Sequence record: NC_134264.1
Direction: 5' to 3' (one strand)
Origin: Escherichia phage Lindwurm
Length of the DNA stretch: 64,000 nucleotides
The position numbers and the translations under genes are program-made. Positions 1 to 64,000 of the stretch are shown one piece after another. Every line of letters begins with the position of its first letter. Positions within the stretch are counted from its first letter, which is position 1. Under the pieces are notes generated by a model. That model saw only the letters and a program-made list of their open reading frames with translations, ran no database searches and was not told where the DNA came from.

Positions 1-577
1 TACTACTTTCGTTGATAGATGTAAATAAGAATTTGATTTGACCCTGAGTTACTTTAACATTAGATTCTAGTATTAAGTGCATTCGGATACCTGGTTTTAG
101 CCCAGCCGAAGACGATGCATGAGCGATAAACCCTGCATCAAGGGGAAACATGTCCTCACTAATACTATTTAACATTCTAATAATATGTCGAGCCATGCCA
201 ACAAGATCAAACTTGTTACAACCACCTGTATCTACAATACCATCCACATCCATTGCAATTATATGACTTGGGTTAGATACATTAAAGTTGCCCTTCTTAC
301 GTCGCACATTATTTTTAGGTGCAAGACATCGACCTCGTACCGCAACGATATGAGGGTCAGACGTTAAACGTCTCATAAGAGGAAGCATTTCTACTAGGGT
401 TTGAGGATCAACTTCATCAATTACATCAAACTTGAAGGGCATTGAAGCTGGTTTACCTTCAGGATGCTTTGAAGAAAATCTTTTAGCAAAAAGATAGTCT
501 TCTGCTTTAACTTCTCGCCAATTGCCTGTGGCTAAATCGCGATGAAATCCTGCATGACCTTGTAGGATTGAGAACAC
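1..577 (-). CDS. hypothetical protein, C-terminal part beyond window edge
   Basis: Open reverse frame from GTG at 577 (AGGAG 7 nt upstream) to window start; contains IIAMDVDGIVDTGG motif; not in ORF track because it runs off the edge. Confidence 0.4.
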   Translation of the reverse strand, partial: MFSILQGHAGFHRDLATGNWREVKAEDYLFAKRFSSKHPEGKPASMPFKFDVIDEVDPQTLVEMLPLMRRLTSDPHIVAVRGRCLAPKNNVRRKKGNFNVSNPSHIIAMDVDGIVDTGGCNKFDLVGMARHIIRMLNSISEDMFPLDAGFIAHASSSAGLKPGIRMHLILESNVKVTQGQIKFLFTSINESS

Positions 578-1139
578 AACAATACTCCTGTGTTGGAAAT
601 GAAATAAGTTTTCTTTAGGACTATTCAGAAAGAATAGAACAACTGTTACTGTCAATTTCTCAACAAATTAATTGCAAATACTGAAGTGGGGTGGCAACTT
701 CCACTTTCACGCTGCGCTGCTGCTTTGCTATACCGCACAAATCCTTGAGGATGGCCGCTAAGCCAGATTTGCTCACCTAATGCTTCATATACTAGCTCAT
801 ACTAGATGCAATATAACTTACAGAATCACGTCTCGGAGTTTTTCACTCCTCCCGTCTCACTTCACAACCACCTCTATCTAGGTTGCTTCGAGGCCTTACC
901 AGGGTTCCTACGGGACGCAGATCGCTAAGTATTCTATTAACTATTTGTTTAAAAACTAACACGTAACAGTTAAAACAACCCTTAATGGGGCAGCCTAACT
1001 GTTCCGTATCGCGGATTGTAAACAAGAAAAATTAGCAAAATCAATTTTTACTAATGTCTCTCAATTCAATATAAATATTATATCAAGATTTTGGGCATCC
1101 TGCAAGTAAAATTTTCCGGATGGTGCTATCATTGGTCTT

Positions 1140-1172
1140 GAGTACGGATAAAACCGAGCCAAAATGACTCGG
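1140..1172 (-). terminator. rho-independent terminator of the minus-strand nrdD operon
   Basis: ACCGAG/CTCGGT stem read on minus strand followed by T-run. Confidence 0.5.
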
Positions 1173-1196
1173 TAATCAGAGTTCAGCTAATAAAAA

Positions 1197-1589
1197 TCAT
1201 TCATCATTTAATCCCGGAACATAGATCCCAACACGGTTTAATTGTTCTTTAGCTTCTTTGAGAATATCTGGAGTGTACTCCCAAATATCATCTTCCACCT
1301 GTAAAAGATGGGGCGAACAACCATCATCCGGCACACGACATATGGCCAAACCACGTGGATGGAACAAAGAGAAGTTTAGGGCAACAATCAAGCCCATAGC
1401 AGACAATTCATTCCAATCCAATTCCCATTCCCCCGCGTAGCCGGATAGGAAAACACCAACACAGGGATCATCTGTTTGCTGCTCAGGAAAAGTGAAGGAG
1501 GCTTGTCTTACCCCCAACCAACGTTGTAGCAGCTTCTCCGCACGTTTCACCAAACTAGGGTCAATCTGACGCCAATATACTTGTTCCAT
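1197..1589 (-). CDS. hypothetical protein, paralogue of adjacent 142-aa ORF
   Basis: 130-aa ORF; shares WxELDxMGL(I/V)xALN and G(I/Y)xxPGL blocks with 1599..2027. Confidence 0.55.
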   Translation of the reverse strand: MEQVYWRQIDPSLVKRAEKLLQRWLGVRQASFTFPEQQTDDPCVGVFLSGYAGEWELDWNELSAMGLIVALNFSLFHPRGLAICRVPDDGCSPHLLQVEDDIWEYTPDILKEAKEQLNRVGIYVPGLNDE

Positions 1590-1598
1590 TATGCCTCC

Positions 1599-2027
1599 TT
1601 AGGCAGTTAAACCTGGGATCATATACCCGAAACGTCGAAGTTTCTGAATCCCCTCATTTACTTCTTCCGGTGAGTAAGACCAACCATAACGTTCATTAAT
1701 CTGAAAACCAGGAGATTCACTAGTTTTATAGTTAACAACTAGGCGATGCTTAGCAGGCATAAACAGCTTATAGTTTAACGCAAAAACTAAGCCCATTTCG
1801 TCTAACTCTTTCCAGCCCACAATCTCTTCAAGATCCTCCTCTACCTGAACAATTAAACCAATACAGGGAGCCTCATCAATATCATCTTTAAAAGCAAAGG
1901 AGATTTCGTTATTCTCACACCATATTTTCAAAGAGTTAATAGCCTCATTATACAGGCTAGCCGGGAGAGTACGCCAAAAGTTAACTAAAATTGGGTTAGC
2001 TTCTTTAGAGAATACATTATTGAACAT
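1599..2027 (-). CDS. hypothetical protein, paralogue of adjacent 130-aa ORF
   Basis: 142-aa ORF, tandem with and similar to 1197..1589. Confidence 0.55.
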   Translation of the reverse strand: MFNNVFSKEANPILVNFWRTLPASLYNEAINSLKIWCENNEISFAFKDDIDEAPCIGLIVQVEEDLEEIVGWKELDEMGLVFALNYKLFMPAKHRLVVNYKTSESPGFQINERYGWSYSPEEVNEGIQKLRRFGYMIPGLTA

Positions 2028-2029
2028 AT

Positions 2030-2542
2030 TTACACCTTAAATTGTTGCAAGGATTTACACATTTCAAGATTTGGGCTAAATTCTAGCATATAGCTAACAG
2101 CTTTTAAATCTTGAAGATTTATCCCAGTCCTACCGTTGACTATAACCGTTGGATACTGATACATCATAGCACCCGCATCATCAAGCACACACCAATGTTT
2201 GAGCTTATGCTTTTCAACGAAGCGAAGAACAGAATTACCCCTAGATAATCCACCCCCAGTAAAATCCGTTGTACCAAGAAAACGATCGATAAGACCTAAT
2301 CCGGTCATAATCTGAATGTTCTCCATCTCATTTCTGACAGAGAACCAAGATGATACTCCAACAATCATTATTGGAGAAGGACGAATAAAGTCCTGAAAAG
2401 CCTTGAGAAGCGGTTTGAAAACCCAATCACTTCCAAAGAAAATCTTTTCATCATCAGGCGCATGATATTGGGAGATGCTCGAATTGAGCACCCCATCAAT
2501 GTCTAGAAAAATAATTGGAGTATTACTTATTTCCTGACACAT
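2030..2542 (-). CDS. HAD-superfamily phosphatase-like protein
   Basis: N-terminal FLDIDGVL (DxDGx) motif typical of HAD hydrolases. Confidence 0.55.
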   Translation of the reverse strand: MCQEISNTPIIFLDIDGVLNSSISQYHAPDDEKIFFGSDWVFKPLLKAFQDFIRPSPIMIVGVSSWFSVRNEMENIQIMTGLGLIDRFLGTTDFTGGGLSRGNSVLRFVEKHKLKHWCVLDDAGAMMYQYPTVIVNGRTGINLQDLKAVSYMLEFSPNLEMCKSLQQFKV

Positions 2543-3338
2543 AAGGTCTACCCTCTAAATGAGCTTCTACACGAGCAATAAAATCAGGATCACTGAAAGC
2601 ATCTACCGCACCTTTACTCCAGTAAGGGATACCGCGTTCTTCCAGCTGGTACATCTCACTACGAGTCATACCTTGATAGCTCGGTTCCGCCGCTAGGGCA
2701 CTATCATAGTAGTTAACAACCATTAGCTTGGCAGCAGTCAAATTAAGAACAGGAAATAATTCCCAGTAGAAGTTAATTACTTGGTTAGAGCAACCAACCA
2801 CAACGATCATATCTTGACTGGTAATACCATCAAAAACATTGTACATTTCTGCGTACGCTGGAGCATGCTCCCCAAAAAAGATTACATTAGGTTTAACCCA
2901 TTTATAATCGTCTGGATCAATAGAATTGTACCCTACATCAATAATCCGTTTATTGCTACTATTGTAGCTATCAGCTACAACAACCTCTTTTAAATATCCG
3001 TGAATGTGCAGAATGTCACTATGTGGAACGCCAGCACGCTCAATAAGGTCATCAACGTTGGTAGTCAAGTTTACTACTTGGCCTGGATATTGTTTATACC
3101 ATTCACCAATACGCAAATGCGCAAGATTGGGTTCAACAGTTTTTAGCTCTTCACGACGCTTGTTGTAAAACATATGGGTTTTATGATAAAAATTACCACG
3201 AAAGGCATGAATATTACATACCTCTTCTAGATCATAATCATCCCACAATGCTTTACCGCTAGCAGTATCAGTACGAAAAGCTCGTACACCACTTTCAACA
3301 CTCAAACCTGCACCACTAATAATAATTAATCTACGCAT
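2523..3338 (-). CDS. Sir2-family (sirtuin-like) NAD-dependent enzyme
   Basis: GAGLSVESGVRAFR, TTNVDDLIERAG, HIHG, PNVIFFGE and VVVGCS blocks match sirtuin core; no CxxC zinc ribbon. Confidence 0.7.
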   Translation of the reverse strand: MRRLIIISGAGLSVESGVRAFRTDTASGKALWDDYDLEEVCNIHAFRGNFYHKTHMFYNKRREELKTVEPNLAHLRIGEWYKQYPGQVVNLTTNVDDLIERAGVPHSDILHIHGYLKEVVVADSYNSSNKRIIDVGYNSIDPDDYKWVKPNVIFFGEHAPAYAEMYNVFDGITSQDMIVVVGCSNQVINFYWELFPVLNLTAAKLMVVNYYDSALAAEPSYQGMTRSEMYQLEERGIPYWSKGAVDAFSDPDFIARVEAHLEGRPYVSGNK

Positions 3339-3552
3339 TTTTCACCTGTTCTCTGAAGTTTTGCCCAATACTGTCTAATAGCTCAGCTAATTCTTTATTG
3401 CCTTTCTCCATTAAGGTATTAGCAATAACTTCTAGCATAGTAGCACAGGATTCAACACCATCCTTATAGCCAGTTTCCCACTGCTGCATTAATGCGTTTT
3501 CCAAAGCGTCGTTTAAACCCTTATCTGGTAGCATCGGCTTCGAGAATGCCAT
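3331..3552 (-). CDS. hypothetical protein
   Basis: 73-aa ORF in minus-strand operon, overlapping neighbours. Confidence 0.4.
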   Translation of the reverse strand: MAFSKPMLPDKGLNDALENALMQQWETGYKDGVESCATMLEVIANTLMEKGNKELAELLDSIGQNFREQVKNA

Positions 3553-3745
3553 AAAGTTTCTCCTCTAGTTCCATAACACGATTTTCATAAGAGGCACGCA
3601 ACTTTTCAATTGCCAGCGCACGCACTGTAACCTCATTAGAATTAATAGCTAATTGGGCCAGATCTTCTGTTTCCATACGTCCGTTGTAAATTAAGCGATA
3701 TTTAAGGTGTTTCACATTCTTAGTCATTATTAAACTCCACTGCAA
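3521..3745 (-). CDS. hypothetical protein
   Basis: 74-aa ORF in minus-strand operon. Confidence 0.4.
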   Translation of the reverse strand: MQWSLIMTKNVKHLKYRLIYNGRMETEDLAQLAINSNEVTVRALAIEKLRASYENRVMELEEKLYGILEADATR

Positions 3746-4100
3746 CTGTTTCTAGGTCTTCATCAGAAAAATTAGAGTATACATCTTTAAGGTATTGTTT
3801 AATGTCTTCAGTAATATCTTCGTATCCCTCAGGAATACGTTGGTATACTTTTAGTACTCTATTATAAACAAATTCAATATCATACTTTATTTCACCCTCA
3901 TCCTCGTCAAACAAGCAATCTGAGTTATACGGTGATACATCTAGATTTGTTTCTACCCAATCACCAATAATTGATGGATATCCAATACCCTCTAGATGGG
4001 AATAATCTCCAGTAGATGCAAAAATAGCTTCTCTAAGATCGTCTACGCCAAGATGGAAACCACCACATGTAGACTCAACTATATAGGGCTTTAATTCCAT
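3720..4100 (-). CDS. hypothetical acidic protein
   Basis: 126-aa ORF immediately downstream of nrdD; no radical-SAM CxxxCxxC so not NrdG. Confidence 0.45.
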   Translation of the reverse strand: MELKPYIVESTCGGFHLGVDDLREAIFASTGDYSHLEGIGYPSIIGDWVETNLDVSPYNSDCLFDEDEGEIKYDIEFVYNRVLKVYQRIPEGYEDITEDIKQYLKDVYSNFSDEDLETVAVEFNND

Positions 4101-4199
4101 ACCTTTCTCCTCTCAAATTTATAAATCTATTATATATAAATTTTTGGCTGAAAGCAAATAAAATAAAAGCCAGGTCGACTAGCAACCCGGCTGATTAGC

Positions 4200-6074
4200 T
4201 TATTTAGCTCGAATATCCTGATGTTTCACTCTGCCCATCACCTCGTGCTGTTTACCGGGGTTAAATGGACGAGCACCCGGATTTCCAAGATACCCACAAA
4301 CTCGACGAGTTACTTCAAGAGTTTCGGGGTCATGATTACCACAGATAGGGCACTTAAATCCATCTTCGGATGCTATTGTTTCACCTAAGAATCCACATTT
4401 ACCACAAGAATCCACCGGAGTATTAATACCGAAGTAATGAACCTTACTAGCAGCATAATTAATAACCCATTCCAATGCATCTGGGAATCGTTTCATATCC
4501 GGTAATTCTACATAGGAAATACACCCACCAGAAGCAATCGGAGTAAAGTTAGATTCATAATCAAATTTGACGTTAGGAGCAACTTTACGTTCCACATCAA
4601 GGTGGTGAGAGTTAGTGTAGTATCCTTTGGACAGAATATCTTCATGCTCCGGGAAATATTCACGGTCTAGACGACAAAAACGGTCACATAGGGATTCTGA
4701 TGGTGTAGCATACAGGCTATAACCTAACTTAGTCTCTTCCTTCTTTTGATCGACCCTATCTCGCATGTACTGCAATACACGCTGAACAAACTTGATGCAG
4801 GTCTCGGACATTGTATCTACATCTTTGCCAAACATGAACTGTAGCATTTCATGGCAACCAATATACCCTAGAGATACAGAAGCACGGTTATAGAAATGAT
4901 CGAATACATATTCATCAGGCCCCAAGCGTAACCCAAAGGCTCCTGACATATAGAGGATGGGTGCAGCTTTAGCTTGAATGTATTTTAAGCGATCAACTCT
5001 CCACTCCAACGCTTTTAATGCTGTATCCACACGTAGCTCAAGCAAATCAAAGAATAGGTCAATATTTCCCTCAGCTTCGATAGCAATTCTAGGCAAGTTT
5101 ACAGAAACAACACCTAAGTTATTACGACCGGCAGTTTCACCATCTTCTGTAGCAGCTAGGAATGAACGACAGCCCATAGAAACTTTATAGTCTCCAGTAA
5201 CTTCTACAACCTTGTCATAACTGATATAATCTGGATACATACGTTCAGCAGTACATTTCATAGCTAATTTCTTGATGTCATAATTAACATCTCCTGGTTT
5301 CATATTTACGCCATCACGAAGTACAAATACCAGTTTCGGGAAGATAGCTGTACGTTTATTGATACCTAAACCATCCATGCGTACTTTCAGTATTGCCCTC
5401 TGTACTAGACGTGCTTCCCAAGAAGTTCCTAGACCAAAACCAAAGGTAATAAATGGACTCTGACCATTAGAGTTGAACATGGTATTGATTTCATATTCTA
5501 AACCCTGACAAGCGTCATAGACTTCTTTTTCAGTCATCTCCGTAGCCATTACGGATGCTTTGGCTTCATCCTTAGTCCAACGTTTTGCAAACGCATGATT
5601 TTTATCATAGGATTTACGAACATAAGGGGCTAATACTTCATCAAGGCGATCTACAGAAGTACCACCATACTGATGGGAGCTAACCTGAGTGATAATCTGA
5701 GCAGTAATAGCCGCCGCAGTAGTAATAGAGTTTGGAGTGCTAATTTCAGCATTACCAACCTTCATACCATTCTTCAACATATCTTCCAGAGCTACCAGAC
5801 AACAGTTAGTCATGCCTAATGCAGCATAATCAGCATCATGGAAATGAATATCCCCAATCATATGAGCATTTCGAATCTGAATTGGCATTTCTTCTAGAAT
5901 CAGATACTTACTCAATTCACCTGCAAGCATATCCCTTTGTGTAGGGAAACGTTCTGAGGGTTTATTGGCATTATTAAATAGCAGCTCTTCATCTGCTGAC
6001 CCTTCGATAATCTCTTTGCAGTTTCTAATTAACGCCTGCATTTCTTTATATTTTAGTTCTTCGTTACGATTCAT
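4200..6074 (-). CDS. nrdD: anaerobic ribonucleoside-triphosphate reductase (class III)
   Basis: 624 aa; C-terminal glycyl-radical motif RVCGYLG and CxxC zinc site (CGKC...CPIC). Confidence 0.9.
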   Translation of the reverse strand: MNRNEELKYKEMQALIRNCKEIIEGSADEELLFNNANKPSERFPTQRDMLAGELSKYLILEEMPIQIRNAHMIGDIHFHDADYAALGMTNCCLVALEDMLKNGMKVGNAEISTPNSITTAAAITAQIITQVSSHQYGGTSVDRLDEVLAPYVRKSYDKNHAFAKRWTKDEAKASVMATEMTEKEVYDACQGLEYEINTMFNSNGQSPFITFGFGLGTSWEARLVQRAILKVRMDGLGINKRTAIFPKLVFVLRDGVNMKPGDVNYDIKKLAMKCTAERMYPDYISYDKVVEVTGDYKVSMGCRSFLAATEDGETAGRNNLGVVSVNLPRIAIEAEGNIDLFFDLLELRVDTALKALEWRVDRLKYIQAKAAPILYMSGAFGLRLGPDEYVFDHFYNRASVSLGYIGCHEMLQFMFGKDVDTMSETCIKFVQRVLQYMRDRVDQKKEETKLGYSLYATPSESLCDRFCRLDREYFPEHEDILSKGYYTNSHHLDVERKVAPNVKFDYESNFTPIASGGCISYVELPDMKRFPDALEWVINYAASKVHYFGINTPVDSCGKCGFLGETIASEDGFKCPICGNHDPETLEVTRRVCGYLGNPGARPFNPGKQHEVMGRVKHQDIRAK

Positions 6075-6103
6075 TACACCCTCCTTCTCTAACTAAGACT
6101 ACT

Positions 6104-6132
6104 ATTATAACTCATTCGAGGGCGGATGTCAA
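6104..6132 (-). promoter_or_regulatory. consensus sigma70 promoter for nrdD operon
   Basis: Minus strand reads TTGACA-17 bp-TATAAT upstream of nrdD start. Confidence 0.6.
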
Positions 6133-6183
6133 CAATATTTTACTATAAAGTTCTGTAACATGATCTGAGTCAAAAAATTTTAT

Positions 6184-6212
6184 TTGCCAACCTCTATTAA
6201 AAATTGTATAAT
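6184..6212 (+). promoter_or_regulatory. T5-type early promoter
   Basis: TTGCCA-17 bp-TATAAT with A/T-rich upstream tract. Confidence 0.5.
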
Positions 6213-6324
6213 CACGCACTCGTGTATGCGATATAAAATGATTATCTAGTATCACACATCTCCCGTTAAAAGCAAGCAAATTTTTTATTTAAATGCAATA
6301 TCATAGGCTTATTTAAAATTGTAG

Positions 6325-6353
6325 TTGCTTTTTACTGTATATATTGGTATAAT
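6325..6353 (+). promoter_or_regulatory. T5-type early promoter upstream of phoH
   Basis: TTGCTT-17 bp-TATAAT. Confidence 0.6.
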
Positions 6354-6426
6354 ATATTTGTAAGTTGATAAACAAGATCTTTTTGTTGATCCTCTGTTAG
6401 CGAAGTACACTATAGGAGTGTTATTT

Positions 6427-7179
6427 ATGGGAAAAGCACGTCAAAAAAGAGAGAACCGCAATGGTTCAAGAAAGTGTGGCAACAAATATGAGAATAACGT
6501 AATTCAGGCTGATTTTTCTAATGATTACGCTAACCCAGTTGCTAAATCCCTAGTAGGTAAAAACCGCGAGCAAAAATCATATATCAATATGATCAAGAAC
6601 AACACAGTGACTGTGGGTATCGGTGAGCCAGGTACTGGTAAAACCTTTATTCCGTCCGTTCTTGCAGCTCAGGAACTCGTAGACATTCACTCAGATATTG
6701 AGCAAGTGATCCTCGTACGTCCTAATGAACCTCTAGGTAAGTCTCTTGGTATGCTTCCTGGTGATCTAGCGGAAAAGCTAGAGCCTTGGTTGGAGCCAAT
6801 AGCTGATGGTATGAAATGGGCCATCGGCGATCATGCATATAAGGGATATGTCGAACGTCAGAAAATTAAATTTTTGGCTATCGAACATGCTCGTGGCAGA
6901 ACTTTCAACAACTCCTATGTAATTGTCGATGAAGCTCAGAATATTTCCGTTGAGGCAATGATTTGTCTCCTAACTCGTGTAGGACAAGACTGCCGTTTAA
7001 TTATCTGCGGAGATATAGCTCAGAAAGACATTAAAGGTGACTCAGGTCTAGCACTCCTTATGGAAGTCTATGAGAAATACGAAAATGCCCCATTCTCAAT
7101 GATCGAATTGATTGATAACGTTCGTTCTGTTGAGTCTAAAGCATTCTATGATATTTTTAAAGACATGGGGAAGGTGTAA
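6427..7179 (+). CDS. phoH: PhoH-like ATPase
   Basis: Walker A GEPGTGKT; PhoH-like length; AGGAG 8 nt upstream of ATG 6427. Confidence 0.8.
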   Translation: MGKARQKRENRNGSRKCGNKYENNVIQADFSNDYANPVAKSLVGKNREQKSYINMIKNNTVTVGIGEPGTGKTFIPSVLAAQELVDIHSDIEQVILVRPNEPLGKSLGMLPGDLAEKLEPWLEPIADGMKWAIGDHAYKGYVERQKIKFLAIEHARGRTFNNSYVIVDEAQNISVEAMICLLTRVGQDCRLIICGDIAQKDIKGDSGLALLMEVYEKYENAPFSMIELIDNVRSVESKAFYDIFKDMGKV

Positions 7180-7180
7180 T

Positions 7181-7402
7181 ATGGGAAACGTCGTTCATCT
7201 GAGCCGTAAAACTAAAATACATCGTACTTCACTGAGTGCTGCTAATATGATTACACGTAAGGAAGGGGAAGAAAGTCCTAAGACAACCCTAGCGTGGAAA
7301 ATTGTAACCTCAAATCCAAATAAACCATTCAATTATAACGAGCTGAGCACCTCCATAGATATTCTATTAAAAGAAGTAGCTAGAGCTAAAGTAATTGAAT
7401 AA
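7181..7402 (+). CDS. hypothetical protein
   Basis: 73-aa ORF from ATG 7181 with GGAAGG RBS; track ORF 7112 trimmed to this start. Confidence 0.4.
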   Translation: MGNVVHLSRKTKIHRTSLSAANMITRKEGEESPKTTLAWKIVTSNPNKPFNYNELSTSIDILLKEVARAKVIE

Positions 7403-7429
7403 GCTAAAAAGCTAGACTGGTAGTATACA

Positions 7430-7462
7430 GGGCCTGAGTATGAAAATACTCGGGCCTTTTCT
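7430..7462 (+). terminator. rho-independent terminator
   Basis: GGCCTGAGTA/TACTCGGGCC stem followed by TTTTCT. Confidence 0.6.
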
Positions 7463-7477
7463 ATCAGAAAATTTTAT

Positions 7478-7506
7478 TTGCCTAATGACCGATAATAAAG
7501 TAGAAT
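7478..7506 (+). promoter_or_regulatory. promoter upstream of nrdA
   Basis: TTGCCT-17 bp-TAGAAT. Confidence 0.5.
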
Positions 7507-7544
7507 ATTCCTTAAATCCTGATAACTATAAAAAGGAAAGCCAA

Positions 7545-9875
7545 ATGAGCCATCGCATTGAAAAAGTAATTAAACGTGACGGTACTGTAGAAGACTTTGC
7601 TCCTGAAAAACTCAATGGTTGGGCAGAGTATGGTTGCAAAACAGTTGATGTAAGTTGGTCAGCCATTACTATGGCTGCTCAAAAAACTCTGCCTAAAGGG
7701 GTTGTAGATTCCGACACTCTGATGGATGCATTAATTAAAGCTGCTGAAAGTCTTATCAAAGATAACCCAGCATACGATGTACCAGCAAAGGAATTACGTC
7801 TTGCGCAAATGCGTAAACGCCTTTATGACTCTTTCGAACCACCTTCTCTACGCTTCTTCCATGACCATATGGTTAGCGTAGGTGCATGGGAAGACATGAG
7901 TGCATGGATTACAGATGAGCAATTTGAAGCTCTGAATCAGGTTATCGACCATGATCGTGACCGTCTTTTTACTAGTGGTGGACTGAAGCAGTTCTTTGAT
8001 AAGTATTCCCGTCGTAACATAGCCACTGGTGAAATTTACGAAACTCCGCAGTTTGCCTACATGGGTATGGCAATGGCGATGCTATCTCAACCTAACTGGA
8101 CAATTCTAGATGCAATCGATCTCTACAACGCAATGTCACTCCACAAAATCAACGTTCCTACGCCGCCACTGGTTGGTCTGCGCTCTAGTGACCGTGGATT
8201 TGCTAGTTGCTGCCTCGTGGATTCCACTGACACGTTGGATTCAATCGACACCGCCGAGCACATCGTCTTCAAAATGGTCGCAGCCAGAGCGGGAATCGGG
8301 TATCATCTTGAAAGCCGATCAATTGCTGATCCGGTGCGAAATGGGGCATTCCCGCATTCCGGAAAACTGCCATATTATCGACACATTGACCGCTCAGTAA
8401 AGGCCAATACTCAGCAAACTCGTGGTGGTTCTGCTACAGTGTCTTATCCATACTTCGACCCTGAAATCATTCAATTGATGCAGGTTAAGCAACAACGTGC
8501 TACAGATGAGAATAAAATCGATAAGATGGATTATTCTCTGAGCTTTAACAATCTTTTGTTAAAACGTTATCTTAAAAACGAAGATATTACGCTAATGTCA
8601 TACTTCTATGCTCCAGAAGTTCATGAAGCGTTTTATAGTGATGACGAGGCTAAATTTGAAGAAATCTACGTGGCAGCGGAGAAACGTGTGGCATCTCTTA
8701 CAAAGATCGACCACGAAGGAAGAACAGTTCCTGCAGCTCCTAAAGTCTCTGCAAAAGAAATCCTAGATACTTGGCTACGTATCCGAATGGAAACAGGACG
8801 TATGTATGCTCATCACATCGGGGAATCTAACCGTCACGGTAACTTCCTTGATCCGATCCGTATGACAAACCTTTGTGTTGAAATTACTCAGCCTACACGC
8901 CCGTTCCATCATATCACGGAACTGTATAAGACAAAAGAGCAGCTTGATCAAATGAAGCCGGAGGATATCGGTGAAGTATCTCTGTGTAACTTAGGTGGTG
9001 TTGTACTTGGACGCATGGAATCTCTGGCTGAGTGGGAAAAAACTTGCTACATCCTTCTGAAATTCGTTGATACAATTATTGAAATTCAGGATTATCCATT
9101 CCCAACTATGGAGTATACGGCTAAGAAACGTCGTAATGTTGGTATTGGCCTGATGAACGCAGCAGGTGCAATGGCAGCAGAAGGTCTGGCTTACGAAGGT
9201 ATTGAAGCTCGTAACTGGATCCACCGTGAGGCTGAAAAACTGTCTTACTTCCTGCATAAAGCCTCTGTACGCCTAGCTAAAGAACAGGGCGCATGTGAGT
9301 GGTTTGATCGTACTAAACCGTCTAAAGGAATTCTGGTAATCGACACGTACAAGAAAACTGTTGATGAACTGGTATCCGTAGGTCTAGAAATGGATTGGGA
9401 GTCTCTGCGTGCAGATATTCTGAAATATGGTATGCGTAACTCTGTTCTGACTGCTCAGATGCCAGGAGAAAGTTCTTCTGTTCTGTTAGGTGTTACTAAC
9501 TCTATCGAACCACCTCGTAAGATTGTATCTATCAAGGGTAGTGCAGTAAATAAAGTAATTGCAATTGCTCCGGGTGCAACCGATTGGGAAACGTTAATGA
9601 GCTATAAACTGGCTTATGATGTAGATCGTATCGAGTGGATCAAGTGGGTAGCAACTATGCAGAAATTCTTCAGTCAGTCTATCAGTACGAATATGTATTA
9701 TGACTACACCAAGTTTGAGAATGAAATCATTCCTGGCCCAGTAGTAGTTCGTGATTTCATGACTGCTGTTAAGTATGGGTGGAAAACTTGGTATTATGCT
9801 AACTTCAATACCGCAAATGGTGGAGGTGCTGGAGAAGAAGCAGCCGGTTGTGCATCCGGTGGTTGTACTATTTAA
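7545..9875 (+). CDS. nrdA: ribonucleoside-diphosphate reductase alpha subunit
   Basis: ATP-cone start MSHRIEKVIKRDG; NLCVEI active-site block; ~776 aa; RBS AAAGGAAAG. Confidence 0.9.
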   Translation: MSHRIEKVIKRDGTVEDFAPEKLNGWAEYGCKTVDVSWSAITMAAQKTLPKGVVDSDTLMDALIKAAESLIKDNPAYDVPAKELRLAQMRKRLYDSFEPPSLRFFHDHMVSVGAWEDMSAWITDEQFEALNQVIDHDRDRLFTSGGLKQFFDKYSRRNIATGEIYETPQFAYMGMAMAMLSQPNWTILDAIDLYNAMSLHKINVPTPPLVGLRSSDRGFASCCLVDSTDTLDSIDTAEHIVFKMVAARAGIGYHLESRSIADPVRNGAFPHSGKLPYYRHIDRSVKANTQQTRGGSATVSYPYFDPEIIQLMQVKQQRATDENKIDKMDYSLSFNNLLLKRYLKNEDITLMSYFYAPEVHEAFYSDDEAKFEEIYVAAEKRVASLTKIDHEGRTVPAAPKVSAKEILDTWLRIRMETGRMYAHHIGESNRHGNFLDPIRMTNLCVEITQPTRPFHHITELYKTKEQLDQMKPEDIGEVSLCNLGGVVLGRMESLAEWEKTCYILLKFVDTIIEIQDYPFPTMEYTAKKRRNVGIGLMNAAGAMAAEGLAYEGIEARNWIHREAEKLSYFLHKASVRLAKEQGACEWFDRTKPSKGILVIDTYKKTVDELVSVGLEMDWESLRADILKYGMRNSVLTAQMPGESSSVLLGVTNSIEPPRKIVSIKGSAVNKVIAIAPGATDWETLMSYKLAYDVDRIEWIKWVATMQKFFSQSISTNMYYDYTKFENEIIPGPVVVRDFMTAVKYGWKTWYYANFNTANGGGAGEEAAGCASGGCTI

Positions 9876-9883
9876 TAAAAACA

Positions 9884-9910
9884 AGGAGATCTTCGGGTCT
9901 CCTTTTTCTT
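9884..9910 (+). terminator. rho-independent terminator
   Basis: GGAGATC-TTCG-GGTCTCC hairpin plus TTTTTCT. Confidence 0.65.
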
Positions 9911-9921
9911 TGAAATTTTAC

Positions 9922-9950
9922 TTGCTAATCGCTACCAGATTTGCTATAAT
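9922..9950 (+). promoter_or_regulatory. T5-type early promoter upstream of nrdB
   Basis: TTGCTA-17 bp-TATAAT. Confidence 0.6.
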
Positions 9951-9981
9951 ATTCCTGAAATAGTGAGAAAGAGGAAAATCA

Positions 9982-11127
9982 ATGACTACTTTACTAAACC
10001 TGAATTGGGATCATACTAACGCTGACCTTTTCCTGGGAGATTCTCTCGGTATCGCAGATTATGTACGTGTAGCACATCCAGAACTAGAGCGTCTGGCACT
10101 TCTGCAACGCTCTCAATTTTGGACTGAAACTGAAATCAGTCTGGAAGCAGATAAGAAACAATGGCCTAATCTCCCACGGGAAATTCAGGAAATTACACTC
10201 CTGAACTTAGCCTGGCAGACTCAAACAGATTCCTTTATCAGTCGTGCTCCTGAAGCAGCTATTATGCCGCTTGTAAGTCGTCCAGAATTGGAAGGTATGC
10301 TCAAGCAGTGGAGCTACTTCGAAGATCTGCATAGTCGTGCTTATAGCAATATTATTCGTAATGTGCTAACTGATCCAGCAGAATTTATTGATTCTGTAAC
10401 CAAAAACCAAGAAGCATTCGCACGCATCGCTGATTCTGTTGAACTATTCGATGAACTGTACCAGTTAGGTCAGTATTTCATCGCAGTACGCGATCATCGT
10501 GGCGACAATACATATCCAGAAACTGAGTTCCCTGAAGTTAAACGTGAAACTCAGGCTAAGCTATTAGATGCTTACTTTGCGATCTACGGTCTGGAAGCAA
10601 TGCAGTTTTACGCATCCTTTGCATGTACCTTTGCACTAGCAGAGAACGATATTCTGCAAGGTATTGCTAAAAATCTGCAATTAATCGCTAAAGATGAAGC
10701 TCTGCACACTCAGATGTCCAAAGCAATCATCCAGATTATGTTCCAGCAGTTTGACAAAGATCTGGTGGATGAAGCAGTGGCTAAAGCACCAGCACAGCTC
10801 CTGAAAACTCTGAAAACTGAAATTGAATGGGGTCATTTCATTTTCAAAGGTCGTAGTCTGATTGGCTTGAATGCAGAACTTCTAGAAGAATATCTGTACT
10901 TTGTGGGGCGTAATGCGTTTATGCACATTGGTGTAGAATGGCCTAGTCATTTACCAGTAATCACCAAAAACCCTATTCCGTGGATCATGAACTGGTTGGA
11001 TACCACTTCTTTACAGCCTGCTCCACAAGAAATCCAGATTGGTGCAGCCTACCGTGTAGGTCAGGTAACTGAGACCTCTACGGATACTCTAAAAGATCTG
11101 GGCAATGAATTTGGAGATTTCTTATGA
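9982..11127 (+). CDS. nrdB: ribonucleoside-diphosphate reductase beta subunit
   Basis: 381 aa; EALHTQ-type di-iron ligand blocks. Confidence 0.85.
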   Translation: MTTLLNLNWDHTNADLFLGDSLGIADYVRVAHPELERLALLQRSQFWTETEISLEADKKQWPNLPREIQEITLLNLAWQTQTDSFISRAPEAAIMPLVSRPELEGMLKQWSYFEDLHSRAYSNIIRNVLTDPAEFIDSVTKNQEAFARIADSVELFDELYQLGQYFIAVRDHRGDNTYPETEFPEVKRETQAKLLDAYFAIYGLEAMQFYASFACTFALAENDILQGIAKNLQLIAKDEALHTQMSKAIIQIMFQQFDKDLVDEAVAKAPAQLLKTLKTEIEWGHFIFKGRSLIGLNAELLEEYLYFVGRNAFMHIGVEWPSHLPVITKNPIPWIMNWLDTTSLQPAPQEIQIGAAYRVGQVTETSTDTLKDLGNEFGDFL

Positions 11128-11657
11128 TAACGGCATTATATGCAGTTGGGCCGAATGGGGAGTTCGGCCTCCGAGGTAAACTCCCCTGGGGTTCCTTCAG
11201 AGAAGAACTAGATGCTTTCTACTCTCAACTGGACGTGTTGAACCCAGATAACATCATCATTGGTGCGGGTACTTATTTAGCACTTCCAGAAGTTGTTCGG
11301 CAACGTATGATTGGAGAATCTGACCTCTTTATTCGTGCGGATCGTCCTCTGCCTGATGATATTAAACATGGTATCTATACCCCAATTTCAAAGATTGGGG
11401 ATACATTACCTACGTTCTTAAAAGATCAGCAGACAGTGGTTTTAGGTGGTGCAACATTACTGTACGAAATGTATATTCATGGACATATTGAAAGTGCTTT
11501 TGTATCCACAATCTTTAGTACTCAAAAACTAGAGGCAGATGTATATCTGGATAATACGATTCTAGATTACAACTATGAATCTACTCGTTTAGTTTACGCA
11601 ACTGGCGCAAACAGTGATAACAGCCTGCGATTTGTACAGGAATTGGTTACTTATTAA
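11124..11657 (+). CDS. dihydrofolate reductase-like protein
   Basis: N-terminal MITALYAV...GKLPW and GGATLLYE resemble DHFR; sits next to thyA. Confidence 0.6.
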   Translation: MITALYAVGPNGEFGLRGKLPWGSFREELDAFYSQLDVLNPDNIIIGAGTYLALPEVVRQRMIGESDLFIRADRPLPDDIKHGIYTPISKIGDTLPTFLKDQQTVVLGGATLLYEMYIHGHIESAFVSTIFSTQKLEADVYLDNTILDYNYESTRLVYATGANSDNSLRFVQELVTY

Positions 11658-12496
11658 TGCAACAATATTTAAAAATTCTAACAGATGTAATTTTACTGGG
11701 TGAACCACGTAACGATCGTACAGGGACAGGCACGGTTTCAATTTTTGATTCCTATGCTAAGTTCGACCTACGTGAAGGATTTCCCGCCGTAACCACTAAA
11801 CGTCTAGCTTGGAAATCAGTAGTTGGAGAACTCCTATGGTTTTTATCTGGATCTACAAATCTCCATGATCTGCGAGTATTCACATTTGGGCGTGACGAAG
11901 GACAGTGGACTATCTGGACTCCAAATTATGAAGACCAAGCTATAAGTATGGGCTATGACAACGGTAATCTAGGACCAGTATATGGTAAACAGTGGCGTAA
12001 CTTTGGCGGACGAGATCAGATTCTAGAACTCATTGAGGGTCTCAAGAATAATCCACATGGTCGTAGACACCTAGTATCTGCATGGAACGTAGCTGAACTG
12101 GATAAGATGGCATTACCACCATGTCACTATGGTTTCCAATGTTACGTAAGTAATGATGGATACTTAGACCTTAAATGGACACAACGTTCTGTAGACTGTT
12201 TTCTAGGCCTACCTTTCAATATTGCTAGTTATGCTTTATTAACACATATCCTAGCAAAATTGACTGGATTAAAACCTCGTTATCTCATCTTTAGTGGTGG
12301 AGATACACATATCTACAGTGATCATATAGAGCAAGTAGAGGAGCAAATGAAACGTAAACCACGTCCTTTGCCAACTCTAGTAATGCCAGAGTTTGTAGAT
12401 CTCTATGATTTATTAGAGAATAATACTGCGGCTTGGTCTTTCAAGCTGGAAGGGTATGATCCGCATCCAGCTCTTAAAGCTAAAATGTCCTCTTAA
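11657..12496 (+). CDS. thyA: thymidylate synthase
   Basis: PPCHYGFQCYV active-site block; 279 aa. Confidence 0.85.
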   Translation: MQQYLKILTDVILLGEPRNDRTGTGTVSIFDSYAKFDLREGFPAVTTKRLAWKSVVGELLWFLSGSTNLHDLRVFTFGRDEGQWTIWTPNYEDQAISMGYDNGNLGPVYGKQWRNFGGRDQILELIEGLKNNPHGRRHLVSAWNVAELDKMALPPCHYGFQCYVSNDGYLDLKWTQRSVDCFLGLPFNIASYALLTHILAKLTGLKPRYLIFSGGDTHIYSDHIEQVEEQMKRKPRPLPTLVMPEFVDLYDLLENNTAAWSFKLEGYDPHPALKAKMSS

Positions 12497-12502
12497 CTTA
12501 AG

Positions 12503-12526
12503 TAGCCCTTCGGGGCTATTATATTT
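12503..12526 (+). terminator. rho-independent terminator
   Basis: TAGCCC-TTCG-GGGCTA hairpin plus T-rich tail. Confidence 0.6.
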
Positions 12527-12536
12527 GAAATTGTAC

Positions 12537-12566
12537 TTGCTTATTAAGTACAATTTCAAATATAAT
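12537..12566 (+). promoter_or_regulatory. T5-type early promoter
   Basis: TTGCTT-18 bp-TATAAT. Confidence 0.55.
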
Positions 12567-12647
12567 ATACTCAATAAGTACAAAAGGATAATAAAATGAG
12601 TAGAGAAATTGAATTAGAACAAGCCCTTCTGAATTTACTCCAATTAC

Positions 12648-12980
12648 TTGCAGGGTGATAAAGAAACTATTACTAAGGAACAGGTATTATTAATACTAGA
12701 CTCTATCACTTCTAAATTCAGGACTTTAGAAGACTACTACTCTGTAGGCAATGGAGATGAGAAGGTAGAGTTATGTCTAAATCTCCTAGAAGATATGGGT
12801 TGGGATGAGGAAGATCAAGTAGGATATTTAGGTATATCTACAGAAATTCTAGAAAATACAGAGCATGAAAATATACTTGAAGTAAAGAGCAGAAGTGCTA
12901 TTCGGTATAATACTTATGGTACAGGTATTACAGGAATAAAAGCATTACTTAGTATAGATATAGGATGGTTAGATGAATAA
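12648..12980 (+). CDS. hypothetical protein (possible frameshifted 5' extension from ATG 12596)
   Basis: 110-aa ORF; good RBS+ATG at 12596 is in another frame and stops at 12658. Confidence 0.35.
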   Translation: MQGDKETITKEQVLLILDSITSKFRTLEDYYSVGNGDEKVELCLNLLEDMGWDEEDQVGYLGISTEILENTEHENILEVKSRSAIRYNTYGTGITGIKALLSIDIGWLDE

Positions 12981-13521
12981 AAAGTTACCTAGCCAAGAAA
13001 GATTAAAAGAATTATTAATCTATGATCCAGATACCGGTATATTTACTAATAAGGTAAGTCGTGGTAGGGGAGGAAAAGCAGGTTCACCCGCTGGATACCT
13101 AAGAAAAGATGGCTATATAACTATTAAGATAGATAAAATAGATTATTTAGCACATAGACTAGCCTTTCTATACATGACAGGATCAATACCAGATTTAATA
13201 GACCACAAAAATAGGATTAGGTCAGATAATAGGTGGATAAACCTAAGAGAAGCTACAAGCCAGTCTAATAATAGAAACTGTACCGCATCGAGTAAATCTG
13301 GATATCTAGGTGTACACTGGAACAAACAATTACAGAAATGGCAAGTACAGGTGATTGATAATAAAGGTAAAAATATTTATGGGGGTGTTTTTGACTACTT
13401 AGACCTAGAAAGTGCGGTCATAAAGGCTAATGAACTGAGAAAAACACTTCATGGTAGCGAAGCAGTTATAGAAGATTTCTATACTAACTATTACCCACCA
13501 GTAGAGGAACTTAATAAGTGA
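12973..13521 (+). CDS. HNH homing endonuclease with AP2-like DNA-binding domain
   Basis: IDHKNRIRSDNRWINLREATSQSNNRN HNH motif; GYLGVHW AP2-like block. Confidence 0.7.
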   Translation: MNKKLPSQERLKELLIYDPDTGIFTNKVSRGRGGKAGSPAGYLRKDGYITIKIDKIDYLAHRLAFLYMTGSIPDLIDHKNRIRSDNRWINLREATSQSNNRNCTASSKSGYLGVHWNKQLQKWQVQVIDNKGKNIYGGVFDYLDLESAVIKANELRKTLHGSEAVIEDFYTNYYPPVEELNK

Positions 13522-13994
13522 GCGTTTTCCACATTTACACAGATGGTGCTTGTAAGTCTAACCCAGGTCCAGGTGCTTGGGGTTTTATTGTCTATGATGA
13601 TAACGACGATCGTTTAGGTTCTAAATCTGGTTATAATCCTAAAACTACAAATAATGAGATGGAACTCACAGCTATTGTAGAAGCTCTACGTTGGTCTGTT
13701 AAAAAAGATAATAGACCAATTGCTATCTATACTGACTCTGCTTATTGCAAAAACGGCATGGAAAGTTGGATGTTTTCTTGGCAAAGGAAAGGCTGGAAGA
13801 AAGCAGATGGTGAAGTTCCTCTTAATCTAGAACTTTGGCAGGAAGCATTTAAATTAACACAGCAGTATATCAACTTTCATAATACTAATCCTACCTTTAT
13901 TAAGGTTAAAGGACATTCTGGTATTAGTGGTAATGAAGCTGTAGATGCATTGTGTAATACTGTTATTACTGAGCAAGAACTTGCCGAGATGTGA
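13518..13994 (+). CDS. rnh: ribonuclease H
   Basis: YTDGACKSNPGPGAWG, ELTAI, YTDS and HSG blocks of RNase HI. Confidence 0.85.
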   Translation: MSVFHIYTDGACKSNPGPGAWGFIVYDDNDDRLGSKSGYNPKTTNNEMELTAIVEALRWSVKKDNRPIAIYTDSAYCKNGMESWMFSWQRKGWKKADGEVPLNLELWQEAFKLTQQYINFHNTNPTFIKVKGHSGISGNEAVDALCNTVITEQELAEM

Positions 13995-14014
13995 TAAATA
14001 AATTAAAAATTTTC

Positions 14015-14043
14015 TTGCTTAAAGCCCTCTAATTTAGTATAAT
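14015..14043 (+). promoter_or_regulatory. T5-type early promoter
   Basis: TTGCTT-17 bp-TATAAT. Confidence 0.6.
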
Positions 14044-14070
14044 ATTCGTATTGAAAGTGAGGAGGGCTTT

Positions 14071-14355
14071 ATGCGGATTTATAACTCAAATTCATTAGGA
14101 TTTAAACCATTGAGAAAACGTGCACAATCACCTCGTCAAATAAGAAAGGCTAATATTGGTGAGCCAGAGACACGACTTCCACCTCCTCCAGAACAACGTT
14201 TAGTTTATCTGGACGAAGAATTAGCGGAACGCGAAAGAAAAGCTCAAGAAGAGATTGAGCGTAAGAAAATGTGTACTGCTCCAGCCTACTCCAAAGGGGC
14301 TTATCAGTATATCTATACAGCCGAGGAGGCTAAAGATGCGGGGCGTAAAAAATGA
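14071..14355 (+). CDS. hypothetical protein
   Basis: 94-aa ORF with GAGGAGGG RBS. Confidence 0.5.
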   Translation: MRIYNSNSLGFKPLRKRAQSPRQIRKANIGEPETRLPPPPEQRLVYLDEELAERERKAQEEIERKKMCTAPAYSKGAYQYIYTAEEAKDAGRKK

Positions 14356-14801
14356 AGATTACCGAATTTAAAGGTACTTATAGTTTCTTATCTAACTTTT
14401 ATTTATCACCAATCACTTTCGAATACCTAAACGAGATATGGCATGCTGATACTGTAGAACATGCTTTTCAGGCTATGAAATCCGACCAAAAAGATGATGT
14501 AGCTCATGTACTGCGCTCCCTAAATGCAGGAGTTGCCAAACGTAGAGGACGTAAATTAACTCTACGCTCTGACTGGGATAAGGTAAAAGATGATGTAATG
14601 CTAGAGCTTTTACGGTTAAAGTTTGCAATACCTGATTTGAGAGACAAACTGTTAGCAACAAAAAATGCAACTTTGATCGAAGGAAATACCTGGGGAGATA
14701 CATATTGGGGTGTTTGTCGAGGCATCGGGGATAATACTCTAGGTGTTCTTTTGATGCAGGTAAGGTCTGAAATTAAAAGAAGCTTACAGTTAATAAATTA
14801 A
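14352..14801 (+). CDS. NADAR (YbiA-like) domain protein
   Basis: YSFLSNFY, EHAFQAMK and GNTWGDTYWG blocks typical of NADAR/DUF1768. Confidence 0.65.
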   Translation: MKITEFKGTYSFLSNFYLSPITFEYLNEIWHADTVEHAFQAMKSDQKDDVAHVLRSLNAGVAKRRGRKLTLRSDWDKVKDDVMLELLRLKFAIPDLRDKLLATKNATLIEGNTWGDTYWGVCRGIGDNTLGVLLMQVRSEIKRSLQLIN

Positions 14802-14809
14802 AAATTCAT

Positions 14810-14838
14810 TTGCTAAACGCTTCAAATTCTCGTATAAT
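14810..14838 (+). promoter_or_regulatory. T5-type early promoter
   Basis: AAAAATTCATTTGCTA...CGTATAAT; TTGCTA-17 bp-TATAAT. Confidence 0.65.
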
Positions 14839-14876
14839 ATACTTCATAAATTGATAAACAAAAAGGAAAACAAATA

Positions 14877-15392
14877 ATGGCTAAGCAGAAAAACGCAAAA
14901 ACTCAAGCAGCTCCGGCAGTTAAAACTTTCCCGCAGACCGAGGCTAATCGCAAAGCTCGCCTGGAACGTCACCTGCGTAAGCATCCTACCGATACCCAGG
15001 CTGCGCAAGCACTGAATAATCCGGCTCCGATTCGTAAGAAGCCTAAAGCTAAAAATGCCGCCCGTAAATCCTACAAAATGGTTATGTATGTAGAAAATTA
15101 CGGACACAAATCTGTCCCAGTTTCCCTGAGCTTCAACGCTGGGGCTGAATTGTTCTCTCGTAATGGTATGTCTATGAAAGACTATGAGAAGGCAGTTAAC
15201 CAGAAGCGTAAACCAACAGCAGATGTATTGCGTGATACTCGTGGACAGTTTGGTTCTGTTAAGCCAAATATCCTTGGCGTAGAGTATAGTAAAGATAATG
15301 TTCGTGCTCTGTGTTACGGTGTAGGCATTAAATTCACTGGTGATTCTGCTCGTAAATCTGCTAAACCAGCTCGCAAGCGTAAAGCGAAGTAA
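14877..15392 (+). CDS. hypothetical basic protein
   Basis: 171 aa with Lys/Arg-rich termini; AAAGGAAAAC RBS. Confidence 0.55.
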   Translation: MAKQKNAKTQAAPAVKTFPQTEANRKARLERHLRKHPTDTQAAQALNNPAPIRKKPKAKNAARKSYKMVMYVENYGHKSVPVSLSFNAGAELFSRNGMSMKDYEKAVNQKRKPTADVLRDTRGQFGSVKPNILGVEYSKDNVRALCYGVGIKFTGDSARKSAKPARKRKAK

Positions 15393-15455
15393 CAGGTAAA
15401 TAGGGGCGAAAGCCCCTACAATCGACTAATTCTCTAACTAATCAAGGATATTTTT

Positions 15456-15671
15456 ATGTTCTCTAAGAAACCACGTTCTGTTACTGAAATCGTTGCTTCC
15501 TTTACCACTATCACTGATGAGCTTCAAGCTCGTATTGAGGCTGATCAAAAAATCGCTGCTGATATTCAGAAACAGCAGGAAGAACTCGCTTTAAAGTTGG
15601 CTGAAACCAACAAGAGTGAAAAATCTGCCCAAACTATTAAGGAAAATATCCTTAAACTGCTGGGCAAGTGA
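15456..15671 (+). CDS. hypothetical protein
   Basis: 71-aa ORF with AAGGA RBS. Confidence 0.5.
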   Translation: MFSKKPRSVTEIVASFTTITDELQARIEADQKIAADIQKQQEELALKLAETNKSEKSAQTIKENILKLLGK

Positions 15672-15712
15672 TTTAGATCAGGGGGCGAAAGCCTCTCTTA
15701 TTTGGAGAAACT

Positions 15713-15934
15713 ATGCGTAATTTTGTAGCAAAGAATGATTTTAACCGTGCTAGCACCCATAAGTCAGCTAGGGATTATACACGACTTTCTAGTCATGAGG
15801 TAATGGATCTAGCAGTGGATGAGTTAGACTTAGATGACCTCTATATGGAAGAAAACTGGGATGTCAGTGAGGATATGCTTCCTGGTTTTAAAGACCCCAA
15901 GAAGTGGGAGTCTATTAAAGAGACAGCTCTTTAA
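15713..15934 (+). CDS. hypothetical protein
   Basis: 73-aa ORF with GGAGA RBS. Confidence 0.5.
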   Translation: MRNFVAKNDFNRASTHKSARDYTRLSSHEVMDLAVDELDLDDLYMEENWDVSEDMLPGFKDPKKWESIKETAL

Positions 15935-15962
15935 TAGTTTTCTACACAATAAAGGATAAGTT

Positions 15963-16664
15963 ATGAAAGTAAAACCATTTGGTATGCTAGATATTGAATC
16001 TCTAGGAACTCCAGGAGATTGTGGTACTACTCATATCGCAATGCCTTCTTTCGCTTTTGTGGCTATGCATGGAATTGATAAAGACCCTGACTTAGTATTT
16101 GTTACTTTGGATGTGCAGGATCAGCTTAATTCTGGTGCCAAAGTTACAGCATCTACTCTAGCATTCTGGATGGATCAGGCTAAACATAGCCCGTCTGCTA
16201 TCCACATTATGGAAGCTATGAATGAGCGTAATCCAAAACTGATTGCCTTCCAAAATGGTAAACATCATTGCACTAATAAACTTGGCTCTAACCATGCTGC
16301 CTTCTCTATGGCTCAAAATATTATGGAGTTGGCTCTAGGCGAAAATGCTTTGTATTATGGCAATGGCCCAGAGTTTGATATGACTATCTACTCTGCAAAC
16401 ACTTTCCATGCTGGAACCAATGAAGAAATAGTTCCGTGGAAATTCTGGAACTTGGGTAATGTTAGATCTCTTCGTAATCTCTGGATGCAAACTGGCTATA
16501 GTTATAAAGCTCTAGAAACCGAAGGTATTAGCTGGGCAATAGCTAAAATGGAGAAGATGGACACCATTCGTTATGGGATCTATCCGGTTAAGCACGATCC
16601 AGCATTCGATGCCCTAGTTGAGAGCTATTGTGTTGCAGCTATGATCGAAAAAGTGAAAATTTGA
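15963..16664 (+). CDS. hypothetical protein with DEDDh 3'-5' exonuclease-like motifs
   Basis: LDIESLG (DxE) near N-terminus and HDPAFDAL (Hx4D) near C-terminus. Confidence 0.45.
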   Translation: MKVKPFGMLDIESLGTPGDCGTTHIAMPSFAFVAMHGIDKDPDLVFVTLDVQDQLNSGAKVTASTLAFWMDQAKHSPSAIHIMEAMNERNPKLIAFQNGKHHCTNKLGSNHAAFSMAQNIMELALGENALYYGNGPEFDMTIYSANTFHAGTNEEIVPWKFWNLGNVRSLRNLWMQTGYSYKALETEGISWAIAKMEKMDTIRYGIYPVKHDPAFDALVESYCVAAMIEKVKI

Positions 16665-16693
16665 TTTGCTTCCGGCTCCAAAATTCTGTATAA
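16665..16693 (+). promoter_or_regulatory. T5-type early promoter
   Basis: TTGCTT-17 bp-TATAAT. Confidence 0.65.
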
Positions 16694-16734
16694 TATATTC
16701 ATAAATTTGAGAAAACAATAAAAGGAAAACAAAT

Positions 16735-16917
16735 ATGCCAGTATCTAAAAATGTTCGTAAAAATGGTAAGAAAGCTACTCGTAATCTGGGTATCCGTCGT
16801 ATGGCTGAACGTCAATCAGGTATCCAGAAAATCTTTGATCTGCTAAATCGTGCTAATCCTAAAATTGATAACAGTAACGATACTGTTCTGCGCACTCTGC
16901 TGGCAATTGGTCTGTAA
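16735..16917 (+). CDS. small basic hypothetical protein
   Basis: 60-aa ORF with AAAGGAAAAC RBS. Confidence 0.5.
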   Translation: MPVSKNVRKNGKKATRNLGIRRMAERQSGIQKIFDLLNRANPKIDNSNDTVLRTLLAIGL

Positions 16918-16970
16918 TAGACCAAATTTAAACAAATTCAAATCTCAAACTTCATATAAGGAAGCAAATA

Positions 16971-17609
16971 ATGACTACTCGTATCTCTAAAACTCGCGCT
17001 CTGGCAACTATCAAATCTCTGGAAGCTAAAATCCGTAAAGCTACTGAACAGCAGCTTCTGATTGCTGTTGGTGAAGGTAAGGATAAAAACCAGGTTGTAG
17101 TTGGCGCTGCAATCGAAGTAGCTGATCTGTCTACCCGTATTAAGACTGATTTCCAATCTCTACTGGATATGATGTCTCAGCGTGATCGTATCAAATCTGC
17201 TCTGATTAAGAGCAATGCAGAAACAATCGTTAAGATTGGTTCTCGTAAAATGACTGTTGCGGAAGCAATTGAAGCTAAGCGTTCTATGGAGCTTAAAGCT
17301 CAACTGCTGGCTAACATGCGTAAGCAGTTCCATGCCGCTACGGTTAAATTTAATACGCAGAAAGCACAGTTTGATGCTAAATATGAGCGTTTACAGGATA
17401 GCATGGCTACCCGCGATAAGAAAACTTCCGAAGATGAAGTTAAAATGCAGCTCAACCTGCTGGAACTCAAGAATACTCCATTCTTGATTGATCCGCTGGA
17501 ACTGGAGAAGCTGATTAAGCAGCATGACGAGGAATACCAGGACTTTGCAACAAATGTTGACTTTGTTCTGTCCGAGTCTAACGCTTCTACCTTCATTGAA
17601 GTAGAGTAA
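16971..17609 (+). CDS. hypothetical protein
   Basis: 212-aa ORF with AAGGAAG RBS. Confidence 0.55.
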   Translation: MTTRISKTRALATIKSLEAKIRKATEQQLLIAVGEGKDKNQVVVGAAIEVADLSTRIKTDFQSLLDMMSQRDRIKSALIKSNAETIVKIGSRKMTVAEAIEAKRSMELKAQLLANMRKQFHAATVKFNTQKAQFDAKYERLQDSMATRDKKTSEDEVKMQLNLLELKNTPFLIDPLELEKLIKQHDEEYQDFATNVDFVLSESNASTFIEVE

Positions 17610-17992
17610 TAATTTAAAAGCTAGTAAATCGGTAGACGAAAGCCCAAGCATCTTACCTCGCACCAGTGGTTGAAATACGAGGTTAAATAAGACCGCTGAC
17701 CATACTATAAAGTATAATCTATTGGAGATTATGTTTATTACACCAGCCTTTTAAGCTGACACGTAAAAACAAAGCGTCGTTGATATTACCGACACAACTT
17801 CAAAGATCAACATTTAAGTATGAAAGCTGAAAAGTTTAAAGAACTCAAACTTCTAAACTTCTAAAGCTAAAAGATGCAAAGTATTCGTTGATGATTCAAA
17901 CCCTAGATCAAAGGTACATGGCTCATAAGATATGGCCTGTGGCGCCTCTAGGCTGTTTATCGGTTTACTAGTTTCACAATTTAAAAATGTAT

Positions 17993-18021
17993 TTGCTAAT
18001 CTACTAAATTATATGTATAAT
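17993..18021 (+). promoter_or_regulatory. T5-type early promoter
   Basis: TTGCTA-17 bp-TATAAT. Confidence 0.6.
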
Positions 18022-18051
18022 ATATTTTTAAATTGATGAAACGAGGCTATT

Positions 18052-18369
18052 ATGACTTTTCATATTTTGATTGATGATGTGCGTAATCTTCATGGAATGG
18101 ACATTATCATTCGAACCCCAGAAGCCGCTGTAGAGTTTCTGAATAAAACTGATACCACAGGCCATTTCGTTTATATGGATAATGACTTGGCTGTAGATGG
18201 TATGGAAGGTTATCAAATTCTTCGTTTACTCTTAGAATTTGGGCAGAGACCAAAGAAAGTGGTACTAGTAACCTCGAACCCAGTAGCTAAGCAAAATATG
18301 CGTAATGATTTGCTTGACTTAGGGTATAAAGAAAATCCCAATCGTGTTGAATATGATTGGCAGGAGTAA
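18052..18369 (+). CDS. hypothetical protein
   Basis: 105-aa ORF with GAGG RBS. Confidence 0.5.
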   Translation: MTFHILIDDVRNLHGMDIIIRTPEAAVEFLNKTDTTGHFVYMDNDLAVDGMEGYQILRLLLEFGQRPKKVVLVTSNPVAKQNMRNDLLDLGYKENPNRVEYDWQE

Positions 18370-18374
18370 AAAGA

Positions 18375-18824
18375 ATGAAGGCAGCTTTGCTTTTAGTAGC
18401 TGCCCTTACCTTCAGCTTTAGTAGTCAGGCATCGCACGATGCAAAAGAAATAGATTGCATTGCTAAAAATATCTATTTCGAGAGTCGTGGTGAGGGCATA
18501 AAGGGAATGACGGCGATTGCACATGTTACTAAAAACCGTGTAAACTCCGGTAAATTCCCAGATTCCTACTGTAAAGTAGTATATCAGTCTAACCAGTTCT
18601 CTTGGGTATCTAAGAGACCAAAAGTTGATAAAACTGATGAGGCTTGGCAAACCGCTAAGAATTTAGCTAGAGTGATATACTACGTTGATTTACCACAAGA
18701 TCCTACATATGGAGCACTATACTTCCATAGTGGTAAAGATAAACCTTACTGGACAAAGAAGTTTAAGAAAACAACTAAGATTAAGGGACATACGTTTTAT
18801 AAACCTGTTGTCACTAAAACTTAA
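18375..18824 (+). CDS. secreted cell-wall hydrolase (SleB-like)
   Basis: Signal peptide MKAALLLVAALTFSFSSQA; NIYFESRGEG...AIAHV...NR hydrolase block. Confidence 0.6.
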   Translation: MKAALLLVAALTFSFSSQASHDAKEIDCIAKNIYFESRGEGIKGMTAIAHVTKNRVNSGKFPDSYCKVVYQSNQFSWVSKRPKVDKTDEAWQTAKNLARVIYYVDLPQDPTYGALYFHSGKDKPYWTKKFKKTTKIKGHTFYKPVVTKT

Positions 18825-18832
18825 AAATTTAC

Positions 18833-18861
18833 TTGCTTAAATACTTAAATTTCCGTATAAT
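18833..18861 (+). promoter_or_regulatory. T5-type early promoter
   Basis: TTGCTT-17 bp-TATAAT. Confidence 0.65.
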
Positions 18862-18892
18862 ACTTCCATAAATTAATGAGAGGAAGCGAAAT

Positions 18893-19063
18893 ATGAAATC
18901 AGTTGTAATTATTGGTGTTAACACTCGCGGTATTCGTACTACGAAAACTGTTAAAACTTCTAACGTTGCTGAAATCACTACGAACCCTAAAAAGTTTGAT
19001 TTCGCCAAAGTCTCAGCAGTTATGACAGAACAATCTTTTAACCAAGCGTTAGGAATGAAATAA
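18893..19063 (+). CDS. small hypothetical protein
   Basis: 56-aa ORF (below track cutoff) with GAGAGGAAG RBS; stop overlaps next start (TAATG). Confidence 0.4.
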   Translation: MKSVVIIGVNTRGIRTTKTVKTSNVAEITTNPKKFDFAKVSAVMTEQSFNQALGMK

Positions 19064-19617
19064 TGGAAGAGAATATTTTAGATGTTTTGCGTAGAGCTTT
19101 GCAGGATTCTAAGTTTAATGGTTCTGATAAAGAAGTCGCTAAAAGCTATCAGACCATAGTTGGGGATCTTCAGCGTATTGATAAAGACTTCATCACTTCA
19201 GAACAATTTGTGTCTTATCTCAAAGCTCAACTAAAAAGCATTAACCAGATGAAAGCTAAACTTCATGGTCAAGATCTTGATAGTTATAGCTTGCAGTCTG
19301 CTCAGTATGAATACATTCTAAATAAGTGGTTGCAGGAGTATCTGCCCCCTCAGTTGTCTGATACTGAGATTCGTAAATACTTTGCAGAATTAGTTAAGCT
19401 AAACCCCGGAATTACAAAGGGTATGCTGATGAAAGCGATTAAGGAAGAATTTCCTGGGCGTTATGATGGTGGTACTGCTGCTCAGATTGCTGGCGAATTT
19501 AACCAAGCAGATAGTTTAGTAAACTTAATAAAAGTTGCTAAACAGGATATTTCAGAAGGTAAATCATATACGCAAGAAGAAGCACTTGCTAAATTAAAGT
19601 CCGATAGATTAAACTAA
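19063..19617 (+). CDS. GatB/YqeY-domain protein
   Basis: EYLPPQLSDTEI and GMLMKAIKEEFPGRYDG resemble the YqeY C-terminal domain. Confidence 0.5.
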   Translation: MEENILDVLRRALQDSKFNGSDKEVAKSYQTIVGDLQRIDKDFITSEQFVSYLKAQLKSINQMKAKLHGQDLDSYSLQSAQYEYILNKWLQEYLPPQLSDTEIRKYFAELVKLNPGITKGMLMKAIKEEFPGRYDGGTAAQIAGEFNQADSLVNLIKVAKQDISEGKSYTQEEALAKLKSDRLN

Positions 19618-19625
19618 AAATTTAT

Positions 19626-19654
19626 TTGCTAAATGCCTTTAAATTCTGTATAAT
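19626..19654 (+). promoter_or_regulatory. T5-type early promoter driving ORF-free RNA region
   Basis: TTGCTA-17 bp-TATAAT; no ORF follows for ~0.8 kb. Confidence 0.6.
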
Positions 19655-20451
19655 ATATTCATAAATTAGAGAACAGCGAGCCGATTACGCTGAGTGCAGA
19701 ATCCCAACCGGAGCGCATTGAATAGAGTCGGTGGGTTAGTTGTAAAACTAGTACACAGGGGGCGGCAATCCCGGTTAGTGGCTAGAACGTGTAAAATGAG
19801 GCGTCTGAAACCTCTCCCCTAAACTCTTCTCTAATTTATAAATAGTGGGGTGTGGAAATCACTTATGTAGTAACACTGCCGTACTAGTATAATTGGTATT
19901 ATCAAGCCGTAACTGGTGGAAGATGTAGGTTCGAATCCTACGGTCGGTAAGAACTGGATAACTGGTGCTTTTAATGTAAAAGCTTCCGAGGTTAGTTGCG
20001 CACTGCCTAAACCACGCGGTAGTTGGTTCCAGACTAACCAACCAGTCTGCTGAATAGTTTTATTACGATTTAACTATGTCCAGGCTAAAGAAGAACTTTA
20101 GAAGGTATTCTAGGATAGTGAAGTTCTTTCTCCATATCGGAGTAGTTTTTCAAGCTATCCCCAAAGTGGGAAATGCTGACATGAGAGATGTCACTAATGG
20201 TGCACAATAGCACAGGTAATTCGCGATAACTCCTGTTGAGTAGCAGCAAAAGGCGGGAAGTCATGACCCCAAGCCTAACCGAGTCCTCAATATACCGCAG
20301 GACATAACCACTAAGTCACCCTGACTTAAACTGGAAAATAATAGACGTTACCGTATTTTGTCTTGAAATACTTAATGAGTGAGACTTATGACTCTCCCGG
20401 TATCGTCTGTATTTTTAAGAGTTTTTACAAGAGTTCTTAAAAATACTTAAA

Positions 20452-20525
20452 CGGGGTGTAGTCTAAGGGAGAGGCAGGAGTCTTCTAAATTCCTTTATGC
20501 AGGTTCGAATCCTGTCACCTCGGCC
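20452..20525 (+). tRNA. tRNA-Arg (anticodon TCT)
   Basis: 7-bp acceptor CGGGGTG/CACCTCG; T-arm GCAGG-TTCGAAT-CCTGT; loop cTTCTaa; CCA encoded. Confidence 0.75.
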
Positions 20526-20560
20526 AATTTTATTAACTGTAACTAAAACAAAGGAAACAT

Positions 20561-21508
20561 ATGTTTAATACTAAAAATATGAAAGAACTGACTTCTGAGC
20601 AGAAAGTAATTCGTACTATTAAACGTTGGGGTATTGGTGCTGTAGTTGGTTTAGCAGGCTTGATTCTAGCTTTTAATTCGTATACCATTGTTTCTGATGG
20701 TACGGTTAAAACCCAGACTTTCCTGGGTAAAGTAGACCCTAATCCAGTATTACCTGGTTTCCATCTTGTAAACCCGTTTGCATCTTTCGATACTTTTAGT
20801 ACAAAAGATATTGCTGTAAAATTAGATAAACTTCAGGTTCCTAGTCAGGATAAGTTTAAATCCACTGTTGACCTGACTGTTATGTTGCAGTTTGATGGTT
20901 CTAAGGCACCGATTAACCGTATTAACGCAGGTACTCAGGATCAGGCACTAGACAAGTATGTAACTGAAAAATTACTGTCTACTATTCGTGAGTTTGGTAA
21001 GTCTGTACCTAAAGCACAAGATTTGTTTGATGCTAAAATTCAGGCTCAATTGCAAACTGCAATTCAACAAGAAGTTGAAGAGTATGCACGCCCATATGGT
21101 TATACAGTTAAGCAGGTATTCCTTCAGGATATTACTTTGCCACCGGTAATCATGGAACAGGTACAGAATACCAAAGTTCGTGAAGAGCAAGTTAATGCTG
21201 CGAAAGCTGAACTGGCTCGTGTTGAACAAGAAGCACAGCAGAAGGTTAAACAAGCAGAAGCAGATCGTGAAGCTCGCAACAACCAAGCTATTGCTAATGA
21301 ACGTGACGCAGATGCTAAACTGTACGCAGCTAAGAAAGAAGCTGAAGCTAACGCCGCATTGCAACGTACCATTACTCCTGAGATGATTCGTTGGAAACAA
21401 CTGGAAGTTGAGATGATTCGTGCTCAGAAATATCAAGGTGGTGTACCTCAGACTGTGGTAGGTACTGGCTACGATGGTCAAATGATCATGGATATGCGTA
21501 ACAAATAA
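20561..21508 (+). CDS. SPFH/band-7 (prohibitin/HflK-like) membrane protein
   Basis: N-terminal TM helix, SPFH-like core and long Ala/Gln/Glu-rich coiled coil. Confidence 0.6.
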   Translation: MFNTKNMKELTSEQKVIRTIKRWGIGAVVGLAGLILAFNSYTIVSDGTVKTQTFLGKVDPNPVLPGFHLVNPFASFDTFSTKDIAVKLDKLQVPSQDKFKSTVDLTVMLQFDGSKAPINRINAGTQDQALDKYVTEKLLSTIREFGKSVPKAQDLFDAKIQAQLQTAIQQEVEEYARPYGYTVKQVFLQDITLPPVIMEQVQNTKVREEQVNAAKAELARVEQEAQQKVKQAEADREARNNQAIANERDADAKLYAAKKEAEANAALQRTITPEMIRWKQLEVEMIRAQKYQGGVPQTVVGTGYDGQMIMDMRNK

Positions 21509-21531
21509 TAGTTACACGTAATCTTCGAACC

Positions 21532-21568
21532 AAGCCCGCGTTTCCTCCGAGAGCGCAGGCTTTTCTGT
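21532..21568 (+). terminator. rho-independent terminator
   Basis: AGCCCGCG...CGCAGGCT stem followed by TTTTCTG. Confidence 0.5.
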
Positions 21569-21582
21569 ATTTAAGGCAAAAT

Positions 21583-21622
21583 AAAAAGCCCCTAAGTCTT
21601 TCGACTAGGGGCTTTATTGTTT
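21583..21622. terminator. bidirectional terminator
   Basis: Perfect 9-bp stem AGCCCCTAG/CTAGGGGCT flanked by A-run and T-run. Confidence 0.65.
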
Positions 21623-21628
21623 GGTTCC

Positions 21629-21823
21629 TTAGAACCATATACTCTTGTTACAGCAACCACCCATACGGGAGGCCAATCTTGACTGAAAATCTACTCTAGG
21701 GGGCAGGATAAGAGTAGGCTTAAAGGCAAACGGATTGAACGCCGGTATTTGCGTAAACATTGCTGGAGAGCAACAACGTGCTACAGGCATTGGGCAGCAC
21801 GAAACAGGTTTTCTGCAACACAT
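21629..21823 (-). CDS. small Cys-rich protein
   Basis: 64 aa with CC pairs (MCCRKPVSCC...ARCC...GGCCNK); strong AAGGAG RBS. Confidence 0.5.
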   Translation of the reverse strand: MCCRKPVSCCPMPVARCCSPAMFTQIPAFNPFAFKPTLILPPRVDFQSRLASRMGGCCNKSIWF

Positions 21824-21832
21824 AATTTCTCC

Positions 21833-22249
21833 TTAGGAGTTATTACCACCATTTTGAGCTTTTGCAATTTGGCTTTGGCAGAAGCTATTAAACTTACCCA
21901 TAAGTGATACAAGCTGTTTCCCATCCTCTGTCTTTGCGAAGTCTTCGAAAAGGGCTAGTACTGCCTGTCCTTCCGCGGAAACCTGTGGTTGTTGGGTTTG
22001 TTGCTGAACTTGCTGCTGAGGCACCTGTTGCTGCATTTGTTGGGGCATTTGCGACTGCCCGCTCATTTGCTGCATCATTTGCATAGGACTCACACTTCCA
22101 GGGTTTTGCTGGAGTTGTTGCTGCATCTGTTGCGCTTCTGCTAAACGCTGTTGCAATTGTTGTAAGTAGGGGTTATCCAGACCCGGAATGGGCTGCTGGG
22201 AGCCCATACTTTGATTAAGTCCGTTATTTACAAAACCATATTTACTCAT
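21833..22249 (-). CDS. Gln-rich low-complexity protein
   Basis: 138 aa with long Q-rich tracts. Confidence 0.5.
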   Translation of the reverse strand: MSKYGFVNNGLNQSMGSQQPIPGLDNPYLQQLQQRLAEAQQMQQQLQQNPGSVSPMQMMQQMSGQSQMPQQMQQQVPQQQVQQQTQQPQVSAEGQAVLALFEDFAKTEDGKQLVSLMGKFNSFCQSQIAKAQNGGNNS

Positions 22250-22270
22250 AATGGGCTCCTCCCCTTAATA

Positions 22271-23257
22271 TTAAGCCGGCAGTTTAGCCTGCAGACCAGC
22301 CAGAGTCTGAGTGATAGTACCAAGACTTAAAGCGATTTGATTAATTACCTGACCGTTAGCACCGCTACCCGCAGCGATTGCTTCACGTAGGCGACACGCA
22401 TCTAACTCATCCTGGATACGCGCAGTAGTTACACCGGCGATCGCAGTCTGAAGTTCACAGCAACATTCAGCAATCTGACGTTCCAGAGAGTTCTGGTTAG
22501 CACACATCTGAGCCTGAACAGCGGCAAACTGGTTATTAGTTTGTAAAGTCTGCTGGAAAGCGATCTGTGCAGAATCAAACTTATCTTGTGCACGAGCTAT
22601 CTGATTAGCTGCGAAAGATTGATCAATCTGGCGAGAAAGATCGAACTGGCCCTGAATAACGTTGCGAGTTTCCTGGCAGATCTGATTAGACAGATTAGCA
22701 CCTGTACCATAGATCGTAGTTAGTACAGACTGAGTATCACGGCTCTGGTTTTGGGATGTCTGGCTAAAACCATTGTTAACTGCGCTTAAAACAGCTCCAG
22801 TGCCCTGGTTAGCTTCTGTACGAGTAGTGTTAATAGCTGCTAGAATACTAGCGGTATCTTGGTTCTGAAGTACTGCATCAACTGCGGTACCTTCACCAAC
22901 TACACCACGCCCACCGAATCCACCGAAACCACCGAATCCGCCTGTTAATAGAGCACCGATTAGGATAGCTCCGAATAGTCCCATACCTTCACCACCGAAA
23001 GCACCTGCGTTTGCTGGGTAACCACCCAGTAGGCCAGGAAAGCCACTAGTGAATACGTTTACTGGTTCTTGCATTTTATGTTTTCCATATTTATGACAAT
23101 GTTCATCATCGTCATCTTCTTCATCGTCGTGTTCGCGATGTTTCTCTTCGTAGGCTCTGACCTTCTCCCACTTTTTCTTATCTGATTCCTCGTGACGGTG
23201 CAGTTCTGCTGCAACGCTAGCGACGGTCTCAGGACTCTTAGCTACTTCTTCTGTCAT
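22271..23257 (-). CDS. acidic / Gly-rich / Gln-Asn-rich protein
   Basis: Start MTEEVAK at 23257 with AGGAGG RBS; DDEEDDDDE tract, GGFGGFGGFGGRG tract, Q/N-rich C-terminus. Confidence 0.55.
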   Translation of the reverse strand: MTEEVAKSPETVASVAAELHRHEESDKKKWEKVRAYEEKHREHDDEEDDDDEHCHKYGKHKMQEPVNVFTSGFPGLLGGYPANAGAFGGEGMGLFGAILIGALLTGGFGGFGGFGGRGVVGEGTAVDAVLQNQDTASILAAINTTRTEANQGTGAVLSAVNNGFSQTSQNQSRDTQSVLTTIYGTGANLSNQICQETRNVIQGQFDLSRQIDQSFAANQIARAQDKFDSAQIAFQQTLQTNNQFAAVQAQMCANQNSLERQIAECCCELQTAIAGVTTARIQDELDACRLREAIAAGSGANGQVINQIALSLGTITQTLAGLQAKLPA

Positions 23258-23464
23258 TTTTTGACACCTCCTAGTATATAGAAAATGTGTGTCTCTTTGA
23301 TCACTCATCCATAACATATACTTTACACTACCCCAGCGAAAATGTCAAGGGGTCTTTAAAAATTGCCCCCGGATTTTTAGTGGGGTCACAAATTTTGGTC
23401 CTCACTACTTATCTGCTACCCTTAAATGCCCTATGATTTTCCTCTAAAAAGTTAAAAAATTTAA

Positions 23465-23493
23465 TTGCTTGAATGCTATATTCTCTGTATAAT
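23465..23493 (+). promoter_or_regulatory. T5-type early promoter
   Basis: TTGCTT-17 bp-TATAAT. Confidence 0.65.
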
Positions 23494-23523
23494 ATATCTA
23501 TAAATTTGAGAGAGGAACCAAAT

Positions 23524-24042
23524 ATGAATGTTGATGAGCTAACACAGCACCTCTTATCTAGAGGATTTGATACAGATAAATATCATTGCTGGTTAAGTAC
23601 GGAAGGATGGCTAACAGTCCCGTTGTATGACTTCTCTGGGATGTTGAGGGGCTATCAAACTTATAATCCTTCTGCTCCAAAAGGTCATGGTAAGTGCCCC
23701 TTTGAAGCTAAATACTTTACTTATTCTACTACCCAGTGTGTATGGGGACTAGAAACTCTCAATGGAGATGAAAAAGTAGTATTGATTGCTGAATCTGTAT
23801 TTAAGGCAGTTGCGTTACATAACGCTGGTTATCCAGCCCTAGCAATGTTGGGTTCTTCTCCAGGAAAAGCGTTATTAAAGCAACTGAAATTACTACCTTT
23901 TAAATTGATAGCTGTCGGGGACAATGATCCTGCGGGTGAAAAATTTGCTAGAAAATTAAACGGCTTTGTTTCTCCTGTAGATGTAGATGAGATGTCTACC
24001 GAAAACTTGAAAAATTTTCTTGCTATGAAGCTAAATTTCTAA
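23524..24042 (+). CDS. TOPRIM-domain protein (DnaG-primase-like)
   Basis: VVLIAESVFKAVALHNAGYPALAMLGSS and LIAVGDNDPAGEKFARKL match TOPRIM E...DxD motifs. Confidence 0.5.
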   Translation: MNVDELTQHLLSRGFDTDKYHCWLSTEGWLTVPLYDFSGMLRGYQTYNPSAPKGHGKCPFEAKYFTYSTTQCVWGLETLNGDEKVVLIAESVFKAVALHNAGYPALAMLGSSPGKALLKQLKLLPFKLIAVGDNDPAGEKFARKLNGFVSPVDVDEMSTENLKNFLAMKLNF

Positions 24043-24048
24043 TATAAT
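24020..24048 (+). promoter_or_regulatory. T5-type promoter preceding tRNA genes
   Basis: TTGCTA-17 bp-TATAAT overlapping 3' end of preceding ORF. Confidence 0.55.
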
Positions 24049-24063
24049 ATATCTTATAAATTC

Positions 24064-24152
24064 GGAAGAATAGCATAACGGTATTGCAGCAGATTGCTAA
24101 TCTGTCGGTTTGAAATATAGCCTTGTGGGTTCGATTCCCACTTCTTCCGCCA
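24064..24152 (+). tRNA. tRNA-Ser (anticodon GCT)
   Basis: Acceptor GGAAGAA/TTCTTCC; T-arm GTGGG-TTCGATT-CCCAC; loop ttGCTaa; long variable arm; CCA. Confidence 0.8.
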
Positions 24153-24158
24153 GATTTT

Positions 24159-24236
24159 GGTTCTCAAGCTCATATGGTATGAGCACCCAGCTCATAACTG
24201 GAAGGTACGTAGGTTCGAATCCTCGGGGAGCCACCA
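24159..24236 (+). tRNA. tRNA-Met-like (anticodon CAT), imperfect T-stem
   Basis: Acceptor GGTTCTC/GGGAGCC; D-stem GCTC/GAGC; loop ctCATaa; T-stem has 2 mismatches; CCA. Confidence 0.5.
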
Positions 24237-24254
24237 ATTAAATAGAGGTCACAA

Positions 24255-24443
24255 ATGGATCTATATATAGTTTATGTTGTGTTTATTCAAGATAGAGAAT
24301 ACCCGGATGAATATAAAAAAGGATATAGGTTAGCCAGAGCTACCTCTGAAGCCCAAGCTATGGATAAAGTGGCAGATTATATGATTACGGTAGAAAACGT
24401 ACACTATATCGACTACCTTGAAGCCTCAAAAGTAATTGACTAA
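24255..24443 (+). CDS. hypothetical protein
   Basis: 62-aa ORF after tRNA pair. Confidence 0.4.
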   Translation: MDLYIVYVVFIQDREYPDEYKKGYRLARATSEAQAMDKVADYMITVENVHYIDYLEASKVID

Positions 24444-24452
24444 GGAGACTAT

Positions 24453-24638
24453 ATGTCCAAGTTTCAAGAACTCAAGCAAGAGCTAGAAGAGTGTGCCTGC
24501 CCTGAGTGTAGGGGAATTGGTGAAAGTTCTGATGCAGAAGCAGGAGATACTTTTTGCAATATCTGGGTTTGCCCAAATTGCAATGGTACAGGTATTAATC
24601 CTAACTGTGGTATTTCCCTAGATATTGAACGAGGATAA
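24453..24638 (+). CDS. small Cys-rich zinc-ribbon-like protein
   Basis: CACPEC...CNIWVCPNC pairs; AAGGAG RBS. Confidence 0.45.
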   Translation: MSKFQELKQELEECACPECRGIGESSDAEAGDTFCNIWVCPNCNGTGINPNCGISLDIERG

Positions 24639-24738
24639 TACCTGTGAAACTAAAAGATTACTATATTGGTTGGTTTGTGGGACTAGTAGTAGGATTTTCA
24701 CTAGGCTATAATATGTATCAACTAATAAACTGATTACA

Positions 24739-24815
24739 TGGGGGTGTAATCGAATTGGCATAGGTACTGGACTTAAAATTCAGGTTTTGTGGGTTCGAAT
24801 CCCACCACCCCTACC
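24739..24815 (+). tRNA. tRNA-like gene (anticodon TAA, weak D-arm)
   Basis: Acceptor GGGGGTG/CACCCCT; T-arm GTGGG-TTCGAAT-CCCAC; loop cTTAAaa; no clean D-stem; CCA. Confidence 0.5.
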
Positions 24816-24991
24816 AAATTAAGGAAATAAGATGTATAGACATCCACCTCCGCCAACACGTCGTTCTAGAGAAGTTATTCTCATGGAGTTGACTAAAAAC
24901 TTCAAGGCAACTCTTGAAGATAGAGATCTAGGCACGGATGAAGACATTGATTTTATTTGTAGACTATTAAAGATGAAACTGGAGAAACAAC

Positions 24992-25198
24992 ATGGCTAAT
25001 CCTGAAATTACCGCACAACGTTTCATGCTTAAAGGTATGATTGCTGAGGCGGGTTTAACTCAAGAGGTTGCAGATTTTCATAAGCAATTTCTTGATATTA
25101 TAACTCTAGCTAAAGAAACTGGAGAAAAAGAACATGGAGCGGCAATTATGGCTATATCTCTTATTAGTCTAGACTTGGCTGAAGAATCTGGAGTTTAG
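24992..25198 (+). CDS. hypothetical protein
   Basis: 68-aa ORF. Confidence 0.45.
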   Translation: MANPEITAQRFMLKGMIAEAGLTQEVADFHKQFLDIITLAKETGEKEHGAAIMAISLISLDLAEESGV

Positions 25199-25228
25199 AT
25201 CCTCCAAACAGAATTTTTAAAAATGTAC

Positions 25229-25258
25229 TTGCCTTTTGCTTTAAATTTCTGGTATAAT
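25229..25258 (+). promoter_or_regulatory. T5-type early promoter
   Basis: TTGCCT-18 bp-TATAAT. Confidence 0.55.
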
Positions 25259-25288
25259 AGTTATATAAATTGATGAAGGAGTTAACGA

Positions 25289-25564
25289 ATGCAAAATCGT
25301 GTTATAGCAGCTGGTATTGAAAGTGCAATCTGTAAATCCTGGGAAGGCTGGGAAGGTGAGATTGAATGGCTTTATTTCTACGATGTAGAGCTTCTGCCGG
25401 AAATTAAAGCTAAATGTGTTGAAGCTGGCATGTCTCCAGATGCAAGAGCTGATATTGATATTTCAATGTCTGAACTTAAAGGTCGTGTAATCACTGTTAG
25501 TGATGAGGGCGAAGAAGTTTTTGAACTTCCGTTCTCCTTAACTGTCACTCCTAAGTTCGACTAA
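25289..25564 (+). CDS. hypothetical protein
   Basis: 91-aa ORF with AAGGAG RBS. Confidence 0.45.
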   Translation: MQNRVIAAGIESAICKSWEGWEGEIEWLYFYDVELLPEIKAKCVEAGMSPDARADIDISMSELKGRVITVSDEGEEVFELPFSLTVTPKFD

Positions 25565-25600
25565 CTAATACAGCATTGGGCAAGTTCTTTAAAATTTGAC

Positions 25601-25629
25601 TTGCCCAATACTATAAAACTTGGTATAAT
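25601..25629 (+). promoter_or_regulatory. promoter preceding tRNA cluster
   Basis: TTGCCC-17 bp-TATAAT. Confidence 0.5.
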
Positions 25630-25762
25630 ATTTATCTAATTTGGAAAGTTCTTTTTAAGGTAGTTCTTACTTTAGCAGAGTAAATTTTTGGCAGATGGCC
25701 CCCACCATTTTACCGATAACTCCTAGTCAGTGCGGTAACACTGGCTACCTTAAAGAGAATTT

Positions 25763-25850
25763 GGGCGTTTATTCCGTAAGTGGTAGCGGAGGGGACTGTA
25801 AATCCCTGGTCATTGCGACTCGAGTGGTTCGACTCCATTAACGCCCACCA
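25763..25850 (+). tRNA. tRNA-Tyr (anticodon GTA)
   Basis: Acceptor GGGCGTT/AACGCCC; stem GGGGA/TCCCT; loop ctGTAaa; long variable arm; CCA. Confidence 0.8.
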
Positions 25851-25857
25851 ATTTAAT

Positions 25858-25932
25858 GCACCTATCGTCTAGCGGTTAGGACACCACTCTTTCACAGTGG
25901 GAACACGAGTTCGATCCTCGTTGGGTGTGCCA
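25858..25932 (+). tRNA. tRNA-Glu (anticodon TTC)
   Basis: T-arm ACGAG-TTCGATC-CTCGT; stem CCACT/AGTGG; loop ctTTCac; CCA. Confidence 0.8.
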
Positions 25933-25941
25933 ATTAATAAT

Positions 25942-26012
25942 TGGGGTACGCATAGGTTGCAAATGGGCCTCCAAAACCCATGAAAAGGTTTCGAATACCT
26001 TTACCCCTGCCA
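25942..26012 (+). tRNA. tRNA-Trp-like (anticodon CCA), compact
   Basis: T-arm AAGGT-TTCGAAT-ACCTT; loop ctCCAaa with C-A closing mismatch; 3-bp D-stem; CCA. Confidence 0.5.
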
Positions 26013-26018
26013 AAATTT

Positions 26019-26093
26019 GCACCTTTAGCTGAGATGGATTAGCGCTTGCCTGAAGAGCTTGAGAGGTTCGTTCGATTCGAACAGGGTGCACCA
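26019..26093 (+). tRNA. tRNA-Phe-like (anticodon GAA)
   Basis: Acceptor GCACCTT/AGGGTGC; D-stem GCTG/TAGC; T-arm GTTCG-TTCGATT-CGAAC; loop ctGAAga; two U-U in anticodon stem. Confidence 0.55.
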
Positions 26094-26110
26094 ATTTGAG
26101 GGAGCTGCTG

Positions 26111-26383
26111 ATGCATCCTGAAAACTTCTTTATTTACTGCGCTGATAAGTCGCTGAAACGTAGAATTAACAAAGTCTATCATTATCGTGCTAGTCAACAG
26201 CCTTATGTATATGCTTTTGATGATGATCACATTCCACTAGAACAATTATCTTGTGATTACATGATATTGAAGAACTTTGACGAGACAAAGATCTCAAGCG
26301 TTCATAATCGACAGAATCCATTAACGTGGAAATATAAGAAGAAAAAGAAAGGCATCAAATTTTTAAAAAATGTAGTTGCTTAG
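26111..26383 (+). CDS. hypothetical protein
   Basis: 90-aa ORF from ATG 26111 with GAGGGA RBS. Confidence 0.45.
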   Translation: MHPENFFIYCADKSLKRRINKVYHYRASQQPYVYAFDDDHIPLEQLSCDYMILKNFDETKISSVHNRQNPLTWKYKKKKKGIKFLKNVVA

Positions 26384-26404
26384 TTTCCAAAAGTTCTGTA
26401 TAAT
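26376..26404 (+). promoter_or_regulatory. T5-type promoter preceding tRNA genes
   Basis: TTGCTT-17 bp-TATAAT. Confidence 0.6.
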
Positions 26405-26452
26405 AATTACATAAATTGAACTGGAGAAGCAACATGATAGAATAAGATAAAT

Positions 26453-26528
26453 CGACCGTTGGCTGAATGGCTTAGGCGAAGGATTGCAAATCCTTTTTAT
26501 GTGAGTTCAAATCTCATGCGGTCGTCCA
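26453..26528 (+). tRNA. tRNA-Cys (anticodon GCA)
   Basis: Acceptor CGACCGT/GCGGTCG; stem AAGGA/TCCTT; loop ttGCAaa; T-arm GTGAG-TTCAAAT-CTCAT; CCA. Confidence 0.8.
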
Positions 26529-26536
26529 AATTTTTA

Positions 26537-26619
26537 GGGTCGTTAGCCAAGTGGTTTGGCGGCGGATTGTTAATCCGTGTCGAAAGACAACGTAGGTTCG
26601 AATCCTACACGGCCCGCCA
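26537..26619 (+). tRNA. tRNA-Asn (anticodon GTT) with 13-nt variable region
   Basis: Acceptor GGGTCGT/ACGGCCC; D-stem GCCA/TGGC; loop ttGTTaa; T-arm GTAGG-TTCGAAT-CCTAC; CCA. Confidence 0.6.
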
Positions 26620-26721
26620 AATTCTGTGTAGAGTTAAGTAAACCGGTAGCCAACCAGCTATCATTGCTGATATCGAATTCAGCCACAGATACCGTTTTCA
26701 TTAATAACTGAGGAAACAAGC

Positions 26722-26907
26722 ATGTCCAAGAATGTAATTGCGCAGCTAGAAGTTCATCGTGATAGCACTATCAACAATATTGAAGTTGAGAAGAAATACA
26801 TCGAAGAACTTAAACATGATATACTGGTAAGTCTCAACCGTCTTAACGTACGAAAAGAGTTTCTTAAGGAACTTAATGCAGCTATTGAAAAACTCAAAGC
26901 TGAGTAA
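26722..26907 (+). CDS. hypothetical protein
   Basis: 61-aa coiled-coil-like ORF with GAGGAAAC RBS. Confidence 0.45.
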   Translation: MSKNVIAQLEVHRDSTINNIEVEKKYIEELKHDILVSLNRLNVRKEFLKELNAAIEKLKAE

Positions 26908-26916
26908 ATGAATTAT

Positions 26917-26993
26917 GCGACCGGGGCTGGCTTGGTAATGGTACTCCCCTGTCACGGGAGGGAATGTGGGTTCAAATCCCATCGGTCGCGCCA
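26917..26993 (+). tRNA. tRNA-Asp (anticodon GTC)
   Basis: Acceptor GCGACCG/CGGTCGC; stem CTCCC/GGGAG; loop ctGTCac; T-arm GTGGG-TTCAAAT-CCCAT; CCA. Confidence 0.8.
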
Positions 26994-27019
26994 AACTAAA
27001 CTAGCACGAGAAATATGCT

Positions 27020-27367
27020 ATGATTAATGCTAAAGAAGAATTGTTACTTGCCCTAAAGAATACTAATTCTGAAGTTAAGTGTATTAAGATAGAATTCGGT
27101 TATTATGGTGACAAAGAAGTTTGGGTATTGCCCGTAGGTTATACAGAAAAAGATATTGAAGATTTTCTAAATAATCTAGACTTTAAATATGATTCTGGTT
27201 ATGGTGGGCAATTGCTTTATGGTAACGTGTGGTTTACTGATGGAACTTGGTTAGAACGTGGTGAATACGACGGTTCTGAGTGGTGGGAATATAAGGCTAC
27301 GCCAGCAATCCCAGAAGAATGCCGAACAATTAATGGTGAAGTAGATCGTACTTTACTATTAAATTAA
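27020..27367 (+). CDS. hypothetical protein
   Basis: 115-aa ORF. Confidence 0.5.
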   Translation: MINAKEELLLALKNTNSEVKCIKIEFGYYGDKEVWVLPVGYTEKDIEDFLNNLDFKYDSGYGGQLLYGNVWFTDGTWLERGEYDGSEWWEYKATPAIPEECRTINGEVDRTLLLN

Positions 27368-27489
27368 CAAAATTTCAGTGCAGAACACGGAGCTAGCAAT
27401 TCGGAAGTGCTGACTCATGATAAGCTGCCTATGTACTTGCGAAGCGGTCGTGTCCAAGACTCGGACTCTTGCACTGAAAACAATCAAAC

Positions 27490-27610
27490 ATTCTAGCGTG
27501 GTTGATGGGGAAACCAGCTTGGCGAGGGCAGAAGCTCGTTCGATTCGAGTGAAAGAATGGTTCTCGTAAGTCCGCACAAGTGATAACAGGTTCGAGTCCT
27601 GTCTAGAATG
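27490..27610 (+). ncRNA. oversized tRNA-like element (~121 nt)
   Basis: Perfect 7-bp acceptor ATTCTAG/CTAGAAT and T-arm ACAGG-TTCGAGT-CCTGT enclosing ~95 nt with an inner T-arm-like hairpin. Confidence 0.4.
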
Positions 27611-27769
27611 ACACTATAAAGTTTACTTATTATGTAGGTTCCGGTAGACCGGCGGGTCTATTCTGGCATTTAAGAGAGGTCTCGCAAGCCTCTTTGTCAG
27701 CAGTGGGGTTGGTAGCCTCCAGGTGGCCTACACAATAAGTAAATTTATTAAAAATTCATTTGCTATTCT

Positions 27770-27798
27770 GCTTAATTCTCTGTATAATATATCTTATA
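27770..27798 (+). promoter_or_regulatory. T5-type early promoter
   Basis: TTGCTA-17 bp-TATAAT. Confidence 0.6.
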
Positions 27799-27820
27799 AA
27801 GTGAAGAGAAGGAAAGCTAA

Positions 27821-28018
27821 ATGAAGAAAGTTTTATTACTATCCGTATTCCTACTTACTGGTTGTTTTAAATTTGACTCAACCATTAATAAAGAGTATGA
27901 ATTTGCTAAAAATTTCTGTGGCGGAGAGAGTAATATAAAGAATTTCTACATATATAGTACGATTCCTAGTACCGTTTATTGTGTAGACGGACGAATTATT
28001 AATATTCCTCCACAATAA
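27821..28018 (+). CDS. small lipoprotein
   Basis: MKKVLLLSVFLLTGC signal peptide with lipobox LTGC. Confidence 0.5.
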   Translation: MKKVLLLSVFLLTGCFKFDSTINKEYEFAKNFCGGESNIKNFYIYSTIPSTVYCVDGRIINIPPQ

Positions 28019-28027
28019 AAGAATTAA

Positions 28028-28103
28028 CAGTGCGTAGCGCAGTTGGTAGCGTGGGAGCCTTGGATGCTTCGGGTCGCAGGTTCGAGTCCTGCCGCACTGA
28101 CCA
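28028..28103 (+). tRNA. tRNA-Pro (anticodon TGG)
   Basis: Acceptor CAGTGCG/CGCACTG; T-arm GCAGG-TTCGAGT-CCTGC; loop ctTGGat; CCA. Confidence 0.8.
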
Positions 28104-28109
28104 AACAAT

Positions 28110-28187
28110 TGCGGGTTAGATCTCTGGTAGAGATCACTAGTCTCATAAGCTAGAAAGAGGTAGGTTCGATTCCTGCACCCGCTTCCA
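28110..28187 (+). tRNA. tRNA-Met/Ile2 (anticodon CAT)
   Basis: Stem CTAGT/GCTAG; loop ctCATaa; T-arm GTAGG-TTCGATT-CCTGC; first acceptor pair mismatched; CCA. Confidence 0.65.
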
Positions 28188-28207
28188 TTTTAATAGAGGA
28201 TTTCGAA

Positions 28208-28375
28208 ATGAAAGTATTTCGATTAGTAGTAAGTGACAAACGTTCAGGTAAGAATACATCAAAATCCTTACTTGCTCATTACGGTAAAAATTGGGATGAA
28301 GTAATGGTAGAGTTTAGTACTAATCACCCTTACTTAAAAGTCCACTCTATTAAAGAAGTGTATAATGGTTACTAA
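28208..28375 (+). CDS. small hypothetical protein
   Basis: 55-aa ORF between tRNAs, hand-translated, AGAGGA RBS. Confidence 0.4.
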   Translation: MKVFRLVVSDKRSGKNTSKSLLAHYGKNWDEVMVEFSTNHPYLKVHSIKEVYNGY

Positions 28376-28376
28376 T

Positions 28377-28455
28377 AGATCGCTAGCTCAATAGGTTTAG
28401 TAGCATCCGACTTTTAATCGGAAGGTTCTGGGTTCGAGTCCCAGGCGATCTACCA
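28377..28455 (+). tRNA. tRNA-Lys (anticodon TTT)
   Basis: Acceptor AGATCGC/GCGATCT; stem TCCGA/TCGGA; loop ctTTTaa; T-arm CTGGG-TTCGAGT-CCCAG; CCA. Confidence 0.8.
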
Positions 28456-28473
28456 ATTTCAAGAAAAATGCAG

Positions 28474-28502
28474 TTGCTTAATGCTTAATTTCTTGTTATA
28501 AT
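28474..28502 (+). promoter_or_regulatory. T5-type promoter driving ORF-free segment and tRNAs
   Basis: TTGCTT-17 bp-TATAAT. Confidence 0.6.
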
Positions 28503-28834
28503 ATTTATATAAATTGATGCGAAAATAGCTGCCTAGATATCAGGTGTATGACGTCTACACTAGCAGAGCTACCGAAAAAGAGATCCTCAGGATAAACGTC
28601 GTAGCAAAATTAGTCTGATATCCATCAATTTAGTTCACTAAGGTATTAGCTTGACCTAGGACTGGCTGCCAAAAAGCACGATCCCTACGATTCGGGAGAA
28701 GTTCTAGATTAGTCCACTAGATTCAGCGGCAACTGAATAGTGTATCGGGTTTGCGAGATGACGCGGTTCCTTCCGCTCGAAGCGAAGGTGCTGTAGTTAC
28801 GCCGAGCTAATAGCCTTAGTAAACTAAAGAATTT

Positions 28835-28908
28835 GGGGATATAGTTTAATGGTAGAACATCTGCTTTGCACGCAGAAGACGAGGGTTCAACTCCCTCTTT
28901 CTCCACCA
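28835..28908 (+). tRNA. tRNA-Ala (anticodon TGC)
   Basis: Stem TCTGC/GCAGA; loop ttTGCac; T-arm GAGGG-TTCAACT-CCCTC; one acceptor mismatch; CCA. Confidence 0.7.
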
Positions 28909-28913
28909 AATTT

Positions 28914-28998
28914 GGGGCTATGCTGGAACTGGTAGACAATACGGCCTTAGATTCCGTAGCTTAAATGCGTGGGAGTTCGAGTCTCCCTAGCCCCACCA
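28914..28998 (+). tRNA. tRNA-Leu (anticodon TAG)
   Basis: Acceptor GGGGCTA/TAGCCCC; loop ctTAGat; long variable arm; T-arm GGGAG-TTCGAGT-CTCCC; CCA. Confidence 0.75.
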
Positions 28999-29014
28999 AC
29001 TTATAGGGTAATGT

Positions 29015-29599
29015 ATGCAGTTTGTACCAATAAAAGATGCACCAGGGTATTTAGTAAATGAAACAGGGGATGTGTTATCTACATTTACTAATAAAATTTT
29101 ATCAAGATATATAGTTGATGGATACCCTGCTGTAAAATTACAGATAAATGGTAAGCAAACTTCGGTACTTATACACCGAATTATTTCTCATGTATTTGGG
29201 GACTTATATAATCTATTTGACCCTGAATTAGAAGTAGATCACAAGGATAGAGATAGGCTGAATCTATCTAAAGATAATCTTCAAGTTTTGTCAAAAATAG
29301 AACATCAGAAGAAAACTAATAAAGATAATGGATGGTCTGATAGTAGAGTACCTTGCCCCTTATGTGGAAATCTAATGCTTCAGAGATCAGTAACATGTAC
29401 AAATTGTAAGCCAAAACCTACAGGAAAGTTAATAAAACCAGAATTGTCCTTAGAAGACATAACTGAAAAGGTTTTATTAATGGGGTGGGTTAAGGCAGCT
29501 AAAGATCTAGAAGTATCAGAGTCCACTTTACGTAGACGATATACTAAACTAACCGGATTAAGCCCAAAAGTATTAACAGAACAACGGAAAAGCAAATAG
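29015..29599 (+). CDS. HNH homing endonuclease
   Basis: IKDAPGYLVNETGDV N-terminal motif; VDHKDRDRLNLSKDNLQVL...EH HNH core; C-terminal HTH-like segment. Confidence 0.7.
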   Translation: MQFVPIKDAPGYLVNETGDVLSTFTNKILSRYIVDGYPAVKLQINGKQTSVLIHRIISHVFGDLYNLFDPELEVDHKDRDRLNLSKDNLQVLSKIEHQKKTNKDNGWSDSRVPCPLCGNLMLQRSVTCTNCKPKPTGKLIKPELSLEDITEKVLLMGWVKAAKDLEVSESTLRRRYTKLTGLSPKVLTEQRKSK

Positions 29600-29679
29600 A
29601 CTGGTGACTAAACCCGATTGGAAATCGGTTGAGTGGTAGCAATACCGCCTTATGGGTTCAACTCCCATCTTTTCCGCCA
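29586..29679 (+). tRNA. tRNA-Ser (anticodon GGA)
   Basis: Acceptor GGAAAAG/CTTTTCC; stem CCGA/TCGG; loop ttGGAaa; long variable arm; T-arm ATGGG-TTCAACT-CCCAT; CCA. Confidence 0.7.
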
Positions 29680-29691
29680 AACAATTTATAC

Positions 29692-29786
29692 GGTAGGTCA
29701 ATCCAACGGCTGGCGCTGGACTCCGACTTGAAATCGGTTGATCGTAGTGATACGGTGTAAGGGTTCGATCCCCTTACCTACCTCCA
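29692..29786 (+). tRNA. tRNA-Ser (anticodon TGA)
   Basis: Acceptor GGTAGGT/ACCTACC; loop ctTGAaa; long variable arm; T-arm AAGGG-TTCGATC-CCCTT; CCA. Confidence 0.75.
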
Positions 29787-29791
29787 AATCT

Positions 29792-29923
29792 TGAAGTATG
29801 CCGGAATCGGTAGACGGGGCTGCCTAAAAGGTTTATAGAGAACATCCACTCTCTACAACATACCTCATAAAGCGGCTGAGATAAATGGTCTATCTCGTGA
29901 AGGTTCAAGTCCTTCTGCTTCTT
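29792..29923 (+). ncRNA. oversized tRNA-like element (~132 nt)
   Basis: Perfect T-arm GAAGG-TTCAAGT-CCTTC and 6/7-bp acceptor enclosing hairpins AGAG..CTCT and GAGATA..TATCTC; no CCA. Confidence 0.35.
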
Positions 29924-30152
29924 GATACACCTATGGCTCAAAGTGTAACGGTGCTATTTGATACTCTTAGTAAGACTTTCCCGACATGCGTTCGGGAGTA
30001 AGCTGCTAAGGCTAGAGTAGAAGAGTTTCGGAGAGCCGCCACAATTGAAAATTCGTACTCGTCTTGAGCTGCGTGCAATAGGAGATAACTTGATTAGTAT
30101 TCTAGAACATGCTAATTGAGGAAGGTTTCGCTAACCCTGCGAGTTTTCAATT

Positions 30153-30229
30153 GTGGCTATATCATAATTGGTTAATGATCCTGATTGTGAATCAGGCCTA
30201 TGTGGATTCGAATTCCACTAGCCACCCCA
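30153..30229 (+). tRNA. tRNA-His (anticodon GTG)
   Basis: Acceptor GTGGCTA/TAGCCAC; D-stem TCAT/ATGA; stem CCTGA/TCAGG; loop ttGTGaa; CCA. Confidence 0.8.
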
Positions 30230-30287
30230 AATTAACTTAAATAGGGAATAAAATATAGCTGATTTCTGCAAACAATGCTCCGTTGAT

Positions 30288-30452
30288 ATGTGGGGTAGAG
30301 ATACTGGTGATCTTTCTGGTTTGATTACAGAAGCTGAGGTCAAAGAAGGTTATGGTGCAGTTGTGATTTGCGAAGGATGCGGAGTTATTCGAGTAGATCA
30401 TGAAGGCAAACGTTTAGAAGAACAGGAAAACTTAGGAGAAACAAATGAGTAA
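30288..30452 (+). CDS. small hypothetical protein
   Basis: 54-aa hand-translated ORF; no clear RBS. Confidence 0.3.
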   Translation: MWGRDTGDLSGLITEAEVKEGYGAVVICEGCGVIRVDHEGKRLEEQENLGETNE

Positions 30453-30681
30453 TGCTTTAATTAGTGAAATTATGTTAACACGTCTTGCAGAACTGCAAAC
30501 TCTTCGAGATGAATCTCAGAATAACTTAGCGTACCATAAACAAATGGTAGATACTCTTACTACTCGTATTGATACTTACGAGCGTGATATTGCAGCATTA
30601 CAAGCTCTATTCTCTGTACCAGCACCAGATACGTTAGAACAGCCTGCTGTTTCTCAGCCAGTAGAAACAGCATCTAGTTAA
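30445..30681 (+). CDS. hypothetical protein
   Basis: 78-aa ORF with GGAGAAAC RBS. Confidence 0.45.
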   Translation: MSNALISEIMLTRLAELQTLRDESQNNLAYHKQMVDTLTTRIDTYERDIAALQALFSVPAPDTLEQPAVSQPVETASS

Positions 30682-30690
30682 TAGCATTCT

Positions 30691-30766
30691 TGGGATGTAG
30701 ATCAATTGGCAGATCGTCGGCCTCTGACTCCGAAGGTTCCACGTTCGATCCGTGGCATCCCAGCCA
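30691..30766 (+). tRNA. tRNA-Gln (anticodon CTG)
   Basis: Acceptor TGGGATG/CATCCCA; D-stem GATC/GATC; loop ctCTGac; T-arm CCACG-TTCGATC-CGTGG; CCA. Confidence 0.7.
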
Positions 30767-30772
30767 AACAAT

Positions 30773-30848
30773 TGGAGAGTAGTGTAACGGTTAGCACAAC
30801 GGCCTTTGACTCCGTTAATGGTAGGTTCGATTCCTCCTTCTCCAGCCA
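30773..30848 (+). tRNA. tRNA-Gln (anticodon TTG)
   Basis: Acceptor TGGAGAG/TTCTCCA; loop ctTTGac; T-loop TTCGATT; CCA. Confidence 0.7.
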
Positions 30849-30856
30849 AGTAATAA

Positions 30857-30932
30857 GCGGTTAAGCACACGGGTTGTGTCGCAGGCCTTCCAAGCCTAGC
30901 TGAGTAGGGTTCGATTCCCTCTAGCCGCTCCA
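30857..30932 (+). tRNA. tRNA-Gly (anticodon TCC)
   Basis: Acceptor GCGGTTA/TAGCCGC; stem AGGC/GCCT; loop ctTCCaa; T-loop TTCGATT; CCA. Confidence 0.65.
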
Positions 30933-30948
30933 ACTTTAAGGAAACATT

Positions 30949-31200
30949 ATGCACGTTTTTGAGTTTCGTAATAAAAGTACCGATAAACGAGTTATTGTTA
31001 TTGGAGAAACATACCGAGCATACGAACAAACTGACGGATCTGTTATACTGAATGATGAGAAAGGGGGTTTTAGCTTTTATCCAGAAGAACCTTATGAAGA
31101 GTTTCGAAAACAATTTAACCTAGACTGGAGAAAGCATTTAAACACTGTTGCTTCATCTGTAGTATTGCCAACTACCAGTACTGTGCTCTCTAATGGCTGA
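30949..31200 (+). CDS. hypothetical protein
   Basis: 83-aa ORF with AAGGAAAC RBS. Confidence 0.45.
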   Translation: MHVFEFRNKSTDKRVIVIGETYRAYEQTDGSVILNDEKGGFSFYPEEPYEEFRKQFNLDWRKHLNTVASSVVLPTTSTVLSNG

Positions 31201-31357
31201 TAACCTAAAAGTCAAGATCGATAAACAAAAGAAACGTGTAGAAGTAGAGATTGGTGAAGAACGTGTAGCCTTCACCTTTGAATTTCTACAACAAATGGCA
31301 ATGACAGTTATGACTGATAAGTCTCCTGTTATTGAAAAAGAAATCCCGTTGAAATAA
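31193..31357 (+). CDS. small hypothetical protein
   Basis: 54-aa hand-translated ORF, start overlapping stop of preceding gene. Confidence 0.35.
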   Translation: MADNLKVKIDKQKKRVEVEIGEERVAFTFEFLQQMAMTVMTDKSPVIEKEIPLK

Positions 31358-31365
31358 CGGGTTCT

Positions 31366-31452
31366 GCTGGGTTGGCAGAATGGTTGAATGCACCTGATTT
31401 GTAATCAGGAGGAGTAATCCCACTGCAGGTTCGAATCCTGTGCCCAGCACCA
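31366..31452 (+). tRNA. tRNA-Thr (anticodon TGT) with ~15-nt variable region
   Basis: Acceptor GCTGGGT/GCCCAGC; stem CCTGA/TCAGG; loop ttTGTaa; T-arm GCAGG-TTCGAAT-CCTGT; CCA. Confidence 0.6.
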
Positions 31453-31466
31453 ATTTAAGGACTAGT

Positions 31467-31634
31467 ATGTTTAAACTACTAGTAGTTATCTGGTATAGTC
31501 AATCAAACAGAGCTAATACCTCCCACGTTATAGACTTTAATACTAAAAACGAAGCTGAAAAAGCATACGCTAATTTAATAGAACGTAATAAAGAATCTCG
31601 TAGTATAGTTTATGAAGTGACTAAACTCTATTAA
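31467..31634 (+). CDS. small hypothetical protein
   Basis: 55-aa ORF from ATG 31467 with AAGGA RBS. Confidence 0.35.
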   Translation: MFKLLVVIWYSQSNRANTSHVIDFNTKNEAEKAYANLIERNKESRSIVYEVTKLY

Positions 31635-31642
31635 AAATTCAT

Positions 31643-31671
31643 TTGCTTTCTCTCTTATTTCTTGTTATAAT
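31643..31671 (+). promoter_or_regulatory. T5-type early promoter
   Basis: TTGCTT-17 bp-TATAAT. Confidence 0.65.
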
Positions 31672-31701
31672 ATTTATATAAATTAATGAGAGGGAAACCA
31701 A

Positions 31702-31995
31702 ATGAAACGTTATCTTTCTGTTGTGTTCCAAACTGGTGGTCAACGCTATACCTATGAATTTCCTAGCTCTTGGAAGATCAAAGAAGGTGATCAAGTAGTA
31801 GTGTTAACACCGCGTGAGGGTTTCAAGGTAGTAACGGTTAAGCAAGTATTTCCAAAAGAGCATGAACCAGCTAAAGGCATTCGCTATAAGATGATTCATG
31901 GTGTAGTTCGTCAAGTACCACGAGCGGAAGTCGAAATCAAAGTAGATAAAGATGGTAAACTTAAATATACCTCTTGCTTAGACGAGTTGCTATAA
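31702..31995 (+). CDS. hypothetical protein
   Basis: 97-aa ORF with GAGAGGGAAAC RBS. Confidence 0.5.
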   Translation: MKRYLSVVFQTGGQRYTYEFPSSWKIKEGDQVVVLTPREGFKVVTVKQVFPKEHEPAKGIRYKMIHGVVRQVPRAEVEIKVDKDGKLKYTSCLDELL

Positions 31996-32201
31996 TGAGG
32001 ATTACTTTCACAGAAAAGATCATGAGTAATGGTGTTATGATCATTACCGCATGGGATGGTAGTCAGTGGTGTAGTGTTTCAGGTATTAAGCCTGAAAAAC
32101 AAACACTAGAAAATATCTCAAAGATTAAGCGAATAATGGCAGAACGTGCACGACTTCCAGGTGCGCCTAGAAATGGCAAACGTTCTGCTGTAAAATGTTA
32201 A
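31995..32201 (+). CDS. hypothetical protein
   Basis: 68-aa ORF; ATG overlaps preceding stop (TAATG). Confidence 0.45.
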   Translation: MRITFTEKIMSNGVMIITAWDGSQWCSVSGIKPEKQTLENISKIKRIMAERARLPGAPRNGKRSAVKC

Positions 32202-32202
32202 T

Positions 32203-32279
32203 ACTTCGGTAGCTTAGCGATCTAAAGCACTCGGCTGATAACCGAGAGATCGGGGGTTTAAATCCCTCCCGGAGTACCA
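32203..32279 (+). tRNA. tRNA-Ile (anticodon GAT)
   Basis: Acceptor ACTTCGG/CCGGAGT; stem CTCGG/CCGAG; loop ctGATaa; T-arm GGGGG-TTTAAAT-CCCTC; CCA. Confidence 0.8.
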
Positions 32280-32375
32280 AATTTAGGAATTAAGACTATG
32301 CGTCCAGGAAAGTTTAAAAAAGCTAATTGGACTAAAGAGTATAAAGAATACTTACTTAGTCTAGTAAAACATAAT

Positions 32376-32451
32376 AGTTAGTTGGCAGAGCGGTTATGCA
32401 CCTCCTTCATACGGAGCGATTACAGTGGTTCAAATCCACTACTAACTACCA
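32376..32451 (+). tRNA. tRNA-Met (anticodon CAT)
   Basis: Acceptor AGTTAGT/ACTAACT; loop ttCATac; T-arm AGTGG-TTCAAAT-CCACT; CCA. Confidence 0.75.
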
Positions 32452-32488
32452 TTAAAATAGCTAGAGATAGCTAAATTTAGGAGCAGCT

Positions 32489-32683
32489 ATGTTAACAATT
32501 AAAATAATGTCAGCCAAGAATGGGGAACAGATTCATACAGGCAAAAGTGTAAGCTTTAATCCTAGAAATAAAAGATTGGCTATAGTTGGAGTAGACCAAG
32601 CCATCTTTTTAAAAGAAGATGAAGTAGCATATGTCATGAACCAAACTGGTAAGACAGTTTCCGTATACTATGGAAAAGTATAA
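32489..32683 (+). CDS. hypothetical protein
   Basis: 64-aa ORF with AGGAG RBS. Confidence 0.45.
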   Translation: MLTIKIMSAKNGEQIHTGKSVSFNPRNKRLAIVGVDQAIFLKEDEVAYVMNQTGKTVSVYYGKV

Positions 32684-32725
32684 AGAATAAAAAGCTGAGC
32701 CAAATTCTAACATCGGGGAGATCTA

Positions 32726-33094
32726 ATGAAAGCATATCAAAATCTTAAATCTGGCGTAATTAACCTTGTTCATGAAAATCAGATTATTCAGCTATACTCC
32801 GACAACGGTGAACTTAAACAGAAAGTTCTAGTTGAAGATCTAGAAGGTATCACACCGCAATTCGATCCTGAATCCTTCCGTGAAGTTAAGGTGGAAGTCG
32901 TCCCTCAAATCGAAGGTGGTCAGCACCTAAATGTCAATGTGTTAAGCCGTGATCAGCTTTTGGATGCGCAGAAACATCCTGAAAAATATCCTCAGTTGAC
33001 CATCCGTGTCTCTGGCTACGCTGTTCGATTTAATGCACTGACTCGTGAACAACAGAACGACGTTATTAGTCGTACATTTACTCAGGCAATGTAA
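32726..33094 (+). CDS. autonomous glycyl-radical cofactor (GrcA/YfiD-like)
   Basis: [11 protein letters not shown] and [27 protein letters not shown] match the GrcA glycyl-radical domain. Confidence 0.75.
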
Positions 33095-33175
33095 TGGGGT
33101 TTGGATACGATTTCTCCCAGCTACGCAAGGTAGTCGAGCAAACTCCGTTTATCTCCCAAGTTTTAGGAGAAATGT

Positions 33176-33481
33176 GTGGATCGAGCATTAAGACGCCATC
33201 ACCGGCAACGTGTGAAGAACAACCGTAAGAAGTATTGGACAGTCTTTCCACATGAAGAAAGCCCTAAGCGGTTAGGTATTATCACTACTACTCCTTGCAT
33301 CTGTTCTTGTTGGATGTGTGGGAACCCTCGCAAATATTATAAGAATAGTAAAGCAGGTATGAAAACCTCGGAGATCAGGAAAATGGAAGCGATGATTGCG
33401 GACATCACCTATACTGGTGGTATTTCAAATGATGAATTTGATGGCTTCGTAGCGTTCGAAGATGAACGCCCCGATCTGTAA
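33176..33481 (+). CDS. Cys-rich hypothetical protein
   Basis: 101 aa with CICSCWMCGNP cluster. Confidence 0.45.
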   Translation: MDRALRRHHRQRVKNNRKKYWTVFPHEESPKRLGIITTTPCICSCWMCGNPRKYYKNSKAGMKTSEIRKMEAMIADITYTGGISNDEFDGFVAFEDERPDL

Positions 33482-33492
33482 TTAATAACAAA

Positions 33493-33526
33493 CCCCAGCT
33501 ATTGAATAAGTAGTCTGGGGTTTTTC
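33493..33526 (+). terminator. rho-independent terminator
   Basis: CCCCAG...CTGGGG stem followed by TTTTT. Confidence 0.65.
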
Positions 33527-33602
33527 TGTATAAAGGTACATAATATATGTATAATAAAATTCATCCACATTAGGTTAATTTAAAAGACTTAATGGAGGTA
33601 AT

Positions 33603-33950
33603 ATGAGCCGTACTTATCGTAAACAATCTGGTGATCAGTGGTGGAAGTCTAAAGAACAATTCTCTCAAGAATATTCTTTCCTCAAAGAAAATGGCTACTG
33701 GATTCGTGTTATTTATGCCAAATCCTGGGACGACATCAAAAAAGAAATGAAGGAAGCAACCATTCGTAATGAGAAAAAGGATGGTTATAACTGGAATTCT
33801 ATTAGTAAGAATGTTAAGTGGCATTCTAATAAAATGGTTCGTCAAGGGAATCGTCAAGAACTCCACCGCGTGATGAAAGATCCAGAAAATTATGATTATA
33901 ATCGCGATCATGACATGCGTAAACGTGGGTTATGGTGGTGCTATGACTAA
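33603..33950 (+). CDS. hypothetical protein
   Basis: 115-aa ORF with GGAGG RBS. Confidence 0.5.
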   Translation: MSRTYRKQSGDQWWKSKEQFSQEYSFLKENGYWIRVIYAKSWDDIKKEMKEATIRNEKKDGYNWNSISKNVKWHSNKMVRQGNRQELHRVMKDPENYDYNRDHDMRKRGLWWCYD

Positions 33951-33966
33951 ATTCTGAAATAATTCA

Positions 33967-33995
33967 TTTGCTAAACCTCTCTTTTCTTGCTATAA
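33967..33995 (+). promoter_or_regulatory. T5-type early promoter
   Basis: TTGCTA-17 bp-TATAAT. Confidence 0.65.
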
Positions 33996-34026
33996 TATGT
34001 TTATAAATTGATGAGAGAGGTTTGAA

Positions 34027-34308
34027 ATGAAAACTCGTCTAGACTGTGCTGTTCATGTTCTTGAACATGATGTTGCGGGAACCTGTATGTCTTACCACGA
34101 AGCAGGTCGTTTAATTAAAGAACGTGTGGCAGATGTGTGCGGATTGAAGATTACTGCTGAGGAAGCTGATGATCTTTTAGGTCAAGCACTGGAGAAAACC
34201 GAAATGTTTCTCTGTGATTCTTGTTCTTGGTGGTGTGAAGCCCACGAACGTTCTTTCAACGATTATGATGTATGTCGTGATTGTAGTGGGGAGGATGAAG
34301 ATGAATAA
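34027..34308 (+). CDS. Cys-rich hypothetical protein
   Basis: 93 aa; CDSCSWWC...CRDC; acidic tail GEDEDE overlaps next gene's RBS. Confidence 0.5.
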   Translation: MKTRLDCAVHVLEHDVAGTCMSYHEAGRLIKERVADVCGLKITAEEADDLLGQALEKTEMFLCDSCSWWCEAHERSFNDYDVCRDCSGEDEDE

Positions 34309-34600
34309 GTTTATTATTGCACTGATGATATCCGCAGTTAGTTTCGGTTCTCTGGCGTCTACCAAAGTTTCTATGAAAAATGGTAATGTTAAAGTCCAAC
34401 AGAACGGCATTATTACCGAGTATGGTAAAGTTCGTGATGTTAAGGAACGTAATGGTAAAGTAGAAATATATACTAATAAAAACTTCTCTACTCCAGCCGT
34501 TACTATTAGCAAACGCGGTGAAATAACCACTCAACGTACTAATAGTTCTGATTCTTTTACTTGTCGTTATGATTGCGACTTTGAAGGTGAAGATGAATAA
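34301..34600 (+). CDS. secreted small protein
   Basis: Signal peptide MNKFIIALMISAVSFGSLAST; acidic tail EGEDE overlaps next start. Confidence 0.5.
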   Translation: MNKFIIALMISAVSFGSLASTKVSMKNGNVKVQQNGIITEYGKVRDVKERNGKVEIYTNKNFSTPAVTISKRGEITTQRTNSSDSFTCRYDCDFEGEDE

Positions 34601-35012
34601 TTTAGACCCTAGAATTAAATTTGCAATTACAGAAATCCAAGATCAAATTGATGAGGACTTCACTGTTTGGTCAAGGTCTGGTAATGGAGAATATTGCCAG
34701 CTTTATAGCATGAAAATGGGTATTTCAATTGAGCTTAACATCAACTCTGAAGGTAGAGTAGAAGCCCAACCCATGTTCAGTATTCCAGGCTTCTCAGGAT
34801 TTGTTGCAGGTATAAAATTGTGTCTACCAAATAACCATCTTCATCGAGTTATTTGTCAGTTAGAGACTATTAAGCATTTCTTGCCAGAAGGTAACATTAA
34901 TGACTACTACCATGAAGTTGTAGCAGCTCATATGATGAAAGAAAGTAAACGTCGGAGAGAAGAACGTGAAAAGACTAAACATCAACAGCACAGTGCAGAT
35001 CCCAGCAACTAA
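34593..35012 (+). CDS. hypothetical protein
   Basis: 139-aa ORF from ATG 34593 with GAAGG RBS. Confidence 0.5.
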   Translation: MNNLDPRIKFAITEIQDQIDEDFTVWSRSGNGEYCQLYSMKMGISIELNINSEGRVEAQPMFSIPGFSGFVAGIKLCLPNNHLHRVICQLETIKHFLPEGNINDYYHEVVAAHMMKESKRRREEREKTKHQQHSADPSN

Positions 35013-35358
35013 GGATGTTTTAACATTCCTACGTAGTGAGAATACTCAGTTTTGGCATGACTATATTCAGGAAAATAAAAATAACCCAGATGTAGTTGCC
35101 TTTGCCAAAAAACGTATTGGTGAATATAAAGATCCAGAGATTAAAGATGGGATGATTACCATGCAGTTATGGGTAGCTATGAAAACCTTTGGACCCACTA
35201 TGAGTCTAGGATTTACTCCACTGTTTACTAATATTCTAATTAATGAAAAGGATCTGAAATTATTATCTCTCCATTTGCTCTTTGGTTCGTCATTGGATCT
35301 GTGGTTGCTATTTACAGCTTGGTTGATGATCTGTATATTTCTAAGAATAAAGATGTAA
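34966..35358 (+). CDS. hypothetical protein (3' part uncertain)
   Basis: 130-aa ORF; hydrophobic C-terminus may be a frame artefact. Confidence 0.35.
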   Translation: MKRLNINSTVQIPATKDVLTFLRSENTQFWHDYIQENKNNPDVVAFAKKRIGEYKDPEIKDGMITMQLWVAMKTFGPTMSLGFTPLFTNILINEKDLKLLSLHLLFGSSLDLWLLFTAWLMICIFLRIKM

Positions 35359-35653
35359 TATTATACGTTATACATAAAACTCGACCGTTAGATCTGCCCC
35401 CTCTTGATGATAAAACATTACTCAGATGTGCTAGATCTATGATATTTATTGTGGATATTCTTCTAGGCCCAACATCTGTGTTTTTCTTTTATAGAAAGAC
35501 TCGTAATATGAAAAAATTTAAAGCTGAAATGCAGAATACCTAAAGAACTCGCGTAGGACCGAGTTGCGTCACCTGCAACTGTTACGGATAAGGGAGTCGT
35601 GCCCCTTAGTGCGGTAAGTGGTGAGTTGGTCGCTGACCTTAACTGGAGATTAT

Positions 35654-35998
35654 ATGACTATAGTACTAATTCTTGTTACCACCTGGTTTTTAATCGGCGC
35701 TGTGTATGCAGTAGCTATACTTAGACACTTAGATGAATATTCTGCTGAATGGTTCATTAAACACCTTCGTATAGACAACAAAGAGCACGAGTTTGAAAAC
35801 GAAAAACAAAGAAAAGCAGTTGAAGAAATGACAGGCGAAGAATGTTTATTCTACATGCGTGCAATAGGATTCTTAGGATTATTTGGTGCTGGCCCACTAG
35901 GTTTTACCATAGCCCCTTATAAAGAAACAGTAGACGATATTAAGTTATGGAGAAATGCAGGGGTACTACGCAAAGCTAGAGAAACCAATATTACATAA
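35654..35998 (+). CDS. membrane protein
   Basis: Start MTIVLILVTTWFLIGAVYAVA (TM helix) with GGAG RBS. Confidence 0.5.
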   Translation: MTIVLILVTTWFLIGAVYAVAILRHLDEYSAEWFIKHLRIDNKEHEFENEKQRKAVEEMTGEECLFYMRAIGFLGLFGAGPLGFTIAPYKETVDDIKLWRNAGVLRKARETNIT

Positions 35999-36042
35999 GA
36001 TTGATACTAAATCAACTTACTAGCAAAAGCAAATAATGACAA

Positions 36043-36078
36043 AGCCCAGCCTGCACTTTTGCGACTGGGCTATTTTTA
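36043..36078 (+). terminator. rho-independent terminator
   Basis: GCCCAG...CTGGGC stem followed by TATTTTTA. Confidence 0.6.
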
Positions 36079-36092
36079 TAATAAAATTTTAG

Positions 36093-36121
36093 TTGCTTAG
36101 ATGCCCAAACTTTTGTATAAT
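36093..36121 (+). promoter_or_regulatory. T5-type early promoter
   Basis: TTGCTT-17 bp-TATAAT. Confidence 0.65.
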
Positions 36122-36152
36122 ATGTTTATAGATTGAGGCAAGAGGATTAAAT

Positions 36153-36851
36153 ATGAGGATTATTTCTAAGTTCGCCGATGTGTATGATTTGCAGAACAGT
36201 TTGTTCGACCCAGATCGTGTGTGGGAACGTAAAACTGAGGAGTTACTGGTTAAAGTAACTGATGATGCAGAAAAGAACATTGTGCATACTCGCCAGGTAT
36301 TTCGTGATGGTTCGCTATCTTTTCGTGGTGATTTCGAATATTTTGTAAACCCACTATTTGTTGCAGGTGAAGTTTACTGGTTACACGAGCTGTACTGCTG
36401 GCATCCAGCGTTTAGCTTCAAAACGTTCAACCTCGACACTATGTTCGATAAAATGGAAGAGATGGGATTGCATGCTCGCTCTTACTTAATGGATAAGAGT
36501 CGTGGAGATGTTCGTGAAACAATGCGTGATTTGCTCGCTGAAGCAAAACCTAAAGCAGAACGTATCTTATCCGAACTGCGTGTACCGATTGCATATGTGA
36601 AAGGTATTAAAAAGAACGATAACGATGATGTTCGTAACTTCGTGATTCAGACTAACATTCGTTTCCATCAGTCAGGTATTCCGTGGCAGGAAATTGAAAG
36701 TAACTTATACCGTTTACACCAAGTTCTCGAACAGTATATCTTCGGTGTACTAGGAACTGGTGAGCCTGATATGATTAAAGTATCAGATAAAGACAGGTTA
36801 GCAGCGCATGGATTTGATACAAAAACTTCTTTCAGGAATATGGCACGGTAA
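36153..36851 (+). CDS. hypothetical protein
   Basis: 232-aa ORF with AGAGGA RBS. Confidence 0.55.
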   Translation: MRIISKFADVYDLQNSLFDPDRVWERKTEELLVKVTDDAEKNIVHTRQVFRDGSLSFRGDFEYFVNPLFVAGEVYWLHELYCWHPAFSFKTFNLDTMFDKMEEMGLHARSYLMDKSRGDVRETMRDLLAEAKPKAERILSELRVPIAYVKGIKKNDNDDVRNFVIQTNIRFHQSGIPWQEIESNLYRLHQVLEQYIFGVLGTGEPDMIKVSDKDRLAAHGFDTKTSFRNMAR

Positions 36852-37257
36852 GTGGTATATCCTGGGAGCAGGTCTAGCGATAGGCATCGGGTTCGGTGCT
36901 TATCACTTAGTAGATAAAGTGGAGACTTTAGCGGGAGATCTTGCAGTAGCTACTAAAAAGATTTCTTCTCTAGAGACTTCCCTTAATAATGTGAAAGCTG
37001 AAAGCGAACTTCGTGAGACTAGAATGAATCAGTATTTCACGATGAATAATATTTCTCAAGCAGACTTAGATAAGAAAATTGGTCAGCTTGATAAAGCACT
37101 TAACCGCCAAGATATTATAGCTGCAAAGCCTGGATTGGTAACATTAATTGCTAAAAAGCAGAGTAAGGAGTTCGAGGAAAGATTAGCATGTTTAACTGGA
37201 AACTTGGAATACTGCTCGCAGCCGCAATCACAATCACAGGCTGTGCACAAGAAATAG
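36808..37257 (+). CDS. i-spanin-like membrane protein
   Basis: N-terminal TM helix then coiled-coil periplasmic domain. Confidence 0.4.
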   Translation: MDLIQKLLSGIWHGKWYILGAGLAIGIGFGAYHLVDKVETLAGDLAVATKKISSLETSLNNVKAESELRETRMNQYFTMNNISQADLDKKIGQLDKALNRQDIIAAKPGLVTLIAKKQSKEFEERLACLTGNLEYCSQPQSQSQAVHKK

Positions 37258-37541
37258 AGCCAGAACCCACACACGAGTTACCAACAGCTCATGTAGATTG
37301 GCCTAAAGGACTTCAACCTTGTAGCTTTGACTTTAAGTTTGAAAAGAAATTAGCTACAAATGGAGAAGATGGCGTAGTAGTTGTTGTACCATATAAAGAT
37401 TGGAATATGTTGGCAAAATGCCGTGAGGCAGAATATTCATATATTTCACGACTGACAAGTATGGTTTGCTTCTATCGTCAAGATTTGCAAGAAAAACGTT
37501 GTTTAGTATATTATCCACCAATTAACAATAGGAAAGATTAA
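37188..37541 (+). CDS. lipoprotein (o-spanin-like)
   Basis: Lipobox LAAAITITGC; start overlaps 3' end of preceding TM/coiled-coil gene. Confidence 0.4.
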   Translation: MFNWKLGILLAAAITITGCAQEIEPEPTHELPTAHVDWPKGLQPCSFDFKFEKKLATNGEDGVVVVVPYKDWNMLAKCREAEYSYISRLTSMVCFYRQDLQEKRCLVYYPPINNRKD

Positions 37542-38293
37542 TGTCAGTATTAGTCGGTTTACATGGTGAAGCTGGTTCGGGAAAAGATACAGTTGCAAAA
37601 TTAATTATCGATTGGTGTAATGACACGTATCCAACGTGTTTATCCCGTCGTTATAGTTTTGCTAAGCCCGTTTATGAACTTGCATCCGTAATCCTCGGTG
37701 TAACTCCAGAGTTTCTAGGAGAGCGCAGAGGAAAAGAGATTGACCAATGGTTTACGGTCACACAATCTCAATTGGAGCGAGCCAGAGATGTGTGGTTTAA
37801 GTACGGTATCGATAAGTTTGAAGACTTCTCGTACGTTTGGCCTATTTTTGAGGAAAAATATCTTAATCCTCAACAACTTATCTCAGAGAGTAAAGAAGAT
37901 GGACTTTATAGTTTATTTATTTCTCCGAGAAAAATGTTACAGCTCGTAGGAACAGAGCTAGGAAGGCAGCTGGTGCATGAACGCATTTGGCTCATAATTC
38001 TGGAGCAATCCATCGCTAAAGACGACCCAGACGTCGCCGTAATAACAGATGTTAGATTCCCCAATGAAGGAGAGTTACTCAGAGAAACAAACCATTTAGA
38101 TATGGATTCTTTGATAGTAAATGTAGTACCCGCTGAGCAGAAGTTCACTATTAAATCAGATCATCCATCTGAAAGTGGTATTCCTGCAAAATATATTACT
38201 CACGAATTAGTTAATAAATTCGATGGTATCAATAACCTTAAACTAGAAGTTTATAACTTCTGTGACTTAGAGCTAGAACCACTAGTTGGATAA
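37541..38293 (+). CDS. deoxynucleoside monophosphate kinase
   Basis: P-loop GLHGEAGSGKDT; 250 aa, the size of the T5 dNMP kinase. Confidence 0.7.
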   Translation: MSVLVGLHGEAGSGKDTVAKLIIDWCNDTYPTCLSRRYSFAKPVYELASVILGVTPEFLGERRGKEIDQWFTVTQSQLERARDVWFKYGIDKFEDFSYVWPIFEEKYLNPQQLISESKEDGLYSLFISPRKMLQLVGTELGRQLVHERIWLIILEQSIAKDDPDVAVITDVRFPNEGELLRETNHLDMDSLIVNVVPAEQKFTIKSDHPSESGIPAKYITHELVNKFDGINNLKLEVYNFCDLELEPLVG

Positions 38294-38305
38294 TCAAGGA
38301 TCGCT

Positions 38306-38905
38306 ATGACTAATAAAAAAGAAGAAAAGACTAACCTGTTTCACTCCATTCGCCAATCTAACGAGTATACCTTTTTCTTTGATGAAGAATTAGGCCCGCC
38401 GGATGAATACCGTGATTTATCAATGGTACTTATGCAGGCACATGAGGATGACGAAATTAATCTGATGATTAATGGCCCGGGTGGTTATGTTGATACTGCT
38501 GCACAGTTATCTAACTTAATTGCTAATTGCCGTGGAACAGTTATAGGACATCTGGTTGGTCCTAGTGCTTCTGCTTACTGCACAATTTTCCTATCCTGCC
38601 ATGGGTGGGTAGTACATCCACATGCTACGCTAATGGGACACACGTTCTCTGGCGGATTCTGTGAGAAGGGTCAAGAAATCAAGAAAGCCTATGAATCTTA
38701 CAACAAGTTCGTAGAAGATATGATGCTAGATGTCTACTATCCGTTCTTCTCAATAGACGAAATCGACGAGATGGTAAAAGACAACAAAAATATCTATCTA
38801 GATAGCAAAGAAATTCATAAGCGTATTGAAATCTTGGCAAAATATCGATCTGAGCAATATAATAAAGCCCAGTTACCTCAATCAGAAGAGCATAACGAAG
38901 AGTAA
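38306..38905 (+). CDS. ClpP-like serine protease
   Basis: NGPGGYVDTAAQ and GPSASAYC...H blocks resemble ClpP Ser/His. Confidence 0.6.
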   Translation: MTNKKEEKTNLFHSIRQSNEYTFFFDEELGPPDEYRDLSMVLMQAHEDDEINLMINGPGGYVDTAAQLSNLIANCRGTVIGHLVGPSASAYCTIFLSCHGWVVHPHATLMGHTFSGGFCEKGQEIKKAYESYNKFVEDMMLDVYYPFFSIDEIDEMVKDNKNIYLDSKEIHKRIEILAKYRSEQYNKAQLPQSEEHNEE

Positions 38906-38914
38906 GTAATTTTA

Positions 38915-38946
38915 AGCCAGGGTTTAACGACCCTGGCTTTTCTTTT
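38915..38946 (+). terminator. rho-independent terminator
   Basis: GCCAGGG...CCCTGGC stem followed by TTTTCTTTT. Confidence 0.65.
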
Positions 38947-39061
38947 ATCTAAAATTCTTCTTGACAACGACAAAATTTTATGCTCCAGAAGTGATCTTTA
39001 AAAACACATTGTAATTTTCCTCCAAAATTAGTATAATGGTACTGGTTAGAGGAGGTTACAA

Positions 39062-39718
39062 TTGGAAAAGTTCTTACAATTATTAACGGTACTGCTCCAA
39101 GAAGCGAAAGATCCAGCATCGCTTCTTAAACGTCTGCTAACTATCTTAGTTGCTGTCATTATTTTCTTATTTGTTAGTAATACTAGCGAGGTGATGTCAT
39201 TCTTAAAGACTTTCTCCACGTCTGCGGTTCTACAGGATGTTCAAACTCAAAGGATAGATAACTTTCCTAATGTAGCTAGAGAGAAGAGCATGGTACTCTT
39301 TTCTCAAACGGGTGCGGATGCTGTTTTTGTCGTCAAGTATAAACCCGATGCCATTAATGATTATTCTAACATTATTGCATGGGAAAGCAATGCGCAATTA
39401 GATAGGGCTGACTTGGCCGATAAAGCGGTAAATAAAACGTCTGAGCTATATAGACGTCACTTGGAAGGCTTTAACTACGCATCGGATTTAAGTGTAAAAG
39501 TAAATAAATACATGGGGTTAAATATACCTGCGTTTAAGAACGTTACTTTTAATTACATATACACTTGTCCGTATTTCAATCTAAACAATATCTATGCTGG
39601 ATATATTGGTATTGCTTGGAAAGATAATCCTGTAGATGCAGCCGATTCTGAGAAATTTAACGAGTATTTAACAAAGCTCTGTTCCCCACAACAGAGATCT
39701 TTAGGTAGATCAATATGA
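39062..39718 (+). CDS. holin-like membrane protein
   Basis: TTG start after AGAGGAGG RBS; N-terminal TM; directly upstream of endolysin; 218 aa. Confidence 0.55.
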   Translation: MEKFLQLLTVLLQEAKDPASLLKRLLTILVAVIIFLFVSNTSEVMSFLKTFSTSAVLQDVQTQRIDNFPNVAREKSMVLFSQTGADAVFVVKYKPDAINDYSNIIAWESNAQLDRADLADKAVNKTSELYRRHLEGFNYASDLSVKVNKYMGLNIPAFKNVTFNYIYTCPYFNLNNIYAGYIGIAWKDNPVDAADSEKFNEYLTKLCSPQQRSLGRSI

Positions 39719-40128
39719 GTTTTAAATTTGGTAAAAATAGCGAAAAACAATTAGCTACTGTTAAGCCAGAGCTACAAAAAGTAGCTCGTAGAGCTTTAGA
39801 ATTATCTCCATATGATTTCACGATCGTACAGGGTATTCGTACAGTAGCACAAAGTGCCCAGAATATTGCTAATGGTACTTCATTTTTAAAAGATCCTAGT
39901 AAAAGCAAGCATATTACTGGGGATGCCCTTGATTTTGCTCCATACATTAATGGCAAAATTGATTGGAATGATTTAGAAGCATTTTGGGCAGTTAAAAAGG
40001 CTTTTGAACAAGCTGGTAAAGAACTGGGCATTAAACTTCGCTTTGGTGCTGATTGGAATGCTTCGGGAGATTATCACGATGAAATAAAACGTGGTACCTA
40101 TGATGGCGGTCATGTCGAACTAGTTTAA
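39715..40128 (+). CDS. endolysin (L-alanyl-D-glutamate peptidase type)
   Basis: 137 aa; HITGDALDF and C-terminal GGHVE resemble Zn-binding H/D/H of T5-type endolysin. Confidence 0.65.
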   Translation: MSFKFGKNSEKQLATVKPELQKVARRALELSPYDFTIVQGIRTVAQSAQNIANGTSFLKDPSKSKHITGDALDFAPYINGKIDWNDLEAFWAVKKAFEQAGKELGIKLRFGADWNASGDYHDEIKRGTYDGGHVELV

Positions 40129-40138
40129 TTAATAACTG

Positions 40139-40163
40139 AGGCGGGAATATTCCCGCCTTTTTA
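40139..40163 (+). terminator. rho-independent terminator
   Basis: GGCGGGA-ATAT-TCCCGCC hairpin plus TTTTT. Confidence 0.7.
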
Positions 40164-40205
40164 GGCAAAGGGGGCTTTAATAATTTTTGAAGATAGGAGA
40201 AAGCC

Positions 40206-40622
40206 ATGTTTGCAGAACTATTCACTATGATGCTGCTAGGTATCTGGAAAATAAGTCTAGTAGTATTCGTTTTAATGATAGTCTTTACTATCCTTGCATT
40301 AACTACCCGAAATAGCTTATTAATAAAGGTTATTCACGGACTAGAGTATATAATTATGGGTTCATTCGGCGTTTGTAAATGCAATTGCCATAGAGATACG
40401 AAATATTGTTGGTTATGGATGGAACTAGAGAATCCTATATCCATAGCTTTGGCTGTTTCATTCGGTATGATTCTTATGGCCCTTACTCTAGCATTAATAC
40501 CTTTGATGTTAGCTGGGGGAGTTACAGCGTATTTCACCCTTTTCTCCCCGATACTTATGTACTCAATTTACCCAATAACTATGTATCTAGTTAGGAAAAG
40601 ATTTATACATGTAGTAGATTAA
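40206..40622 (+). CDS. multi-pass membrane protein
   Basis: 138 aa with several hydrophobic segments. Confidence 0.5.
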   Translation: MFAELFTMMLLGIWKISLVVFVLMIVFTILALTTRNSLLIKVIHGLEYIIMGSFGVCKCNCHRDTKYCWLWMELENPISIALAVSFGMILMALTLALIPLMLAGGVTAYFTLFSPILMYSIYPITMYLVRKRFIHVVD

Positions 40623-40635
40623 GATAAAAAAGTAG

Positions 40636-40664
40636 TTGACTTTTAGCCCTAGTTATTATATAAT
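40636..40664 (+). promoter_or_regulatory. sigma70-type promoter
   Basis: TTGACT-17 bp-TATAAT. Confidence 0.6.
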
Positions 40665-40697
40665 ATATACATAAATTAGTTAAGAGAGGTATATATT

Positions 40698-41129
40698 ATG
40701 TCTGATCGCTTCTATACTCAAATGGCGGAACATTTTCGTATACCACATTACGAGCTAAACATTGCACTCCGTGATCATGACTCTCCTGAGTACAAAAAGC
40801 TCGAAAAGAAAGCGGAAAAATCTATTGATACAAAGGTAGGTGCATCTATGTCTAAGGGCAAAAAGTTAACTCGTCTTGATCTTAATAAAATTTTAACTGA
40901 ACTTTTGGGTACTGATATTGAAGGTGCTAAATTACCACTTCTTGTACTAGAGACTATGATTAAAAAGGTCAAAAATAAAGAATATAAGAAGGTAGAAGTC
41001 CCGGAAGGCAGATTAAAGGCTCCTTATCAGGAAGCATTAACCGAGTGTTTGGGTGTAAATCTTGATCTGAGCACCGCAACCGTAAAAACTATGAAAAACT
41101 TCTTAGAGGCCATTAATAACTATGAGTAA
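40698..41129 (+). CDS. hypothetical protein
   Basis: 143-aa ORF with AGAGAGG RBS. Confidence 0.5.
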   Translation: MSDRFYTQMAEHFRIPHYELNIALRDHDSPEYKKLEKKAEKSIDTKVGASMSKGKKLTRLDLNKILTELLGTDIEGAKLPLLVLETMIKKVKNKEYKKVEVPEGRLKAPYQEALTECLGVNLDLSTATVKTMKNFLEAINNYE

Positions 41130-41412
41130 ATTAGTATATCTATTGAAAGGTTCCACTTGCAATCCTTGCAAAATGTTTGAGCCAGTATTTGATAAAGTAG
41201 TCAATGACTATAATTTGGAAATCCATAAAGAGACTGATAATACAGAATTAATGCAGAAATTTGGTGTGCGCCAAGTTCCTGTAGTAGTTCTGGCGGATCG
41301 CTTACCTAATGGTCGAGTAGAAGCCAATCATATTCTGATTGGACGTCAGCTTCGTAAAGAAACTATGCACGAAGCTATTAAAAATTTCCTGGATGATAAT
41401 CCAGAGGACTAA
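41122..41412 (+). CDS. thioredoxin/glutaredoxin-like protein
   Basis: CNPC redox motif near N-terminus; 96 aa. Confidence 0.55.
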   Translation: MSKLVYLLKGSTCNPCKMFEPVFDKVVNDYNLEIHKETDNTELMQKFGVRQVPVVVLADRLPNGRVEANHILIGRQLRKETMHEAIKNFLDDNPED

Positions 41413-41419
41413 TAAACAA

Positions 41420-41450
41420 AGCCTGATCTTAGCTGATCAGGCTTTTATTT
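41420..41450 (+). terminator. rho-independent terminator
   Basis: GCCTGATC...GATCAGGC stem followed by TTTTATTTT. Confidence 0.65.
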
Positions 41451-41453
41451 TAC

Positions 41454-41482
41454 TTGCTTTTTGCTAAAAATTTTGGTATAAT
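41454..41482 (+). promoter_or_regulatory. T5-type early promoter
   Basis: TTGCTT-17 bp-TATAAT. Confidence 0.6.
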
Positions 41483-41509
41483 ACTTATATAAATTGATCG
41501 GAGGATTAA

Positions 41510-41755
41510 ATGTTAGCGGAACAAGCAAAGCGTTTAGCCAGGATAAATAGAGCTGCACTTCTTAAGAGCAGAAAGAAACCATATAAGTATGTTAAAAAGA
41601 GAATAGTTTCTTCTGTGGAGATTGGAGGTTCTTTTGTACAGTTTAATCGTGATGAAATTAGTTATGAAGCTATAAAAGCCCTCTATAAGGAGGGTTATAC
41701 TCTCCAACTATCTAATGATTATGGCACAACTATTTTAACTGTTATTTGGGAATAA
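41510..41755 (+). CDS. hypothetical protein
   Basis: 81-aa ORF with GGAGGA RBS. Confidence 0.45.
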   Translation: MLAEQAKRLARINRAALLKSRKKPYKYVKKRIVSSVEIGGSFVQFNRDEISYEAIKALYKEGYTLQLSNDYGTTILTVIWE

Positions 41756-41757
41756 TT

Positions 41758-42621
41758 ATGAAAAAAGAATTTAATGTACATAAAACTCTAGTAGTGCCTG
41801 ATGATGCCAACCTGTTTTTCGTTGGTGATATTCATGGATGCAATGATTTGCTAGAAGATGCGTTGAAATTAGCAGGGTATAATGGCAAAAAAGATTGCTT
41901 AGTATGTGTTGGTGACTTAATTGACCGAGGCACACAAAACCTACAAGTTTTAGCCAAATTCCTGTATAATCCACATTTTATCAGTGTCCGTGGTAATCAT
42001 GACCAATTTATGATTGCAGGAGATTGGGCTAATTGGATGTATAATGGTGGTCTGTGGGCCATGAATGAGCTGGATGCAGACACCATTAAAAATATTGCCG
42101 AAGATATGGCTGAAAAAATGCCAGTATTCCTAACTGTTAGACATCGTGGTAAGAAGTATGGTGTTGTTCACGGTGGCGTACCTTTTACGTACAAAGAATG
42201 TGGTAATGAAGTAGAAACCCCAGTATGGGATAATCTTATTGCACAAGTAGAAGCAGCTAAGGAAGACCCACATGACCACCCTGGATACCATGTTGAACCA
42301 TATTTATGGGATCGAGATGTAATCCAAGAAATAGGCTTCCACTTGTCCAAAAATGGCGAGGAACACCCATATTTCCAGCGTTACGCAGGATTTAAAGAAA
42401 AATACACGGTAGAAGTACCAGAAGTTAAGGGGGTAGATTTCGTATTTCACGGACATACTGGAGTTCCTTACCCACTTCTTTATAAAAACCGTGTCTATCT
42501 TGATACCGGCGGTGTTTTCAACGGGCAGTTGACGGTTGCGCAAGTTAATGATGAAACGGGCAAAATCACCACATTTACTACACTCCGGGAAGATAGCTGT
42601 GGTGTACAGAGGATTCTATAA
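41758..42621 (+). CDS. Ser/Thr protein phosphatase (calcineurin-like metallophosphoesterase)
   Basis: GDIHG, GDLIDRG and GNHD signature blocks. Confidence 0.75.
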   Translation: MKKEFNVHKTLVVPDDANLFFVGDIHGCNDLLEDALKLAGYNGKKDCLVCVGDLIDRGTQNLQVLAKFLYNPHFISVRGNHDQFMIAGDWANWMYNGGLWAMNELDADTIKNIAEDMAEKMPVFLTVRHRGKKYGVVHGGVPFTYKECGNEVETPVWDNLIAQVEAAKEDPHDHPGYHVEPYLWDRDVIQEIGFHLSKNGEEHPYFQRYAGFKEKYTVEVPEVKGVDFVFHGHTGVPYPLLYKNRVYLDTGGVFNGQLTVAQVNDETGKITTFTTLREDSCGVQRIL

Positions 42622-42863
42622 TGGAACGTGAAGAACGTTATGTAGTTATAAAGCTGTCTGATATTGAGAAAGCCATAGAATTAGGGCATATCACTCAAAG
42701 CAACTTTACCACTTTGGAACATATCCTATCTAAACTACAGTATAGTCGAGCGCAACGTGGTAAGGAGGATCTCAAAACCGTCGTGGTAGAGCATGATTGG
42801 CCAGAGTACGAAGAAGTCTGGAAGATGCTGGAGAATCGTGTTGAATTTGAACAAGCACGATAG
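42621..42863 (+). CDS. hypothetical protein; TAG followed in-frame by 41 further codons
   Basis: 80-aa ORF ending TAG at 42861; same frame stays open to 42989. Confidence 0.5.
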   Translation: MEREERYVVIKLSDIEKAIELGHITQSNFTTLEHILSKLQYSRAQRGKEDLKTVVVEHDWPEYEEVWKMLENRVEFEQAR

Positions 42864-43096
42864 GAAGAGATTAACAAAGGCTACCAAGAAGCGAAAGAGC
42901 ACTATGAGGTTTATGATGAAATATTCAAACTTCGTGGTATTAGTAGTTATTGTCAGGGTTGGAATAAATATGCGGAGGAAGTTCTGTAATGAGAAGGACA
43001 CGCTAAGAAATTGATGCCGAAGTTCTTCATGGCATTGCAGTTTGTGTTGGGCTAGCTTTGTTGATGGCCTTACCGTTTATTTTATAAGGATTAAAT

Positions 43097-43687
43097 ATGA
43101 AAGTTAAATTCTGGTCAGACTTGCATCTAGACCACCCTGGAGCGTTACGTTTCCGTCCGTGGTTTAAGAACATGAAAGAGCACGATGAGTATATTCTAGA
43201 CACTTTGTCCAAGCATATTGGTAAACGAACAAAACTTATTTTGCTAGGAGATATTGCAGTAGGCCGTGAGGGACTGGCTAAATTAAAGTCAGTTATCCAC
43301 AATGTTCCTAATCAACTCATTATGGGTAATCATGATGCGGAACGTCAAGGACTGAGCATTAGGGACTTAGCAGAAGTTTATGATGATATTCAGGCTCTAG
43401 GTAAACAGACTGGAGGTGGCAAAAAGTTTTGGCTATCTCACTGCCCTTTGCATCCTAATGAACTTCGTGGCAAACTAAATATCCACGGACACGTACATAC
43501 TACTTCTTTACGTGATCCACGTTATATCAATGTCTCATTTGAAATGAGTAAAACTCCAATTCCACTAGAGGATATTGTGTCTGGTAAGTTTACTAGCTAT
43601 GATAGAGTAGTTAATTGTACTACCGGCGAAGTATTACAAATAGGGGAAGATGTAGCTGCTGTATTACGTGGTGATATAAATGTCTGA
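43097..43687 (+). CDS. metallophosphoesterase
   Basis: DLHLD, GDIAVG, GNHD and GHVH blocks. Confidence 0.65.
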   Translation: MKVKFWSDLHLDHPGALRFRPWFKNMKEHDEYILDTLSKHIGKRTKLILLGDIAVGREGLAKLKSVIHNVPNQLIMGNHDAERQGLSIRDLAEVYDDIQALGKQTGGGKKFWLSHCPLHPNELRGKLNIHGHVHTTSLRDPRYINVSFEMSKTPIPLEDIVSGKFTSYDRVVNCTTGEVLQIGEDVAAVLRGDINV

Positions 43688-43802
43688 GTATATAGCTGAG
43701 GCTATTATTAAACGAATCATACAAGCGATAGCAATACTTATAATCATTTGTATTGCTGTTGGCGCAGGATTAGGCATTTTAATTAAAAGTTTTATTTGCT
43801 AA
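43680..43802 (+). CDS. small membrane peptide
   Basis: 40-aa hydrophobic hand-translated ORF. Confidence 0.3.
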   Translation: MSEYIAEAIIKRIIQAIAILIIICIAVGAGLGILIKSFIC

Positions 43803-43824
43803 AATGCTTAAGTTTCTGTATAAT
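43796..43824 (+). promoter_or_regulatory. T5-type early promoter
   Basis: TTGCTA-17 bp-TATAAT. Confidence 0.65.
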
Positions 43825-43854
43825 TACTTTATAAATTGATGAGAAGGAATCAAA

Positions 43855-44286
43855 ATGAACAAAGTTGATAAAGCTCTAGTTTTCGCAGCAGCAGATAAGT
43901 TTGAACAAGTTAAGGCAACTTTCCGAACCTTGTTCCAGTCTTACGTTCAGGATAAGTCTAATCCTATCTCTGAACGTTTGATGGTCTGGGAATGTCATGC
44001 TTGCAATGCCCTATTAATTGCGGATTATCGTAGCGATATAGATAAAGATCTGTGCGAAATCCTTATCGCTGAGGAGGCAGAACGTTATCAGTTAATATCT
44101 TTCCAAGATTTGGCGGACCATATCATTCCTGATGATCTTTGGGATAAATACTACGGTGATCCTGAAGATGAAGGAATGACTCCAGAAGCCTGTATTGAGC
44201 TGATCTGCAAAGATCATCCTGAAATTGCAGAGAAATTTGAAAAAGTTTTTGCTTCTGAGTTCTCCGGCGTTGTTAACGATTGGTAA
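43855..44286 (+). CDS. hypothetical protein
   Basis: 143-aa ORF with GAAGGAA RBS. Confidence 0.5.
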   Translation: MNKVDKALVFAAADKFEQVKATFRTLFQSYVQDKSNPISERLMVWECHACNALLIADYRSDIDKDLCEILIAEEAERYQLISFQDLADHIIPDDLWDKYYGDPEDEGMTPEACIELICKDHPEIAEKFEKVFASEFSGVVNDW

Positions 44287-44303
44287 GTAATTAAAAAATT
44301 CAG

Positions 44304-44332
44304 TTGCTTTAAGCCTTAAAATTCTGTATAAT
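44304..44332 (+). promoter_or_regulatory. T5-type early promoter
   Basis: TTGCTT-17 bp-TATAAT. Confidence 0.65.
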
Positions 44333-44364
44333 AAGTTTATAAATTAATGAGAGAGGAAATTCTA

Positions 44365-44616
44365 ATGGAAAACATGACTAAAAATGAAATGGCTAACGTT
44401 CTGGCAATTCTCCTCGACATGCAGGGTTTTGAGGGTCAGCTCATGAAGATGTCTATTCCGGCAATGAAAAAGATGTATGATTCTCTGAATAAGAATGCTA
44501 TGGCGTTCAACCTTGCAAAACAGGAAGCACGTTTTGCGAAAGAACATCAGGCAACTGCTGAACGTCGTGCAGCATCTTTTGAGCGTGAAGTTAAGCAACT
44601 GAAAGGTAAGAAATAA
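44365..44616 (+). CDS. hypothetical protein
   Basis: 83-aa ORF from ATG 44365 with GAGAGAGG RBS. Confidence 0.45.
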   Translation: MENMTKNEMANVLAILLDMQGFEGQLMKMSIPAMKKMYDSLNKNAMAFNLAKQEARFAKEHQATAERRAASFEREVKQLKGKK

Positions 44617-44777
44617 TGGAGAATAAACTAGCATTAGTAGCAATAATGGTAGTTTTTCAGGCGATATTTTTGGGACTTATTCACAATAAAGTTTCTAAAC
44701 TAGAAAACTCAGCAAAAGAACTGAAAGTAGAAATGTGTAAATTAGTCCCGGATAACGAAAAATGTAGGGGTATTTAA
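44616..44777 (+). CDS. small membrane protein
   Basis: 53-aa hand-translated ORF, overlapping both neighbours. Confidence 0.35.
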   Translation: MENKLALVAIMVVFQAIFLGLIHNKVSKLENSAKELKVEMCKLVPDNEKCRGI

Positions 44778-45058
44778 TGTTAACTGAAATTCTCATTGGA
44801 CTACTAGTTCTTATGACACTAGTAGCGATTGGTGGGGTTATTGGTATTGTAAGCATACGAAAAAACATGGAGAGTATGCTTACTACTAATAGTGGACTTC
44901 ACTGCCGCTTAATAGAACAAGAACAGGATATTGAACTAGCACAAAGACGCTCAGATATTCTAAAAGAAAAACTAAACAATATTGAAGCAATAGCTGGGAA
45001 TACAAAATTACCTAATAAAGTAATGCGTGCACAGATAATTACGGAGATTAAAAAATGA
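44777..45058 (+). CDS. membrane protein
   Basis: 93 aa, N-terminal TM helix. Confidence 0.45.
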   Translation: MLTEILIGLLVLMTLVAIGGVIGIVSIRKNMESMLTTNSGLHCRLIEQEQDIELAQRRSDILKEKLNNIEAIAGNTKLPNKVMRAQIITEIKK

Positions 45059-45300
45059 TGATGTTTATTCTAGCGTTTTATCTAATTGTGGTTGGCGTAC
45101 TGGTTACTAAATACCACACATGGACGCCAAAGAATGTTGTTAAGGTAGCTTTATTTGTTATTCCAGTTCCACTTATTATCTTTTCTATGTTACTGGTGAT
45201 GTTAGTTGGTAAAGTAACAAAAACCGATATTAAACGTATTGCCGATGAATTGCAACAGTCTTGTGACATGGTAGAGGACATTCTTAAAGATGAAGCTTAA
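45055..45300 (+). CDS. membrane protein
   Basis: 81 aa, two hydrophobic segments. Confidence 0.45.
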   Translation: MMMFILAFYLIVVGVLVTKYHTWTPKNVVKVALFVIPVPLIIFSMLLVMLVGKVTKTDIKRIADELQQSCDMVEDILKDEA

Positions 45301-45616
45301 TTTTAATGAATTAAATACCTTACATGAGATATTACAGTTTGTGAATAATAATATTAGTATTCCAGATGATACACTAGAAGTTCTCATGTTAATCGAGAAA
45401 AAGGTAGGGATTGAAATTGAGGACTCTTGGAAACCACTTTCTGTATTAACACCTCTTAATATGAAAGTGATAGTTAAAAATATTGATACTGGTGAAGAGT
45501 GTGAAATGATTCGTAAAGAACTAGCTGATAGCTATTCACCAAAGTCTGTAGTAATGTATCATAATGACATACCTAAGATCCTACAGACAGCTAATTACGT
45601 ATGGCGTCTCCCATGA
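45290..45616 (+). CDS. hypothetical protein
   Basis: 108-aa ORF. Confidence 0.45.
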   Translation: MKLNFNELNTLHEILQFVNNNISIPDDTLEVLMLIEKKVGIEIEDSWKPLSVLTPLNMKVIVKNIDTGEECEMIRKELADSYSPKSVVMYHNDIPKILQTANYVWRLP

Positions 45617-45715
45617 TTGATTTAGTACCAATTACTGCAGGGCTAATAGCACTATTAGTGCTTGCAGTTTTTATTATTGTGGAGCAGGCCAAAGTAATAA
45701 GGAGACTTAAAAACA

Positions 45716-45916
45716 ATGATAAAACGTCTTGTTTATCAGGCACCAAAGATTGTAACTGAGTATTTTGTATTACTGCCTCAGATTGTATTTCTAACAGCAT
45801 TATTTAATATACTTTTTCGACATCTAGGAATAACGGAAAATATCTTCTACACTTCTGAACTACTTCCTTTTATGTACGAAGGCATTATCGTGGCAATTAA
45901 CGGAGTTCGTAAATGA
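45716..45916 (+). CDS. small membrane protein
   Basis: 66-aa hydrophobic ORF. Confidence 0.35.
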   Translation: MIKRLVYQAPKIVTEYFVLLPQIVFLTALFNILFRHLGITENIFYTSELLPFMYEGIIVAINGVRK

Positions 45917-46374
45917 CAGCATTACAACAACTACAGAATTACTGGTTTGATAATCAATTTAACGATCTCTTCATCCAGTTGTTTGTCGAAACGAACGGAC
46001 GCTTCAACTACCGATTCTTTAATAAGTTTCACGAAACAAAATTCTCGCATACAGAAATTAATGCAGCAATCCAAGACCTAACTGGTTCTAAAGTAATTCA
46101 ATATCGTGAAGTAGACTTCACACCAGATTGTTTTGGATTTGAATTGTTTAAGAAAGCATATAAATTTGGTAAGTTTGAGGATGCTCGTCAATGGGTTCAT
46201 GATTTCTGGTACAACACTGATATTGTTCCTAGTCGTGTACTGATTCTTAACTGGATTGCTAAACAACATCCACCTAAAGCTCAATCGTCCTTCTTACCAA
46301 CTGACACAGGAAACCTCTACCATGACAGAAAAGAAAAATCCATTGCTGGAGCAGATGAAGGAATGGGAGAGTAA
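45913..46374 (+). CDS. hypothetical protein
   Basis: 153-aa ORF. Confidence 0.5.
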   Translation: MTALQQLQNYWFDNQFNDLFIQLFVETNGRFNYRFFNKFHETKFSHTEINAAIQDLTGSKVIQYREVDFTPDCFGFELFKKAYKFGKFEDARQWVHDFWYNTDIVPSRVLILNWIAKQHPPKAQSSFLPTDTGNLYHDRKEKSIAGADEGMGE

Positions 46375-46693
46375 TATTGAATCTGGTCTAGTAGACGGTG
46401 AAGATATTGTTAACTCCATGTTAGAAGTAACAATAGATAATGTTAACCCTATTTTGGCTGGGGAAGCTTCTGATCTTATAGGACTTTCTAGTACTTTCGA
46501 TTCTTTGGCTAGATTAGCTTTAGATGATGAAGAGATAACCAAAGAAGATCTCGCCTCAGCTATGAATATGGCTATTAACGCTTACATTGGCAAACGTACC
46601 GATGAACTCGACAAACAAATCAAAAAGCGTGATACAACATTAAATCTTATGGAAACGGCCACTATTTTAAGAAGTGGTAAACAACTTCATTAA
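46322..46693 (+). CDS. hypothetical acidic protein
   Basis: Start MTEKKNPLLEQ at ATG 46322 with AGGA RBS. Confidence 0.45.
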   Translation: MTEKKNPLLEQMKEWESNIESGLVDGEDIVNSMLEVTIDNVNPILAGEASDLIGLSSTFDSLARLALDDEEITKEDLASAMNMAINAYIGKRTDELDKQIKKRDTTLNLMETATILRSGKQLH

Positions 46694-46699
46694 TTCTAG

Positions 46700-46731
46700 G
46701 GGCCAGGACTTAATTGTTCTGGCCTTTTGTG
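46700..46731 (+). terminator. rho-independent terminator
   Basis: GGCCAG...CTGGCC stem followed by TTTTGTG. Confidence 0.6.
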
Positions 46732-46747
46732 TATCAAGGAATATAAT

Positions 46748-46945
46748 ATGAAAGCACTAGATAATTACTTAAAGGCTAAATATAGTCCTATAGAAGATCA
46801 ATCTGCTGTAACTTGTGAAATAAGTCGAGATAATACAGTACGATTAGCTCAAAAAGGCGGAGGAACATCTGCCAGTATTATTTGGCTATCCGAAGAACAA
46901 GCAAAAGACTTGTACCATAAACTAGACAAGTTATTTAACAAGTAG
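46748..46945 (+). CDS. hypothetical protein
   Basis: 65-aa ORF with AAGGA RBS. Confidence 0.4.
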   Translation: MKALDNYLKAKYSPIEDQSAVTCEISRDNTVRLAQKGGGTSASIIWLSEEQAKDLYHKLDKLFNK

Positions 46946-46946
46946 T

Positions 46947-47393
46947 ATGAGAGAAAAAGTAAATGAATTACTAATCGAGGAAGCTAACAACTTCCCAATA
47001 AATAGGTTCATCAAATCTGATGGATCTATTAATAGAACTAAGATTAAGCAGCTACATCCCGACTTTCAGCAAGAAGCACTAAACCTTATATTTATCAAGA
47101 AAGCTGTTGCAGTTCATGGAGCTTTCTTTGGGTATGAGCGTGTAAATTATAAAACAATGCAACAGCAAGTCGAGATCTACTGTCCAGATCATGAAGGGTA
47201 TTATTGGCAAACTGCTAGATCTCATTTAGAAGGGCATGGTTGTAGACTGTGTGCACACAAGGTTGTGCAGCGTGTCACGGATTATGGAACTTATACCGTG
47301 CCAGCATGTTATCATAAATTTGTAATTGACGATAATCATATAGTTTGGTATAATAAGTTTTCAAAGTTAAGAATGGAGATAAATAGTGAGTAG
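46947..47393 (+). CDS. hypothetical Cys/His-rich protein
   Basis: 148 aa with CPDHEGYYW...HLEGHGCRLCAH cluster. Confidence 0.5.
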   Translation: MREKVNELLIEEANNFPINRFIKSDGSINRTKIKQLHPDFQQEALNLIFIKKAVAVHGAFFGYERVNYKTMQQQVEIYCPDHEGYYWQTARSHLEGHGCRLCAHKVVQRVTDYGTYTVPACYHKFVIDDNHIVWYNKFSKLRMEINSE

Positions 47394-47667
47394 CTATATT
47401 ATATGGTCAAATCCATTGGCAGCACTTAGTAACAAACTATTTAAAACAACGTGGGGCTATAATGAAATAGAATTAAGCAGTCGCCCAATACCAAATACAT
47501 GCTCTCTAGTCCCAGATCTGTATAAAGTAGTAATAAATAACGTAGAATATTTGGTTGACGAATTTGATAGAAGGTATATACTAGAGAGTATTTATGATAA
47601 CAATACATCAATGAATGAACTGATAGATCATGCCCAAATGTGTGATAAAAGCTGGATGTTAATATGA
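47386..47667 (+). CDS. hypothetical protein
   Basis: 93-aa ORF. Confidence 0.45.
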   Translation: MSSYIIWSNPLAALSNKLFKTTWGYNEIELSSRPIPNTCSLVPDLYKVVINNVEYLVDEFDRRYILESIYDNNTSMNELIDHAQMCDKSWMLI

Positions 47668-47897
47668 AAATCATAGCAATTATTTTAGTAGTTATGTTAT
47701 TCATCGTAGTACTTGTATCTTTTGCTATTATGCGTAGAGCTAGAGAACTAGCAGAAGATCTAATAAAATTACGTGGTGAGTTAGCTGCTCTTAAACTACA
47801 ACGAGAGAGCTTAAAAGTATTCGTAGCTCAAGGTAGCGTAGAGCATACAGCGGAAGACTTCATCGTATATCTTAAACGTTACATTGGAATTAAATAA
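47664..47897 (+). CDS. small membrane protein
   Basis: 77 aa, N-terminal TM helix. Confidence 0.4.
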   Translation: MKIIAIILVVMLFIVVLVSFAIMRRARELAEDLIKLRGELAALKLQRESLKVFVAQGSVEHTAEDFIVYLKRYIGIK

Positions 47898-48082
47898 TGG
47901 AAACTCTTTTTCTTTTAATGCTCGTAGGTTCCTTGCTGGTTATACTAGCACTTCTACTAATCTGCAATATCCTTAATAATAAGAATCTAGAGCTAAAGTG
48001 TGAGAACCAAATCCTTAATCGTGAACTTAAACAATATAATCTAGCAGCCCATAAACTGTTAGACAAACTGGAGAATATATAA
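47897..48082 (+). CDS. small membrane protein
   Basis: 61 aa, N-terminal TM helix. Confidence 0.4.
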   Translation: METLFLLMLVGSLLVILALLLICNILNNKNLELKCENQILNRELKQYNLAAHKLLDKLENI

Positions 48083-48696
48083 TGTTTACACAACAACCTA
48101 TTCAAGTAGTACTAGACCATGAACTGAACACATGGGATTATAGCTTTAAAGATTTAACTGCTACTGTACAATTCAAATCTATGAAGCTAACATTTGCGCA
48201 CACTGACCTTAGAGCCTGTAAAGATCTTGAGGATAAGCTCGAAGATGCTCGTAAGATTTTTGGTAAGGCTCGCATCCCAGCTGATAATCTAATTAACGCA
48301 TTAATCGATGCAGGGTACAAACTTGTGAAGACTGAGGTGAACCGCCCTAGTACTCCAGTAACTATTAGAGATCCGTGGCAGTCAGGGACAATCTCAATGC
48401 TGAATAACTCGGATAAAAGATTAATGTCGGATATGCACAATGTTCCCTGTGGGGGTGTGGTAAGTAGTACGCAGTCATATAAGTTTGTGGAAGATTACGG
48501 CCCTTCTGTGCAGTTGAAACATACTCAAGAAGCCTTTGAATCTGATATGCGGAGCGTAGCACCTGTGGATGCTGGAGTTTCTAGAAGTTCTGTTTGTACT
48601 ATTCATTTTAATAATCCTAGTAAACATGGAAGTCTAGAAGATGCTATTATGGAGGCGTTGGGAGCTGCTATTAATGAAGATAAGAGGGATAATTAA
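48082..48696 (+). CDS. hypothetical protein
   Basis: 204-aa ORF. Confidence 0.5.
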   Translation: MFTQQPIQVVLDHELNTWDYSFKDLTATVQFKSMKLTFAHTDLRACKDLEDKLEDARKIFGKARIPADNLINALIDAGYKLVKTEVNRPSTPVTIRDPWQSGTISMLNNSDKRLMSDMHNVPCGGVVSSTQSYKFVEDYGPSVQLKHTQEAFESDMRSVAPVDAGVSRSSVCTIHFNNPSKHGSLEDAIMEALGAAINEDKRDN

Positions 48697-49427
48697 TGAA
48701 AGATTTGGCTGTAAAGTTTAAGAATATTCTAGCCCTCGCTAAGGGGGCTGATCATCGCTGTTTCTCTGATTTAACCACTGAAGAGAAACATGCAGTAATG
48801 TTTGTTTGCGAAATGTTCCCAGCTAGATGGGAGGGTGGTAAGATTAAGTATGATAACAAAGCAGCAAAAGCTGACCTTGCTTATTCTTACGTTGATATGA
48901 ATAAACTCCTCAAGTCTTTAGACCCCACTGCTAAAGGTCACATGGGAAACTATATTCATGTTATCATTGATGAACCTCTCCCGGCTTATAGAGAAACATC
49001 CGCTAGAGAAGCATTAGAAGCATATCCAGAACAATTATACATCCCACCTAAGAAATGTAAGTTCGATTATCTTCCGGCGTTAGCATTTGAAACTAGTATC
49101 ACGTTTGAAGATATTTATAGAACGATTGGAGCTGTAGTAGCACGGATTGCAGTGGCACATCATCGTGGCATAGAACTTACTACAGCGGAAGATTATATCC
49201 TATACGCTATCCATGATGAAAAGGACTCCTTCAAACGTCTAATGGATGCTCTAGGATTAGGCAGTCTCACTGCGCTTGTGCTTAACCAGGCTCCTAGAAC
49301 CAAGCGTTATGCAAAGGGATCTATTACTCTTGAAGAAACAGGATCTACATCTTCATTCCTTGCTACATATATTTATTTAGCATCTAAAGGAATCTATCTA
49401 AAGGCTAGAAAGAATGTCACTATATAA
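48696..49427 (+). CDS. hypothetical protein
   Basis: 243-aa ORF. Confidence 0.5.
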   Translation: MKDLAVKFKNILALAKGADHRCFSDLTTEEKHAVMFVCEMFPARWEGGKIKYDNKAAKADLAYSYVDMNKLLKSLDPTAKGHMGNYIHVIIDEPLPAYRETSAREALEAYPEQLYIPPKKCKFDYLPALAFETSITFEDIYRTIGAVVARIAVAHHRGIELTTAEDYILYAIHDEKDSFKRLMDALGLGSLTALVLNQAPRTKRYAKGSITLEETGSTSSFLATYIYLASKGIYLKARKNVTI

Positions 49428-49770
49428 AGTATATATTCTTGCGAACAGGGATCTGACAAAGATCCCTAAGAGAACAAAGATCGGTATTAGCATGAATCCA
49501 CATAATAGGATTCAAACTCTAAACTTAGATAAGATAGTCTATCGAGGTTTTGACGATTTATACGTATATGGGATCTATGAAACCCATAACCCTAGAGATC
49601 TAGAAGCCGCTGCTCATATCTACTTTAAGAAATACCGCTGTAATTTAAAGGGATTCGAAGGATGTACAGAGTTCTTTGATATTCACCCACAACTTGCAGA
49701 ACGATTCCTATTAAATACAGGAGCCAAAAAGATTTACGATCCCAATACCAATCTCGAAGGAGATGTATAA
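49414..49770 (+). CDS. T5orf172 / GIY-YIG-like nuclease-domain protein
   Basis: KVYILANRDL...KIGISMNPHNR resembles the GIY-YIG-like T5orf172 signature. Confidence 0.5.
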   Translation: MSLYKVYILANRDLTKIPKRTKIGISMNPHNRIQTLNLDKIVYRGFDDLYVYGIYETHNPRDLEAAAHIYFKKYRCNLKGFEGCTEFFDIHPQLAERFLLNTGAKKIYDPNTNLEGDV

Positions 49771-49787
49771 ACATTAACAAAATCTTC

Positions 49788-49817
49788 TTGACAACTCATT
49801 GCGGCACATGTTATAAT
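49788..49817 (+). promoter_or_regulatory. consensus sigma70 promoter facing ORF-free repeat region
   Basis: TTGACA-18 bp-TATAAT; nothing coding for ~1.7 kb downstream. Confidence 0.55.
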
Positions 49818-50120
49818 AATCTCATAGATTAAAAACAACTCTTGTTTTGAACTCTAGGGGCGATGATTATTACACTTAGTATTACGTCTATACGTTGCGA
49901 CAGCATGAGTATAGATCTAATTACTAAGTCTTCAGTAATACTCACGCGCCCCACGAGTAAGCTCTCATGAAATGGGGCTACTTTACTTTTAATTTACCTT
50001 ATAATATTTAAAGACAATATCTGTGTTCAAGATGATACACCTGTTGCCACCCTCCATCTCTAGGATCACATACACTTTCCTAGAAACTCCAGAGTTCTCA
50101 CGAAATATCACACTTCTAGT

Positions 50121-50191
50121 GGGCGGTTCTCCTAAGTTTCTAGGAACATATACTAGGCGGTTAATACAGGGCGGTTATGGGGAGGGCGGTT
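50121..50191. repeat. four direct copies of GGCGGTT
   Basis: GGGCGGTT at 50121, 50156, 50169 and 50184. Confidence 0.7.
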
Positions 50192-50235
50192 ATTTCTAGG
50201 AGACATTTTTTGAAAACACTTTTCCAGAAATTACT

Positions 50236-50836
50236 GTCGGATTTGCACATTGTGTTTCTAGAAATTTATGGTCGGATTTGCACAATTGCCTAAGTTTTTA
50301 GGAACATATAATCTCCTGAAAATGGCAGCATTATTTCGGGCCGAAGGCCCATGATTGCCTGAGTTTTTAGAGCCACAAGAATTTTCACTTGTCAAGCTAT
50401 TTTGCCCCATTTTGCTAATAAAATTTTACTTTATCTCGCCCCAAGCCCAATTAACCTAAATTATCTCAACTCTTCCCCAAAAACGCAGCAAATCAGGCGT
50501 TGCACGCCACACATGCTGCCCCCCTAGCTTCTCCCCTAATTTTCTCTCGCTCTCTCAACTTCTCCCCAAATCCACACAACCCACACCCTCCAATCGAAGT
50601 CACAAAAATCTTGTCGGTTTCGCACATCTTAATCCTAGAAAAACCATGTCGGATTTGCACATACCCCACAGGATTCGAACGCAGTTCGAGATTGCTGGAG
50701 TTTTTGGGAAAACTCCTTGTCGGATTTGCACACTATAAAAATTTTTCGGGTCGGATTTGCACACTACCAAAAATTGTCGGATTCGCACATACACGCCCGC
50801 ACGTAACACCCGTGGAGCAATGTCGGTTTTGCACAA
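50236..50836 (+). repeat. eight dispersed copies of 14-mer GTCGG(A/T)TT(T/C)GCACA
   Basis: Copies at 50236, 50270, 50612, 50647, 50718, 50749, 50775 and 50821. Confidence 0.8.
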
Positions 50837-50838
50837 AA

Positions 50839-50860
50839 GCGCAGGGCAATTGCCCTGCGC
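50839..50860. repeat. perfect 22-bp palindrome GCGCAGGGCAATTGCCCTGCGC
   Basis: Read directly; self-complementary. Confidence 0.8.
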
Positions 50861-50867
50861 TAAATAC

Positions 50868-51040
50868 GAATGATAATAAGAATCAATCTCATTTAGAAAG
50901 TGGAATGAGAATGATAATAATTCGCATTTAGAAAATGAAATGAGAATCAATCTCATTTAAGAAGTGAAACGATTCTCATTTAGAAAGTGGAATGCAAATG
51001 ATAATGATTTGCATTTAAGAATGGAAGTGAGAAACACTGT
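50868..51040. repeat. array of AATGAGAAT / ATTCTCATT-type palindromic half-sites
   Basis: Repeated TCTCATTTAGAAAGTGGAATG and ATGCAAAT...ATTTGCAT units. Confidence 0.65.
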
Positions 51041-51048
51041 TATTTAAG

Positions 51049-51141
51049 TTATCCACAGACTTATTAACAGCACGATTTGACTTGACAAAATCCTAGCCAT
51101 TTTGAGGCGTTATCAACAGACTTATCCACAGCTTATCCTAC
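51049..51141 (+). promoter_or_regulatory. DnaA-box cluster
   Basis: Perfect TTATCCACA at 51049 and 51122; 8/9 TTATCAACA at 51110; 7/9 at 51133. Confidence 0.65.
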
Positions 51142-51158
51142 TGTATAAATATACAGTA
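51139..51158. promoter_or_regulatory. LexA (SOS) box-like palindrome
   Basis: TACTGTATAAATATACAGTA, 19/20 to consensus TACTGTATATATATACAGTA. Confidence 0.6.
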
Positions 51159-51348
51159 GTCCTATGTAGTGAATAATTCTAATATAGCGTTAAAACGTCC
51201 TAGATCGCATTCTAACGCGTTTAATTTTGGTGGGGATACTAAAACAAGGGCAAAATTGGAGGAGGCTTGAAAATTAGTTAGCCCGCTAACGATCACACAA
51301 GGCGACACGTAACACCCTAACCATTAGCAGGCTAACCATCGCGGGCGC

Positions 51349-51369
51349 GGTTAAATGAGAATGATTCTC
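51349..51369. repeat. 21-bp palindrome AAATGAGAAT-G-ATTCTCATTT
   Basis: Perfect 10-bp arms; same half-site family as the 50868-51040 array. Confidence 0.7.
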
Positions 51370-51524
51370 ATTTGAGAGTTGGGGGCACTTCCTGATAGTT
51401 GCGCCCCGTGATTATTATAGTAGTGGGCAACCGTTACGCTTTGCCCACTCCCGCCACTCATCTTGATGCCTAGACTTGCGACGGCGTACTAAAAACCGCT
51501 TGTACCAGTGATTAAACCATCGTT

Positions 51525-51728
51525 TCATAAACCCTCCTCCGGTAGTCGATGCGTGATTTTTTCCTCTTCCCCGTAGGAATCCACCAAATGCTGATAATAA
51601 CCATCGTGATCATAAATCACTTTATCATACTCGCCACGCTCGACCGCTCGCCGATTCTCCGGCGTATCAGGCACGTAAAAAACGTCAACCATTGTACTAG
51701 TTTTGGTCACAACAATTTTATTGCTCAT
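51525..51728 (-). CDS. hypothetical protein
   Basis: 67-aa ORF, last gene of minus-strand operon. Confidence 0.45.
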   Translation of the reverse strand: MSNKIVVTKTSTMVDVFYVPDTPENRRAVERGEYDKVIYDHDGYYQHLVDSYGEEEKITHRLPEEGL

Positions 51729-51782
51729 AATAACTCCTAGTAAATATATATAATCTCATTGCAATACGCCAAAACTATATAG

Positions 51783-51998
51783 TTACTCATATTCTAGCTC
51801 GAAAATACTCTCACCATATAATTTGATTAAATCAATTAAATAAAACGCTGTGCCAGTATTATTATTTCTTCTTATAAATCTATGATGCGCGTCTTTAAAT
51901 ACAGTGAATACATCACCTGTTTTACCTACTCCCCATAAATCCTGTGTTAATTTTACCCGTTTAACCTTTAGCAACATATTCCAAGTAATTTCATTCAT
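51783..51998 (-). CDS. hypothetical protein
   Basis: 71-aa ORF; overlaps upstream stop. Confidence 0.45.
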   Translation of the reverse strand: MNEITWNMLLKVKRVKLTQDLWGVGKTGDVFTVFKDAHHRFIRRNNNTGTAFYLIDLIKLYGESIFELEYE

Positions 51999-52339
51999 TG
52001 CGCCACCTTTCGAAACGCTGTTTCAATACTATCCGCAGTGGATTGAATATATGCGCCTTTCATTATCAGGCGCTCAGTACATACCTTGCGGAAAATATTA
52101 ATAAAATCATCTTCATTTTCTGCAATTAATGCTTCCCCCATAACTTGAACGTCACAAGATGCAAAGGTCAAAAATTGAAACGCTAGTTCACGGGCAACGA
52201 CCGCATTGATTTTATAATGCGCCTTGCCCTCATAAATATTAATAACGCCCTTATAAGCTGGTGAAAGCTGATTTAAATAGTTTGCTAATAATGCCGGGCG
52301 GCAATTAGCAACAAAACGATTGCCCTCATAAATAACCAT
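51995..52339 (-). CDS. hypothetical protein
   Basis: 114-aa ORF. Confidence 0.5.
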   Translation of the reverse strand: MVIYEGNRFVANCRPALLANYLNQLSPAYKGVINIYEGKAHYKINAVVARELAFQFLTFASCDVQVMGEALIAENEDDFINIFRKVCTERLIMKGAYIQSTADSIETAFRKVAQ

Positions 52340-52466
52340 TCGACAACCTCCCGATTAGGTATCCAGATAAAAGCATAAAAATCCCCAATGAAATGGGGTC
52401 ATTTTTGAATAAGGTGGCGGTAAAACCGCCAACCATTGCAAGGGCAATAACGATAACGCTTTTCAT
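52326..52466 (-). CDS. small membrane peptide
   Basis: 46-aa hydrophobic hand-translated ORF; ATGA overlap with upstream stop. Confidence 0.35.
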   Translation of the reverse strand: MKSVIVIALAMVGGFTATLFKNDPISLGIFMLLSGYLIGRLSNGYL

Positions 52467-52675
52467 AGTACCCCACGAAACGCAGCGTAAAAGGTGGCAA
52501 AATGTTTAACCGTTTCAGCGATCACGTTGCCGCGCTTATCAAATTTTTTCTCGGTAACACGAAAAGCGTTTTTATTACGTGCTACATATTCGATTTTACA
52601 ATCTTCCCGCTCGAACGTGTTAGCATCCACCAGCTTAAAGCCTTTCGAACGTGCAAGAGAAACGTTGCGGATCAT
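52463..52675 (-). CDS. hypothetical protein
   Basis: 70-aa ORF with AGGAGAA RBS. Confidence 0.45.
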   Translation of the reverse strand: MIRNVSLARSKGFKLVDANTFEREDCKIEYVARNKNAFRVTEKKFDKRGNVIAETVKHFATFYAAFRGVL

Positions 52676-52677
52676 TT

Positions 52678-52827
52678 TTATTCTCCTTTACCAGTCATGC
52701 AGCCCAGCAGATAAGAAAATACAGCGATACCCGCGCCGATAATAACCGCGTGAACGCCGAAAGCTATTGCAAACAAAGATAAAATAGCGCCCAAGATACC
52801 CGCTAAAATAGCTCGAAAAATAACCAT
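52678..52827 (-). CDS. small membrane peptide
   Basis: 49-aa hydrophobic hand-translated ORF with AGGAGG RBS. Confidence 0.35.
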   Translation of the reverse strand: MVIFRAILAGILGAILSLFAIAFGVHAVIIGAGIAVFSYLLGCMTGKGE

Positions 52828-52876
52828 TTGTGATAGCCTCCTAGTTAGTGGGGCGAAAGTAACGCCCCGTTATTAA

Positions 52877-53107
52877 TTACATTAAAACAATTTTTGCCGC
52901 TTGTTTTTTGGTACAGTGTTCCGCTTTCAGGGTATCCAGCAAAAAGCCAGCCGTTTGCTGATCGATTTTATCGGCGTTATATAGTTCCTGTATGGTGTTA
53001 TAAGTTTTAGCAATACCGAACTCCTGCACCATTTCATGAATGATGACGCGGTTAGATACCCAGCCTTGCGCGGTAAACAGATGACTAGCAGAAGAATAAG
53101 CAACCAT
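52877..53107 (-). CDS. hypothetical protein
   Basis: Start MVAYSSASHL at 53107 with GGAGG RBS; track ORF extends to 53140. Confidence 0.4.
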   Translation of the reverse strand: MVAYSSASHLFTAQGWVSNRVIIHEMVQEFGIAKTYNTIQELYNADKIDQQTAGFLLDTLKAEHCTKKQAAKIVLM

Positions 53108-53213
53108 TTTAAGCCTCCAAATTTTTGGGAAAATTTTCAACCGTCCTCAAACGGTGTAAAGGCATTATAGCAAAAAAGGCCACCATAAAAGGCGACCTTT
53201 ACAAAACTTTACA

Positions 53214-53732
53214 TTAAACTACTTGTAAGGATTCAACATTGAAACATCGTTTCAATTCGTCATGTAAAACAGCGTATTCATCCCATCGGGTACTATCAGG
53301 GATATAAACAAGCTGTTTTAATCGGTTTGCATATATTACCGCTTTGTTATCAATTATCTCGACGCCACCATATTTAATAATTAATTTCATGACGGAATTA
53401 ATAGGATCGCCGCCGTTTACATATGTGCCGGATTTACTTAGCTGATAATGATAAAGGCTCGCATATACGTTTTCATTTTCATACCATTCGCCAGTTTCTT
53501 CGTCTTCGTAACCATCGCTACCAAAACGAGAAGCGTTATCAATAGCCATTTCATGGGCGAAAGCGTCCAGATCACAACCAGCGGGAACAAAATGTTCTTC
53601 CGTCCAACCTTCCCCGCAATAGCCAGTATGACAATCGACTAAAATGATCATATCGTGTTTAGCCGTGCTCACTTCCCCTAGCGAGAAGCCGTATTTTTCT
53701 TCTAACATAATTAGTCTTCTATTAATTAACAA
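53214..53732 (-). CDS. hypothetical protein
   Basis: 172-aa ORF with Cys/His cluster DCHTGYCGEGW. Confidence 0.5.
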   Translation of the reverse strand: MLINRRLIMLEEKYGFSLGEVSTAKHDMIILVDCHTGYCGEGWTEEHFVPAGCDLDAFAHEMAIDNASRFGSDGYEDEETGEWYENENVYASLYHYQLSKSGTYVNGGDPINSVMKLIIKYGGVEIIDNKAVIYANRLKQLVYIPDSTRWDEYAVLHDELKRCFNVESLQVV

Positions 53733-53772
53733 GGGAATAGTAAAGCGGGGAAATAATCCCCGCTAGATATTA

Positions 53773-54759
53773 TTACTCGTTTTCGGTGTTAGTGGTAAAA
53801 GTAGAGATATCGATACCTTTTACCATTTCATCGATCATCTCAGCGATGTTAAAACTTTGCACCATTTCTAACATTGCCGCTTCCATAGCCGCCCCTGCTA
53901 CCGCTTTCGCTTTCTGGTTAGTCGGGGCGTACTGGTCAACCGCTACACTCAGCAGGTTAGCGATCACTACACGACCAATCGGCGTATCAATATAGCCTTT
54001 GATCATAAACGGTGCTTTTTTAGCCGCTACTTTCGTGATTTGAGTTAGTGCAATTTTACCAGCTTCCAGTTTTGCAGCGTTTACAACAGCGGATTTATTA
54101 GCGGCAACGATATTAGCGATCTTGGTCATGGTATTTTTTCCTTTGTTTTCAGTAGTTTGAGTATTAACGCTTTGAGTGTTAGAGCTTACAACCTGTTTTT
54201 CAATATTGTCAATACTTTCTTCCCTTTCGAAAGAAAATCCGGCGTCAACAATATCGCCTTCATATACACGATCATATAATTCCGGTGGCAATAAAAAATT
54301 ACCGTTATCATCAAAAGCCAATATAGCTGCATAACGATAGCCATCATAATCTGAACGATTCCACCCAACTGATAAATGACGCCAAAATGAATCGAGAAAA
54401 TTTTCTACATCATAAAGATCATTATCATTAGCCTTATAGTTTTCTATCGAGAAAACTTCTAAGCCCGCCCCAGTATCGTAGGCTTTTACTGTGCTACCTT
54501 TTACTATTACAAAATCAGCGTCCGGCCCCCGACTAGTGAGCAATTGATAATCCTGATTATATAAAACAAGCGTTGCCCCTTGTTTATATAACGGTAGAAA
54601 ACTATTCATATTATATGCATCATAATCATCAAGAAAATTATGATGAATAGTTTCAACCTTGTTAATAAAATGTTTAATGCTGGTTGACTTGCTACCATCC
54701 AGCAGGTTGCGCAATGCACCTTTTAAAACGGTGGCGTTATCAGGTTTATACAGCCTCAT
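53773..54759 (-). CDS. hypothetical protein
   Basis: 328-aa ORF, first gene of minus-strand operon. Confidence 0.55.
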   Translation of the reverse strand: MRLYKPDNATVLKGALRNLLDGSKSTSIKHFINKVETIHHNFLDDYDAYNMNSFLPLYKQGATLVLYNQDYQLLTSRGPDADFVIVKGSTVKAYDTGAGLEVFSIENYKANDNDLYDVENFLDSFWRHLSVGWNRSDYDGYRYAAILAFDDNGNFLLPPELYDRVYEGDIVDAGFSFEREESIDNIEKQVVSSNTQSVNTQTTENKGKNTMTKIANIVAANKSAVVNAAKLEAGKIALTQITKVAAKKAPFMIKGYIDTPIGRVVIANLLSVAVDQYAPTNQKAKAVAGAAMEAAMLEMVQSFNIAEMIDEMVKGIDISTFTTNTENE

Positions 54760-55023
54760 TTGTTCGGCCTCCTCGTTAATCGGTGAGTGAATGATAAAGG
54801 TAATTTTCTAGCATAGGCAAATATTATTTTACCTTTTTATTTTCCTTGCCTAGCGCCTATTTTTATGATAACCGCGCAGCGATGTAGTAAAGAGCAAAAC
54901 ACGGCGAAGCCACCAGGCCGTCGCATTGAGGCTTTGCTTTAATATTACCTAACAGCGTTTAGCTCGTTAGAACGCGATTTAGGCCGCTTAAAATTGATTG
55001 CAGTCGTTAACACTACCTTTTTA

Positions 55024-55043
55024 CCCTGTATATTTATACAGTA
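55024..55043. promoter_or_regulatory. LexA (SOS) box-like palindrome
   Basis: CCCTGTATATTTATACAGTA fits CTGT-N8-ACAG with AT-rich spacer. Confidence 0.55.
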
Positions 55044-55051
55044 GGATAACC

Positions 55052-55133
55052 TGTGGATAAGTCTGTGTAAAAGTCCTTATATTGCCGCCTATCGTGTCAA
55101 GTTATTTTGTGCTGTGGATAACATTGTGGATAA
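55052..55133 (-). promoter_or_regulatory. DnaA-box cluster
   Basis: Three perfect TGTGGATAA boxes at 55052, 55113 and 55125. Confidence 0.65.
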
Positions 55134-55174
55134 CTTAAATGATAGTGGTTCTCACTTAGGCCGATAGTTTCTTA

Positions 55175-55222
55175 TAGTTATTATTTACTGTAGTTATTAT
55201 TTATTATAATTATTATTTCTCA
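55175..55222 (+). repeat. three tandem 16-bp AT-rich iterons
   Basis: TAGTTATTATTTACTG / TAGTTATTATTTATTA / TAATTATTATTTCTCA. Confidence 0.65.
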
Positions 55223-55416
55223 TTAATTTATAGGTATATTATATATCATTAAATAGTTAGCTGGCTAATGAGATTTTCCGTGATTAATAGTCTGCTAATA
55301 ATTTAATCCGGTACAATCCACCAGCATGATTATCATCCTAGCAATTATTAGTCTGCTATCTTTCCGATACACACTAACAAATAAAAGTCAATTAATTTAT
55401 TTCATAAAATAAGTAG

Positions 55417-55502
55417 TTATCCACTGGAAAACAAAAGTCAAGTGGATAACTAGGAAAATTTCATTTTTGCTTTTGGGGATAAGTTATCAACAAGGCTAGA
55501 AT
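55417..55502. promoter_or_regulatory. additional imperfect DnaA boxes
   Basis: TTATCCACt at 55417, AGTGGATAA at 55441, TTATCAACA at 55494. Confidence 0.45.
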
Positions 55503-55895
55503 GCGCCTAAAACGCTCCAGAACGCGATAAAGTTTTTAGCCATCCCATCATAAGGGGATAAGCCGTTTATCGCTACCACGAGCTTTTTAGATTTTGTCAA
55601 GTAGGGCAAAGCAAATATAAATGAAAAAATTACTTGCCTATATGCTATGTTTTGTGGTATTCGCGCGCCCGTTTCTTTTAATTTTAGGCCGTCGCCGGAC
55701 GTGGTGCGGTGGATCGTGTCTTTACGTTTCTTTACAAAAATAAGGTTGCGCCATTTTTAGTATTTGCTATTATTTATCTCGTAGGGCGGCAATGACGAAC
55801 TACACGGCGGGAAGTTTACCGCCACGCTCTTTAAAAATTGGGTATATCTTAAAGCCTATCGGCGGTAAACTTATACATTATAAGGAATCGACGAT

Positions 55896-56099
55896 ATGAA
55901 ACAAACGCTTTTGATCACTGGCAAGCCTAGCAAGGCACTAGATAGCAAAACAAAAAATTTGTTGACAGTAGCGCAAAGATCGGTAAAATATCGATTTAAG
56001 CAATACAAGAAAGGCCGCCAGCAAGGTCTAGAAATGATCTGGCGAAACATTATGATTGACTTGAAAGAAAATCATAAAAAATCTCAAAAAATTGTTTGA
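55896..56099 (+). CDS. small basic hypothetical protein
   Basis: 67-aa ORF with AAGGAA RBS. Confidence 0.4.
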   Translation: MKQTLLITGKPSKALDSKTKNLLTVAQRSVKYRFKQYKKGRQQGLEMIWRNIMIDLKENHKKSQKIV

Positions 56100-56326
56100 C
56101 ACCCTAGCCGATAGGCTTTAAGATGTACCCAGTTCGATAAGAGCGATAACTTGATAAAATTTGACGGTCGGTGCTTACCATAATGCATCCCGCCCCCTAA
56201 CTGGGATATAGCGGCCTACGTGGAGTTCTTTAAATTGGTTAAACTGGCGAGCGGATTGTTACTTATTACCTGCTACTTTCTAGCAGGTAATGCGGAACAA
56301 TCCCCAAATAACTAGGAGTTTATACT

Positions 56327-56578
56327 ATGCAAAACGTTATTACCGCGCCGAAAGTTGGTCAATCCGTCTTCATTCCTTTCGTTACTAAAACGGATGAATT
56401 AACCGGAAAAGCCGAACGTATTAAAGGTGCGGCGCTTATGCCGTTCGATACAATCGACGCGGTATATGCTGAAAATGAACGCAGTAACAACGGCAAGCCG
56501 ATTTATAACGTTCGCGTTAAATCCGGCGACGTTGTAAAGGTTGTTCAACGCAACGAAAAATGGGAAGCTGTATTGTAA
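56327..56578 (+). CDS. hypothetical protein
   Basis: 83-aa ORF with TAGGAGTTTATACT RBS context. Confidence 0.5.
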   Translation: MQNVITAPKVGQSVFIPFVTKTDELTGKAERIKGAALMPFDTIDAVYAENERSNNGKPIYNVRVKSGDVVKVVQRNEKWEAVL

Positions 56579-56679
56579 TGTAGTGTTAACTTTATATTCC
56601 CCTGAAATATGGGGAATATATGGATTAACATTTAGTTAATCATTAAATCCCTTAAATTAAACTAATAGGAGTTTTTACC

Positions 56680-57087
56680 ATGACTAACGCTAAAACCGCA
56701 AAATTTGCATGGAATGAAGAAAATACCCAAAAAGCTGTTTCTATGTACCAGCAGTTAATCAATGAAAACGGTTTAGATTTTGCAAATAGCGACGGCTTAA
56801 AAGAGATTGCGAAAGCAGTAGGCGCGGCTTCTCCCGTATCCGTTCGGTCAAAATTGACCAGTGCAAAAGCCTATCAAAAAAGCGATAAGCCGCGCAAAGT
56901 TGGCGGCGGTAGTTCTATTCGTAAGGCTCACTATGTGCGCGTTATTGCAAAACACGCTATCGATTCCGGCATTATCAAAGACGCCGATGATCTGGCAAGC
57001 CTTGAAAGTGCTAAACTTGAAACGCTGGACGCCGTAGCGCAACTGTTAGGCGTTGCCGATGAAGTGAAACAGGCCGCAGGGGAATAA
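56680..57087 (+). CDS. A2: A2-like pre-early DNA-binding protein
   Basis: 135 aa (size of T5 A2); sits immediately upstream of A1-like gene. Confidence 0.5.
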   Translation: MTNAKTAKFAWNEENTQKAVSMYQQLINENGLDFANSDGLKEIAKAVGAASPVSVRSKLTSAKAYQKSDKPRKVGGGSSIRKAHYVRVIAKHAIDSGIIKDADDLASLESAKLETLDAVAQLLGVADEVKQAAGE

Positions 57088-57465
57088 TAGTTATATCTTG
57101 CCCCCTTCTAGTTAGGGGGCAATAATATAACTGTTTAGCGATAGTTATTTTCTTCCCTTAAATCAGGAGTTTTAAAAATGATTTTCTTCCCTACTGAATC
57201 CTTAATTCTAGGCTTATTTATTATGGCGGCCTCGTTATTGTTCTCTTATTTTCAAAATGATTTAGATTCATATTATTTTAAACGTAAATCTAAATTAGCG
57301 AAGCGTTTAGGTCTGATTTGTTTTATTGCCGCCGTTGCTTGTGGTGTTAGTTCTAGCCTAGTGCCTTTAAATTAATGTTGCAAATTATAACGCCTATTAT
57401 TCGAGGCGTTATATTTGGCAATATTGCCGTTATTAACCTAATCCCTTTAATGGAGTTTTATTACT

Positions 57466-59136
57466 ATGATTATTTCCGCAGAAAAACAAACCGTTATCCT
57501 GAAAATGGCCGCTGATTTCAATTTCTACGGTAAACGCCTGCGCGCCACTAAATTGGAAGTTTGTGACGATATTTCGAAAGCGGTATACGATACTACTAAA
57601 CACTCCACCGCTATCTGCGACTGGCTGGAAGCAAATAAACCAGCGAAACCAAAAGTAGCAAAAGTAGCAAAAGCCATTAAAAACGATGAGCGCCCCGAAG
57701 CGGCTGGGATTGTTTCTAGTACCGTGGAACAGTGGGAAGTAAAACAAGGTAAACGTTTTATTATTACGTCGATTCAGAATAATACTTTCCCGCATAAAAA
57801 CTTTTTAGCCTCACTGGAGCAATTTGCTAAATATATCGGCGCTGATTTGCTTGTTTCTAAGTATATTTATAATAAAAACGGCTTTCAAAATGGGGAAGGT
57901 GCCGACGGAATCATATTTGATTCCGTGTTTGATAAATATATTTGCAGCAAAAACGTGTTTTTGAATAACCGCCGTTTCGCTTTCATGGCTGAAATTAATG
58001 TTTTGCCCACCGCAGATTATCCGCTTTCAGGATTCGCAGAAACTGCAACGGCTTTAAATATTGAGGGGCTGGCAATTGGTCACGCTAAAATTACCGCTGA
58101 AAGCGTGCCAGCTTTAAAAGGTGAAGTAGTGCGCCGTATGTATTCAACCGGAACGGCAACACTCAAAAACTACATTCAGCAGAAAGCAGGACAGAAAGCG
58201 GAAGCACTTCATAATTTTGGTGCGCTGATTGTCGAGTTTGACGATGATGGTGAGTTTTTTGTTCGCCAGCTTGAAACAATGGACGAAAGCGGCATGTTTT
58301 ACGATTTGAATATTTGCGCCACTCCTTCAGGATGTTTTGAAACGTCGGGGCATGTTTTAGGCTTGCAGTATGGCGATATTCATGCAGAAAAACTAGATGA
58401 GGCTTGCGCTCAAGCGTCTTGGGGTCATGGGGATACTTATGGGCTTGTGGATATTCTCAAACCAAAATATCAGTTTGTACATGATGTGCATGATTTTACA
58501 TCCCGCAATCACCATAACCGCGCATCCGGTGTATTCCTAGCGAAACAGTATGCCGCCGGACGTGATAAGGTTATTGATGATCTTATCGATACGGGTCGCG
58601 TGCTGGAATCGATGGAACGTGATTTTAGTCAAACGATCATTGTCGAATCGAATCACGATTTGGCGCTATCCCGTTGGCTTGATGATCGTAATGCTAACAT
58701 TAAGGACGATCCCGCAAACGCGGAACTATATCACCGCCTGAATGCGGCTATTTACGCGGCAATCGGTGAACACGACGAAACGTTTAACGTGCTAGATTAT
58801 GCGCTGCGCAAGGTTGCAGGTTGTGAATTTAACGCCATTTTCCTGACAACTGACCAATCGTTTAAAATTGCAGGCATTGAATGCGGCGTACACGGTCACA
58901 ACGGCATTAACGGCAGTCGTGGCAATCCTAAGCAGTTTAAGAAACTGGGTAAATTGAACACGGGGCACACCCATACCGCTAGCATTTATGGCGGCGTATA
59001 TACCGCTGGCGTAGCTGGTAGTCTGGATATGGGTTACAACGTTGGCGCGTCAAGCTGGACGCAGACGCATTTAATTACCTATGCAAACGGTCAGCGCACT
59101 TTGATTGACTTTAAGAATGGTAAATTCTTTGCGTAA
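57466..59136 (+). CDS. A1: A1-like pre-early protein with metallophosphoesterase motifs
   Basis: 556 aa (size of T5 A1); GDIH and VHDVHD blocks. Confidence 0.65.
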   Translation: MIISAEKQTVILKMAADFNFYGKRLRATKLEVCDDISKAVYDTTKHSTAICDWLEANKPAKPKVAKVAKAIKNDERPEAAGIVSSTVEQWEVKQGKRFIITSIQNNTFPHKNFLASLEQFAKYIGADLLVSKYIYNKNGFQNGEGADGIIFDSVFDKYICSKNVFLNNRRFAFMAEINVLPTADYPLSGFAETATALNIEGLAIGHAKITAESVPALKGEVVRRMYSTGTATLKNYIQQKAGQKAEALHNFGALIVEFDDDGEFFVRQLETMDESGMFYDLNICATPSGCFETSGHVLGLQYGDIHAEKLDEACAQASWGHGDTYGLVDILKPKYQFVHDVHDFTSRNHHNRASGVFLAKQYAAGRDKVIDDLIDTGRVLESMERDFSQTIIVESNHDLALSRWLDDRNANIKDDPANAELYHRLNAAIYAAIGEHDETFNVLDYALRKVAGCEFNAIFLTTDQSFKIAGIECGVHGHNGINGSRGNPKQFKKLGKLNTGHTHTASIYGGVYTAGVAGSLDMGYNVGASSWTQTHLITYANGQRTLIDFKNGKFFA

Positions 59137-59203
59137 TTAAATTGATAAGCTGGGAATATTCCCAGCTTAAATACCTTATTAAATTAATTGGAGTTTTATA
59201 GAT

Positions 59204-59596
59204 ATGAAAAAGCAAAATATTCCATTCGATCGCGCTCAGTCCTCAATTGTTCTAGTTTATTCTAATGGCGAACGTTACCACGTCGAGGCGGGGCACGTTA
59301 TTGATGAATTATTAGATTTCAATGATGCGATGCAGGTTACAACATTTGCATATATGCAGGGCAAACTAACCAGCCATATTAAAGCAAAAGGCGTTTATGT
59401 TGACACGATGAAACAAGAAACAATCATTATTGACGCAGTAAAATCCGGCCTAGCCTTTGCAGTTGTCGCGCCTTGCCCCGCTTGCCTTGATGATCAATTG
59501 ATTTCTGCAAAAGTATATACTTGTGCGGGGATTCGTTCCAGCGTATCCGGCGAAGATATTAGTTTTATCGCTGATGCGTTGGCTTATGGTCTTTAA
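59204..59596 (+). CDS. hypothetical protein
   Basis: 130-aa ORF with TTGGAGTTTTA RBS context. Confidence 0.5.
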   Translation: MKKQNIPFDRAQSSIVLVYSNGERYHVEAGHVIDELLDFNDAMQVTTFAYMQGKLTSHIKAKGVYVDTMKQETIIIDAVKSGLAFAVVAPCPACLDDQLISAKVYTCAGIRSSVSGEDISFIADALAYGL

Positions 59597-59676
59597 TAGT
59601 TGATTTATTATTACCCGCTTATAAATAGCGGGTAATGCTGGATAAACTAAATCCCTTTAATGGAGAACGTAACAAA

Positions 59677-60411
59677 ATGAATCAAGTTAAAACGAATATT
59701 ACCCGTAATTTCCCGCATATTTCCCGCGTCATGATTTGGGATCTGGACGGCACTATCATTAATTCTTTCCATCGTGTAGCGCCTTGCTTTGATAGCGAGG
59801 GCAATTTAGATTTAAATAAGTATAAAAATGAGGCTTGCAAACATCATTTAATAATGCAAGATACCTTATTGCCATTAGTTGAATATATGCGCCAGTGCAT
59901 GAATGATGCAAATACTTTAAACGTTATTTGTACCGCTCGACTGATGAGCAAGTCAGACTATTATTTCTTGCGCAAACAAGGCTTGCGCGGTCGTGATAAA
60001 AGCAATATCCGTGTATTTTCCCGCGATACACTACACAAGTATTTTGAGGCTGATAAAGTTAGCGAGATATACCACAGCAAAGACGCAGTATACAAATCTT
60101 ATTATTTTGAATTATTTAAACAGCTATATCCGAACGCTGATTTCACAATGATTGATGATCATAAAGGTGTGCTATCAGCGGCGGCGTCATACGGATTTAA
60201 AACGCTGGACGCACAAGCCGTTAACGATATTCTATCAATCGGCGTGGCATTGATAGGCGGAACCTTTATTGATGAATCTCTCGATGATGATAATGATTAT
60301 CAGTTCCTAGCTGACCGATTGAAATTATGTTGGGAAAGTATGACCGAGGAAGAACGCGCAGAATATAGTTGCAGCCCTCAACAATATATTGAGAAATTAA
60401 AAGTTGCGTAA
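59677..60411 (+). CDS. dmp: HAD-family 5'-deoxynucleotidase (Dmp-like)
   Basis: 244 aa from ATG 59677; WDLDGTII HAD motif; RBS context AATCCCTTTAATGGAG shared with A1. Confidence 0.6.
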   Translation: MNQVKTNITRNFPHISRVMIWDLDGTIINSFHRVAPCFDSEGNLDLNKYKNEACKHHLIMQDTLLPLVEYMRQCMNDANTLNVICTARLMSKSDYYFLRKQGLRGRDKSNIRVFSRDTLHKYFEADKVSEIYHSKDAVYKSYYFELFKQLYPNADFTMIDDHKGVLSAAASYGFKTLDAQAVNDILSIGVALIGGTFIDESLDDDNDYQFLADRLKLCWESMTEEERAEYSCSPQQYIEKLKVA

Positions 60412-60568
60412 TAATTAAAGTTGAAATAGTCACGGTGTGTAATGATAACATGCCGTGACTATTAGCTTGCTAAGTACCGGGCGGTAATGAGACTCATTCT
60501 CATCTGGGAGGCCACTGGACACACCTCCATGTGTAATCTTATGAAATTTGGCAAAAGTCAAATTAGCG

Positions 60569-60778
60569 CTATTTACGGACTGACTGCCTGAGAATGGACT
60601 GCCATAGAGGGTCAGTCTTAACAAGATTATTGATGTACTCAATAGCTTCATCAAATCTCATAAATCCTTCTGGGATTTCCGAAGACTTAGGAAAAACTGA
60701 GAGCATCTCCTGGGTGAGACCTCTCTTTTCAATTTCTTCCTTAGTTAATTTAAACTGCTCATAGTTATTCTTCACCAC
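60569..60778 (-). CDS. hypothetical protein
   Basis: 69-aa ORF. Confidence 0.4.
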   Translation of the reverse strand: MVKNNYEQFKLTKEEIEKRGLTQEMLSVFPKSSEIPEGFMRFDEAIEYINNLVKTDPLWQSILRQSVRK

Positions 60779-60989
60779 TCACCTTAGCCCGAAATCTCTT
60801 CCGCGACGCCCGAGATCCATCCGACCACTCCCGCTCAAACTCCGCACGTTTCTCGTCAAACTTCCGCTCCCTTTCCGCAATCTCCCGCGTCACCCCCGCA
60901 ATATATTCCCGATGCTTGTTAATTGCCGCAGTCGTCCCGAAAACTCCCGCGAGTATCCCGATAATAAAAGCAATTATAATACTAAACAT
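60765..60989 (-). CDS. small membrane protein
   Basis: 74 aa, N-terminal TM helix. Confidence 0.4.
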   Translation of the reverse strand: MFSIIIAFIIGILAGVFGTTAAINKHREYIAGVTREIAERERKFDEKRAEFEREWSDGSRASRKRFRAKVSGEE

Positions 60990-61398
60990 TATTTATATTC
61001 CCGCAACTTACGTTCAATACGAGCTAAGTGGTTATCCAAGACACACTGCCCTAGAATTACCACAACTAATAAAACAATAATTATTACTCCCATTAAATCC
61101 ACCCCGCCATAGCTGCTAACCAAAAACCTACGAAGATTAGGAATAATACAAAACCAAATCCGTAAATATTAATCCACGCTTCGTACACTTCTCCGCGTCT
61201 GTTCTTTCTTTTATTTGACATATCTTTCGTGCCCCCGTAAATGTGGTATTTTAAAATATTTTATAATTTGTGCATAACCAACCATGCTTGTGACTTCCTA
61301 GAAGGACTTCTACTTTTCTTACATAGTGGTTTCTGCCAATATACCATCCAAGAAATAAAAAATTTAGTTTACTTGGATGTCTTTTTGCTTTATACTAA

Positions 61399-61665
61399 TT
61401 ACAGGTAGTTAGATTGCTCTAGTTTAAATTTACAATCACCATATTTAAGGTCAAACTGACTGAGATCCCACCACCCAAACTTAGTACGGAGCTGTACTAC
61501 TGGGAAGCGATCTCCCTTAATACGAACTTTTTGAACCTTGAGACCGTAATGTTCTTCTCCCGCACCACCAAAAGATTTTACAAATCCCGTGCAAAATGGT
61601 TTGGGAGCAGGTGCACAACCAGATAACATAACTGCGGCAACTAGTGCAATAACAAACTTTTTCAT
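61399..61665 (-). CDS. llp: lipoprotein (Llp-like receptor-blocking lipoprotein)
   Basis: Lipobox MKKFVIALVAAVMLSGC; divergent from and adjacent to receptor-binding protein gene. Confidence 0.55.
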   Translation of the reverse strand: MKKFVIALVAAVMLSGCAPAPKPFCTGFVKSFGGAGEEHYGLKVQKVRIKGDRFPVVQLRTKFGWWDLSQFDLKYGDCKFKLEQSNYL

Positions 61666-61750
61666 ATTTATCTCTCCATTTCTAATTTATGAATCTATTA
61701 TAGCAAAATAGAGGGATGAAAGCAAATACATTTTTATAATAGGAGATTAT

Positions 61751-63508
61751 ATGGGTTTTTTCGCTGGAAAATATAGCGATGGTAAGACCGTACTATCTTT
61801 AAATACTGAATCTGGTGGTGACATTAATCGTCACTATAGTCCAAATAATAATAGTATTTTTCATAGTGATATGCCATTTGTCCTAGTTGATGGTACTTAT
61901 GAGGCTGGGTTAGGCGATGCCGGAAATGGGTTTTTTGTATGTCAGATGCCCTCTGACATAATAAATATTAAATCTAATGACCCAGGTAGAGTTATACTAA
62001 CTGCCATTGAGATTAATGGTACTCATAGGGCTTTTCTTAATGGTACTCAGAGTAAGGTGGGTCAAACTATAGTTGCCACTCAAGCAGACCCCTTTAGATC
62101 TTTTGCTAGCGTTTCCCAGACTAGTGGATTTGCATTTGGTAATAGCCTGGCATCTGGAACATATAACTATAACTCATCTATAGGTCATGAAGAATCTATC
62201 TCTAGAAACGGTACTGGTGGAACCACCCTACATAGCACTTATCATGGTATAGTTAGGCCAGGTGCAGGAGCTCCAGTAGGTATTACTGTTGCAGAAGCTT
62301 TTGCACAGCTGGGTTTTCCTACTAATAGTAGTACAGTACCCATAGATGGTAATAACCAATATTACTGGGACCCAGGATGGATGTCTCCTTTAGGATCAGC
62401 ATACAGAGGACACGATTGGTTTTATGTTTGTAGCTCTAACATACGTGGGTATGGTGGAGTAAGACAAGGTCTTCCTGGTAATGTAAACACTATGTATCAT
62501 GATGGGGGTAATAGATTTGTTTGTAGGGGTTCTACAACCAATTTAGCTAATCAATCTGGTAATGCTACAATATTACAGGATTGGTATAACATAACTCCTA
62601 CTAAGGTTATTTGGTACGTTTTGAATTTAAGATATTCTAATGGTAATATGGGTATCTCTGGTAATCCTTTTACTGGTTCAGATATTCTTATCTCTCCCTC
62701 TAATTTTACTATAAAAGGGGTTAGTCTTCCTAATACTGGGTATAAGTTTATTAACCAGAATGCTTTTGGTAACTTAGGTTATAGGCCAGATATGGAATAC
62801 GTCGGAAATAACGCAGCGTACACTGGAGCCTTCGGAGATACCACTGCAAGGTGTGAACTTGTAGGCTCTAGTAATGGAAGTTTATGGTCTCCTGTAGACT
62901 ATGGAGGGGCTAAGTCTCAAATTAGTATTTACAAATTCGGAGCAGGTAAGCAATGGTACGTAAACTCAAGTAATAACACTATTGGTAACGAACATGGTAT
63001 TGTTTGGGGGCCTTCTTCAGTTCCTCTGAGACTTTTTAGTGGAAATGTTGGTAGTTCTTACATGGGGGATGATATTACTCCTTACTATCCAGGAACTGGA
63101 GATAGATATGTGGCTTTATCTACTATTGGACTAGGAATTCCAGGAGGTAATGCTACCATTATTCTTACTACTGAAGTTATATCTGGTAATCTTAATTGTG
63201 CTGGTGTTCCAGCTAATACATGGAATAACGGTGTATTTCAGGTGCAGGGAAGAAGGGCTTATATCTATAGTAATGGAGATGCAATATTCCACCAGATTTT
63301 AACATTACCTGTAGGTTACTTAGTACCCTTTCATACTACATCTGCATTTAGATACACACCTAATAATGCACTAAGTAGAAATAGTTTCATATATACAGTT
63401 AAAAATCTAGGAAATGGAAATGTAGAGTTAGGGGTAGTTATGCACGTAAGTTTAGGTAGTGCAGTTTTCCTACCTAGATTAAGAGTAACAGTTCAACGCC
63501 TTACCTAA
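61751..63508 (+). CDS. oad: receptor-binding tail protein (pb5/Oad-like)
   Basis: 585-aa Gly/Asn/Ser/Thr-rich protein next to divergent lipoprotein gene; AGGAGA RBS. Confidence 0.5.
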
Positions 63509-63518
63509 AGGAGGAAAT

Positions 63519-64000
63519 ATGGCAAATGATGTATTAGTACCAGATCTTATGTCCCCTGAAGGGATGGATGTAATTGAAGCTTATTTACAGTGTGGCAGCG
63601 ATGTGCCTTCTGCCGCACGTAGTCTTGGGATGTCCGAAATTGCCTTCCGAGATATTATGAATCGTAGTGAAGTTAAGAACTACTTAAATGATATTTTTAT
63701 GGAGAGTGGATTCCGTAACAGAGATCGTTTGTTTGGTGTTCTAGATGAAGTTATCAAGCGTAAGCTGGAGGAACTAGAAGAAACCGGCATGGGTTCTGAC
63801 CAGGATATTATGGACATTCTCTGGAAGGCACACAAGATGAAGATGGAAGAAATGAAAATGATGGTAGAACTGGAGAAAGTGAAGGCAGCAGCCCGTACTC
63901 CAGCCAATCAGACCAACATCCAGAATAATATTATTGCTGGAGCTGGGGATCAAAACTACATGGACTTAATTACTTCCCTAGCTACTGGAGGTAAGAAGTA
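63519..64000 (+). CDS. terminase small subunit-like protein, N-terminal part
   Basis: AAGGAGG RBS; HTH-like region then coiled coil; runs off window end. Confidence 0.4.

What the first reader, a model, noticed from the sequence alone, without database searches (positions are those of the whole stretch)
27490..27610. Oversized tRNA-like element with perfect acceptor stem and T-arm
A perfect 7-bp acceptor helix (ATTCTAG / CTAGAAT) and canonical T-arm (ACAGG-TTCGAGT-CCTGT) enclose ~95 nt instead of ~45. The interior has a D-like hairpin and a second T-arm-like hairpin (GCTCG-TTCGATT-CGAGT); no CCA is encoded. It could be a tRNA with an insertion, a fused or permuted tRNA, or a tRNA-mimic small RNA.
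Basis: seen in the sequence. Interest (0 to 1): 0.6.

Follow-up and report, generated by a model that had tools for sequence, protein, structure and literature searches.

The report
Phage T5 RNA2, a tRNA-like RNA
This is the already-annotated "RNA2" gene of T5-like phages: a tRNA-shaped small RNA whose anticodon loop is replaced by a highly conserved 55-base domain, real and under selection, but of unknown function and dispensable in the laboratory.

Summary
Window 27489-27613 (+) carries a perfect acceptor helix, a D arm, a T arm, a second T-arm-like hairpin and no CCA.

It is not new. It is about 97% identical to, and syntenic with, phage T5 gene rna2 (T5s06), annotated as "tRNA-like stable RNA with unknown functions".

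Comparison of 28 distinct homologues gives a covariation-supported structure:
- A complete tRNA frame: acceptor, D, anticodon-stem equivalent and T helices.
- A 55-nt three-way junction in place of the 7-nt anticodon loop. It holds a hairpin with an almost invariant T-loop (UUCGAUU) and a hairpin with a 7-nt loop, CNCRUAA.

The insert is more conserved than the frame (0.85 vs 0.61). All 21 called tRNA genes in the window encode CCA. RNA2 has ACA, and CCA is not conserved among homologues.

The family occurs in T5-like phages, T4-like Acinetobacter phages and uncultured phages. It was not found in bacterial genomes or in Rfam.

Viable T5 deletion mutants lack it, and published mapping does not assign PARIS or retron escape to it.

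Best reading: a non-decoding tRNA mimic excised by tRNA-processing enzymes. Its target is unknown.

The parts
27489..27613 (+). Whole RNA2 gene, with limits equivalent to the T5 annotation (CATTCTAG...CTAGAATGACA, 125 nt)
   Evidence: Maps onto T5 rna2 32959..33083. Covariance model R1 scores 144 bits here, and this is the only such copy in the window.
27490..27496 (+). Acceptor stem, 5' strand (AUUCUAG); pairs with 27603-27609
   Evidence: Perfect inverted repeat. All 7 pairs show changes on both sides across the family, for example UACGGGG/UCCCGUA, GGGUACU/GGUAUCC, ACUGACC/GGUCAGU and GACUUUG/CAAAGUC.
27499..27516 (+). D arm: stem UGGUU/AACCA with loop GAUGGGGA (conserved GG)
   Evidence: 5 of 5 stem pairs show double changes. 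The GG is nearly invariant.
27517..27521 (+). P3, the anticodon-stem equivalent, 5' strand (GCUUG); pairs with 27577-27581 (CAAGU)
   Evidence: 5 of 5 pairs show double changes and 97.8% of cells are paired. The rival MFE pairing with 27567-27571 shows no covariation.
27522..27576 (+). 55-nt insert that replaces the 7-nt anticodon loop; a three-way junction (P3/P4/P5)
   Evidence: Mean majority-base frequency is 0.85 across 12 lineages, against 0.61 for the tRNA frame. ARAGORN calls a tRNA once this stretch is replaced by 7 nt.
27534..27550 (+). P4 hairpin GCUCG-UUCGAUU-CGAGU: an inner T-arm look-alike
   Evidence: 4 of 5 stem pairs show double changes. Loop conservation is 0.99 (only UUCGACU and UUCAAUU variants seen).
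27551..27557 (+). J4/5 linker GAAAGAA
   Evidence: Conservation 0.92 across 12 lineages.
27558..27574 (+). P5 hairpin UGGUU-CUCGUAA-GUCCG: 7-nt loop with consensus C-N-C-R-U-A-A, resembling an anticodon loop
   Evidence: RNAalifold predicts the three G-C/U-G pairs on its own. The helix is mostly invariant, with only U-G to U-A changes, and 72/82 is a U.U mismatch, so it is the weakest helix of the model. Loop conservation is 0.90.
27577..27581 (+). P3, 3' strand (CAAGU)
   Evidence: See P3 5' strand.
27582..27585 (+). Variable-loop equivalent (GAUA)
   Evidence: Lies between P3 and the T stem, as in class I tRNAs (alignments A4 and A6).
27586..27602 (+). Canonical T arm ACAGG-UUCGAGU-CCUGU
   Evidence: 3 of 5 stem pairs show double changes and the other two are invariant G-C. 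Matched by Rfam tRNA below threshold.
27603..27609 (+). Acceptor stem, 3' strand (CUAGAAU)
27610..27613 (+). Discriminator G followed by ACA (no CCA)
   Evidence: All 21 ARAGORN-called tRNA genes in the window end in CCA. RNA2 homologues end in ACA, ACU, ACC, CCA, CAA, CUA or UGA.

Best explanation
The element is the orthologue of phage T5 gene rna2 (RNA2), a roughly 125-nt tRNA-like stable RNA encoded inside the early tRNA gene cluster.

Shown here:
- It has a full tRNA frame: a 7-bp acceptor stem, a D arm with GG, a 5-bp anticodon-stem equivalent, a 4-nt variable loop and a T arm.
- A conserved 55-nt three-way junction replaces the 7-nt anticodon loop. One branch (P4) carries an almost invariant T-loop sequence, UUCGAUU. 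The other (P5) carries a 7-nt loop, CNCRUAA.

Inferred:
- It is transcribed with the neighbouring tRNAs. No terminator-like site was found on its strand, and the only strong promoter-like site lies downstream of it.
- It is cut out by the tRNA-processing enzymes, RNase P at the 5' end and 3' trimming, because it keeps the acceptor/T-arm/elbow shape they recognise.
- It does not decode. It has no anticodon loop at the right distance, CCA is not conserved, and the acceptor-stem sequence is not conserved.
- The selected part is the insert plus the elbow. It therefore most likely acts in trans as a tRNA mimic that binds, titrates or redirects a tRNA-binding factor conserved across Gammaproteobacteria, or a phage-encoded one.
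- It is an accessory function rather than one needed for growth in the laboratory.

The confidence of 0.8 refers to the identity, the structure and the non-decoding tRNA-mimic nature. The decoy or titration role is a guess, at roughly 0.25.
For: Identity:
- About 97% identity and the same gene order as T5 rna2, 'tRNA-like stable RNA with unknown functions'. rna2 is also annotated in BF23 and T5 st0.

Structure:
- On 28 distinct homologues, 93.8% of cells are paired and 25 of 32 pairs show double changes. The covariation score is 0.531, against 0.179 for shuffles (0 of 500 reach it) and 0.094 or less when the partners are slid.
- RNAalifold recovers the acceptor, D, P4, P5 and T helices on its own.

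tRNA frame:
- ARAGORN calls a tRNA when the insert is replaced by a 7-nt loop.
- Model R1 hits genuine tRNAs at 17-32 bits with the insert deleted.

Non-decoding:
- No tRNA call by ARAGORN or Rfam.
- CCA is present in all 21 tRNA genes but not in RNA2, and is variable in homologues.
- Acceptor sequences differ completely between lineages.

The insert is the selected part:
- Conservation is 0.85 for the insert against 0.61 for the frame.
- Several T4-like Acinetobacter phages keep the insert, the T arm and the GG loop but lack a convincing acceptor stem.

Context:
- The element lies inside or next to tRNA genes in T5-like, Klebsiella, Serratia and Acinetobacter phages.
- There is no terminator-like site on its strand, and the strongest promoter-like site lies downstream.

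Phage-only and accessory:
- Only 1 of 72 pattern hits in 185,579 bacterial and archaeal genomes is real, and it lies on a 167-kb contig that I read as phage.
- No match in the E. coli genome collection.
- The viable phage T5Mos lacks 30661-38625, which includes rna2 (PMC11464382). Spontaneous 8-kb deletions of the tRNA-rich region are also viable (PMC11555353).
Against: - No expression or end-mapping data were available to me. 'Stable RNA' rests on the GenBank annotation and on a 1982 paper title seen only in a reference list.
- The alignments used for pair counting were fitted to the model, which favours it. RNAalifold did not predict P3 on its own.
- P5 is almost invariant, so covariation barely tests it.
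- A trans-acting decoy role has no direct support. T5-123 keeps rna2 yet is PARIS-sensitive. Retron Eco2/Eco7 escape maps to ORF75 and tRNA-Tyr.
- No conserved partner gene was found nearby.
- Two homologues (UTK0010, Klebsiella K7_rec10) do encode CCA, so 3' CCA addition and charging cannot be excluded.
Confidence: 0.8

Rival explanations
1. It is a cis-acting element only. The tRNA-shaped fold provides RNase P or RNase E entry sites, or protects the polycistronic early transcript, helping neighbouring tRNAs and mRNAs to mature. The excised RNA has no function of its own.
For: It always sits in or beside tRNA genes or small-gene operons. In phage 133 it fills the spacer between tRNA-Gly and tRNA-Cys. 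It is dispensable. In T5-likes it is flanked by other structured stable RNAs.
Against: A processing signal needs only the acceptor/T-arm shape. Yet the acceptor stem is the least conserved part and is lost in some lineages. The loops of the insert are nearly invariant between phages of Enterobacterales and of Acinetobacter. In L226 it stands alone, with no tRNA gene in 10 kb.
Confidence: 0.1
2. It is a chargeable tRNA-like RNA that acts on the ribosome or in an aminoacyl-transfer reaction, in the manner of tmRNA. CCA would be added after transcription.
For: The acceptor stem and T arm are intact, with a discriminator base. Two homologues encode CCA. The Serratia version has G3.U70 and A73, the alanine identity pair (the identity rule is from my own knowledge). 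In ZZ1 the next gene is annotated as an RF-1-domain protein.
Against: CCA is encoded by all 21 tRNA genes but not by RNA2. Acceptor-stem identity is not conserved between lineages, and the stem is absent in several Acinetobacter phages. ARAGORN finds no tmRNA, and there is no tag reading frame. P3 plus P5 would make an arm too long for ribosomal decoding (inference).
Confidence: 0.06
3. It is a tRNA gene interrupted by an intron. The 55-nt insert is removed to give a functional tRNA.
For: The insert sits exactly at the anticodon-loop position. The P5 loop CUCGUAA looks like a tRNA-Thr(CGU) or tRNA-Met type anticodon loop (sequence; the comparison is from my own knowledge).
Against: At 55 nt it is far smaller than bacterial or phage group I introns, and no intron family matched in Rfam even at E up to 10. 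ARAGORN in intron mode finds nothing. Removing the insert leaves no loop. The insert is more conserved than the frame and has its own covarying helix P4. T5 annotates the 125-nt species itself as the stable RNA.
Confidence: 0.03
4. It is a decaying tRNA pseudogene carrying a meaningless insertion, or a protein-coding stretch. Several GenBank records annotate 'hypothetical protein' or 'excisionase' over it.
For: Tools do not call it a tRNA. ORFs of 50 and 72 aa overlap it, and some depositors annotated CDSs there.
Against: It is conserved, with compensatory changes, across T5-like, Sugarlandvirus, Serratia, T4-like Acinetobacter and uncultured phages. The insert is the best-conserved part. Lineages differ by 1-2-nt indels, which would break any reading frame (alignments A4 and A6).
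Confidence: 0.01

Closest known systems
Phage T5 rna2 (RNA2, locus T5s06; also annotated in BF23 AJ604530 and T5 st0 AY692264)
   Same: It is the same gene: about 97% identical over 125 nt, with the same neighbours (T5.067 homologue upstream; RNAIV, promoter P13a, T5.066 homologue and tRNA-Pro/fMet downstream).
   Different: Only point substitutions, for example G-C to A-U in the T stem and A to G in the acceptor 3' strand. The T5 record gives no structure, function or family. Those are worked out here.
Other phage 'stable RNAs' in tRNA clusters: T5 RNA1 (tRNA-like, 144 nt) and T4 species 1 and 2 RNAs (rnaC, rnaD)
   Same: They are small stable RNAs of unknown function, encoded among phage tRNA genes. 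RNA1 and rnaC also end in a T arm. The window carries the RNA1, RNAI and RNAIII homologues too.
   Different: No detectable homology. R1 gives only 19.3 bits (E 0.24) on T4 rnaC and no hit on rnaD or RNA1. The conserved insert motifs (UUCGAUU...GAAAGAAUGG...CNCRUAA) are absent from them.
tmRNA tRNA-like domain
   Same: An acceptor stem plus T arm plus GG-containing D loop, with the anticodon arm replaced by something else. Probably processed by RNase P. The Acinetobacter versions also lack a D stem, as tmRNA does.
   Different: No tag ORF, no pseudoknots, 125 nt rather than about 360, no conserved G3.U70 and no conserved CCA. ARAGORN and Rfam do not call it.
Bacterial Y RNA YrlA (tRNA-like domain bound to Rsr/Ro60)
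   Same: A non-coding RNA that mimics the tRNA elbow (T arm and D arm) and is not a decoder. Phage-encoded examples are known (from my own knowledge).
   Different: The topology is opposite. In YrlA the RNA termini form the Ro-binding stem and the acceptor-like stem is capped. Here the termini form the acceptor stem and the extra domain sits at the anticodon end. There is no Rfam match at E up to 10.
Canonical tRNA (Rfam RF00005)
   Same: Acceptor, D, anticodon-stem and T helices in the canonical order and spacing, with T-loop UUCGA and D-loop GG.
   Different: A 55-nt junction replaces the anticodon loop. Position 8 is C or A rather than U. The first pair is A1-U72. There is no CCA. It scores 18 bits against a gathering score of 29.

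Membership tests
Phage T5 rna2 / RNA2 stable-RNA gene | Sequence orthology to T5 rna2 (NC_005859 32959..33083) | tested here: met
   About 97% identity in alignment A1. R1 scores 144 bits in the window and 141 bits in T5. Coordinates map 1:1.
Phage T5 rna2 / RNA2 stable-RNA gene | Same genomic position in the early tRNA region | tested here: met
   The order is T5.067 homologue, hairpin, RNA2, RNAIV, P13a, T5.066 homologue, tRNA-Pro, tRNA-Met.
Phage T5 rna2 / RNA2 stable-RNA gene | Accumulates as a discrete stable RNA of about 125 nt in infected cells | not testable with these tools
   Only the GenBank note and the title of Ksenzenko et al. 1982, seen in a reference list. The primary papers are not held.
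Canonical tRNA (RF00005) | Acceptor stem, D arm with GG, T arm with UUCGA, in cloverleaf order | tested here: met
   ARAGORN accepts the frame once the insert is replaced by 7 nt.
Canonical tRNA (RF00005) | 7-nt anticodon loop on the anticodon stem | tested here: not met
   55 nt lie between the strands of P3.
Canonical tRNA (RF00005) | Reaches the detection thresholds of tRNA finders | tested here: not met
   ARAGORN makes no call, with or without intron mode. Rfam tRNA gives 18 bits against a gathering score of 29, and only for a partial alternative fold.
Canonical tRNA (RF00005) | 3' CCA, which every called tRNA gene of this phage encodes | tested here: not met
   21 of 21 tRNA genes end in CCA; RNA2 ends in G-ACA. 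Post-transcriptional addition is not testable here.
tRNA gene with a group I intron | Intron of 200 nt or more with a group I core in the anticodon loop | tested here: not met
   The insert is 55 nt. No intron family matched at E up to 10.
tmRNA | tRNA-like domain plus a tag-peptide reading frame and pseudoknots | tested here: not met
   ARAGORN, which also searches for tmRNA, finds none. Rfam finds none. At 125 nt there is no room for them.
T4 species 1/2 RNAs (rnaC/rnaD) | Sequence or structure homology | tested here: not met
   R1 gives 19.3 bits (E 0.24) on rnaC and nothing on rnaD. The insert motifs are absent from both.
Bacterial Y RNA (YrlA) | Ro-binding helix formed by the termini, with a capped tRNA-like module | tested here: not met
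   No Rfam match at E up to 10. Here the termini form the acceptor stem.

The most novel reading that the evidence does not exclude
RNA2 defines an undescribed, phage-specific family of 'two-elbow' tRNA mimics. It is shared by unrelated phage lineages: T5-like siphoviruses, T4-like Acinetobacter myoviruses and uncultured phages of about 164 kb.

The tRNA frame would serve only as a processing and stability scaffold. The invariant insert (an inner T-loop docked on the GG of J3/4, plus an anticodon-like CNCRUAA loop) would be the effector. It would capture a conserved tRNA-binding factor, for example a tRNA-directed toxin or defence nuclease not yet tested, a tRNA modification enzyme that reads U36-A37-A38, or the phage's own YqeY-like protein. 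That would make it an RNA-based host-takeover or counter-defence device.
Probability: 0.25. Interest if true: 0.75.

Novelty: already known. Interest (0 to 1): 0.4.

Why it matters
Phage tRNA clusters are now understood as counter-measures to tRNA-cleaving bacterial immunity: T5 tRNA-Lys against PARIS and T5 tRNA-Tyr against retron Eco7. The orphan 'stable RNAs' in the same clusters have had no structure, family or function assigned in anything I could find.

This analysis gives RNA2 three things:
- A testable secondary structure.
- Evidence that selection acts on the 55-nt insert rather than on the tRNA frame.
- Evidence that the RNA is shared between unrelated phage groups and absent from bacteria.

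That makes it a defined target for deletion, pull-down and structural work, and a candidate Rfam family. It also flags that many GenBank records annotate spurious proteins over it, including an 'excisionase'.

Tried and rejected
- **Single-sequence MFE fold.** Its interior pairings (28-32/78-82, 34-40/71-77, 84-86/91-93) show no covariation and were rejected.
- **Rfam** at gathering score and at E up to 10, on 521 nt and on 131 nt. It gave only a sub-threshold partial tRNA match.
- **ARAGORN**, with and without intron mode. No call.
- **Homology to T4 rnaC/rnaD and T5 RNA1**. None found.
- **A paralogous origin** from one of the window's own tRNAs. No close relative; best 74% identity over the frame.
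- **A conserved neighbouring protein** across lineages (blastp of all ORFs within 3 kb). None found.
- **YqeY-like tRNA-binding protein as a partner.** One lies next to the L226 homologue, and one is present in the window at 19063-19617. However, such proteins are common in tRNA-rich phages in general, and none was detected in Acinetobacter phages. Co-occurrence is not established.
- **A host look-alike of the insert** in the E. coli genome collection. None found.
- **The loose IMG/VR pattern** returned almost only noise. The bacterial-genome scan gave 71 false hits out of 72.
- **Literature on RNA2 function**. Nothing found. Wang 2005 and Glukhov 2018 are not held.
- **Alternative 5' strands in the T5 group.** The inner GUUCUCG could pair with the 3' acceptor strand, and AGAAUGG could pair with the 5' end (I1). 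Neither is conserved in other lineages, so both were treated as coincidence.

Full report
**What the window is.** The window comes from a T5-like phage (Demerecviridae, Tequintavirus). The best matches are 99% identical. A tRNA cluster lies on the + strand between 19.9 and 32.5 kb, with 21 genes called by ARAGORN and 21 by Rfam. Neither tool calls anything at 27490-27610. This holds even with Rfam at E up to 10 on 521 nt. On the 131-nt element alone, Rfam gives only a partial tRNA match of 18 bits against a gathering score of 29.

**Checking the observation.**
- Acceptor strands ATTCTAG (27490-27496) and CTAGAAT (27603-27609). With the flanking C and G they form a perfect 8-nt inverted repeat 106 nt apart.
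- A D-like hairpin at 27499-27516.
- An inner hairpin, GCTCG-TTCGATT-CGAGT, at 27534-27550.
- A canonical T arm at 27586-27602.
- G-ACA in place of N-CCA at the 3' end.

The T-loop word GTTCGANTC occurs 19 times in the window against 1.27 expected, and two of those copies lie in this element.

**Identity.** The reference T5 record annotates a misc_RNA, 'rna2, T5s06, RNA2: tRNA-like stable RNA with unknown functions', at 32959..33083. It lies between T5.067 and RNAIV, promoter P13a, T5.066 and tRNA-Pro/fMet.
- The window aligns to this stretch at about 97% identity with the same neighbours.
- T5 RNA2 maps to window 27489-27613, RNAIV to 27632-27734 and P13a to 27741-27815.
- rna2 is also annotated in BF23 and in T5 st0.

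So the element is a known, named gene. Its function was not given in anything I could read. I found only the title of Ksenzenko et al. [quoted passage not shown] The T5 genome paper and the deletion-mutant paper are not held.

**The family.**
- BLAST finds the element in 478 phage records, mostly Salmonella and Escherichia T5-likes. It also finds Klebsiella (Sugarlandvirus), Serratia and Acinetobacter phages.
- Pattern scans of IMG/VR and metagenomes, followed by a covariance model (R1), added:
  - T4-like Acinetobacter phages Acj9, 133 and ZZ1;
  - a 167-kb contig binned as a 'bacterium' (L212);
  - a divergent metagenomic member (L046);
  - a member on a 164-kb viral contig (L226).
- Of 72 pattern hits in one genome per 185,579 bacterial and archaeal species, only L212 is real.
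- The E. coli genome collection has no match to the insert.

The family therefore looks phage-specific. It is absent from Rfam 15.

**Structure.** The single-sequence MFE fold (z = -1.0) pairs 28-32 with 78-82 and 34-40 with 71-77 (numbering: 1 = 27490). The homologues show instead that 28-32 pairs with 88-92. Examples are GCUUG/CAAGU in T5, GCCUG/CAGGU in Klebsiella, GCCUC/GAGGU in Serratia, UCCCUA/UAGGGA in Acj9 and CCCAU/AUGGG in L226.

On the model-guided alignment of 28 distinct sequences (A6):
- 93.8% of cells are paired, against 74% in shuffles.
- 25 of 32 pairs have changes on both sides.
- The covariation score is 0.531, against 0.179 in shuffles (0 of 500 reach it) and 0.094 or less when partners are slid by 1-3 columns.

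| Helix | Pairs with double changes |
|---|---|
| Acceptor | 7 of 7 |
| D | 5 of 5 |
| P3 | 5 of 5 |
| P4 | 4 of 5 |
| T | 3 of 5 |
| P5 | 1 of 5 (mostly invariant) |

The MFE alternative has no covariation: 0.076 against 0.089 in shuffles. RNAalifold recovers the acceptor, D, P4, P5 (3 bp) and T helices on its own, but not P3. One caveat applies: A4 and A6 were fitted to the model, which favours it.

**The resulting picture.** The RNA is a complete tRNA frame with a 55-nt insert (27522-27576) in place of the anticodon loop. The insert is a three-way junction made of:
- J3/4, GCGAGGGCAGAA, with an invariant GG;
- P4, with loop UUCGAUU;
- J4/5, GAAAGAA;
- P5, UGGUU/GUCCG with loop CUCGUAA (consensus C-N-C-R-U-A-A);
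- the dinucleotide CA.

Two tests confirm the frame. ARAGORN calls a tRNA when the insert is replaced by 7 nt, but not for the native sequence, even in intron mode. R1 matches the phage's true tRNAs at 17-32 bits with the insert deleted. Only one RNA2 copy exists in the window.

**Where selection acts.** Across 12 lineage representatives, the mean majority-base frequency is 0.85 for the insert and 0.61 for the frame.

| Region | Conservation |
|---|---|
| P4 loop | 0.99 |
| P5 5' strand | 0.97 |
| J4/5 | 0.92 |
| P5 loop | 0.90 |
| Acceptor strands | 0.38-0.45 |

Acceptor sequences are unrelated between lineages. In phages 133, Acj9, ZZ1 and L212 I could not find a convincing acceptor helix at all. 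The D stem is also missing there (UACCNNGGUGGAAG), while the insert, P3 and the T arm are kept. The frame therefore behaves like a scaffold and the insert like the functional part.

The co-occurrence of an inner T-loop with a conserved GG in J3/4 suggests a second 'elbow'-type tertiary contact. This is inference from tRNA structure and was not tested.

**It is not a decoder.** All 21 called tRNA genes in the window end in CCA followed by an A/T-rich spacer. RNA2 has G-ACA. Homologues have ACA, ACU, ACC, CAA, CUA or UGA, and CCA in only two cases. Position 8 is C or A rather than U, and the first pair is A-U. P3 plus P5 would place the anticodon-like loop at least 5 bp too far from the elbow (inference). 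In the Acinetobacter phages the position equivalent to U33 is A or G.

**Context and expression.** Upstream of RNA2 is a 115-aa ORF (27020-27367), followed by a 108-nt hairpin. Downstream are RNAIV, a strong sigma-70-like promoter (27760-27788) and a 65-aa lipoprotein-like ORF. No terminator-like site lies on the + strand. I infer co-transcription with the upstream tRNAs and excision by tRNA-processing enzymes.

In other lineages the element directly follows a tRNA (Klebsiella, Acj9, 133, L212) or lies between tRNAs (Epseptimavirus, Serratia). L226 is the exception. There it overlaps the stop codon of a small ORF, and no tRNA gene lies within the 10-kb locus. No protein-coding neighbour is shared between lineages.

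**Dispensability and tested defences.**
- T5Mos, a viable phage, lacks 30661-38625 in T5 coordinates, which removes rna2.
- T5-123 (deletion 29191-32442) keeps rna2 yet is PARIS-sensitive. It is rescued by T5 tRNA-Lys alone (PMC11464382).
- Spontaneous 8-kb deletions of the tRNA-rich region in T5 and SP15 are viable. Their loss of infectivity on retrons Eco2 and Eco7 maps to ORF75 and tRNA-Tyr (PMC11555353).

RNA2 is therefore an accessory gene, and these mapping studies do not assign escape from those systems to it.

**Mechanism, and how sure I am.**
- Shown: the identity with T5 rna2, the family, the secondary structure, the absence of decoding features and the stronger conservation of the insert.
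- Inferred: processing by RNase P and 3' trimming, and action in trans as a tRNA mimic through the insert.

The near-identity of the insert loops between phages of Enterobacterales and of Acinetobacter argues for a target that is itself conserved, such as core tRNA-handling machinery or a widespread toxin fold, rather than a strain-specific factor.

The P5 loop keeps C32, C34, U36, A37 and A38 in tRNA numbering. This resembles the loops of tRNAs that read ANN codons, such as Thr-CGU, or Met and Ile2 with CAU. That comparison rests on my own knowledge and is only a lead. I put the decoy or titration role at about 0.25. The rivals are a purely cis-acting processing element (0.10), a chargeable tmRNA-like RNA (0.06), an intron-containing tRNA (0.03), and a pseudogene or coding region (0.01).

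**Verdict.** It is already known as T5 RNA2, so its novelty as an entity is nil. What this analysis adds is the comparative structure, the finding that the insert rather than the frame is conserved, the distribution beyond T5-like phages, and the absence from Rfam and from bacterial genomes. Interest is moderate (0.4). It is an orphan with a defined fold, in a gene neighbourhood that has recently become important for phage counter-defence.

Noticed in passing
window 27373-27480 (+): A 108-nt structured element closed by UUUCAGUGCA/UGCACUGAAA lies between the 115-aa ORF and RNA2 (MFE -32.6 kcal/mol, z -1.6). It is conserved in T5 but falls in an unannotated gap there (33084-33204). In Epseptimavirus a tRNA-Lys occupies this position.
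   Followed up: partly
window 27632-27734 (extended stem 27619-27746) (+): Homologue of T5 RNAIV, 'stable RNA with unknown functions'. With its flanking AU-rich stem it folds to -53.3 kcal/mol (z -5.6). In Epseptimavirus a tRNA-Gly sits here instead.
   Followed up: partly
window 29790-29934, 29935-30041, 30046-30151 (+): Homologues of T5 RNA1 (tRNA-like, 144 nt), RNAI and RNAIII lie in the same order as in T5. The T5.063 ORF that precedes them in T5 is missing.
   Followed up: partly
window 29691-29786 (+): A divergent tRNA-Ser(UGA)-like sequence (GGTAGGT...ACCTACC-TCCA, loop CTTGAAA) sits where T5 has tRNA-Ser1. ARAGORN and Rfam do not call it. R1 gives 19.9 bits.
   Followed up: partly
window 30857-30932 (+): A tRNA-Gly(UCC)-like sequence with an aberrant D arm and an encoded CCA, at the position of T5 tRNA-Gly1. 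Neither ARAGORN nor Rfam calls it.
   Followed up: no
window 19878-19949 and 24159-24233 (+): Two tRNAs are called by Rfam (29.9 and 38.2 bits) but not by ARAGORN. Conversely, four ARAGORN calls (Tyr 25763, Ser 29586, Thr 31366 region and others) differ from the Rfam list only in their end coordinates.
   Followed up: no
window 19063-19617 (+): A 184-aa ORF with a weak YqeY/GatB-tail domain match (PF09424, 24.9 bits, just under the cut-off of 27). It is the homologue of T5.081, 'tRNA amidotransferase'. The domain is known to bind tRNA. In L226 a clear YqeY-like ORF (58.6 bits) lies 200 nt upstream of the RNA2 homologue.
   Followed up: partly
GenBank records hit (e.g. OR896834 71917-72069; NC_071038, PQ818400): Many deposited T5-like genomes annotate 'hypothetical protein', and some 'excisionase', over RNA2 and its flanking RNAs. 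The corresponding window ORFs (27417-27569 +, 27359-27577 -) are almost certainly spurious.
   Followed up: partly
L043 (Acinetobacter phage ZZ1) 1627-1857: The gene immediately downstream of the ZZ1 RNA2 homologue is annotated as a 76-aa 'RF-1 domain peptide chain release factor'. This may hint at a translation or ribosome-rescue link, or may be coincidence.
   Followed up: no
L041 289-361 and L212 7053-7127: ARAGORN calls 'tRNA-Pyl' (anticodon CUA, an amber suppressor type) in two T4-like Acinetobacter-type phage contigs, close to the RNA2 homologue.
   Followed up: no
window, all 21 ARAGORN tRNA genes: Every tRNA gene encodes its CCA end and is followed by an A/T-rich spacer (AATTT-like), which suggests a uniform 3'-processing signal.
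   Followed up: yes

What the first reader, a model, noticed from the sequence alone, without database searches (positions are those of the whole stretch)
29792..29923. Second oversized tRNA-like element
A perfect T-arm (GAAGG-TTCAAGT-CCTTC) and a 6/7-bp acceptor pairing enclose ~120 nt containing hairpins AGAG..CTCT and GAGATA..TATCTC, with no CCA. It sits directly after tRNA-Ser(TGA) and before another ~230 nt ORF-free structured stretch that includes a 14-bp long-range inverted repeat (GCCACAATTGAAAA / TTTTCAATTGTGGC) overlapping the start of tRNA-His.
Basis: seen in the sequence. Interest (0 to 1): 0.5.

Follow-up and report, generated by a model that had tools for sequence, protein, structure and literature searches.

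The report
Phage T5 tRNA-like RNA1 gene
This is the gene for "RNA1", a 132-base RNA of T5-like phages that GenBank already lists as tRNA-like with unknown function: a leucine-tRNA look-alike whose anticodon loop is replaced by a conserved 48-base arm.

Summary
Window 29792-29923 folds as a tRNA cloverleaf with a long variable arm. A 48-nt two-helix extension replaces the anticodon loop, and no CCA is encoded. On 30 distinct homologues from four groups of T5-like phages, 95% of pair cells are standard pairs, against 39-50% for slid controls. Fourteen of 36 pairs show double compensatory changes.

It is not new. GenBank records of T5, BF23 and Salmonella phage 5 annotate the same locus as "rna1 / RNA1, tRNA-like RNA with unknown functions".

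The tRNA body is closest to tRNA-Leu. It is not an intron-containing tRNA, because no anticodon is conserved. The two added loops are almost invariant and vary less than the T-loop.

It sequesters the 5' end of tRNA-His, and the annotated RNA III ends lie in it with the overhangs expected of RNase III.

The function of RNA1 remains unknown. My best guess, at low confidence, is a non-decoding tRNA mimic. Architecturally similar oversized tRNA-Leu-like RNAs, not annotated in the one public isolate record I checked, occur in the tRNA arrays of other phages.

The parts
29692..29786 (+). tRNA-Ser(UGA), the upstream neighbour, ending in an encoded CCA. RNA1 starts 5 nt later.
   Evidence: Rfam tRNA-clan hit at 29692-29782, 38.3 bits. 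Annotated tRNA-Ser (UCA) in T5, BF23 and phage 5. Missed by ARAGORN here.
29790..29934 (+). RNA1 as annotated in GenBank homologues (misc_RNA rna1, 144-145 nt). It includes a 2-nt leader and an 11-nt trailer around the tRNA-like core.
   Evidence: Gap-free alignment to AJ604531 with an offset of +26285. The same feature is annotated in AY692264 and NC_042564.
29792..29923 (+). tRNA-like core of RNA1, from the acceptor stem to the discriminator.
   Evidence: Rfam tRNA model, 25.0 bits. Own covariance model, 167 bits. Covariation.
29801..29817 (+). D-arm CCGGAATCGGTAGACGG of tRNA-Leu type (3 base pairs plus G.A).
   Evidence: Nearly invariant in alignment A2. The same 19-nt D-arm pattern occurs in canonical tRNA-Leu genes L053, L056 and L061.
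29819..29876 (+). Anticodon stem (29819-29823 with 29872-29876) enclosing the 48-nt extension 29824-29871. The extension holds a middle helix (29829-29832 with 29862-29865) and a distal hairpin (29836-29855).
   Evidence: Nine of the 15 pairs in these three helices show double compensatory changes.
29842..29849 (+). Distal loop ACAUCCAC, identical in 29 of 30 distinct homologues.
   Evidence: The single variant is one of three T5 records.
29878..29896 (+). Long variable arm GAGATA/TATCTC with loop AAUGGUC (29884-29890), identical in 29 of 30 homologues.
29899..29915 (+). T-arm GAAGG-TTCAAGT-CCTTC.
29935..30041 (+). RNA I (context): a rod-like stable RNA with the ends 5'-GGCUC...GAGCC-GCCA-3', which resembles an acceptor end with CCA.
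   Evidence: Mapped from rnaI of AJ604531. Fold.
30038..30057 (+). 5' arm of the 20-bp helix.
   Evidence: 99.5% of cells paired, and 6 pairs with double changes against 0-1 in slid controls.
30046..30151 (+). RNA III (context): the sequence enclosed by the 20-bp helix. Its interior is replaced or almost deleted in some relatives.
   Evidence: Mapped from rnaIII. Variants L005, L006, L024 and L029.
30138..30157 (+). 3' arm of the 20-bp helix. It covers U-1 and the first 5 nt of tRNA-His.
30152..30229 (+). tRNA-His(GUG). The GenBank homologue is annotated with one extra 5' nucleotide.
   Evidence: ARAGORN 30153-30229. Rfam 59.9 bits. Annotation.

Best explanation
The element is the gene for RNA1 of T5-like phages. 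RNA1 is a non-decoding, tRNA-shaped RNA under purifying selection, and it derives from a type-II tRNA-Leu. It keeps the acceptor stem, the D-arm, the T-arm, the long variable arm and the core tertiary positions (U8, A14, A15 with U48, G18 G19, G26 with U44). Its 7-nt anticodon loop is replaced by a 48-nt two-helix extension capped by an invariant 8-nt loop. No 3' CCA is encoded.

Inferred: it lies in the early tRNA transcription unit between tRNA-Ser and RNA I, RNA III and tRNA-His. The host tRNA-processing enzymes probably cut it out, with RNase P at the 5' side.

Inferred, about 0.2 on its own: the mature RNA acts in trans as a tRNA mimic. Its tRNA-Leu-like body would dock on a protein that recognises tRNA shape, while the two invariant added loops give specificity. 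The most plausible role is as a decoy or antagonist in the conflict over tRNAs between phage and host.
For: Identity:
- The element is 95% identical to the stretch annotated 'rna1: RNA1, tRNA-like RNA with unknown functions' in AJ604531. The same feature, in the same gene order, is annotated in T5 st0 (AY692264) and BF23 (NC_042564).

Structure and selection:
- On 30 distinct sequences from Tequintavirus, Epseptimavirus, Sugarlandvirus and Pectobacterium phage DU_PP_V, 95.4% of pair cells are standard pairs, against 39-50% when the partners are slid.
- Fourteen of 36 pairs have double compensatory changes, against 2-3 in slid controls.
- The added loops are identical in 29 of 30 sequences, while the T-loop has 8 variants.
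- No reading frame is open in all variants.

tRNA-Leu ancestry:
- The best matches of my model outside the family are canonical tRNA-Leu genes: L053 at 60 bits, and this window's own tRNA-Leu(UAG) at 40.5 bits and tRNA-Leu(UAA) at 32.3 bits.
- The D-arm pattern occurs in ARAGORN-called tRNA-Leu genes.

Non-decoding:
- The 7 nt before the 3' strand of the anticodon stem differ between clades: UCAUAAA in 12 sequences, CUUAAAA in 9, CGAAAAC in 8 and UCGACGG in 1.
- No CCA is encoded, and the discriminator is U.

Co-transcription:
- Promoter-like sites in the region are no more frequent than in shuffles (4 against 5.9 expected), and the terminator-like sites found are not convincing: one of the four is the element's own T-arm.
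- Related records place promoter P13b upstream of the whole block.

Context for a role in conflict:
- T5 tRNA-Lys neutralises PARIS, and T5 tRNA-Tyr counters retron Eco7 (PMC11464382; PMC10644984).
- The viable T5-123 deletion (29191-32442) spans the RNA1 locus at 30430-30566 of AY587007. RNA1 is therefore accessory, like the tRNAs.
Against: No expression, end-mapping or binding data were accessible here. The GenBank annotation is my only evidence that the RNA exists in cells, and I could not read the primary papers behind it.

The decoy role is pure inference and no partner is identified. Nothing in the phage early region is complementary to the invariant loops beyond chance. That neither supports nor excludes a protein partner.

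The annotated RNA1 ends (2 nt before the acceptor and 11 nt after the discriminator) do not match a simple product of RNase P cleavage plus 3' trimming.
Confidence: 0.7

Rival explanations
1. It is an intron-containing tRNA-Leu gene. The 48-nt insert would be spliced out to give a decoding tRNA-Leu(UAA), as the JLBYU40 genome record annotates it.
For: NC_105514 annotates the homologue as a 134-nt tRNA-Leu(taa). In the T5/BF23 clade the 7 nt before the 3' strand of the anticodon stem read CUUAAAA, a canonical Leu(UAA) loop. The tRNA body is tRNA-Leu-like.
Against: - That loop reading exists in only 9 of 30 variants. The window itself has UCAUAAA.
- The insert is far too short for a group I intron, and nothing matched an intron family even at E<=10.
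- To my knowledge bacteria lack the endonuclease that splices short tRNA introns in archaea and eukaryotes.
- The insert has covarying helices and an invariant loop, which is the opposite of a passive intron.
- No CCA is encoded, and the discriminator is U, whereas E. coli LeuRS requires A73 (my own knowledge).
- The curators of the T5, BF23 and phage 5 records list it as an RNA of 144-145 nt.
Confidence: 0.04
2. It is purely a cis-acting processing signal. A tRNA-shaped 'punctuation mark' would recruit RNase P to separate tRNA-Ser or the upstream mRNA from the RNA I, RNA III and tRNA-His block, and the excised RNA itself would have no function.
For: It sits inside a polycistronic tRNA unit with no local promoter or terminator above chance. 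The acceptor and T-arm stack that RNase P needs is conserved. The neighbouring helix at tRNA-His shows that this operon uses structured processing signals.
Against: A punctuation role needs only the acceptor and T-arm. The strongest conservation is in the added distal loop and the variable-arm loop, each identical in 29 of 30 sequences and more conserved than the T-loop. The element also survives in Sugarlandvirus phages and in one Epseptimavirus group where the flanks are entirely different.
Confidence: 0.13
3. It is a decaying tRNA-Leu pseudogene with a chance insertion and has no function.
For: It scores below the Rfam tRNA threshold (25 against 29 bits), is missed by ARAGORN, lacks CCA, and has a U.U mismatch at the top of the acceptor stem. 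A deletion spanning it is viable.
Against: It is conserved in 491 phage records across four groups, with pairwise identity down to 62%. Helices are maintained by 14 pairs with double compensatory changes, and 38 of 60 unpaired columns are invariant.
Confidence: 0.02
4. It is a tRNA-shaped carrier that can be aminoacylated. After 3' trimming and CCA addition it would be charged, for example with leucine, and would donate the amino acid outside ribosomal decoding.
For: The tRNA-Leu-like core is intact. LeuRS does not read the anticodon (my own knowledge). The Klebsiella-phage variants and the jumbo-phage relative L049 have an A discriminator. T4 has tRNAs without an encoded CCA (my own knowledge).
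Against: The discriminator is U in 26 of 30 variants, including this window. The acceptor stem is weak (U.U and G.U). The conserved trailer UGAUA argues against simple trimming back to the discriminator.
Confidence: 0.05

Closest known systems
RNA1 (rna1) of bacteriophages T5, BF23 and Salmonella phage 5 (GenBank AY692264, NC_042564/AJ604530, AJ604531)
   Same: It is the same gene. Identity is 95% with the phage 5 copy, and the T5 and BF23 copies score 162-163 bits against my covariance model. The position is the same (tRNA-Ser, then RNA1, RNA I, RNA III, tRNA-His) and the architecture is the same.
   Different: In the window RNA1 follows tRNA-Ser(UGA) after 5 nt. T5, BF23 and phage 5 have a 57-codon ORF (trn 2.14) in between. 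The helices differ by compensatory substitutions.
Bacteriophage T4 species 1 and species 2 RNAs (rnaC, rnaD)
   Same: They are stable small RNAs of 119-139 nt encoded at the end of a phage tRNA cluster. Their function is unknown after 50 years (PMC3014915, PMC9697503). rnaC has a T-arm, a hairpin resembling a variable arm and a long hairpin.
   Different: No homology was detected: my RNA1 model finds nothing in the T4 region at E<=10. rnaC lacks the D-arm. rnaD does not fold better than shuffled sequence (z -0.83).
Canonical type-II tRNA-Leu
   Same: The D-arm sequence, T-loop UUCAAGU, long variable arm, A15 with U48 and G26 with U44 are shared. The best matches of the RNA1 model outside the family are tRNA-Leu genes.
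   Different: RNA1 has a 48-nt structured arm in place of the 7-nt anticodon loop, no conserved anticodon, no CCA and a U discriminator. It falls below the Rfam tRNA threshold.
Bacterial Y-RNA-like YrlA and other tRNA mimics (mascRNA, plant-virus tRNA-like 3' ends)
   Same: These are non-decoding RNAs that copy tRNA shape to engage tRNA-processing or tRNA-binding proteins (my own knowledge).
   Different: No Rfam match reached significance (mascRNA 14.5 bits and Tymo_tRNA-like 14.1 bits lie on tRNA-Ser, not on RNA1). YrlA has the permuted topology, with its ends at the anticodon-stem side. RNA1 keeps the normal tRNA topology.

Membership tests
T5-group RNA1 (rna1) | Sequence homology to the annotated rna1 feature | tested here: met
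   95% identity over 144 nt to the rna1 feature of AJ604531. The annotated T5 and BF23 rna1 loci score 162-163 bits against the model built on the family, and the window scores 167 bits.
T5-group RNA1 (rna1) | Synteny: after tRNA-Ser(UCA) and before RNA I, RNA III and tRNA-His | tested here: met
   The window aligns without gaps to AJ604531 from RNA1 through tRNA-His.
T5-group RNA1 (rna1) | Exists as a stable RNA of about 145 nt in infected cells | not testable with these tools
   Only the GenBank annotation is available. The primary papers are not in the held library.
Canonical tRNA (Rfam RF00005) | Cloverleaf with acceptor stem, D-arm, anticodon stem and T-arm | tested here: met
   The Rfam alignment covers model positions 1-71. 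Covariation supports every helix that varies.
Canonical tRNA (Rfam RF00005) | Score at or above the curated threshold, and detection by a tRNA finder | tested here: not met
   25.0 bits against a gathering score of 29. There is no ARAGORN call.
Canonical tRNA (Rfam RF00005) | 7-nt anticodon loop with U33 and a conserved anticodon | tested here: not met
   48 nt lie between the stem strands, and no triplet is conserved across clades.
Canonical tRNA (Rfam RF00005) | 3' CCA (encoded in the three tRNAs read in this stretch: Ser-GGA, Ser-UGA, His) | tested here: not met
   Discriminator U followed by GAUA. Addition of CCA after transcription cannot be excluded.
tRNA gene with a group I intron | Insert in the anticodon loop with a group I core (about 200 nt or more) | tested here: not met
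   The insert is 48 nt, and no intron family matched at E<=10.
T4 rnaC/rnaD family | Detectable sequence or structure homology to T4 species 1 or species 2 RNA | tested here: not met
   Model R1 gave no hit in L065 (T4 66000-76000) at E<=10. The resemblance is in architecture and genomic context only.
tmRNA | tRNA-like domain plus a tag-peptide reading frame | tested here: not met
   ARAGORN found no tmRNA and Rfam gave no tmRNA hit.

The most novel reading that the evidence does not exclude
RNA1 may be one member of a broad, largely unannotated class of phage RNAs. These would be type-II tRNA-Leu bodies whose anticodon loop has been replaced by a structured, sequence-conserved arm, encoded inside phage tRNA arrays.

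Examples are T5-like phages, a 276-kb jumbo-phage contig with an RNA1-like arm, and a separate family of about 160 nt in cyanophage S-CRM01 and large IMG/VR contigs.

The class would act as a tRNA-shaped decoy or adaptor against host systems that target or sense tRNA. This would extend the known anti-defence role of phage tRNAs to non-decoding mimics.
Probability: 0.15. Interest if true: 0.7.

Novelty: already known. Interest (0 to 1): 0.3.

Why it matters
The element has been annotated since the 2004-era GenBank records of T5, BF23 and phage 5, so finding it again is not a discovery. Three points remain useful.

- **Annotation.** Most of the rows sampled from the 491 matching records leave it unannotated, call it a hypothetical protein, or in one case call it tRNA-Leu(taa).
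- **Evidence of function.** The covariation analysis shows it is a selected RNA whose most constrained parts are the two loops that a tRNA does not have. That argues for a specific partner.
- **Timing.** T5 tRNAs are now known to neutralise defence systems that target tRNA. This makes RNA1, and analogous RNAs in other phages, reasonable candidates for a non-decoding role in the same conflict.

The function of such RNAs has been open since T4 species 1 and 2 RNAs were described.

Tried and rejected
- **Antisense targets.** I looked for targets of the two invariant loops. The window holds only exact 8-mers. RNAduplex over 19000-33000 gave a best energy of -14.4 kcal/mol, against a mean of -16.9 for shuffled queries. 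Nothing exceeds chance.
- **Kissing interaction.** I considered by eye a loop-loop contact between the distal and variable loops, or variable loop to D-loop pairing. At most 3-5 bp are possible and none covary; the Klebsiella-phage D-loop change is not compensated. Rejected.
- **Protein coding.** The minus-strand 55-codon ORF 29774-29941 is open in only 12 of 30 variants, and no frame is open in all. Rejected.
- **Metagenome scan.** The loop pattern was too loose. Of the 80 contigs searched with the model, one gave a true RNA1 (L125, human gut).
- **Bacterial and archaeal genomes.** A stricter pattern found 0 matches in the GTDB species genomes, so this is not a host gene.
- **Rfam.** Nothing reaches the gathering score at the element, and no family other than tRNA overlaps it even at E<=10.
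- **AY587007 (T5, Wang et al.).** It carries no RNA annotation here.
- **Primary literature.** The Glukhov 2018 paper on T5 deletions is not in the library. No paper in the library discusses the function of T5 RNA1.
- **RNA2.** The element near 27490 is not hit by the RNA1 model, so the two oversized elements show no detectable homology to each other.

Full report
**1. The observation**

- The 7-position acceptor pairing is 29792-29798 with 29916-29922. It has U.U at the top, five Watson-Crick pairs and one G.U.
- The T-arm GAAGG/TTCAAGT/CCTTC lies at 29899-29915.
- A hairpin TAGAGA/TCTCTA lies at 29836-29855.
- A hairpin GAGATA/TATCTC lies at 29878-29896.
- The discriminator U (29923) is followed by GAU rather than CCA. 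The neighbouring tRNA-Ser and tRNA-His genes do encode CCA.

ARAGORN does not call the element, and Rfam has nothing there at the gathering score. In a permissive Rfam search the general tRNA model aligns end to end with exactly 29792-29923 at 25.0 bits (threshold 29, E 0.009). That alignment has a 45-nt insertion in the anticodon loop and a long variable arm. The minimum-free-energy fold is the same cloverleaf, at -38.5 kcal/mol and z = -2.75 against shuffles.

**2. It is already annotated**

BLAST against phage genomes finds the element in 491 records. They are mostly Salmonella, Escherichia and Klebsiella phages, with a few from Citrobacter, Shigella, Yersinia and Pectobacterium.

One record, AJ604531 (Salmonella phage 5, tRNA gene region), annotates the matching stretch as misc_RNA rna1, 'RNA1, tRNA-like RNA with unknown functions'. 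It is followed by rnaI ('stable RNA with unknown functions'), rnaIII and tRNA-His. T5 st0 (AY692264) and BF23 (NC_042564) carry the same four features in the same order.

The window aligns to AJ604531 without gaps from RNA1 through tRNA-His. The features therefore map as follows:
- RNA1: 29790-29934
- RNA I: 29935-30041
- RNA III: 30046-30151
- tRNA-His: 30152-30229

Most of the other records sampled in the BLAST listings leave the locus blank or lay a hypothetical protein over it. One record, JLBYU40, calls it a 134-nt tRNA-Leu(taa).

**3. The structure is under selection**

I collected 32 copies, 30 of them distinct, with pairwise identity from 62 to 99%. They come from GenBank phages and IMG/VR contigs and cover four groups:
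- Tequintavirus
- Epseptimavirus
- Klebsiella phages of genus Sugarlandvirus
- Pectobacterium phage DU_PP_V

I then counted pairs for a cloverleaf with an extended anticodon arm, written by hand on the alignment.
- 95.4% of cells form standard pairs, against 39-50% when the 3' partners are slid by 1-3 columns.
- 14 of 36 pairs show changes on both sides, against 2-3 in slid controls.
- No shuffle out of 500 reached the observed covariation score.
- Double changes occur in the acceptor stem, the anticodon stem, both helices of the extension and the variable arm.
- RNAalifold independently predicted essentially the same fold on nine sequences.

No reading frame is open in all variants, and the minus-strand ORF that is open in the window is open in only 12 of 30.

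**4. What kind of RNA it is**

The core positions that build the tRNA L-shape are invariant in the alignment: U8, A14, A15 with U48, G18 G19, and G26 with U44.

A covariance model built from the family finds canonical tRNA-Leu genes as its best matches outside the family:
- a viral-contig tRNA-Leu(CAG), 60 bits
- this window's own tRNA-Leu(UAG), 40.5 bits
- this window's own tRNA-Leu(UAA), 32.3 bits

The 19-nt D-arm pattern occurs in three ARAGORN-called tRNA-Leu genes. RNA1 therefore descends from a type-II tRNA-Leu.

It is not a tRNA-Leu with an intron, for these reasons:
- The 7 nt that would form the anticodon loop differ between clades: UCAUAAA in 12 sequences, CUUAAAA in 9, CGAAAAC in 8 and UCGACGG in 1.
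- The insert is far too short for a group I intron, and no intron family matches it.
- The insert is the most constrained part of the molecule. Its terminal loop ACAUCCAC and the variable-arm loop AAUGGUC are each identical in 29 of 30 sequences, while the T-loop has eight variants.
- The one distal-loop variant is a single T5 record contradicted by two other T5 records.

**5. Surroundings**

- On 22 sequences it is 99.5% paired, and 6 pairs have double changes against 0-1 in slid controls.
- It persists where the interior of RNA III is replaced (L005, L006) or almost deleted (L024, L029).
- It pairs U-1 and the first five bases of tRNA-His with the 3' end of RNA I and the 5' end of RNA III. 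In the predicted precursor fold the tRNA-His acceptor stem therefore cannot form.

The annotated RNA III ends (30046 and 30151) lie inside this helix, with 2-nt 3' overhangs on both strands. That is the geometry of an RNase III cut. This is my inference from coordinates and was not tested.

RNA I begins GGCUC and ends GAGCC-GCCA, which resembles an acceptor end carrying CCA.

Promoter-like sites near the element are no more frequent than in shuffles, and no convincing terminator lies between the genes. This fits co-transcription from the upstream promoter P13b annotated in relatives.

**6. Function**

No paper available here addresses the function of T5 RNA1. The closest analogues, T4 RNA C and RNA D, are also of unknown function (PMC3014915, PMC9697503), and my model detects no homology to them.

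The viable mutant T5-123 lacks positions 29191-32442 (PMC11464382). That interval spans RNA1 at 30430-30566 of AY587007, assuming the same coordinate frame. RNA1 is therefore dispensable on laboratory hosts, as the tRNAs are.

The loops have no complement beyond chance in the phage early region. The motif is absent from 185,579 bacterial and archaeal species genomes.

My preferred reading is a non-decoding tRNA mimic that uses its tRNA-Leu body plus two invariant loops to bind a specific partner. The partner is probably a protein, plausibly one involved in the tRNA-centred phage-host conflict in which T5 tRNA-Lys and tRNA-Tyr already act. The decoy step is inference only, at about 0.2.

**7. 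Beyond T5**

The D-arm scan of IMG/VR also returned oversized tRNA-like elements inside the tRNA arrays of unrelated large contigs.
- L049, from a 276-kb contig, has the same arm layout as RNA1 and scores 50.6 bits.
- A separate family of about 160 nt (L045, L048, L054, L055, L059, L062, L063, L064 and cyanophage S-CRM01) has 28 of 44 predicted pairs with compensatory changes.
- The seven members included in the Rfam scan have no match there at the gathering score, and ARAGORN calls none of them. The S-CRM01 copy is unannotated in that genome record.

Whether these elements share ancestry or function with RNA1 is open.

**8. Verdict**

The element is the already annotated RNA1 of T5-like phages, so novelty is 'already known'. 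Its function is still unknown.

Noticed in passing
window 30038-30057 with 30138-30157: The inverted repeat is a covarying 20-bp helix that sequesters U-1 and the first 5 nt of tRNA-His. It survives replacement or near-deletion of the RNA III interior. The annotated RNA III ends (30046, 30151) sit in it with 2-nt 3' overhangs, as expected for RNase III cleavage.
   Followed up: yes
window 29935-30041: RNA I, mapped from GenBank homologues, has paired termini 5'-GGCUC...GAGCC followed by single-stranded GCCA. This is an acceptor-like end with CCA on a rod-shaped RNA that has no T-arm.
   Followed up: partly
window 29692-29786: ARAGORN does not call tRNA-Ser(UGA) in this window. It does call the homologues in L002 and L035. 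One relative's record labels its copy a tRNA pseudogene (UTK0009).
   Followed up: partly
L045:1666-1827, L048:2482-2646, L054:880-1043, L055:8202-8365, L059:5030-5192, L062:3641-3804, L063:13876-14057, L064:3961-4124, L192 (S-CRM01) about 1483-1650: A family of tRNA-Leu-like RNAs of about 160 nt has an expanded anticodon arm and a conserved variable-arm loop. Its members lie inside the tRNA arrays of cyanophage S-CRM01 and of large IMG/VR contigs. 28 of 44 predicted pairs show compensatory changes. The seven members scanned have no Rfam match at the gathering score and no ARAGORN call, and the S-CRM01 copy is not annotated.
   Followed up: partly
L049:612-739 (IMG/VR contig of 276 kb): An RNA1-like element has the same arm layout: anticodon stem, GGU/ACC helix, distal hairpin. 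Its T-arm and acceptor 3' strand match the Klebsiella-phage RNA1, and its discriminator is A. It scores 50.6 bits against the RNA1 model.
   Followed up: partly
window about 27490-27612 and 27620-27730: The first oversized element corresponds to annotated RNA2 (tRNA-like). The RNA1 model does not hit it, so no homology between the two is detectable. By synteny, the structured stretch just downstream probably corresponds to annotated RNA IV.
   Followed up: no
L002:707-840 (NC_105514, phage JLBYU40) and several records: Public records mis-annotate the RNA1 locus. JLBYU40 calls it a 134-nt tRNA-Leu(taa). Others lay hypothetical-protein CDSs over RNA1 or RNA I.
   Followed up: partly
window 29787-29791 compared with L001:3326-3499: The 57-codon ORF trn 2.14 lies between tRNA-Ser1 and RNA1 in T5, BF23 and phage 5. 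It is absent from the window, where RNA1 starts 5 nt after the tRNA-Ser CCA. The leader UCUUG is conserved in both contexts.
   Followed up: partly
window 29015-29599: A 194-codon ORF matches in size and position the HNH homing endonuclease of T5 (T5p062). Its last 14 nt overlap the start of tRNA-Ser(GGA).
   Followed up: no
L063:11234-11702: A GOLLD RNA (168.5 bits, above the Rfam threshold) with an embedded tRNA lies in the same viral contig as one of the oversized tRNA-like elements.
   Followed up: no

What the first reader, a model, noticed from the sequence alone, without database searches (positions are those of the whole stretch)
32726..33094. GrcA/YfiD-like glycyl-radical spare-part protein
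The 122-aa product carries the glycyl-radical domain signature ([11 protein letters not shown]...[27 protein letters not shown]) of the autonomous glycyl radical cofactor. The phage has nrdD (4200-6074) but no nrdG activase in this window, so this protein may repair or substitute a damaged glycyl-radical domain, with activation relying on the host.
Basis: partly seen in the sequence, partly recalled or inferred. Interest (0 to 1): 0.55.

Follow-up and report, generated by a model that had tools for sequence, protein, structure and literature searches.

The report
Phage copy of PFL spare-part protein
This T5-like phage carries a small, well-conserved gene for a GrcA/YfiD-type "spare part" that most likely repairs the host's oxygen-damaged pyruvate formate-lyase; the gene is real but already annotated, and its T4 counterpart was shown to do this in 2001.

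Summary
Window 32726..33094 (+) is a 122-aa ORF whose last 62 residues form a PFL-type glycyl-radical domain (Pfam Gly_radical 4e-18; E. coli GrcA structure 6OWR 1.6e-30; PflB C-terminus 6e-27). The radical glycine is G97, in [11 protein letters not shown].

The window is a T5-like phage (Tequintavirus). The identical protein is annotated "autonomous glycyl radical cofactor" in phage phiP4. T5 has it as T5.056. T4 has vs.6/Y06I, which has been shown biochemically to rescue O2-cleaved PFL.

The gene is under strong purifying selection (dN/dS 0.01-0.21). About 435 T5-like and more than 1,000 T4-like phage records carry it.

The implied target is wrong. The domain is PFL-type and shows no similarity to the phage NrdD (E = 17). 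The target is therefore host PflB/TdcE and the activase host PflA.

An indirect link to NrdD remains plausible. PFL makes formate, the reductant of E. coli-type class III reductases. In RaK2-like and Aeromonas phages the grcA-like gene sits inside the nrdD-nrdG operon.

Verdict: already known, low interest.

The parts
32715..32720 (+). Shine-Dalgarno GGGGAG, 5 nt upstream of the ATG
   Evidence: read directly from the sequence
32726..33094 (+). CDS of the 122-aa GrcA/Y06I-type autonomous glycyl-radical protein (orthologue of T5.056; stop codon included)
   Evidence: Identical protein annotated 'autonomous glycyl radical cofactor' in phiP4. T5.056. dN/dS 0.01-0.21.
32726..32905 (+). N-terminal half (aa 1-60). 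Phage-type and only weakly alignable to the YfiD N-terminus. By analogy with YfiD it is the part that helps dock on cleaved PFL.
   Evidence: The TIGR04365 match starts at aa 50. MKAYQ..L start shared with T4-like proteins. N-half dN/dS 0.03-0.41. No full-length match among the best bacterial hits. YfiD residues 1-60 matter for cPFL binding (PMC8683613).
32906..33091 (+). C-terminal PFL-type glycyl-radical domain (aa 61-122, equivalent to PflB 698-759)
   Evidence: Best E. coli DNA match is the 3' end of pflB at 77-78%.
33014..33016 (+). Codon GGC for Gly97 in RVSGYAV, the predicted radical site (equivalent to PflB G734 and YfiD G102)
   Evidence: sequence; invariant column in alignments A1 and A2
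4200..6074 (-). Context, not part of the spare-part gene: phage nrdD. It is a class III ribonucleotide reductase without an ATP-cone and has a formate-type active site (C91, M300, C302, G594). It is a possible downstream beneficiary of PFL-derived formate.

Best explanation
[quoted passage not shown] When oxygen hits active host pyruvate formate-lyase, the PflB chain is cut at the radical glycine G734 and the enzyme dies. The 122-aa phage protein would dock on the cleaved enzyme, with its N-terminal half helping binding. Its C-terminal 62 residues would take the place of PflB 698-759. Host PFL-activating enzyme (PflA) would then put a new radical on Gly97 and activity would return. A virulent T5-like phage is reported to shut down host gene expression (background knowledge, not tested here). 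A 14-kDa phage-made spare part would then be a cheap way to keep the host's anaerobic pyruvate-to-acetyl-CoA-plus-formate flux running through micro-oxic episodes of the infection. What is shown here: the homology, the intact radical motif, conservation and selection, and the absence of a phage activase. What is inferred from E. coli YfiD and T4 Y06I biochemistry: docking, activation by PflA and rescue.
For: The C-terminal 62 aa are 48-50/62 identical to GrcA, PflB and TdcE. Every residue that GrcA, PflB and TdcE share is kept except one conservative E76D change. Best PDB hits are GrcA 6OWR (1.6e-30) and PflB (6e-27). The protein matches the phage family PHROG 1209 over its full length (1.2e-47) and is 52.7% identical over its full length to T4 vs.6. 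That T4 gene is the only GrcA-like gene in T4 records. T4 Y06I and E. coli YfiD are the two biochemically validated PFL spare parts, activated by PFL-AE (PMC8683613; PMC13450708). Purifying selection is strong: dN/dS 0.01-0.21 against 29 distinct T5-like orthologues, and about 0 in the C-terminal half. About 435 phage records carry it at >=80% aa identity and 1,583 records have some match. It has a good RBS and is co-oriented with the early tRNA cluster. No phage activase exists in the window or in phiP4, so a host activase is required.
Against: No experiment exists on any T5-type protein. It scores 121.1 bits on NCBIfam TIGR04365, below the equivalog cutoff of 170, and only aa 50-122 align. 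This weighs little, because validated T4 Y06I also fails the cutoff at 153.3 bits. The N-terminal half is important for YfiD binding to cleaved PFL, yet here it is divergent and carries a 4-aa deletion relative to T4 and E. coli. T4 Y06I's C-terminal domain is 60/62 identical to E. coli GrcA, so the T4 experiment says little about a domain as diverged as this one. Single-sequence AlphaFold gave no usable model.
Confidence: 0.8

Rival explanations
1. Same molecular mechanism (rescue of host PFL), but the selected benefit is formate for the phage's own class III ribonucleotide reductase rather than energy. PFL is the main source of formate. Formate is the reductant of E. coli/T4-type NrdD. Keeping PFL alive would therefore keep anaerobic dNTP synthesis for phage DNA going.
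For: Formate is the reductant of most characterised class III RNRs, including E. coli's (PMC4493059, citing Mulliez 1995). The window's NrdD is 54% identical to E. coli NrdD and keeps the equivalents of C175, M382, C384 and G681. In other phage lineages the grcA-like gene lies inside the anaerobic RNR operon. In Klebsiella phage RaK2 and relatives the order is nrdD - grcA-like - orf - nrdG (L044-L046; 11 records share the block). In Aeromonas phage AsFcp_4 and L067 the order is nrdD-nrdG-grcA-like-nrdC-nrdH (12 records). Organism counts are compatible with GrcA-carrying phages being a subset of NrdD-carrying phages (1,583 against 2,907 records).
Against: In this window the two genes are 26.6 kb apart and on opposite strands. 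In the T4-like and other IMG/VR loci examined, no NrdD or NrdG homologue lies within 6 kb of the grcA-like gene. Synteny could simply reflect co-regulation of anaerobic genes. Per-genome co-occurrence was not computed. No paper in the searched library makes or tests this link.
Confidence: 0.3
2. The protein is a spare or substitute radical domain for the phage's own NrdD, compensating for the missing nrdG. This is the link the first reader implied.
For: Both proteins are glycyl-radical proteins in one genome that has no activase. The synteny with nrdDG in other phages also fits.
Against: There is no detectable similarity between the protein and the phage NrdD (BLASTP E = 17). NrdD's radical loop is RRVCGYLG, preceded by a Cys-rich CxxC...CxxC segment, which the small protein lacks. 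Even the copies embedded in nrdDG operons carry the PFL-type [12 protein letters not shown] loop. Spare parts have so far been found only for formate-lyases (PMC13450708). A spare radical domain would not replace an activase in any case.
Confidence: 0.03
3. The protein is a decoy. It titrates host PflA or caps host PFL so as to shut down or redirect host fermentation, rather than repair it.
For: The N-terminal half is divergent relative to YfiD. Phages often inhibit host metabolism.
Against: The radical glycine and the whole loop are strictly conserved, and the C-terminal half has dN/dS of about 0. That is not expected for a mere binder. The T4 homologue restores rather than inhibits PFL activity.
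Confidence: 0.05
4. The ORF is a functionless remnant of a captured pflB or tdcE 3' end.
For: The best E. coli DNA match is the 3' end of pflB at 77-78% identity. Many GenBank records call it 'pyruvate formate-lyase'.
Against: The ORF is intact in all 34 T5-like copies examined, with dN/dS 0.01-0.21. It has a conserved phage-specific N-terminal half and an RBS. It is kept across Demerecviridae and Straboviridae.
Confidence: 0.02

Closest known systems
Bacteriophage T4 Y06I (gene vs.6)
   Same: Small stand-alone phage protein of 120 aa. It is 52.7% identical over the full length, shares the MKAYQ.L start, and has an identical [10 protein letters not shown] loop. It falls in the same PHROG 1209-type family. 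It is biochemically validated as a PFL spare part activated by PFL-AE.
   Different: T4's last ~180 nt are 95% identical to E. coli grcA (60/62 aa) and have host-like GC, which looks like a recent conversion by the host gene. The T5-type C-terminal domain is an older, diverged copy at 70-76% DNA identity to grcA and pflB. The N-terminal halves are only weakly similar and differ by several indels. T4 also encodes its own NrdG; this phage encodes no activase.
E. coli GrcA / YfiD (b2579; PDB 6OWR)
   Same: Size (127 against 122 aa), architecture (N-terminal half plus C-terminal PFL-like radical domain) and 48/62 identity in the domain. Weak N-terminal correspondences remain, such as REV.VEV.P and the ..V..ED segment.
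   Different: The N-terminal 50 residues do not match the GrcA profile, and the score is below the NCBIfam equivalog cutoff. This gene is phage-encoded and lies in an early tRNA cluster.
C-termini of PflB (698-759) and TdcE
   Same: 49/62 identical to PflB and 50/62 to TdcE. From the radical Gly to the end, which is the piece lost on O2 cleavage, 24/26 match TdcE and 21/26 match PflB.
   Different: The protein covers only the last 62 of about 760 residues and has no catalytic Cys418/Cys419 barrel. The GenBank labels 'pyruvate formate-lyase' and '2-ketobutyrate formate-lyase' for this 122-aa protein are therefore misnomers.
T5.056 of bacteriophage T5 and its orthologues (DT57C_000049, phiP4 gp076)
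   Same: Orthologue: 95% aa identity, the same 369-nt length, and the same position after tRNA-Ile/tRNA-Met and before the T5.055 and T5.054 homologues.
   Different: Nothing substantive. Annotations range from 'putative acetyltransferase-related protein' to 'autonomous glycyl radical cofactor'.

Membership tests
GrcA/YfiD autonomous glycyl radical cofactor | Stand-alone protein of about 14 kDa, not the end of a full-length glycyl-radical enzyme | tested here: met
   122-aa ORF with its own RBS and start, bounded by stops. Stop-to-stop length is 127-151 aa in all T5-like loci.
GrcA/YfiD autonomous glycyl radical cofactor | C-terminal ~60 residues homologous to the PFL C-terminal glycyl-radical domain | tested here: met
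   Pfam PF01228 4e-18. PflB 698-759 aligned to aa 61-122, 6e-27. 48-50/62 identity to GrcA, PflB and TdcE.
GrcA/YfiD autonomous glycyl radical cofactor | Radical glycine in the RVSGYAV loop | tested here: met
   G97 in [11 protein letters not shown], invariant in alignments A1 and A2
GrcA/YfiD autonomous glycyl radical cofactor | Passes the curated NCBIfam equivalog model TIGR04365 (cutoff 170 bits) | tested here: not met
   121.1 bits, with only aa 50-122 aligned. Calibration: E. coli GrcA scores 234, but the experimentally validated T4 Y06I also fails at 153.3. The cutoff therefore separates bacterial GrcA from phage versions, not functional from non-functional proteins.
GrcA/YfiD autonomous glycyl radical cofactor | N-terminal ~60 residues that promote binding to cleaved PFL and activation | tested here: inconclusive
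   A conserved, selected N-terminal half exists (dN/dS 0.03-0.41). Its similarity to YfiD 1-60 is weak and gapped. The role of YfiD 1-60 is taken from PMC8683613.
GrcA/YfiD autonomous glycyl radical cofactor | Glycyl radical installed by PFL-activating enzyme; restores activity to O2-cleaved PFL | not testable with these tools
   Needs EPR and enzyme assays. Shown only for YfiD and T4 Y06I.
Phage vs.6/Y06I-type proteins (PHROG 1209) | Full-length match to the phage family profile | tested here: met
   1.2e-47, aa 1-122 on profile positions 1-121 of 121. 52.7% identity at 100% coverage to T4.
Class III RNR (NrdD) glycyl-radical domain | Similarity to the NrdD C-terminus (RVCGYLG loop plus the preceding Cys-rich CxxC...CxxC segment) | tested here: not met
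   BLASTP against the phage's own NrdD gives E = 17. Loop and Cys-rich segment are absent.
Pyruvate formate-lyase / 2-ketobutyrate formate-lyase (as labelled in many GenBank records) | Full ~760-aa barrel with the catalytic Cys418/Cys419 | tested here: not met
   TIGR01255 gives 85.5 bits against a cutoff of 994, and only profile positions 683-744 match.

The most novel reading that the evidence does not exclude
Phage GrcA-type genes may form one functional module with phage class III ribonucleotide reductase. By repairing host PFL they would secure formate, the reductant of formate-type NrdD, and so secure dNTP supply during infection in the fluctuating-oxygen gut. This would explain why the gene has been inserted into nrdD-nrdG operons in at least two unrelated phage lineages (RaK2-like jumbo phages and Aeromonas T4-like phages). 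It would also explain why the phages examined here that carry it also carry NrdD. In those operon-embedded cases the phage's own NrdG might even act as the activase.
Probability: 0.3. Interest if true: 0.5.

Novelty: already known. Interest (0 to 1): 0.2.

Why it matters
It is an example of a virulent phage carrying a repair part for a host enzyme rather than the enzyme itself. That strategy sustains fermentative energy and formate production in oxygen-fluctuating habitats such as the gut. The principle has been known since the T4 Y06I work of 2001, and this gene is already annotated in public T5-like genomes, so the finding adds little. Three modest additions come from this check. First, the target should be read as host PFL, not phage NrdD. 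Second, many database records mislabel the gene as a full formate-lyase. Third, recurrent synteny with nrdDG in other phages suggests a testable formate link between PFL repair and anaerobic dNTP synthesis.

Tried and rejected
1. NrdD as the target. Direct comparison with the phage NrdD found no similarity, so this was rejected.
2. A hidden phage activase. tblastn with E. coli PflA and NrdG against the window and the whole phiP4 genome found nothing better than about E = 0.5. The CxxxCxxC scan hit only two short Cys-rich ORFs unrelated to activases. Pfam on the ORFs around nrdD found Sir2, HAD_SAK_2 and DUF7415 but no radical-SAM domain.
3. An activase next to grcA in other phages. No PflA hit appeared in any of the 80 IMG/VR loci.
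4. Structure prediction. Single-sequence AlphaFold2 gave mean pLDDT 34.6, which is unusable, so no fold search was run. An alignment-based run would have needed the expensive protein-database search, which I judged unnecessary given 79% identity to solved PFL structures.
5. Literature. No paper in the searched library links GrcA to T5-like phages or to phage nrdD. Kammel & Sawers 2022 (PMC9112899) is not held.
6. A bacterial source of the T5-type N-terminal half. The genome scan returned only PFL C-termini covering roughly aa 40-122, mostly 63-122.
7. Promoter and terminator scan. Only consensus-level matches, nothing informative.

Full report
**1. What is in the sequence**

GGGGAG at 32715-32720 is a good ribosome-binding site, 5 nt before the start.

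The protein matches these references:
- Pfam Gly_radical: 4e-18, 66.3 bits against a cutoff of 22.2, covering aa 62-103.
- NCBIfam GrcA model TIGR04365: 3.3e-35.
- Phage family PHROG 1209: full length, 1.2e-47.
- Solved structures: E. coli GrcA 6OWR at 1.6e-30, and the last 62 residues of pyruvate formate-lyase (PflB 698-759) at 6e-27.

The radical glycine is G97 (codon 33014-33016) in [11 protein letters not shown].

**2. What genome this is**

The 2 kb around the gene is 99.9% identical to Escherichia phage phiP4 (Demerecviridae, Tequintavirus). There the identical protein is annotated "autonomous glycyl radical cofactor". Over the whole window, identity to phiP4 is 86-98% with several indels, so this is a mosaic T5-like phage and not phiP4 itself.

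In T5 the orthologue is T5.056, 95% identical, annotated through the InterPro glycine-radical domain. It sits at the same place, after tRNA-Ile and tRNA-Met at the end of the early tRNA cluster and before T5.055 and T5.054. DT57C annotates it as putative GrcA.

A tblastn search finds a relative in 1,583 phage records. About 435 are at >=80% identity (T5-like phages of Escherichia and Salmonella). More than 1,000 are at about 50-55% over the full length (T4-like phages), where the gene is vs.6.

**3. Is it a working gene?**

All 34 T5-like copies I could extract have an intact 369-nt ORF. Against 29 distinct orthologous sequences, dN/dS is 0.01-0.21. It is essentially 0 in the C-terminal half and 0.03-0.41 in the N-terminal half. 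Both halves are therefore under purifying selection, and a dead pflB remnant is excluded.

**4. Which glycyl-radical enzyme does it resemble?**

The C-terminal 62 residues are identical to PflB at 49/62, to TdcE at 50/62 and to E. coli GrcA at 48/62. From the radical Gly to the end, which is the piece PFL loses on oxygen cleavage, it matches TdcE at 24/26 and PflB at 21/26. The only position where GrcA, PflB and TdcE agree and this protein differs is a conservative E76D. The best E. coli DNA match in all 5,426 genomes is the 3' end of pflB at 77-78%.

The phage's own NrdD (4200-6074, minus strand; Pfam NRDD 5e-172) has the loop RRVCGYLG preceded by a Cys-rich CxxC...CxxC segment. It shows no similarity to the small protein (BLASTP E = 17). 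The domain is therefore a PFL part, not an NrdD part.

**5. Activases**

tblastn with E. coli PflA and NrdG finds nothing in the window or in the complete phiP4 genome (best E about 0.5). No plausible radical-SAM CxxxCxxC ORF exists. The annotation of all 179 phiP4 features lists no activase. Both phage glycyl-radical proteins must use host activases. By homology these would be NrdG for NrdD and PflA for the GrcA-like protein.

**6. Mechanism (inferred)**

E. coli YfiD/GrcA and T4 Y06I are the only two validated spare-part proteins. PFL-AE installs the glycyl radical on them, and they form a complex with oxygen-cleaved PFL that regains activity (Wagner et al. 2001, as summarised in PMC8683613; PMC13450708).

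For YfiD, activation is efficient only in the presence of cleaved PFL. The disordered N-terminal 60 residues and PflB residues 696-733 both promote complex formation.

T4 records contain a single GrcA-like gene, vs.6, so I take Y06I to be that gene. The T5-type protein shares full-length homology with it, including the MKAYQ.L start.

I therefore conclude, at about 0.8 confidence, that this protein repairs host PflB (and possibly TdcE) after oxygen damage and is activated by host PflA. T5-like phages are reported to shut off host expression (general knowledge, not tested here). A phage-made 14-kDa spare part would then be the economical way to keep pyruvate-to-acetyl-CoA-plus-formate flux going.

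**7. Caveats on membership**

- The protein fails the TIGR04365 equivalog cutoff (121.1 against 170), and only aa 50-122 align. E. coli GrcA scores 234, but validated T4 Y06I also fails at 153.3, so the cutoff separates bacterial from phage versions rather than functional from non-functional ones.
- The N-terminal half aligns only weakly with YfiD and has a 4-aa deletion relative to T4 and E. coli.
- A scan of one genome per 185,579 bacterial species returned only PFL C-termini (roughly aa 40-122, mostly 63-122). No full-length T5-type protein appeared, so the N-terminal half looks phage-specific.
- T4's C-terminal domain is almost identical to E. coli GrcA (60/62), so the T4 experiment is weaker support for this more diverged domain.

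**8. Is there any link to NrdD?**

There is no direct link, but two observations suggest a pathway link.

First, formate is the reductant of most characterised class III reductases, including E. coli's (PMC4493059). The window's NrdD is 54% identical to E. coli NrdD and keeps the equivalents of C175, M382, C384 and G681 (C91, M300, C302, G594). PFL is the enzyme that makes formate.

Second, in other phage lineages the grcA-like gene, still with the PFL-type loop, lies inside the anaerobic reductase operon:
- Klebsiella phage RaK2 and relatives: nrdD - grcA-like - orf - nrdG (L044-L046; 11 records share the block).
- Aeromonas phage AsFcp_4 and L067: nrdD-nrdG-grcA-like-nrdC-nrdH (12 records).

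NrdD is found in 2,907 phage records. The organism counts are compatible with GrcA carriers being a subset of NrdD carriers, but I could not compute per-genome co-occurrence. I found no paper that makes this link. I rate it at about 0.3.

**9. Verdict**

It is already annotated in public T5-like genomes and belongs to a phage family whose T4 member was characterised in 2001. Novelty: already known. Interest: low (0.2). The formate and nrdDG-synteny idea is the only part that might repay an experiment.

Noticed in passing
L005:4001-4360 (T4_ev151 vs.6) compared with L006:2067-2450 (E. coli grcA): T4 vs.6 is a mosaic. Its last ~180 nt are 95% identical to E. coli grcA (60/62 aa) with 48% GC. The 5' part is about 49% identical with T4-like 34.5% GC. 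This suggests recent gene conversion of the phage gene by the host gene. The T5-type gene shows no such tract (70-76% identity).
   Followed up: partly
L044:4039-7082 (Klebsiella phage RaK2), L045, L046, L067:3679-6351, L013:1-3453 (Aeromonas phage AsFcp_4): The grcA-like gene is embedded in or abuts the nrdD-nrdG operon in RaK2-like jumbo phages and in Aeromonas T4-like phages. In AsFcp_4 its start overlaps the end of nrdG and it is followed by nrdC and nrdH.
   Followed up: partly
window 33176-33481 (+): A 101-aa ORF lies just downstream of grcA, starts with GTG and carries a CICSCWMC cysteine cluster. It is the homologue of T5.055 (PHROG 4499, 9e-40; no Pfam match). phiP4 annotates only its last 99 nt, and DT57C annotates two alternative ORFs here. 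Function unknown.
   Followed up: partly
window 4200-6074 (-): The phage NrdD lacks the N-terminal ATP-cone of E. coli NrdD; alignment starts at E. coli residue ~113. The phage has no NrdG, so it presumably depends on host NrdG and escapes dATP/ATP-cone regulation.
   Followed up: partly
public records listed: The same 122-aa protein carries many labels across GenBank records: 'pyruvate formate-lyase', '2-ketobutyrate formate-lyase', 'putative acetyltransferase-like protein', 'putative formate-lyase' and 'hypothetical protein'. One record (CitS1) lists a 'ribonucleotide reductase subunit' among the features under the match. Only a minority call it GrcA.
   Followed up: no
window 3720-4100 (-): A 126-aa ORF (PHROG 11748, 5e-70, unknown function) lies directly downstream of nrdD. 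Its segment (window ~3721-4098) has no megablast match in phiP4, which has three small ORFs there instead.
   Followed up: no
window 1197-3338 (-): Downstream of nrdD lie a Sir2-family protein (2523-3338), a HAD_SAK_2 'Swiss Army Knife RNA repair' domain protein (2030-2542) and two DUF7415 proteins. phiP4 labels the last two 'tail tube protein', which looks like mis-annotation.
   Followed up: no
L070, L072, L073, L076-L078, L080-L082, L085 (IMG/VR contigs): Several short 'viral' contigs carry full or partial pflB that is 94-100% identical to E. coli PflB. They are probably host DNA in prophage flanks or mis-binned contigs, not phage GrcA genes.
   Followed up: no
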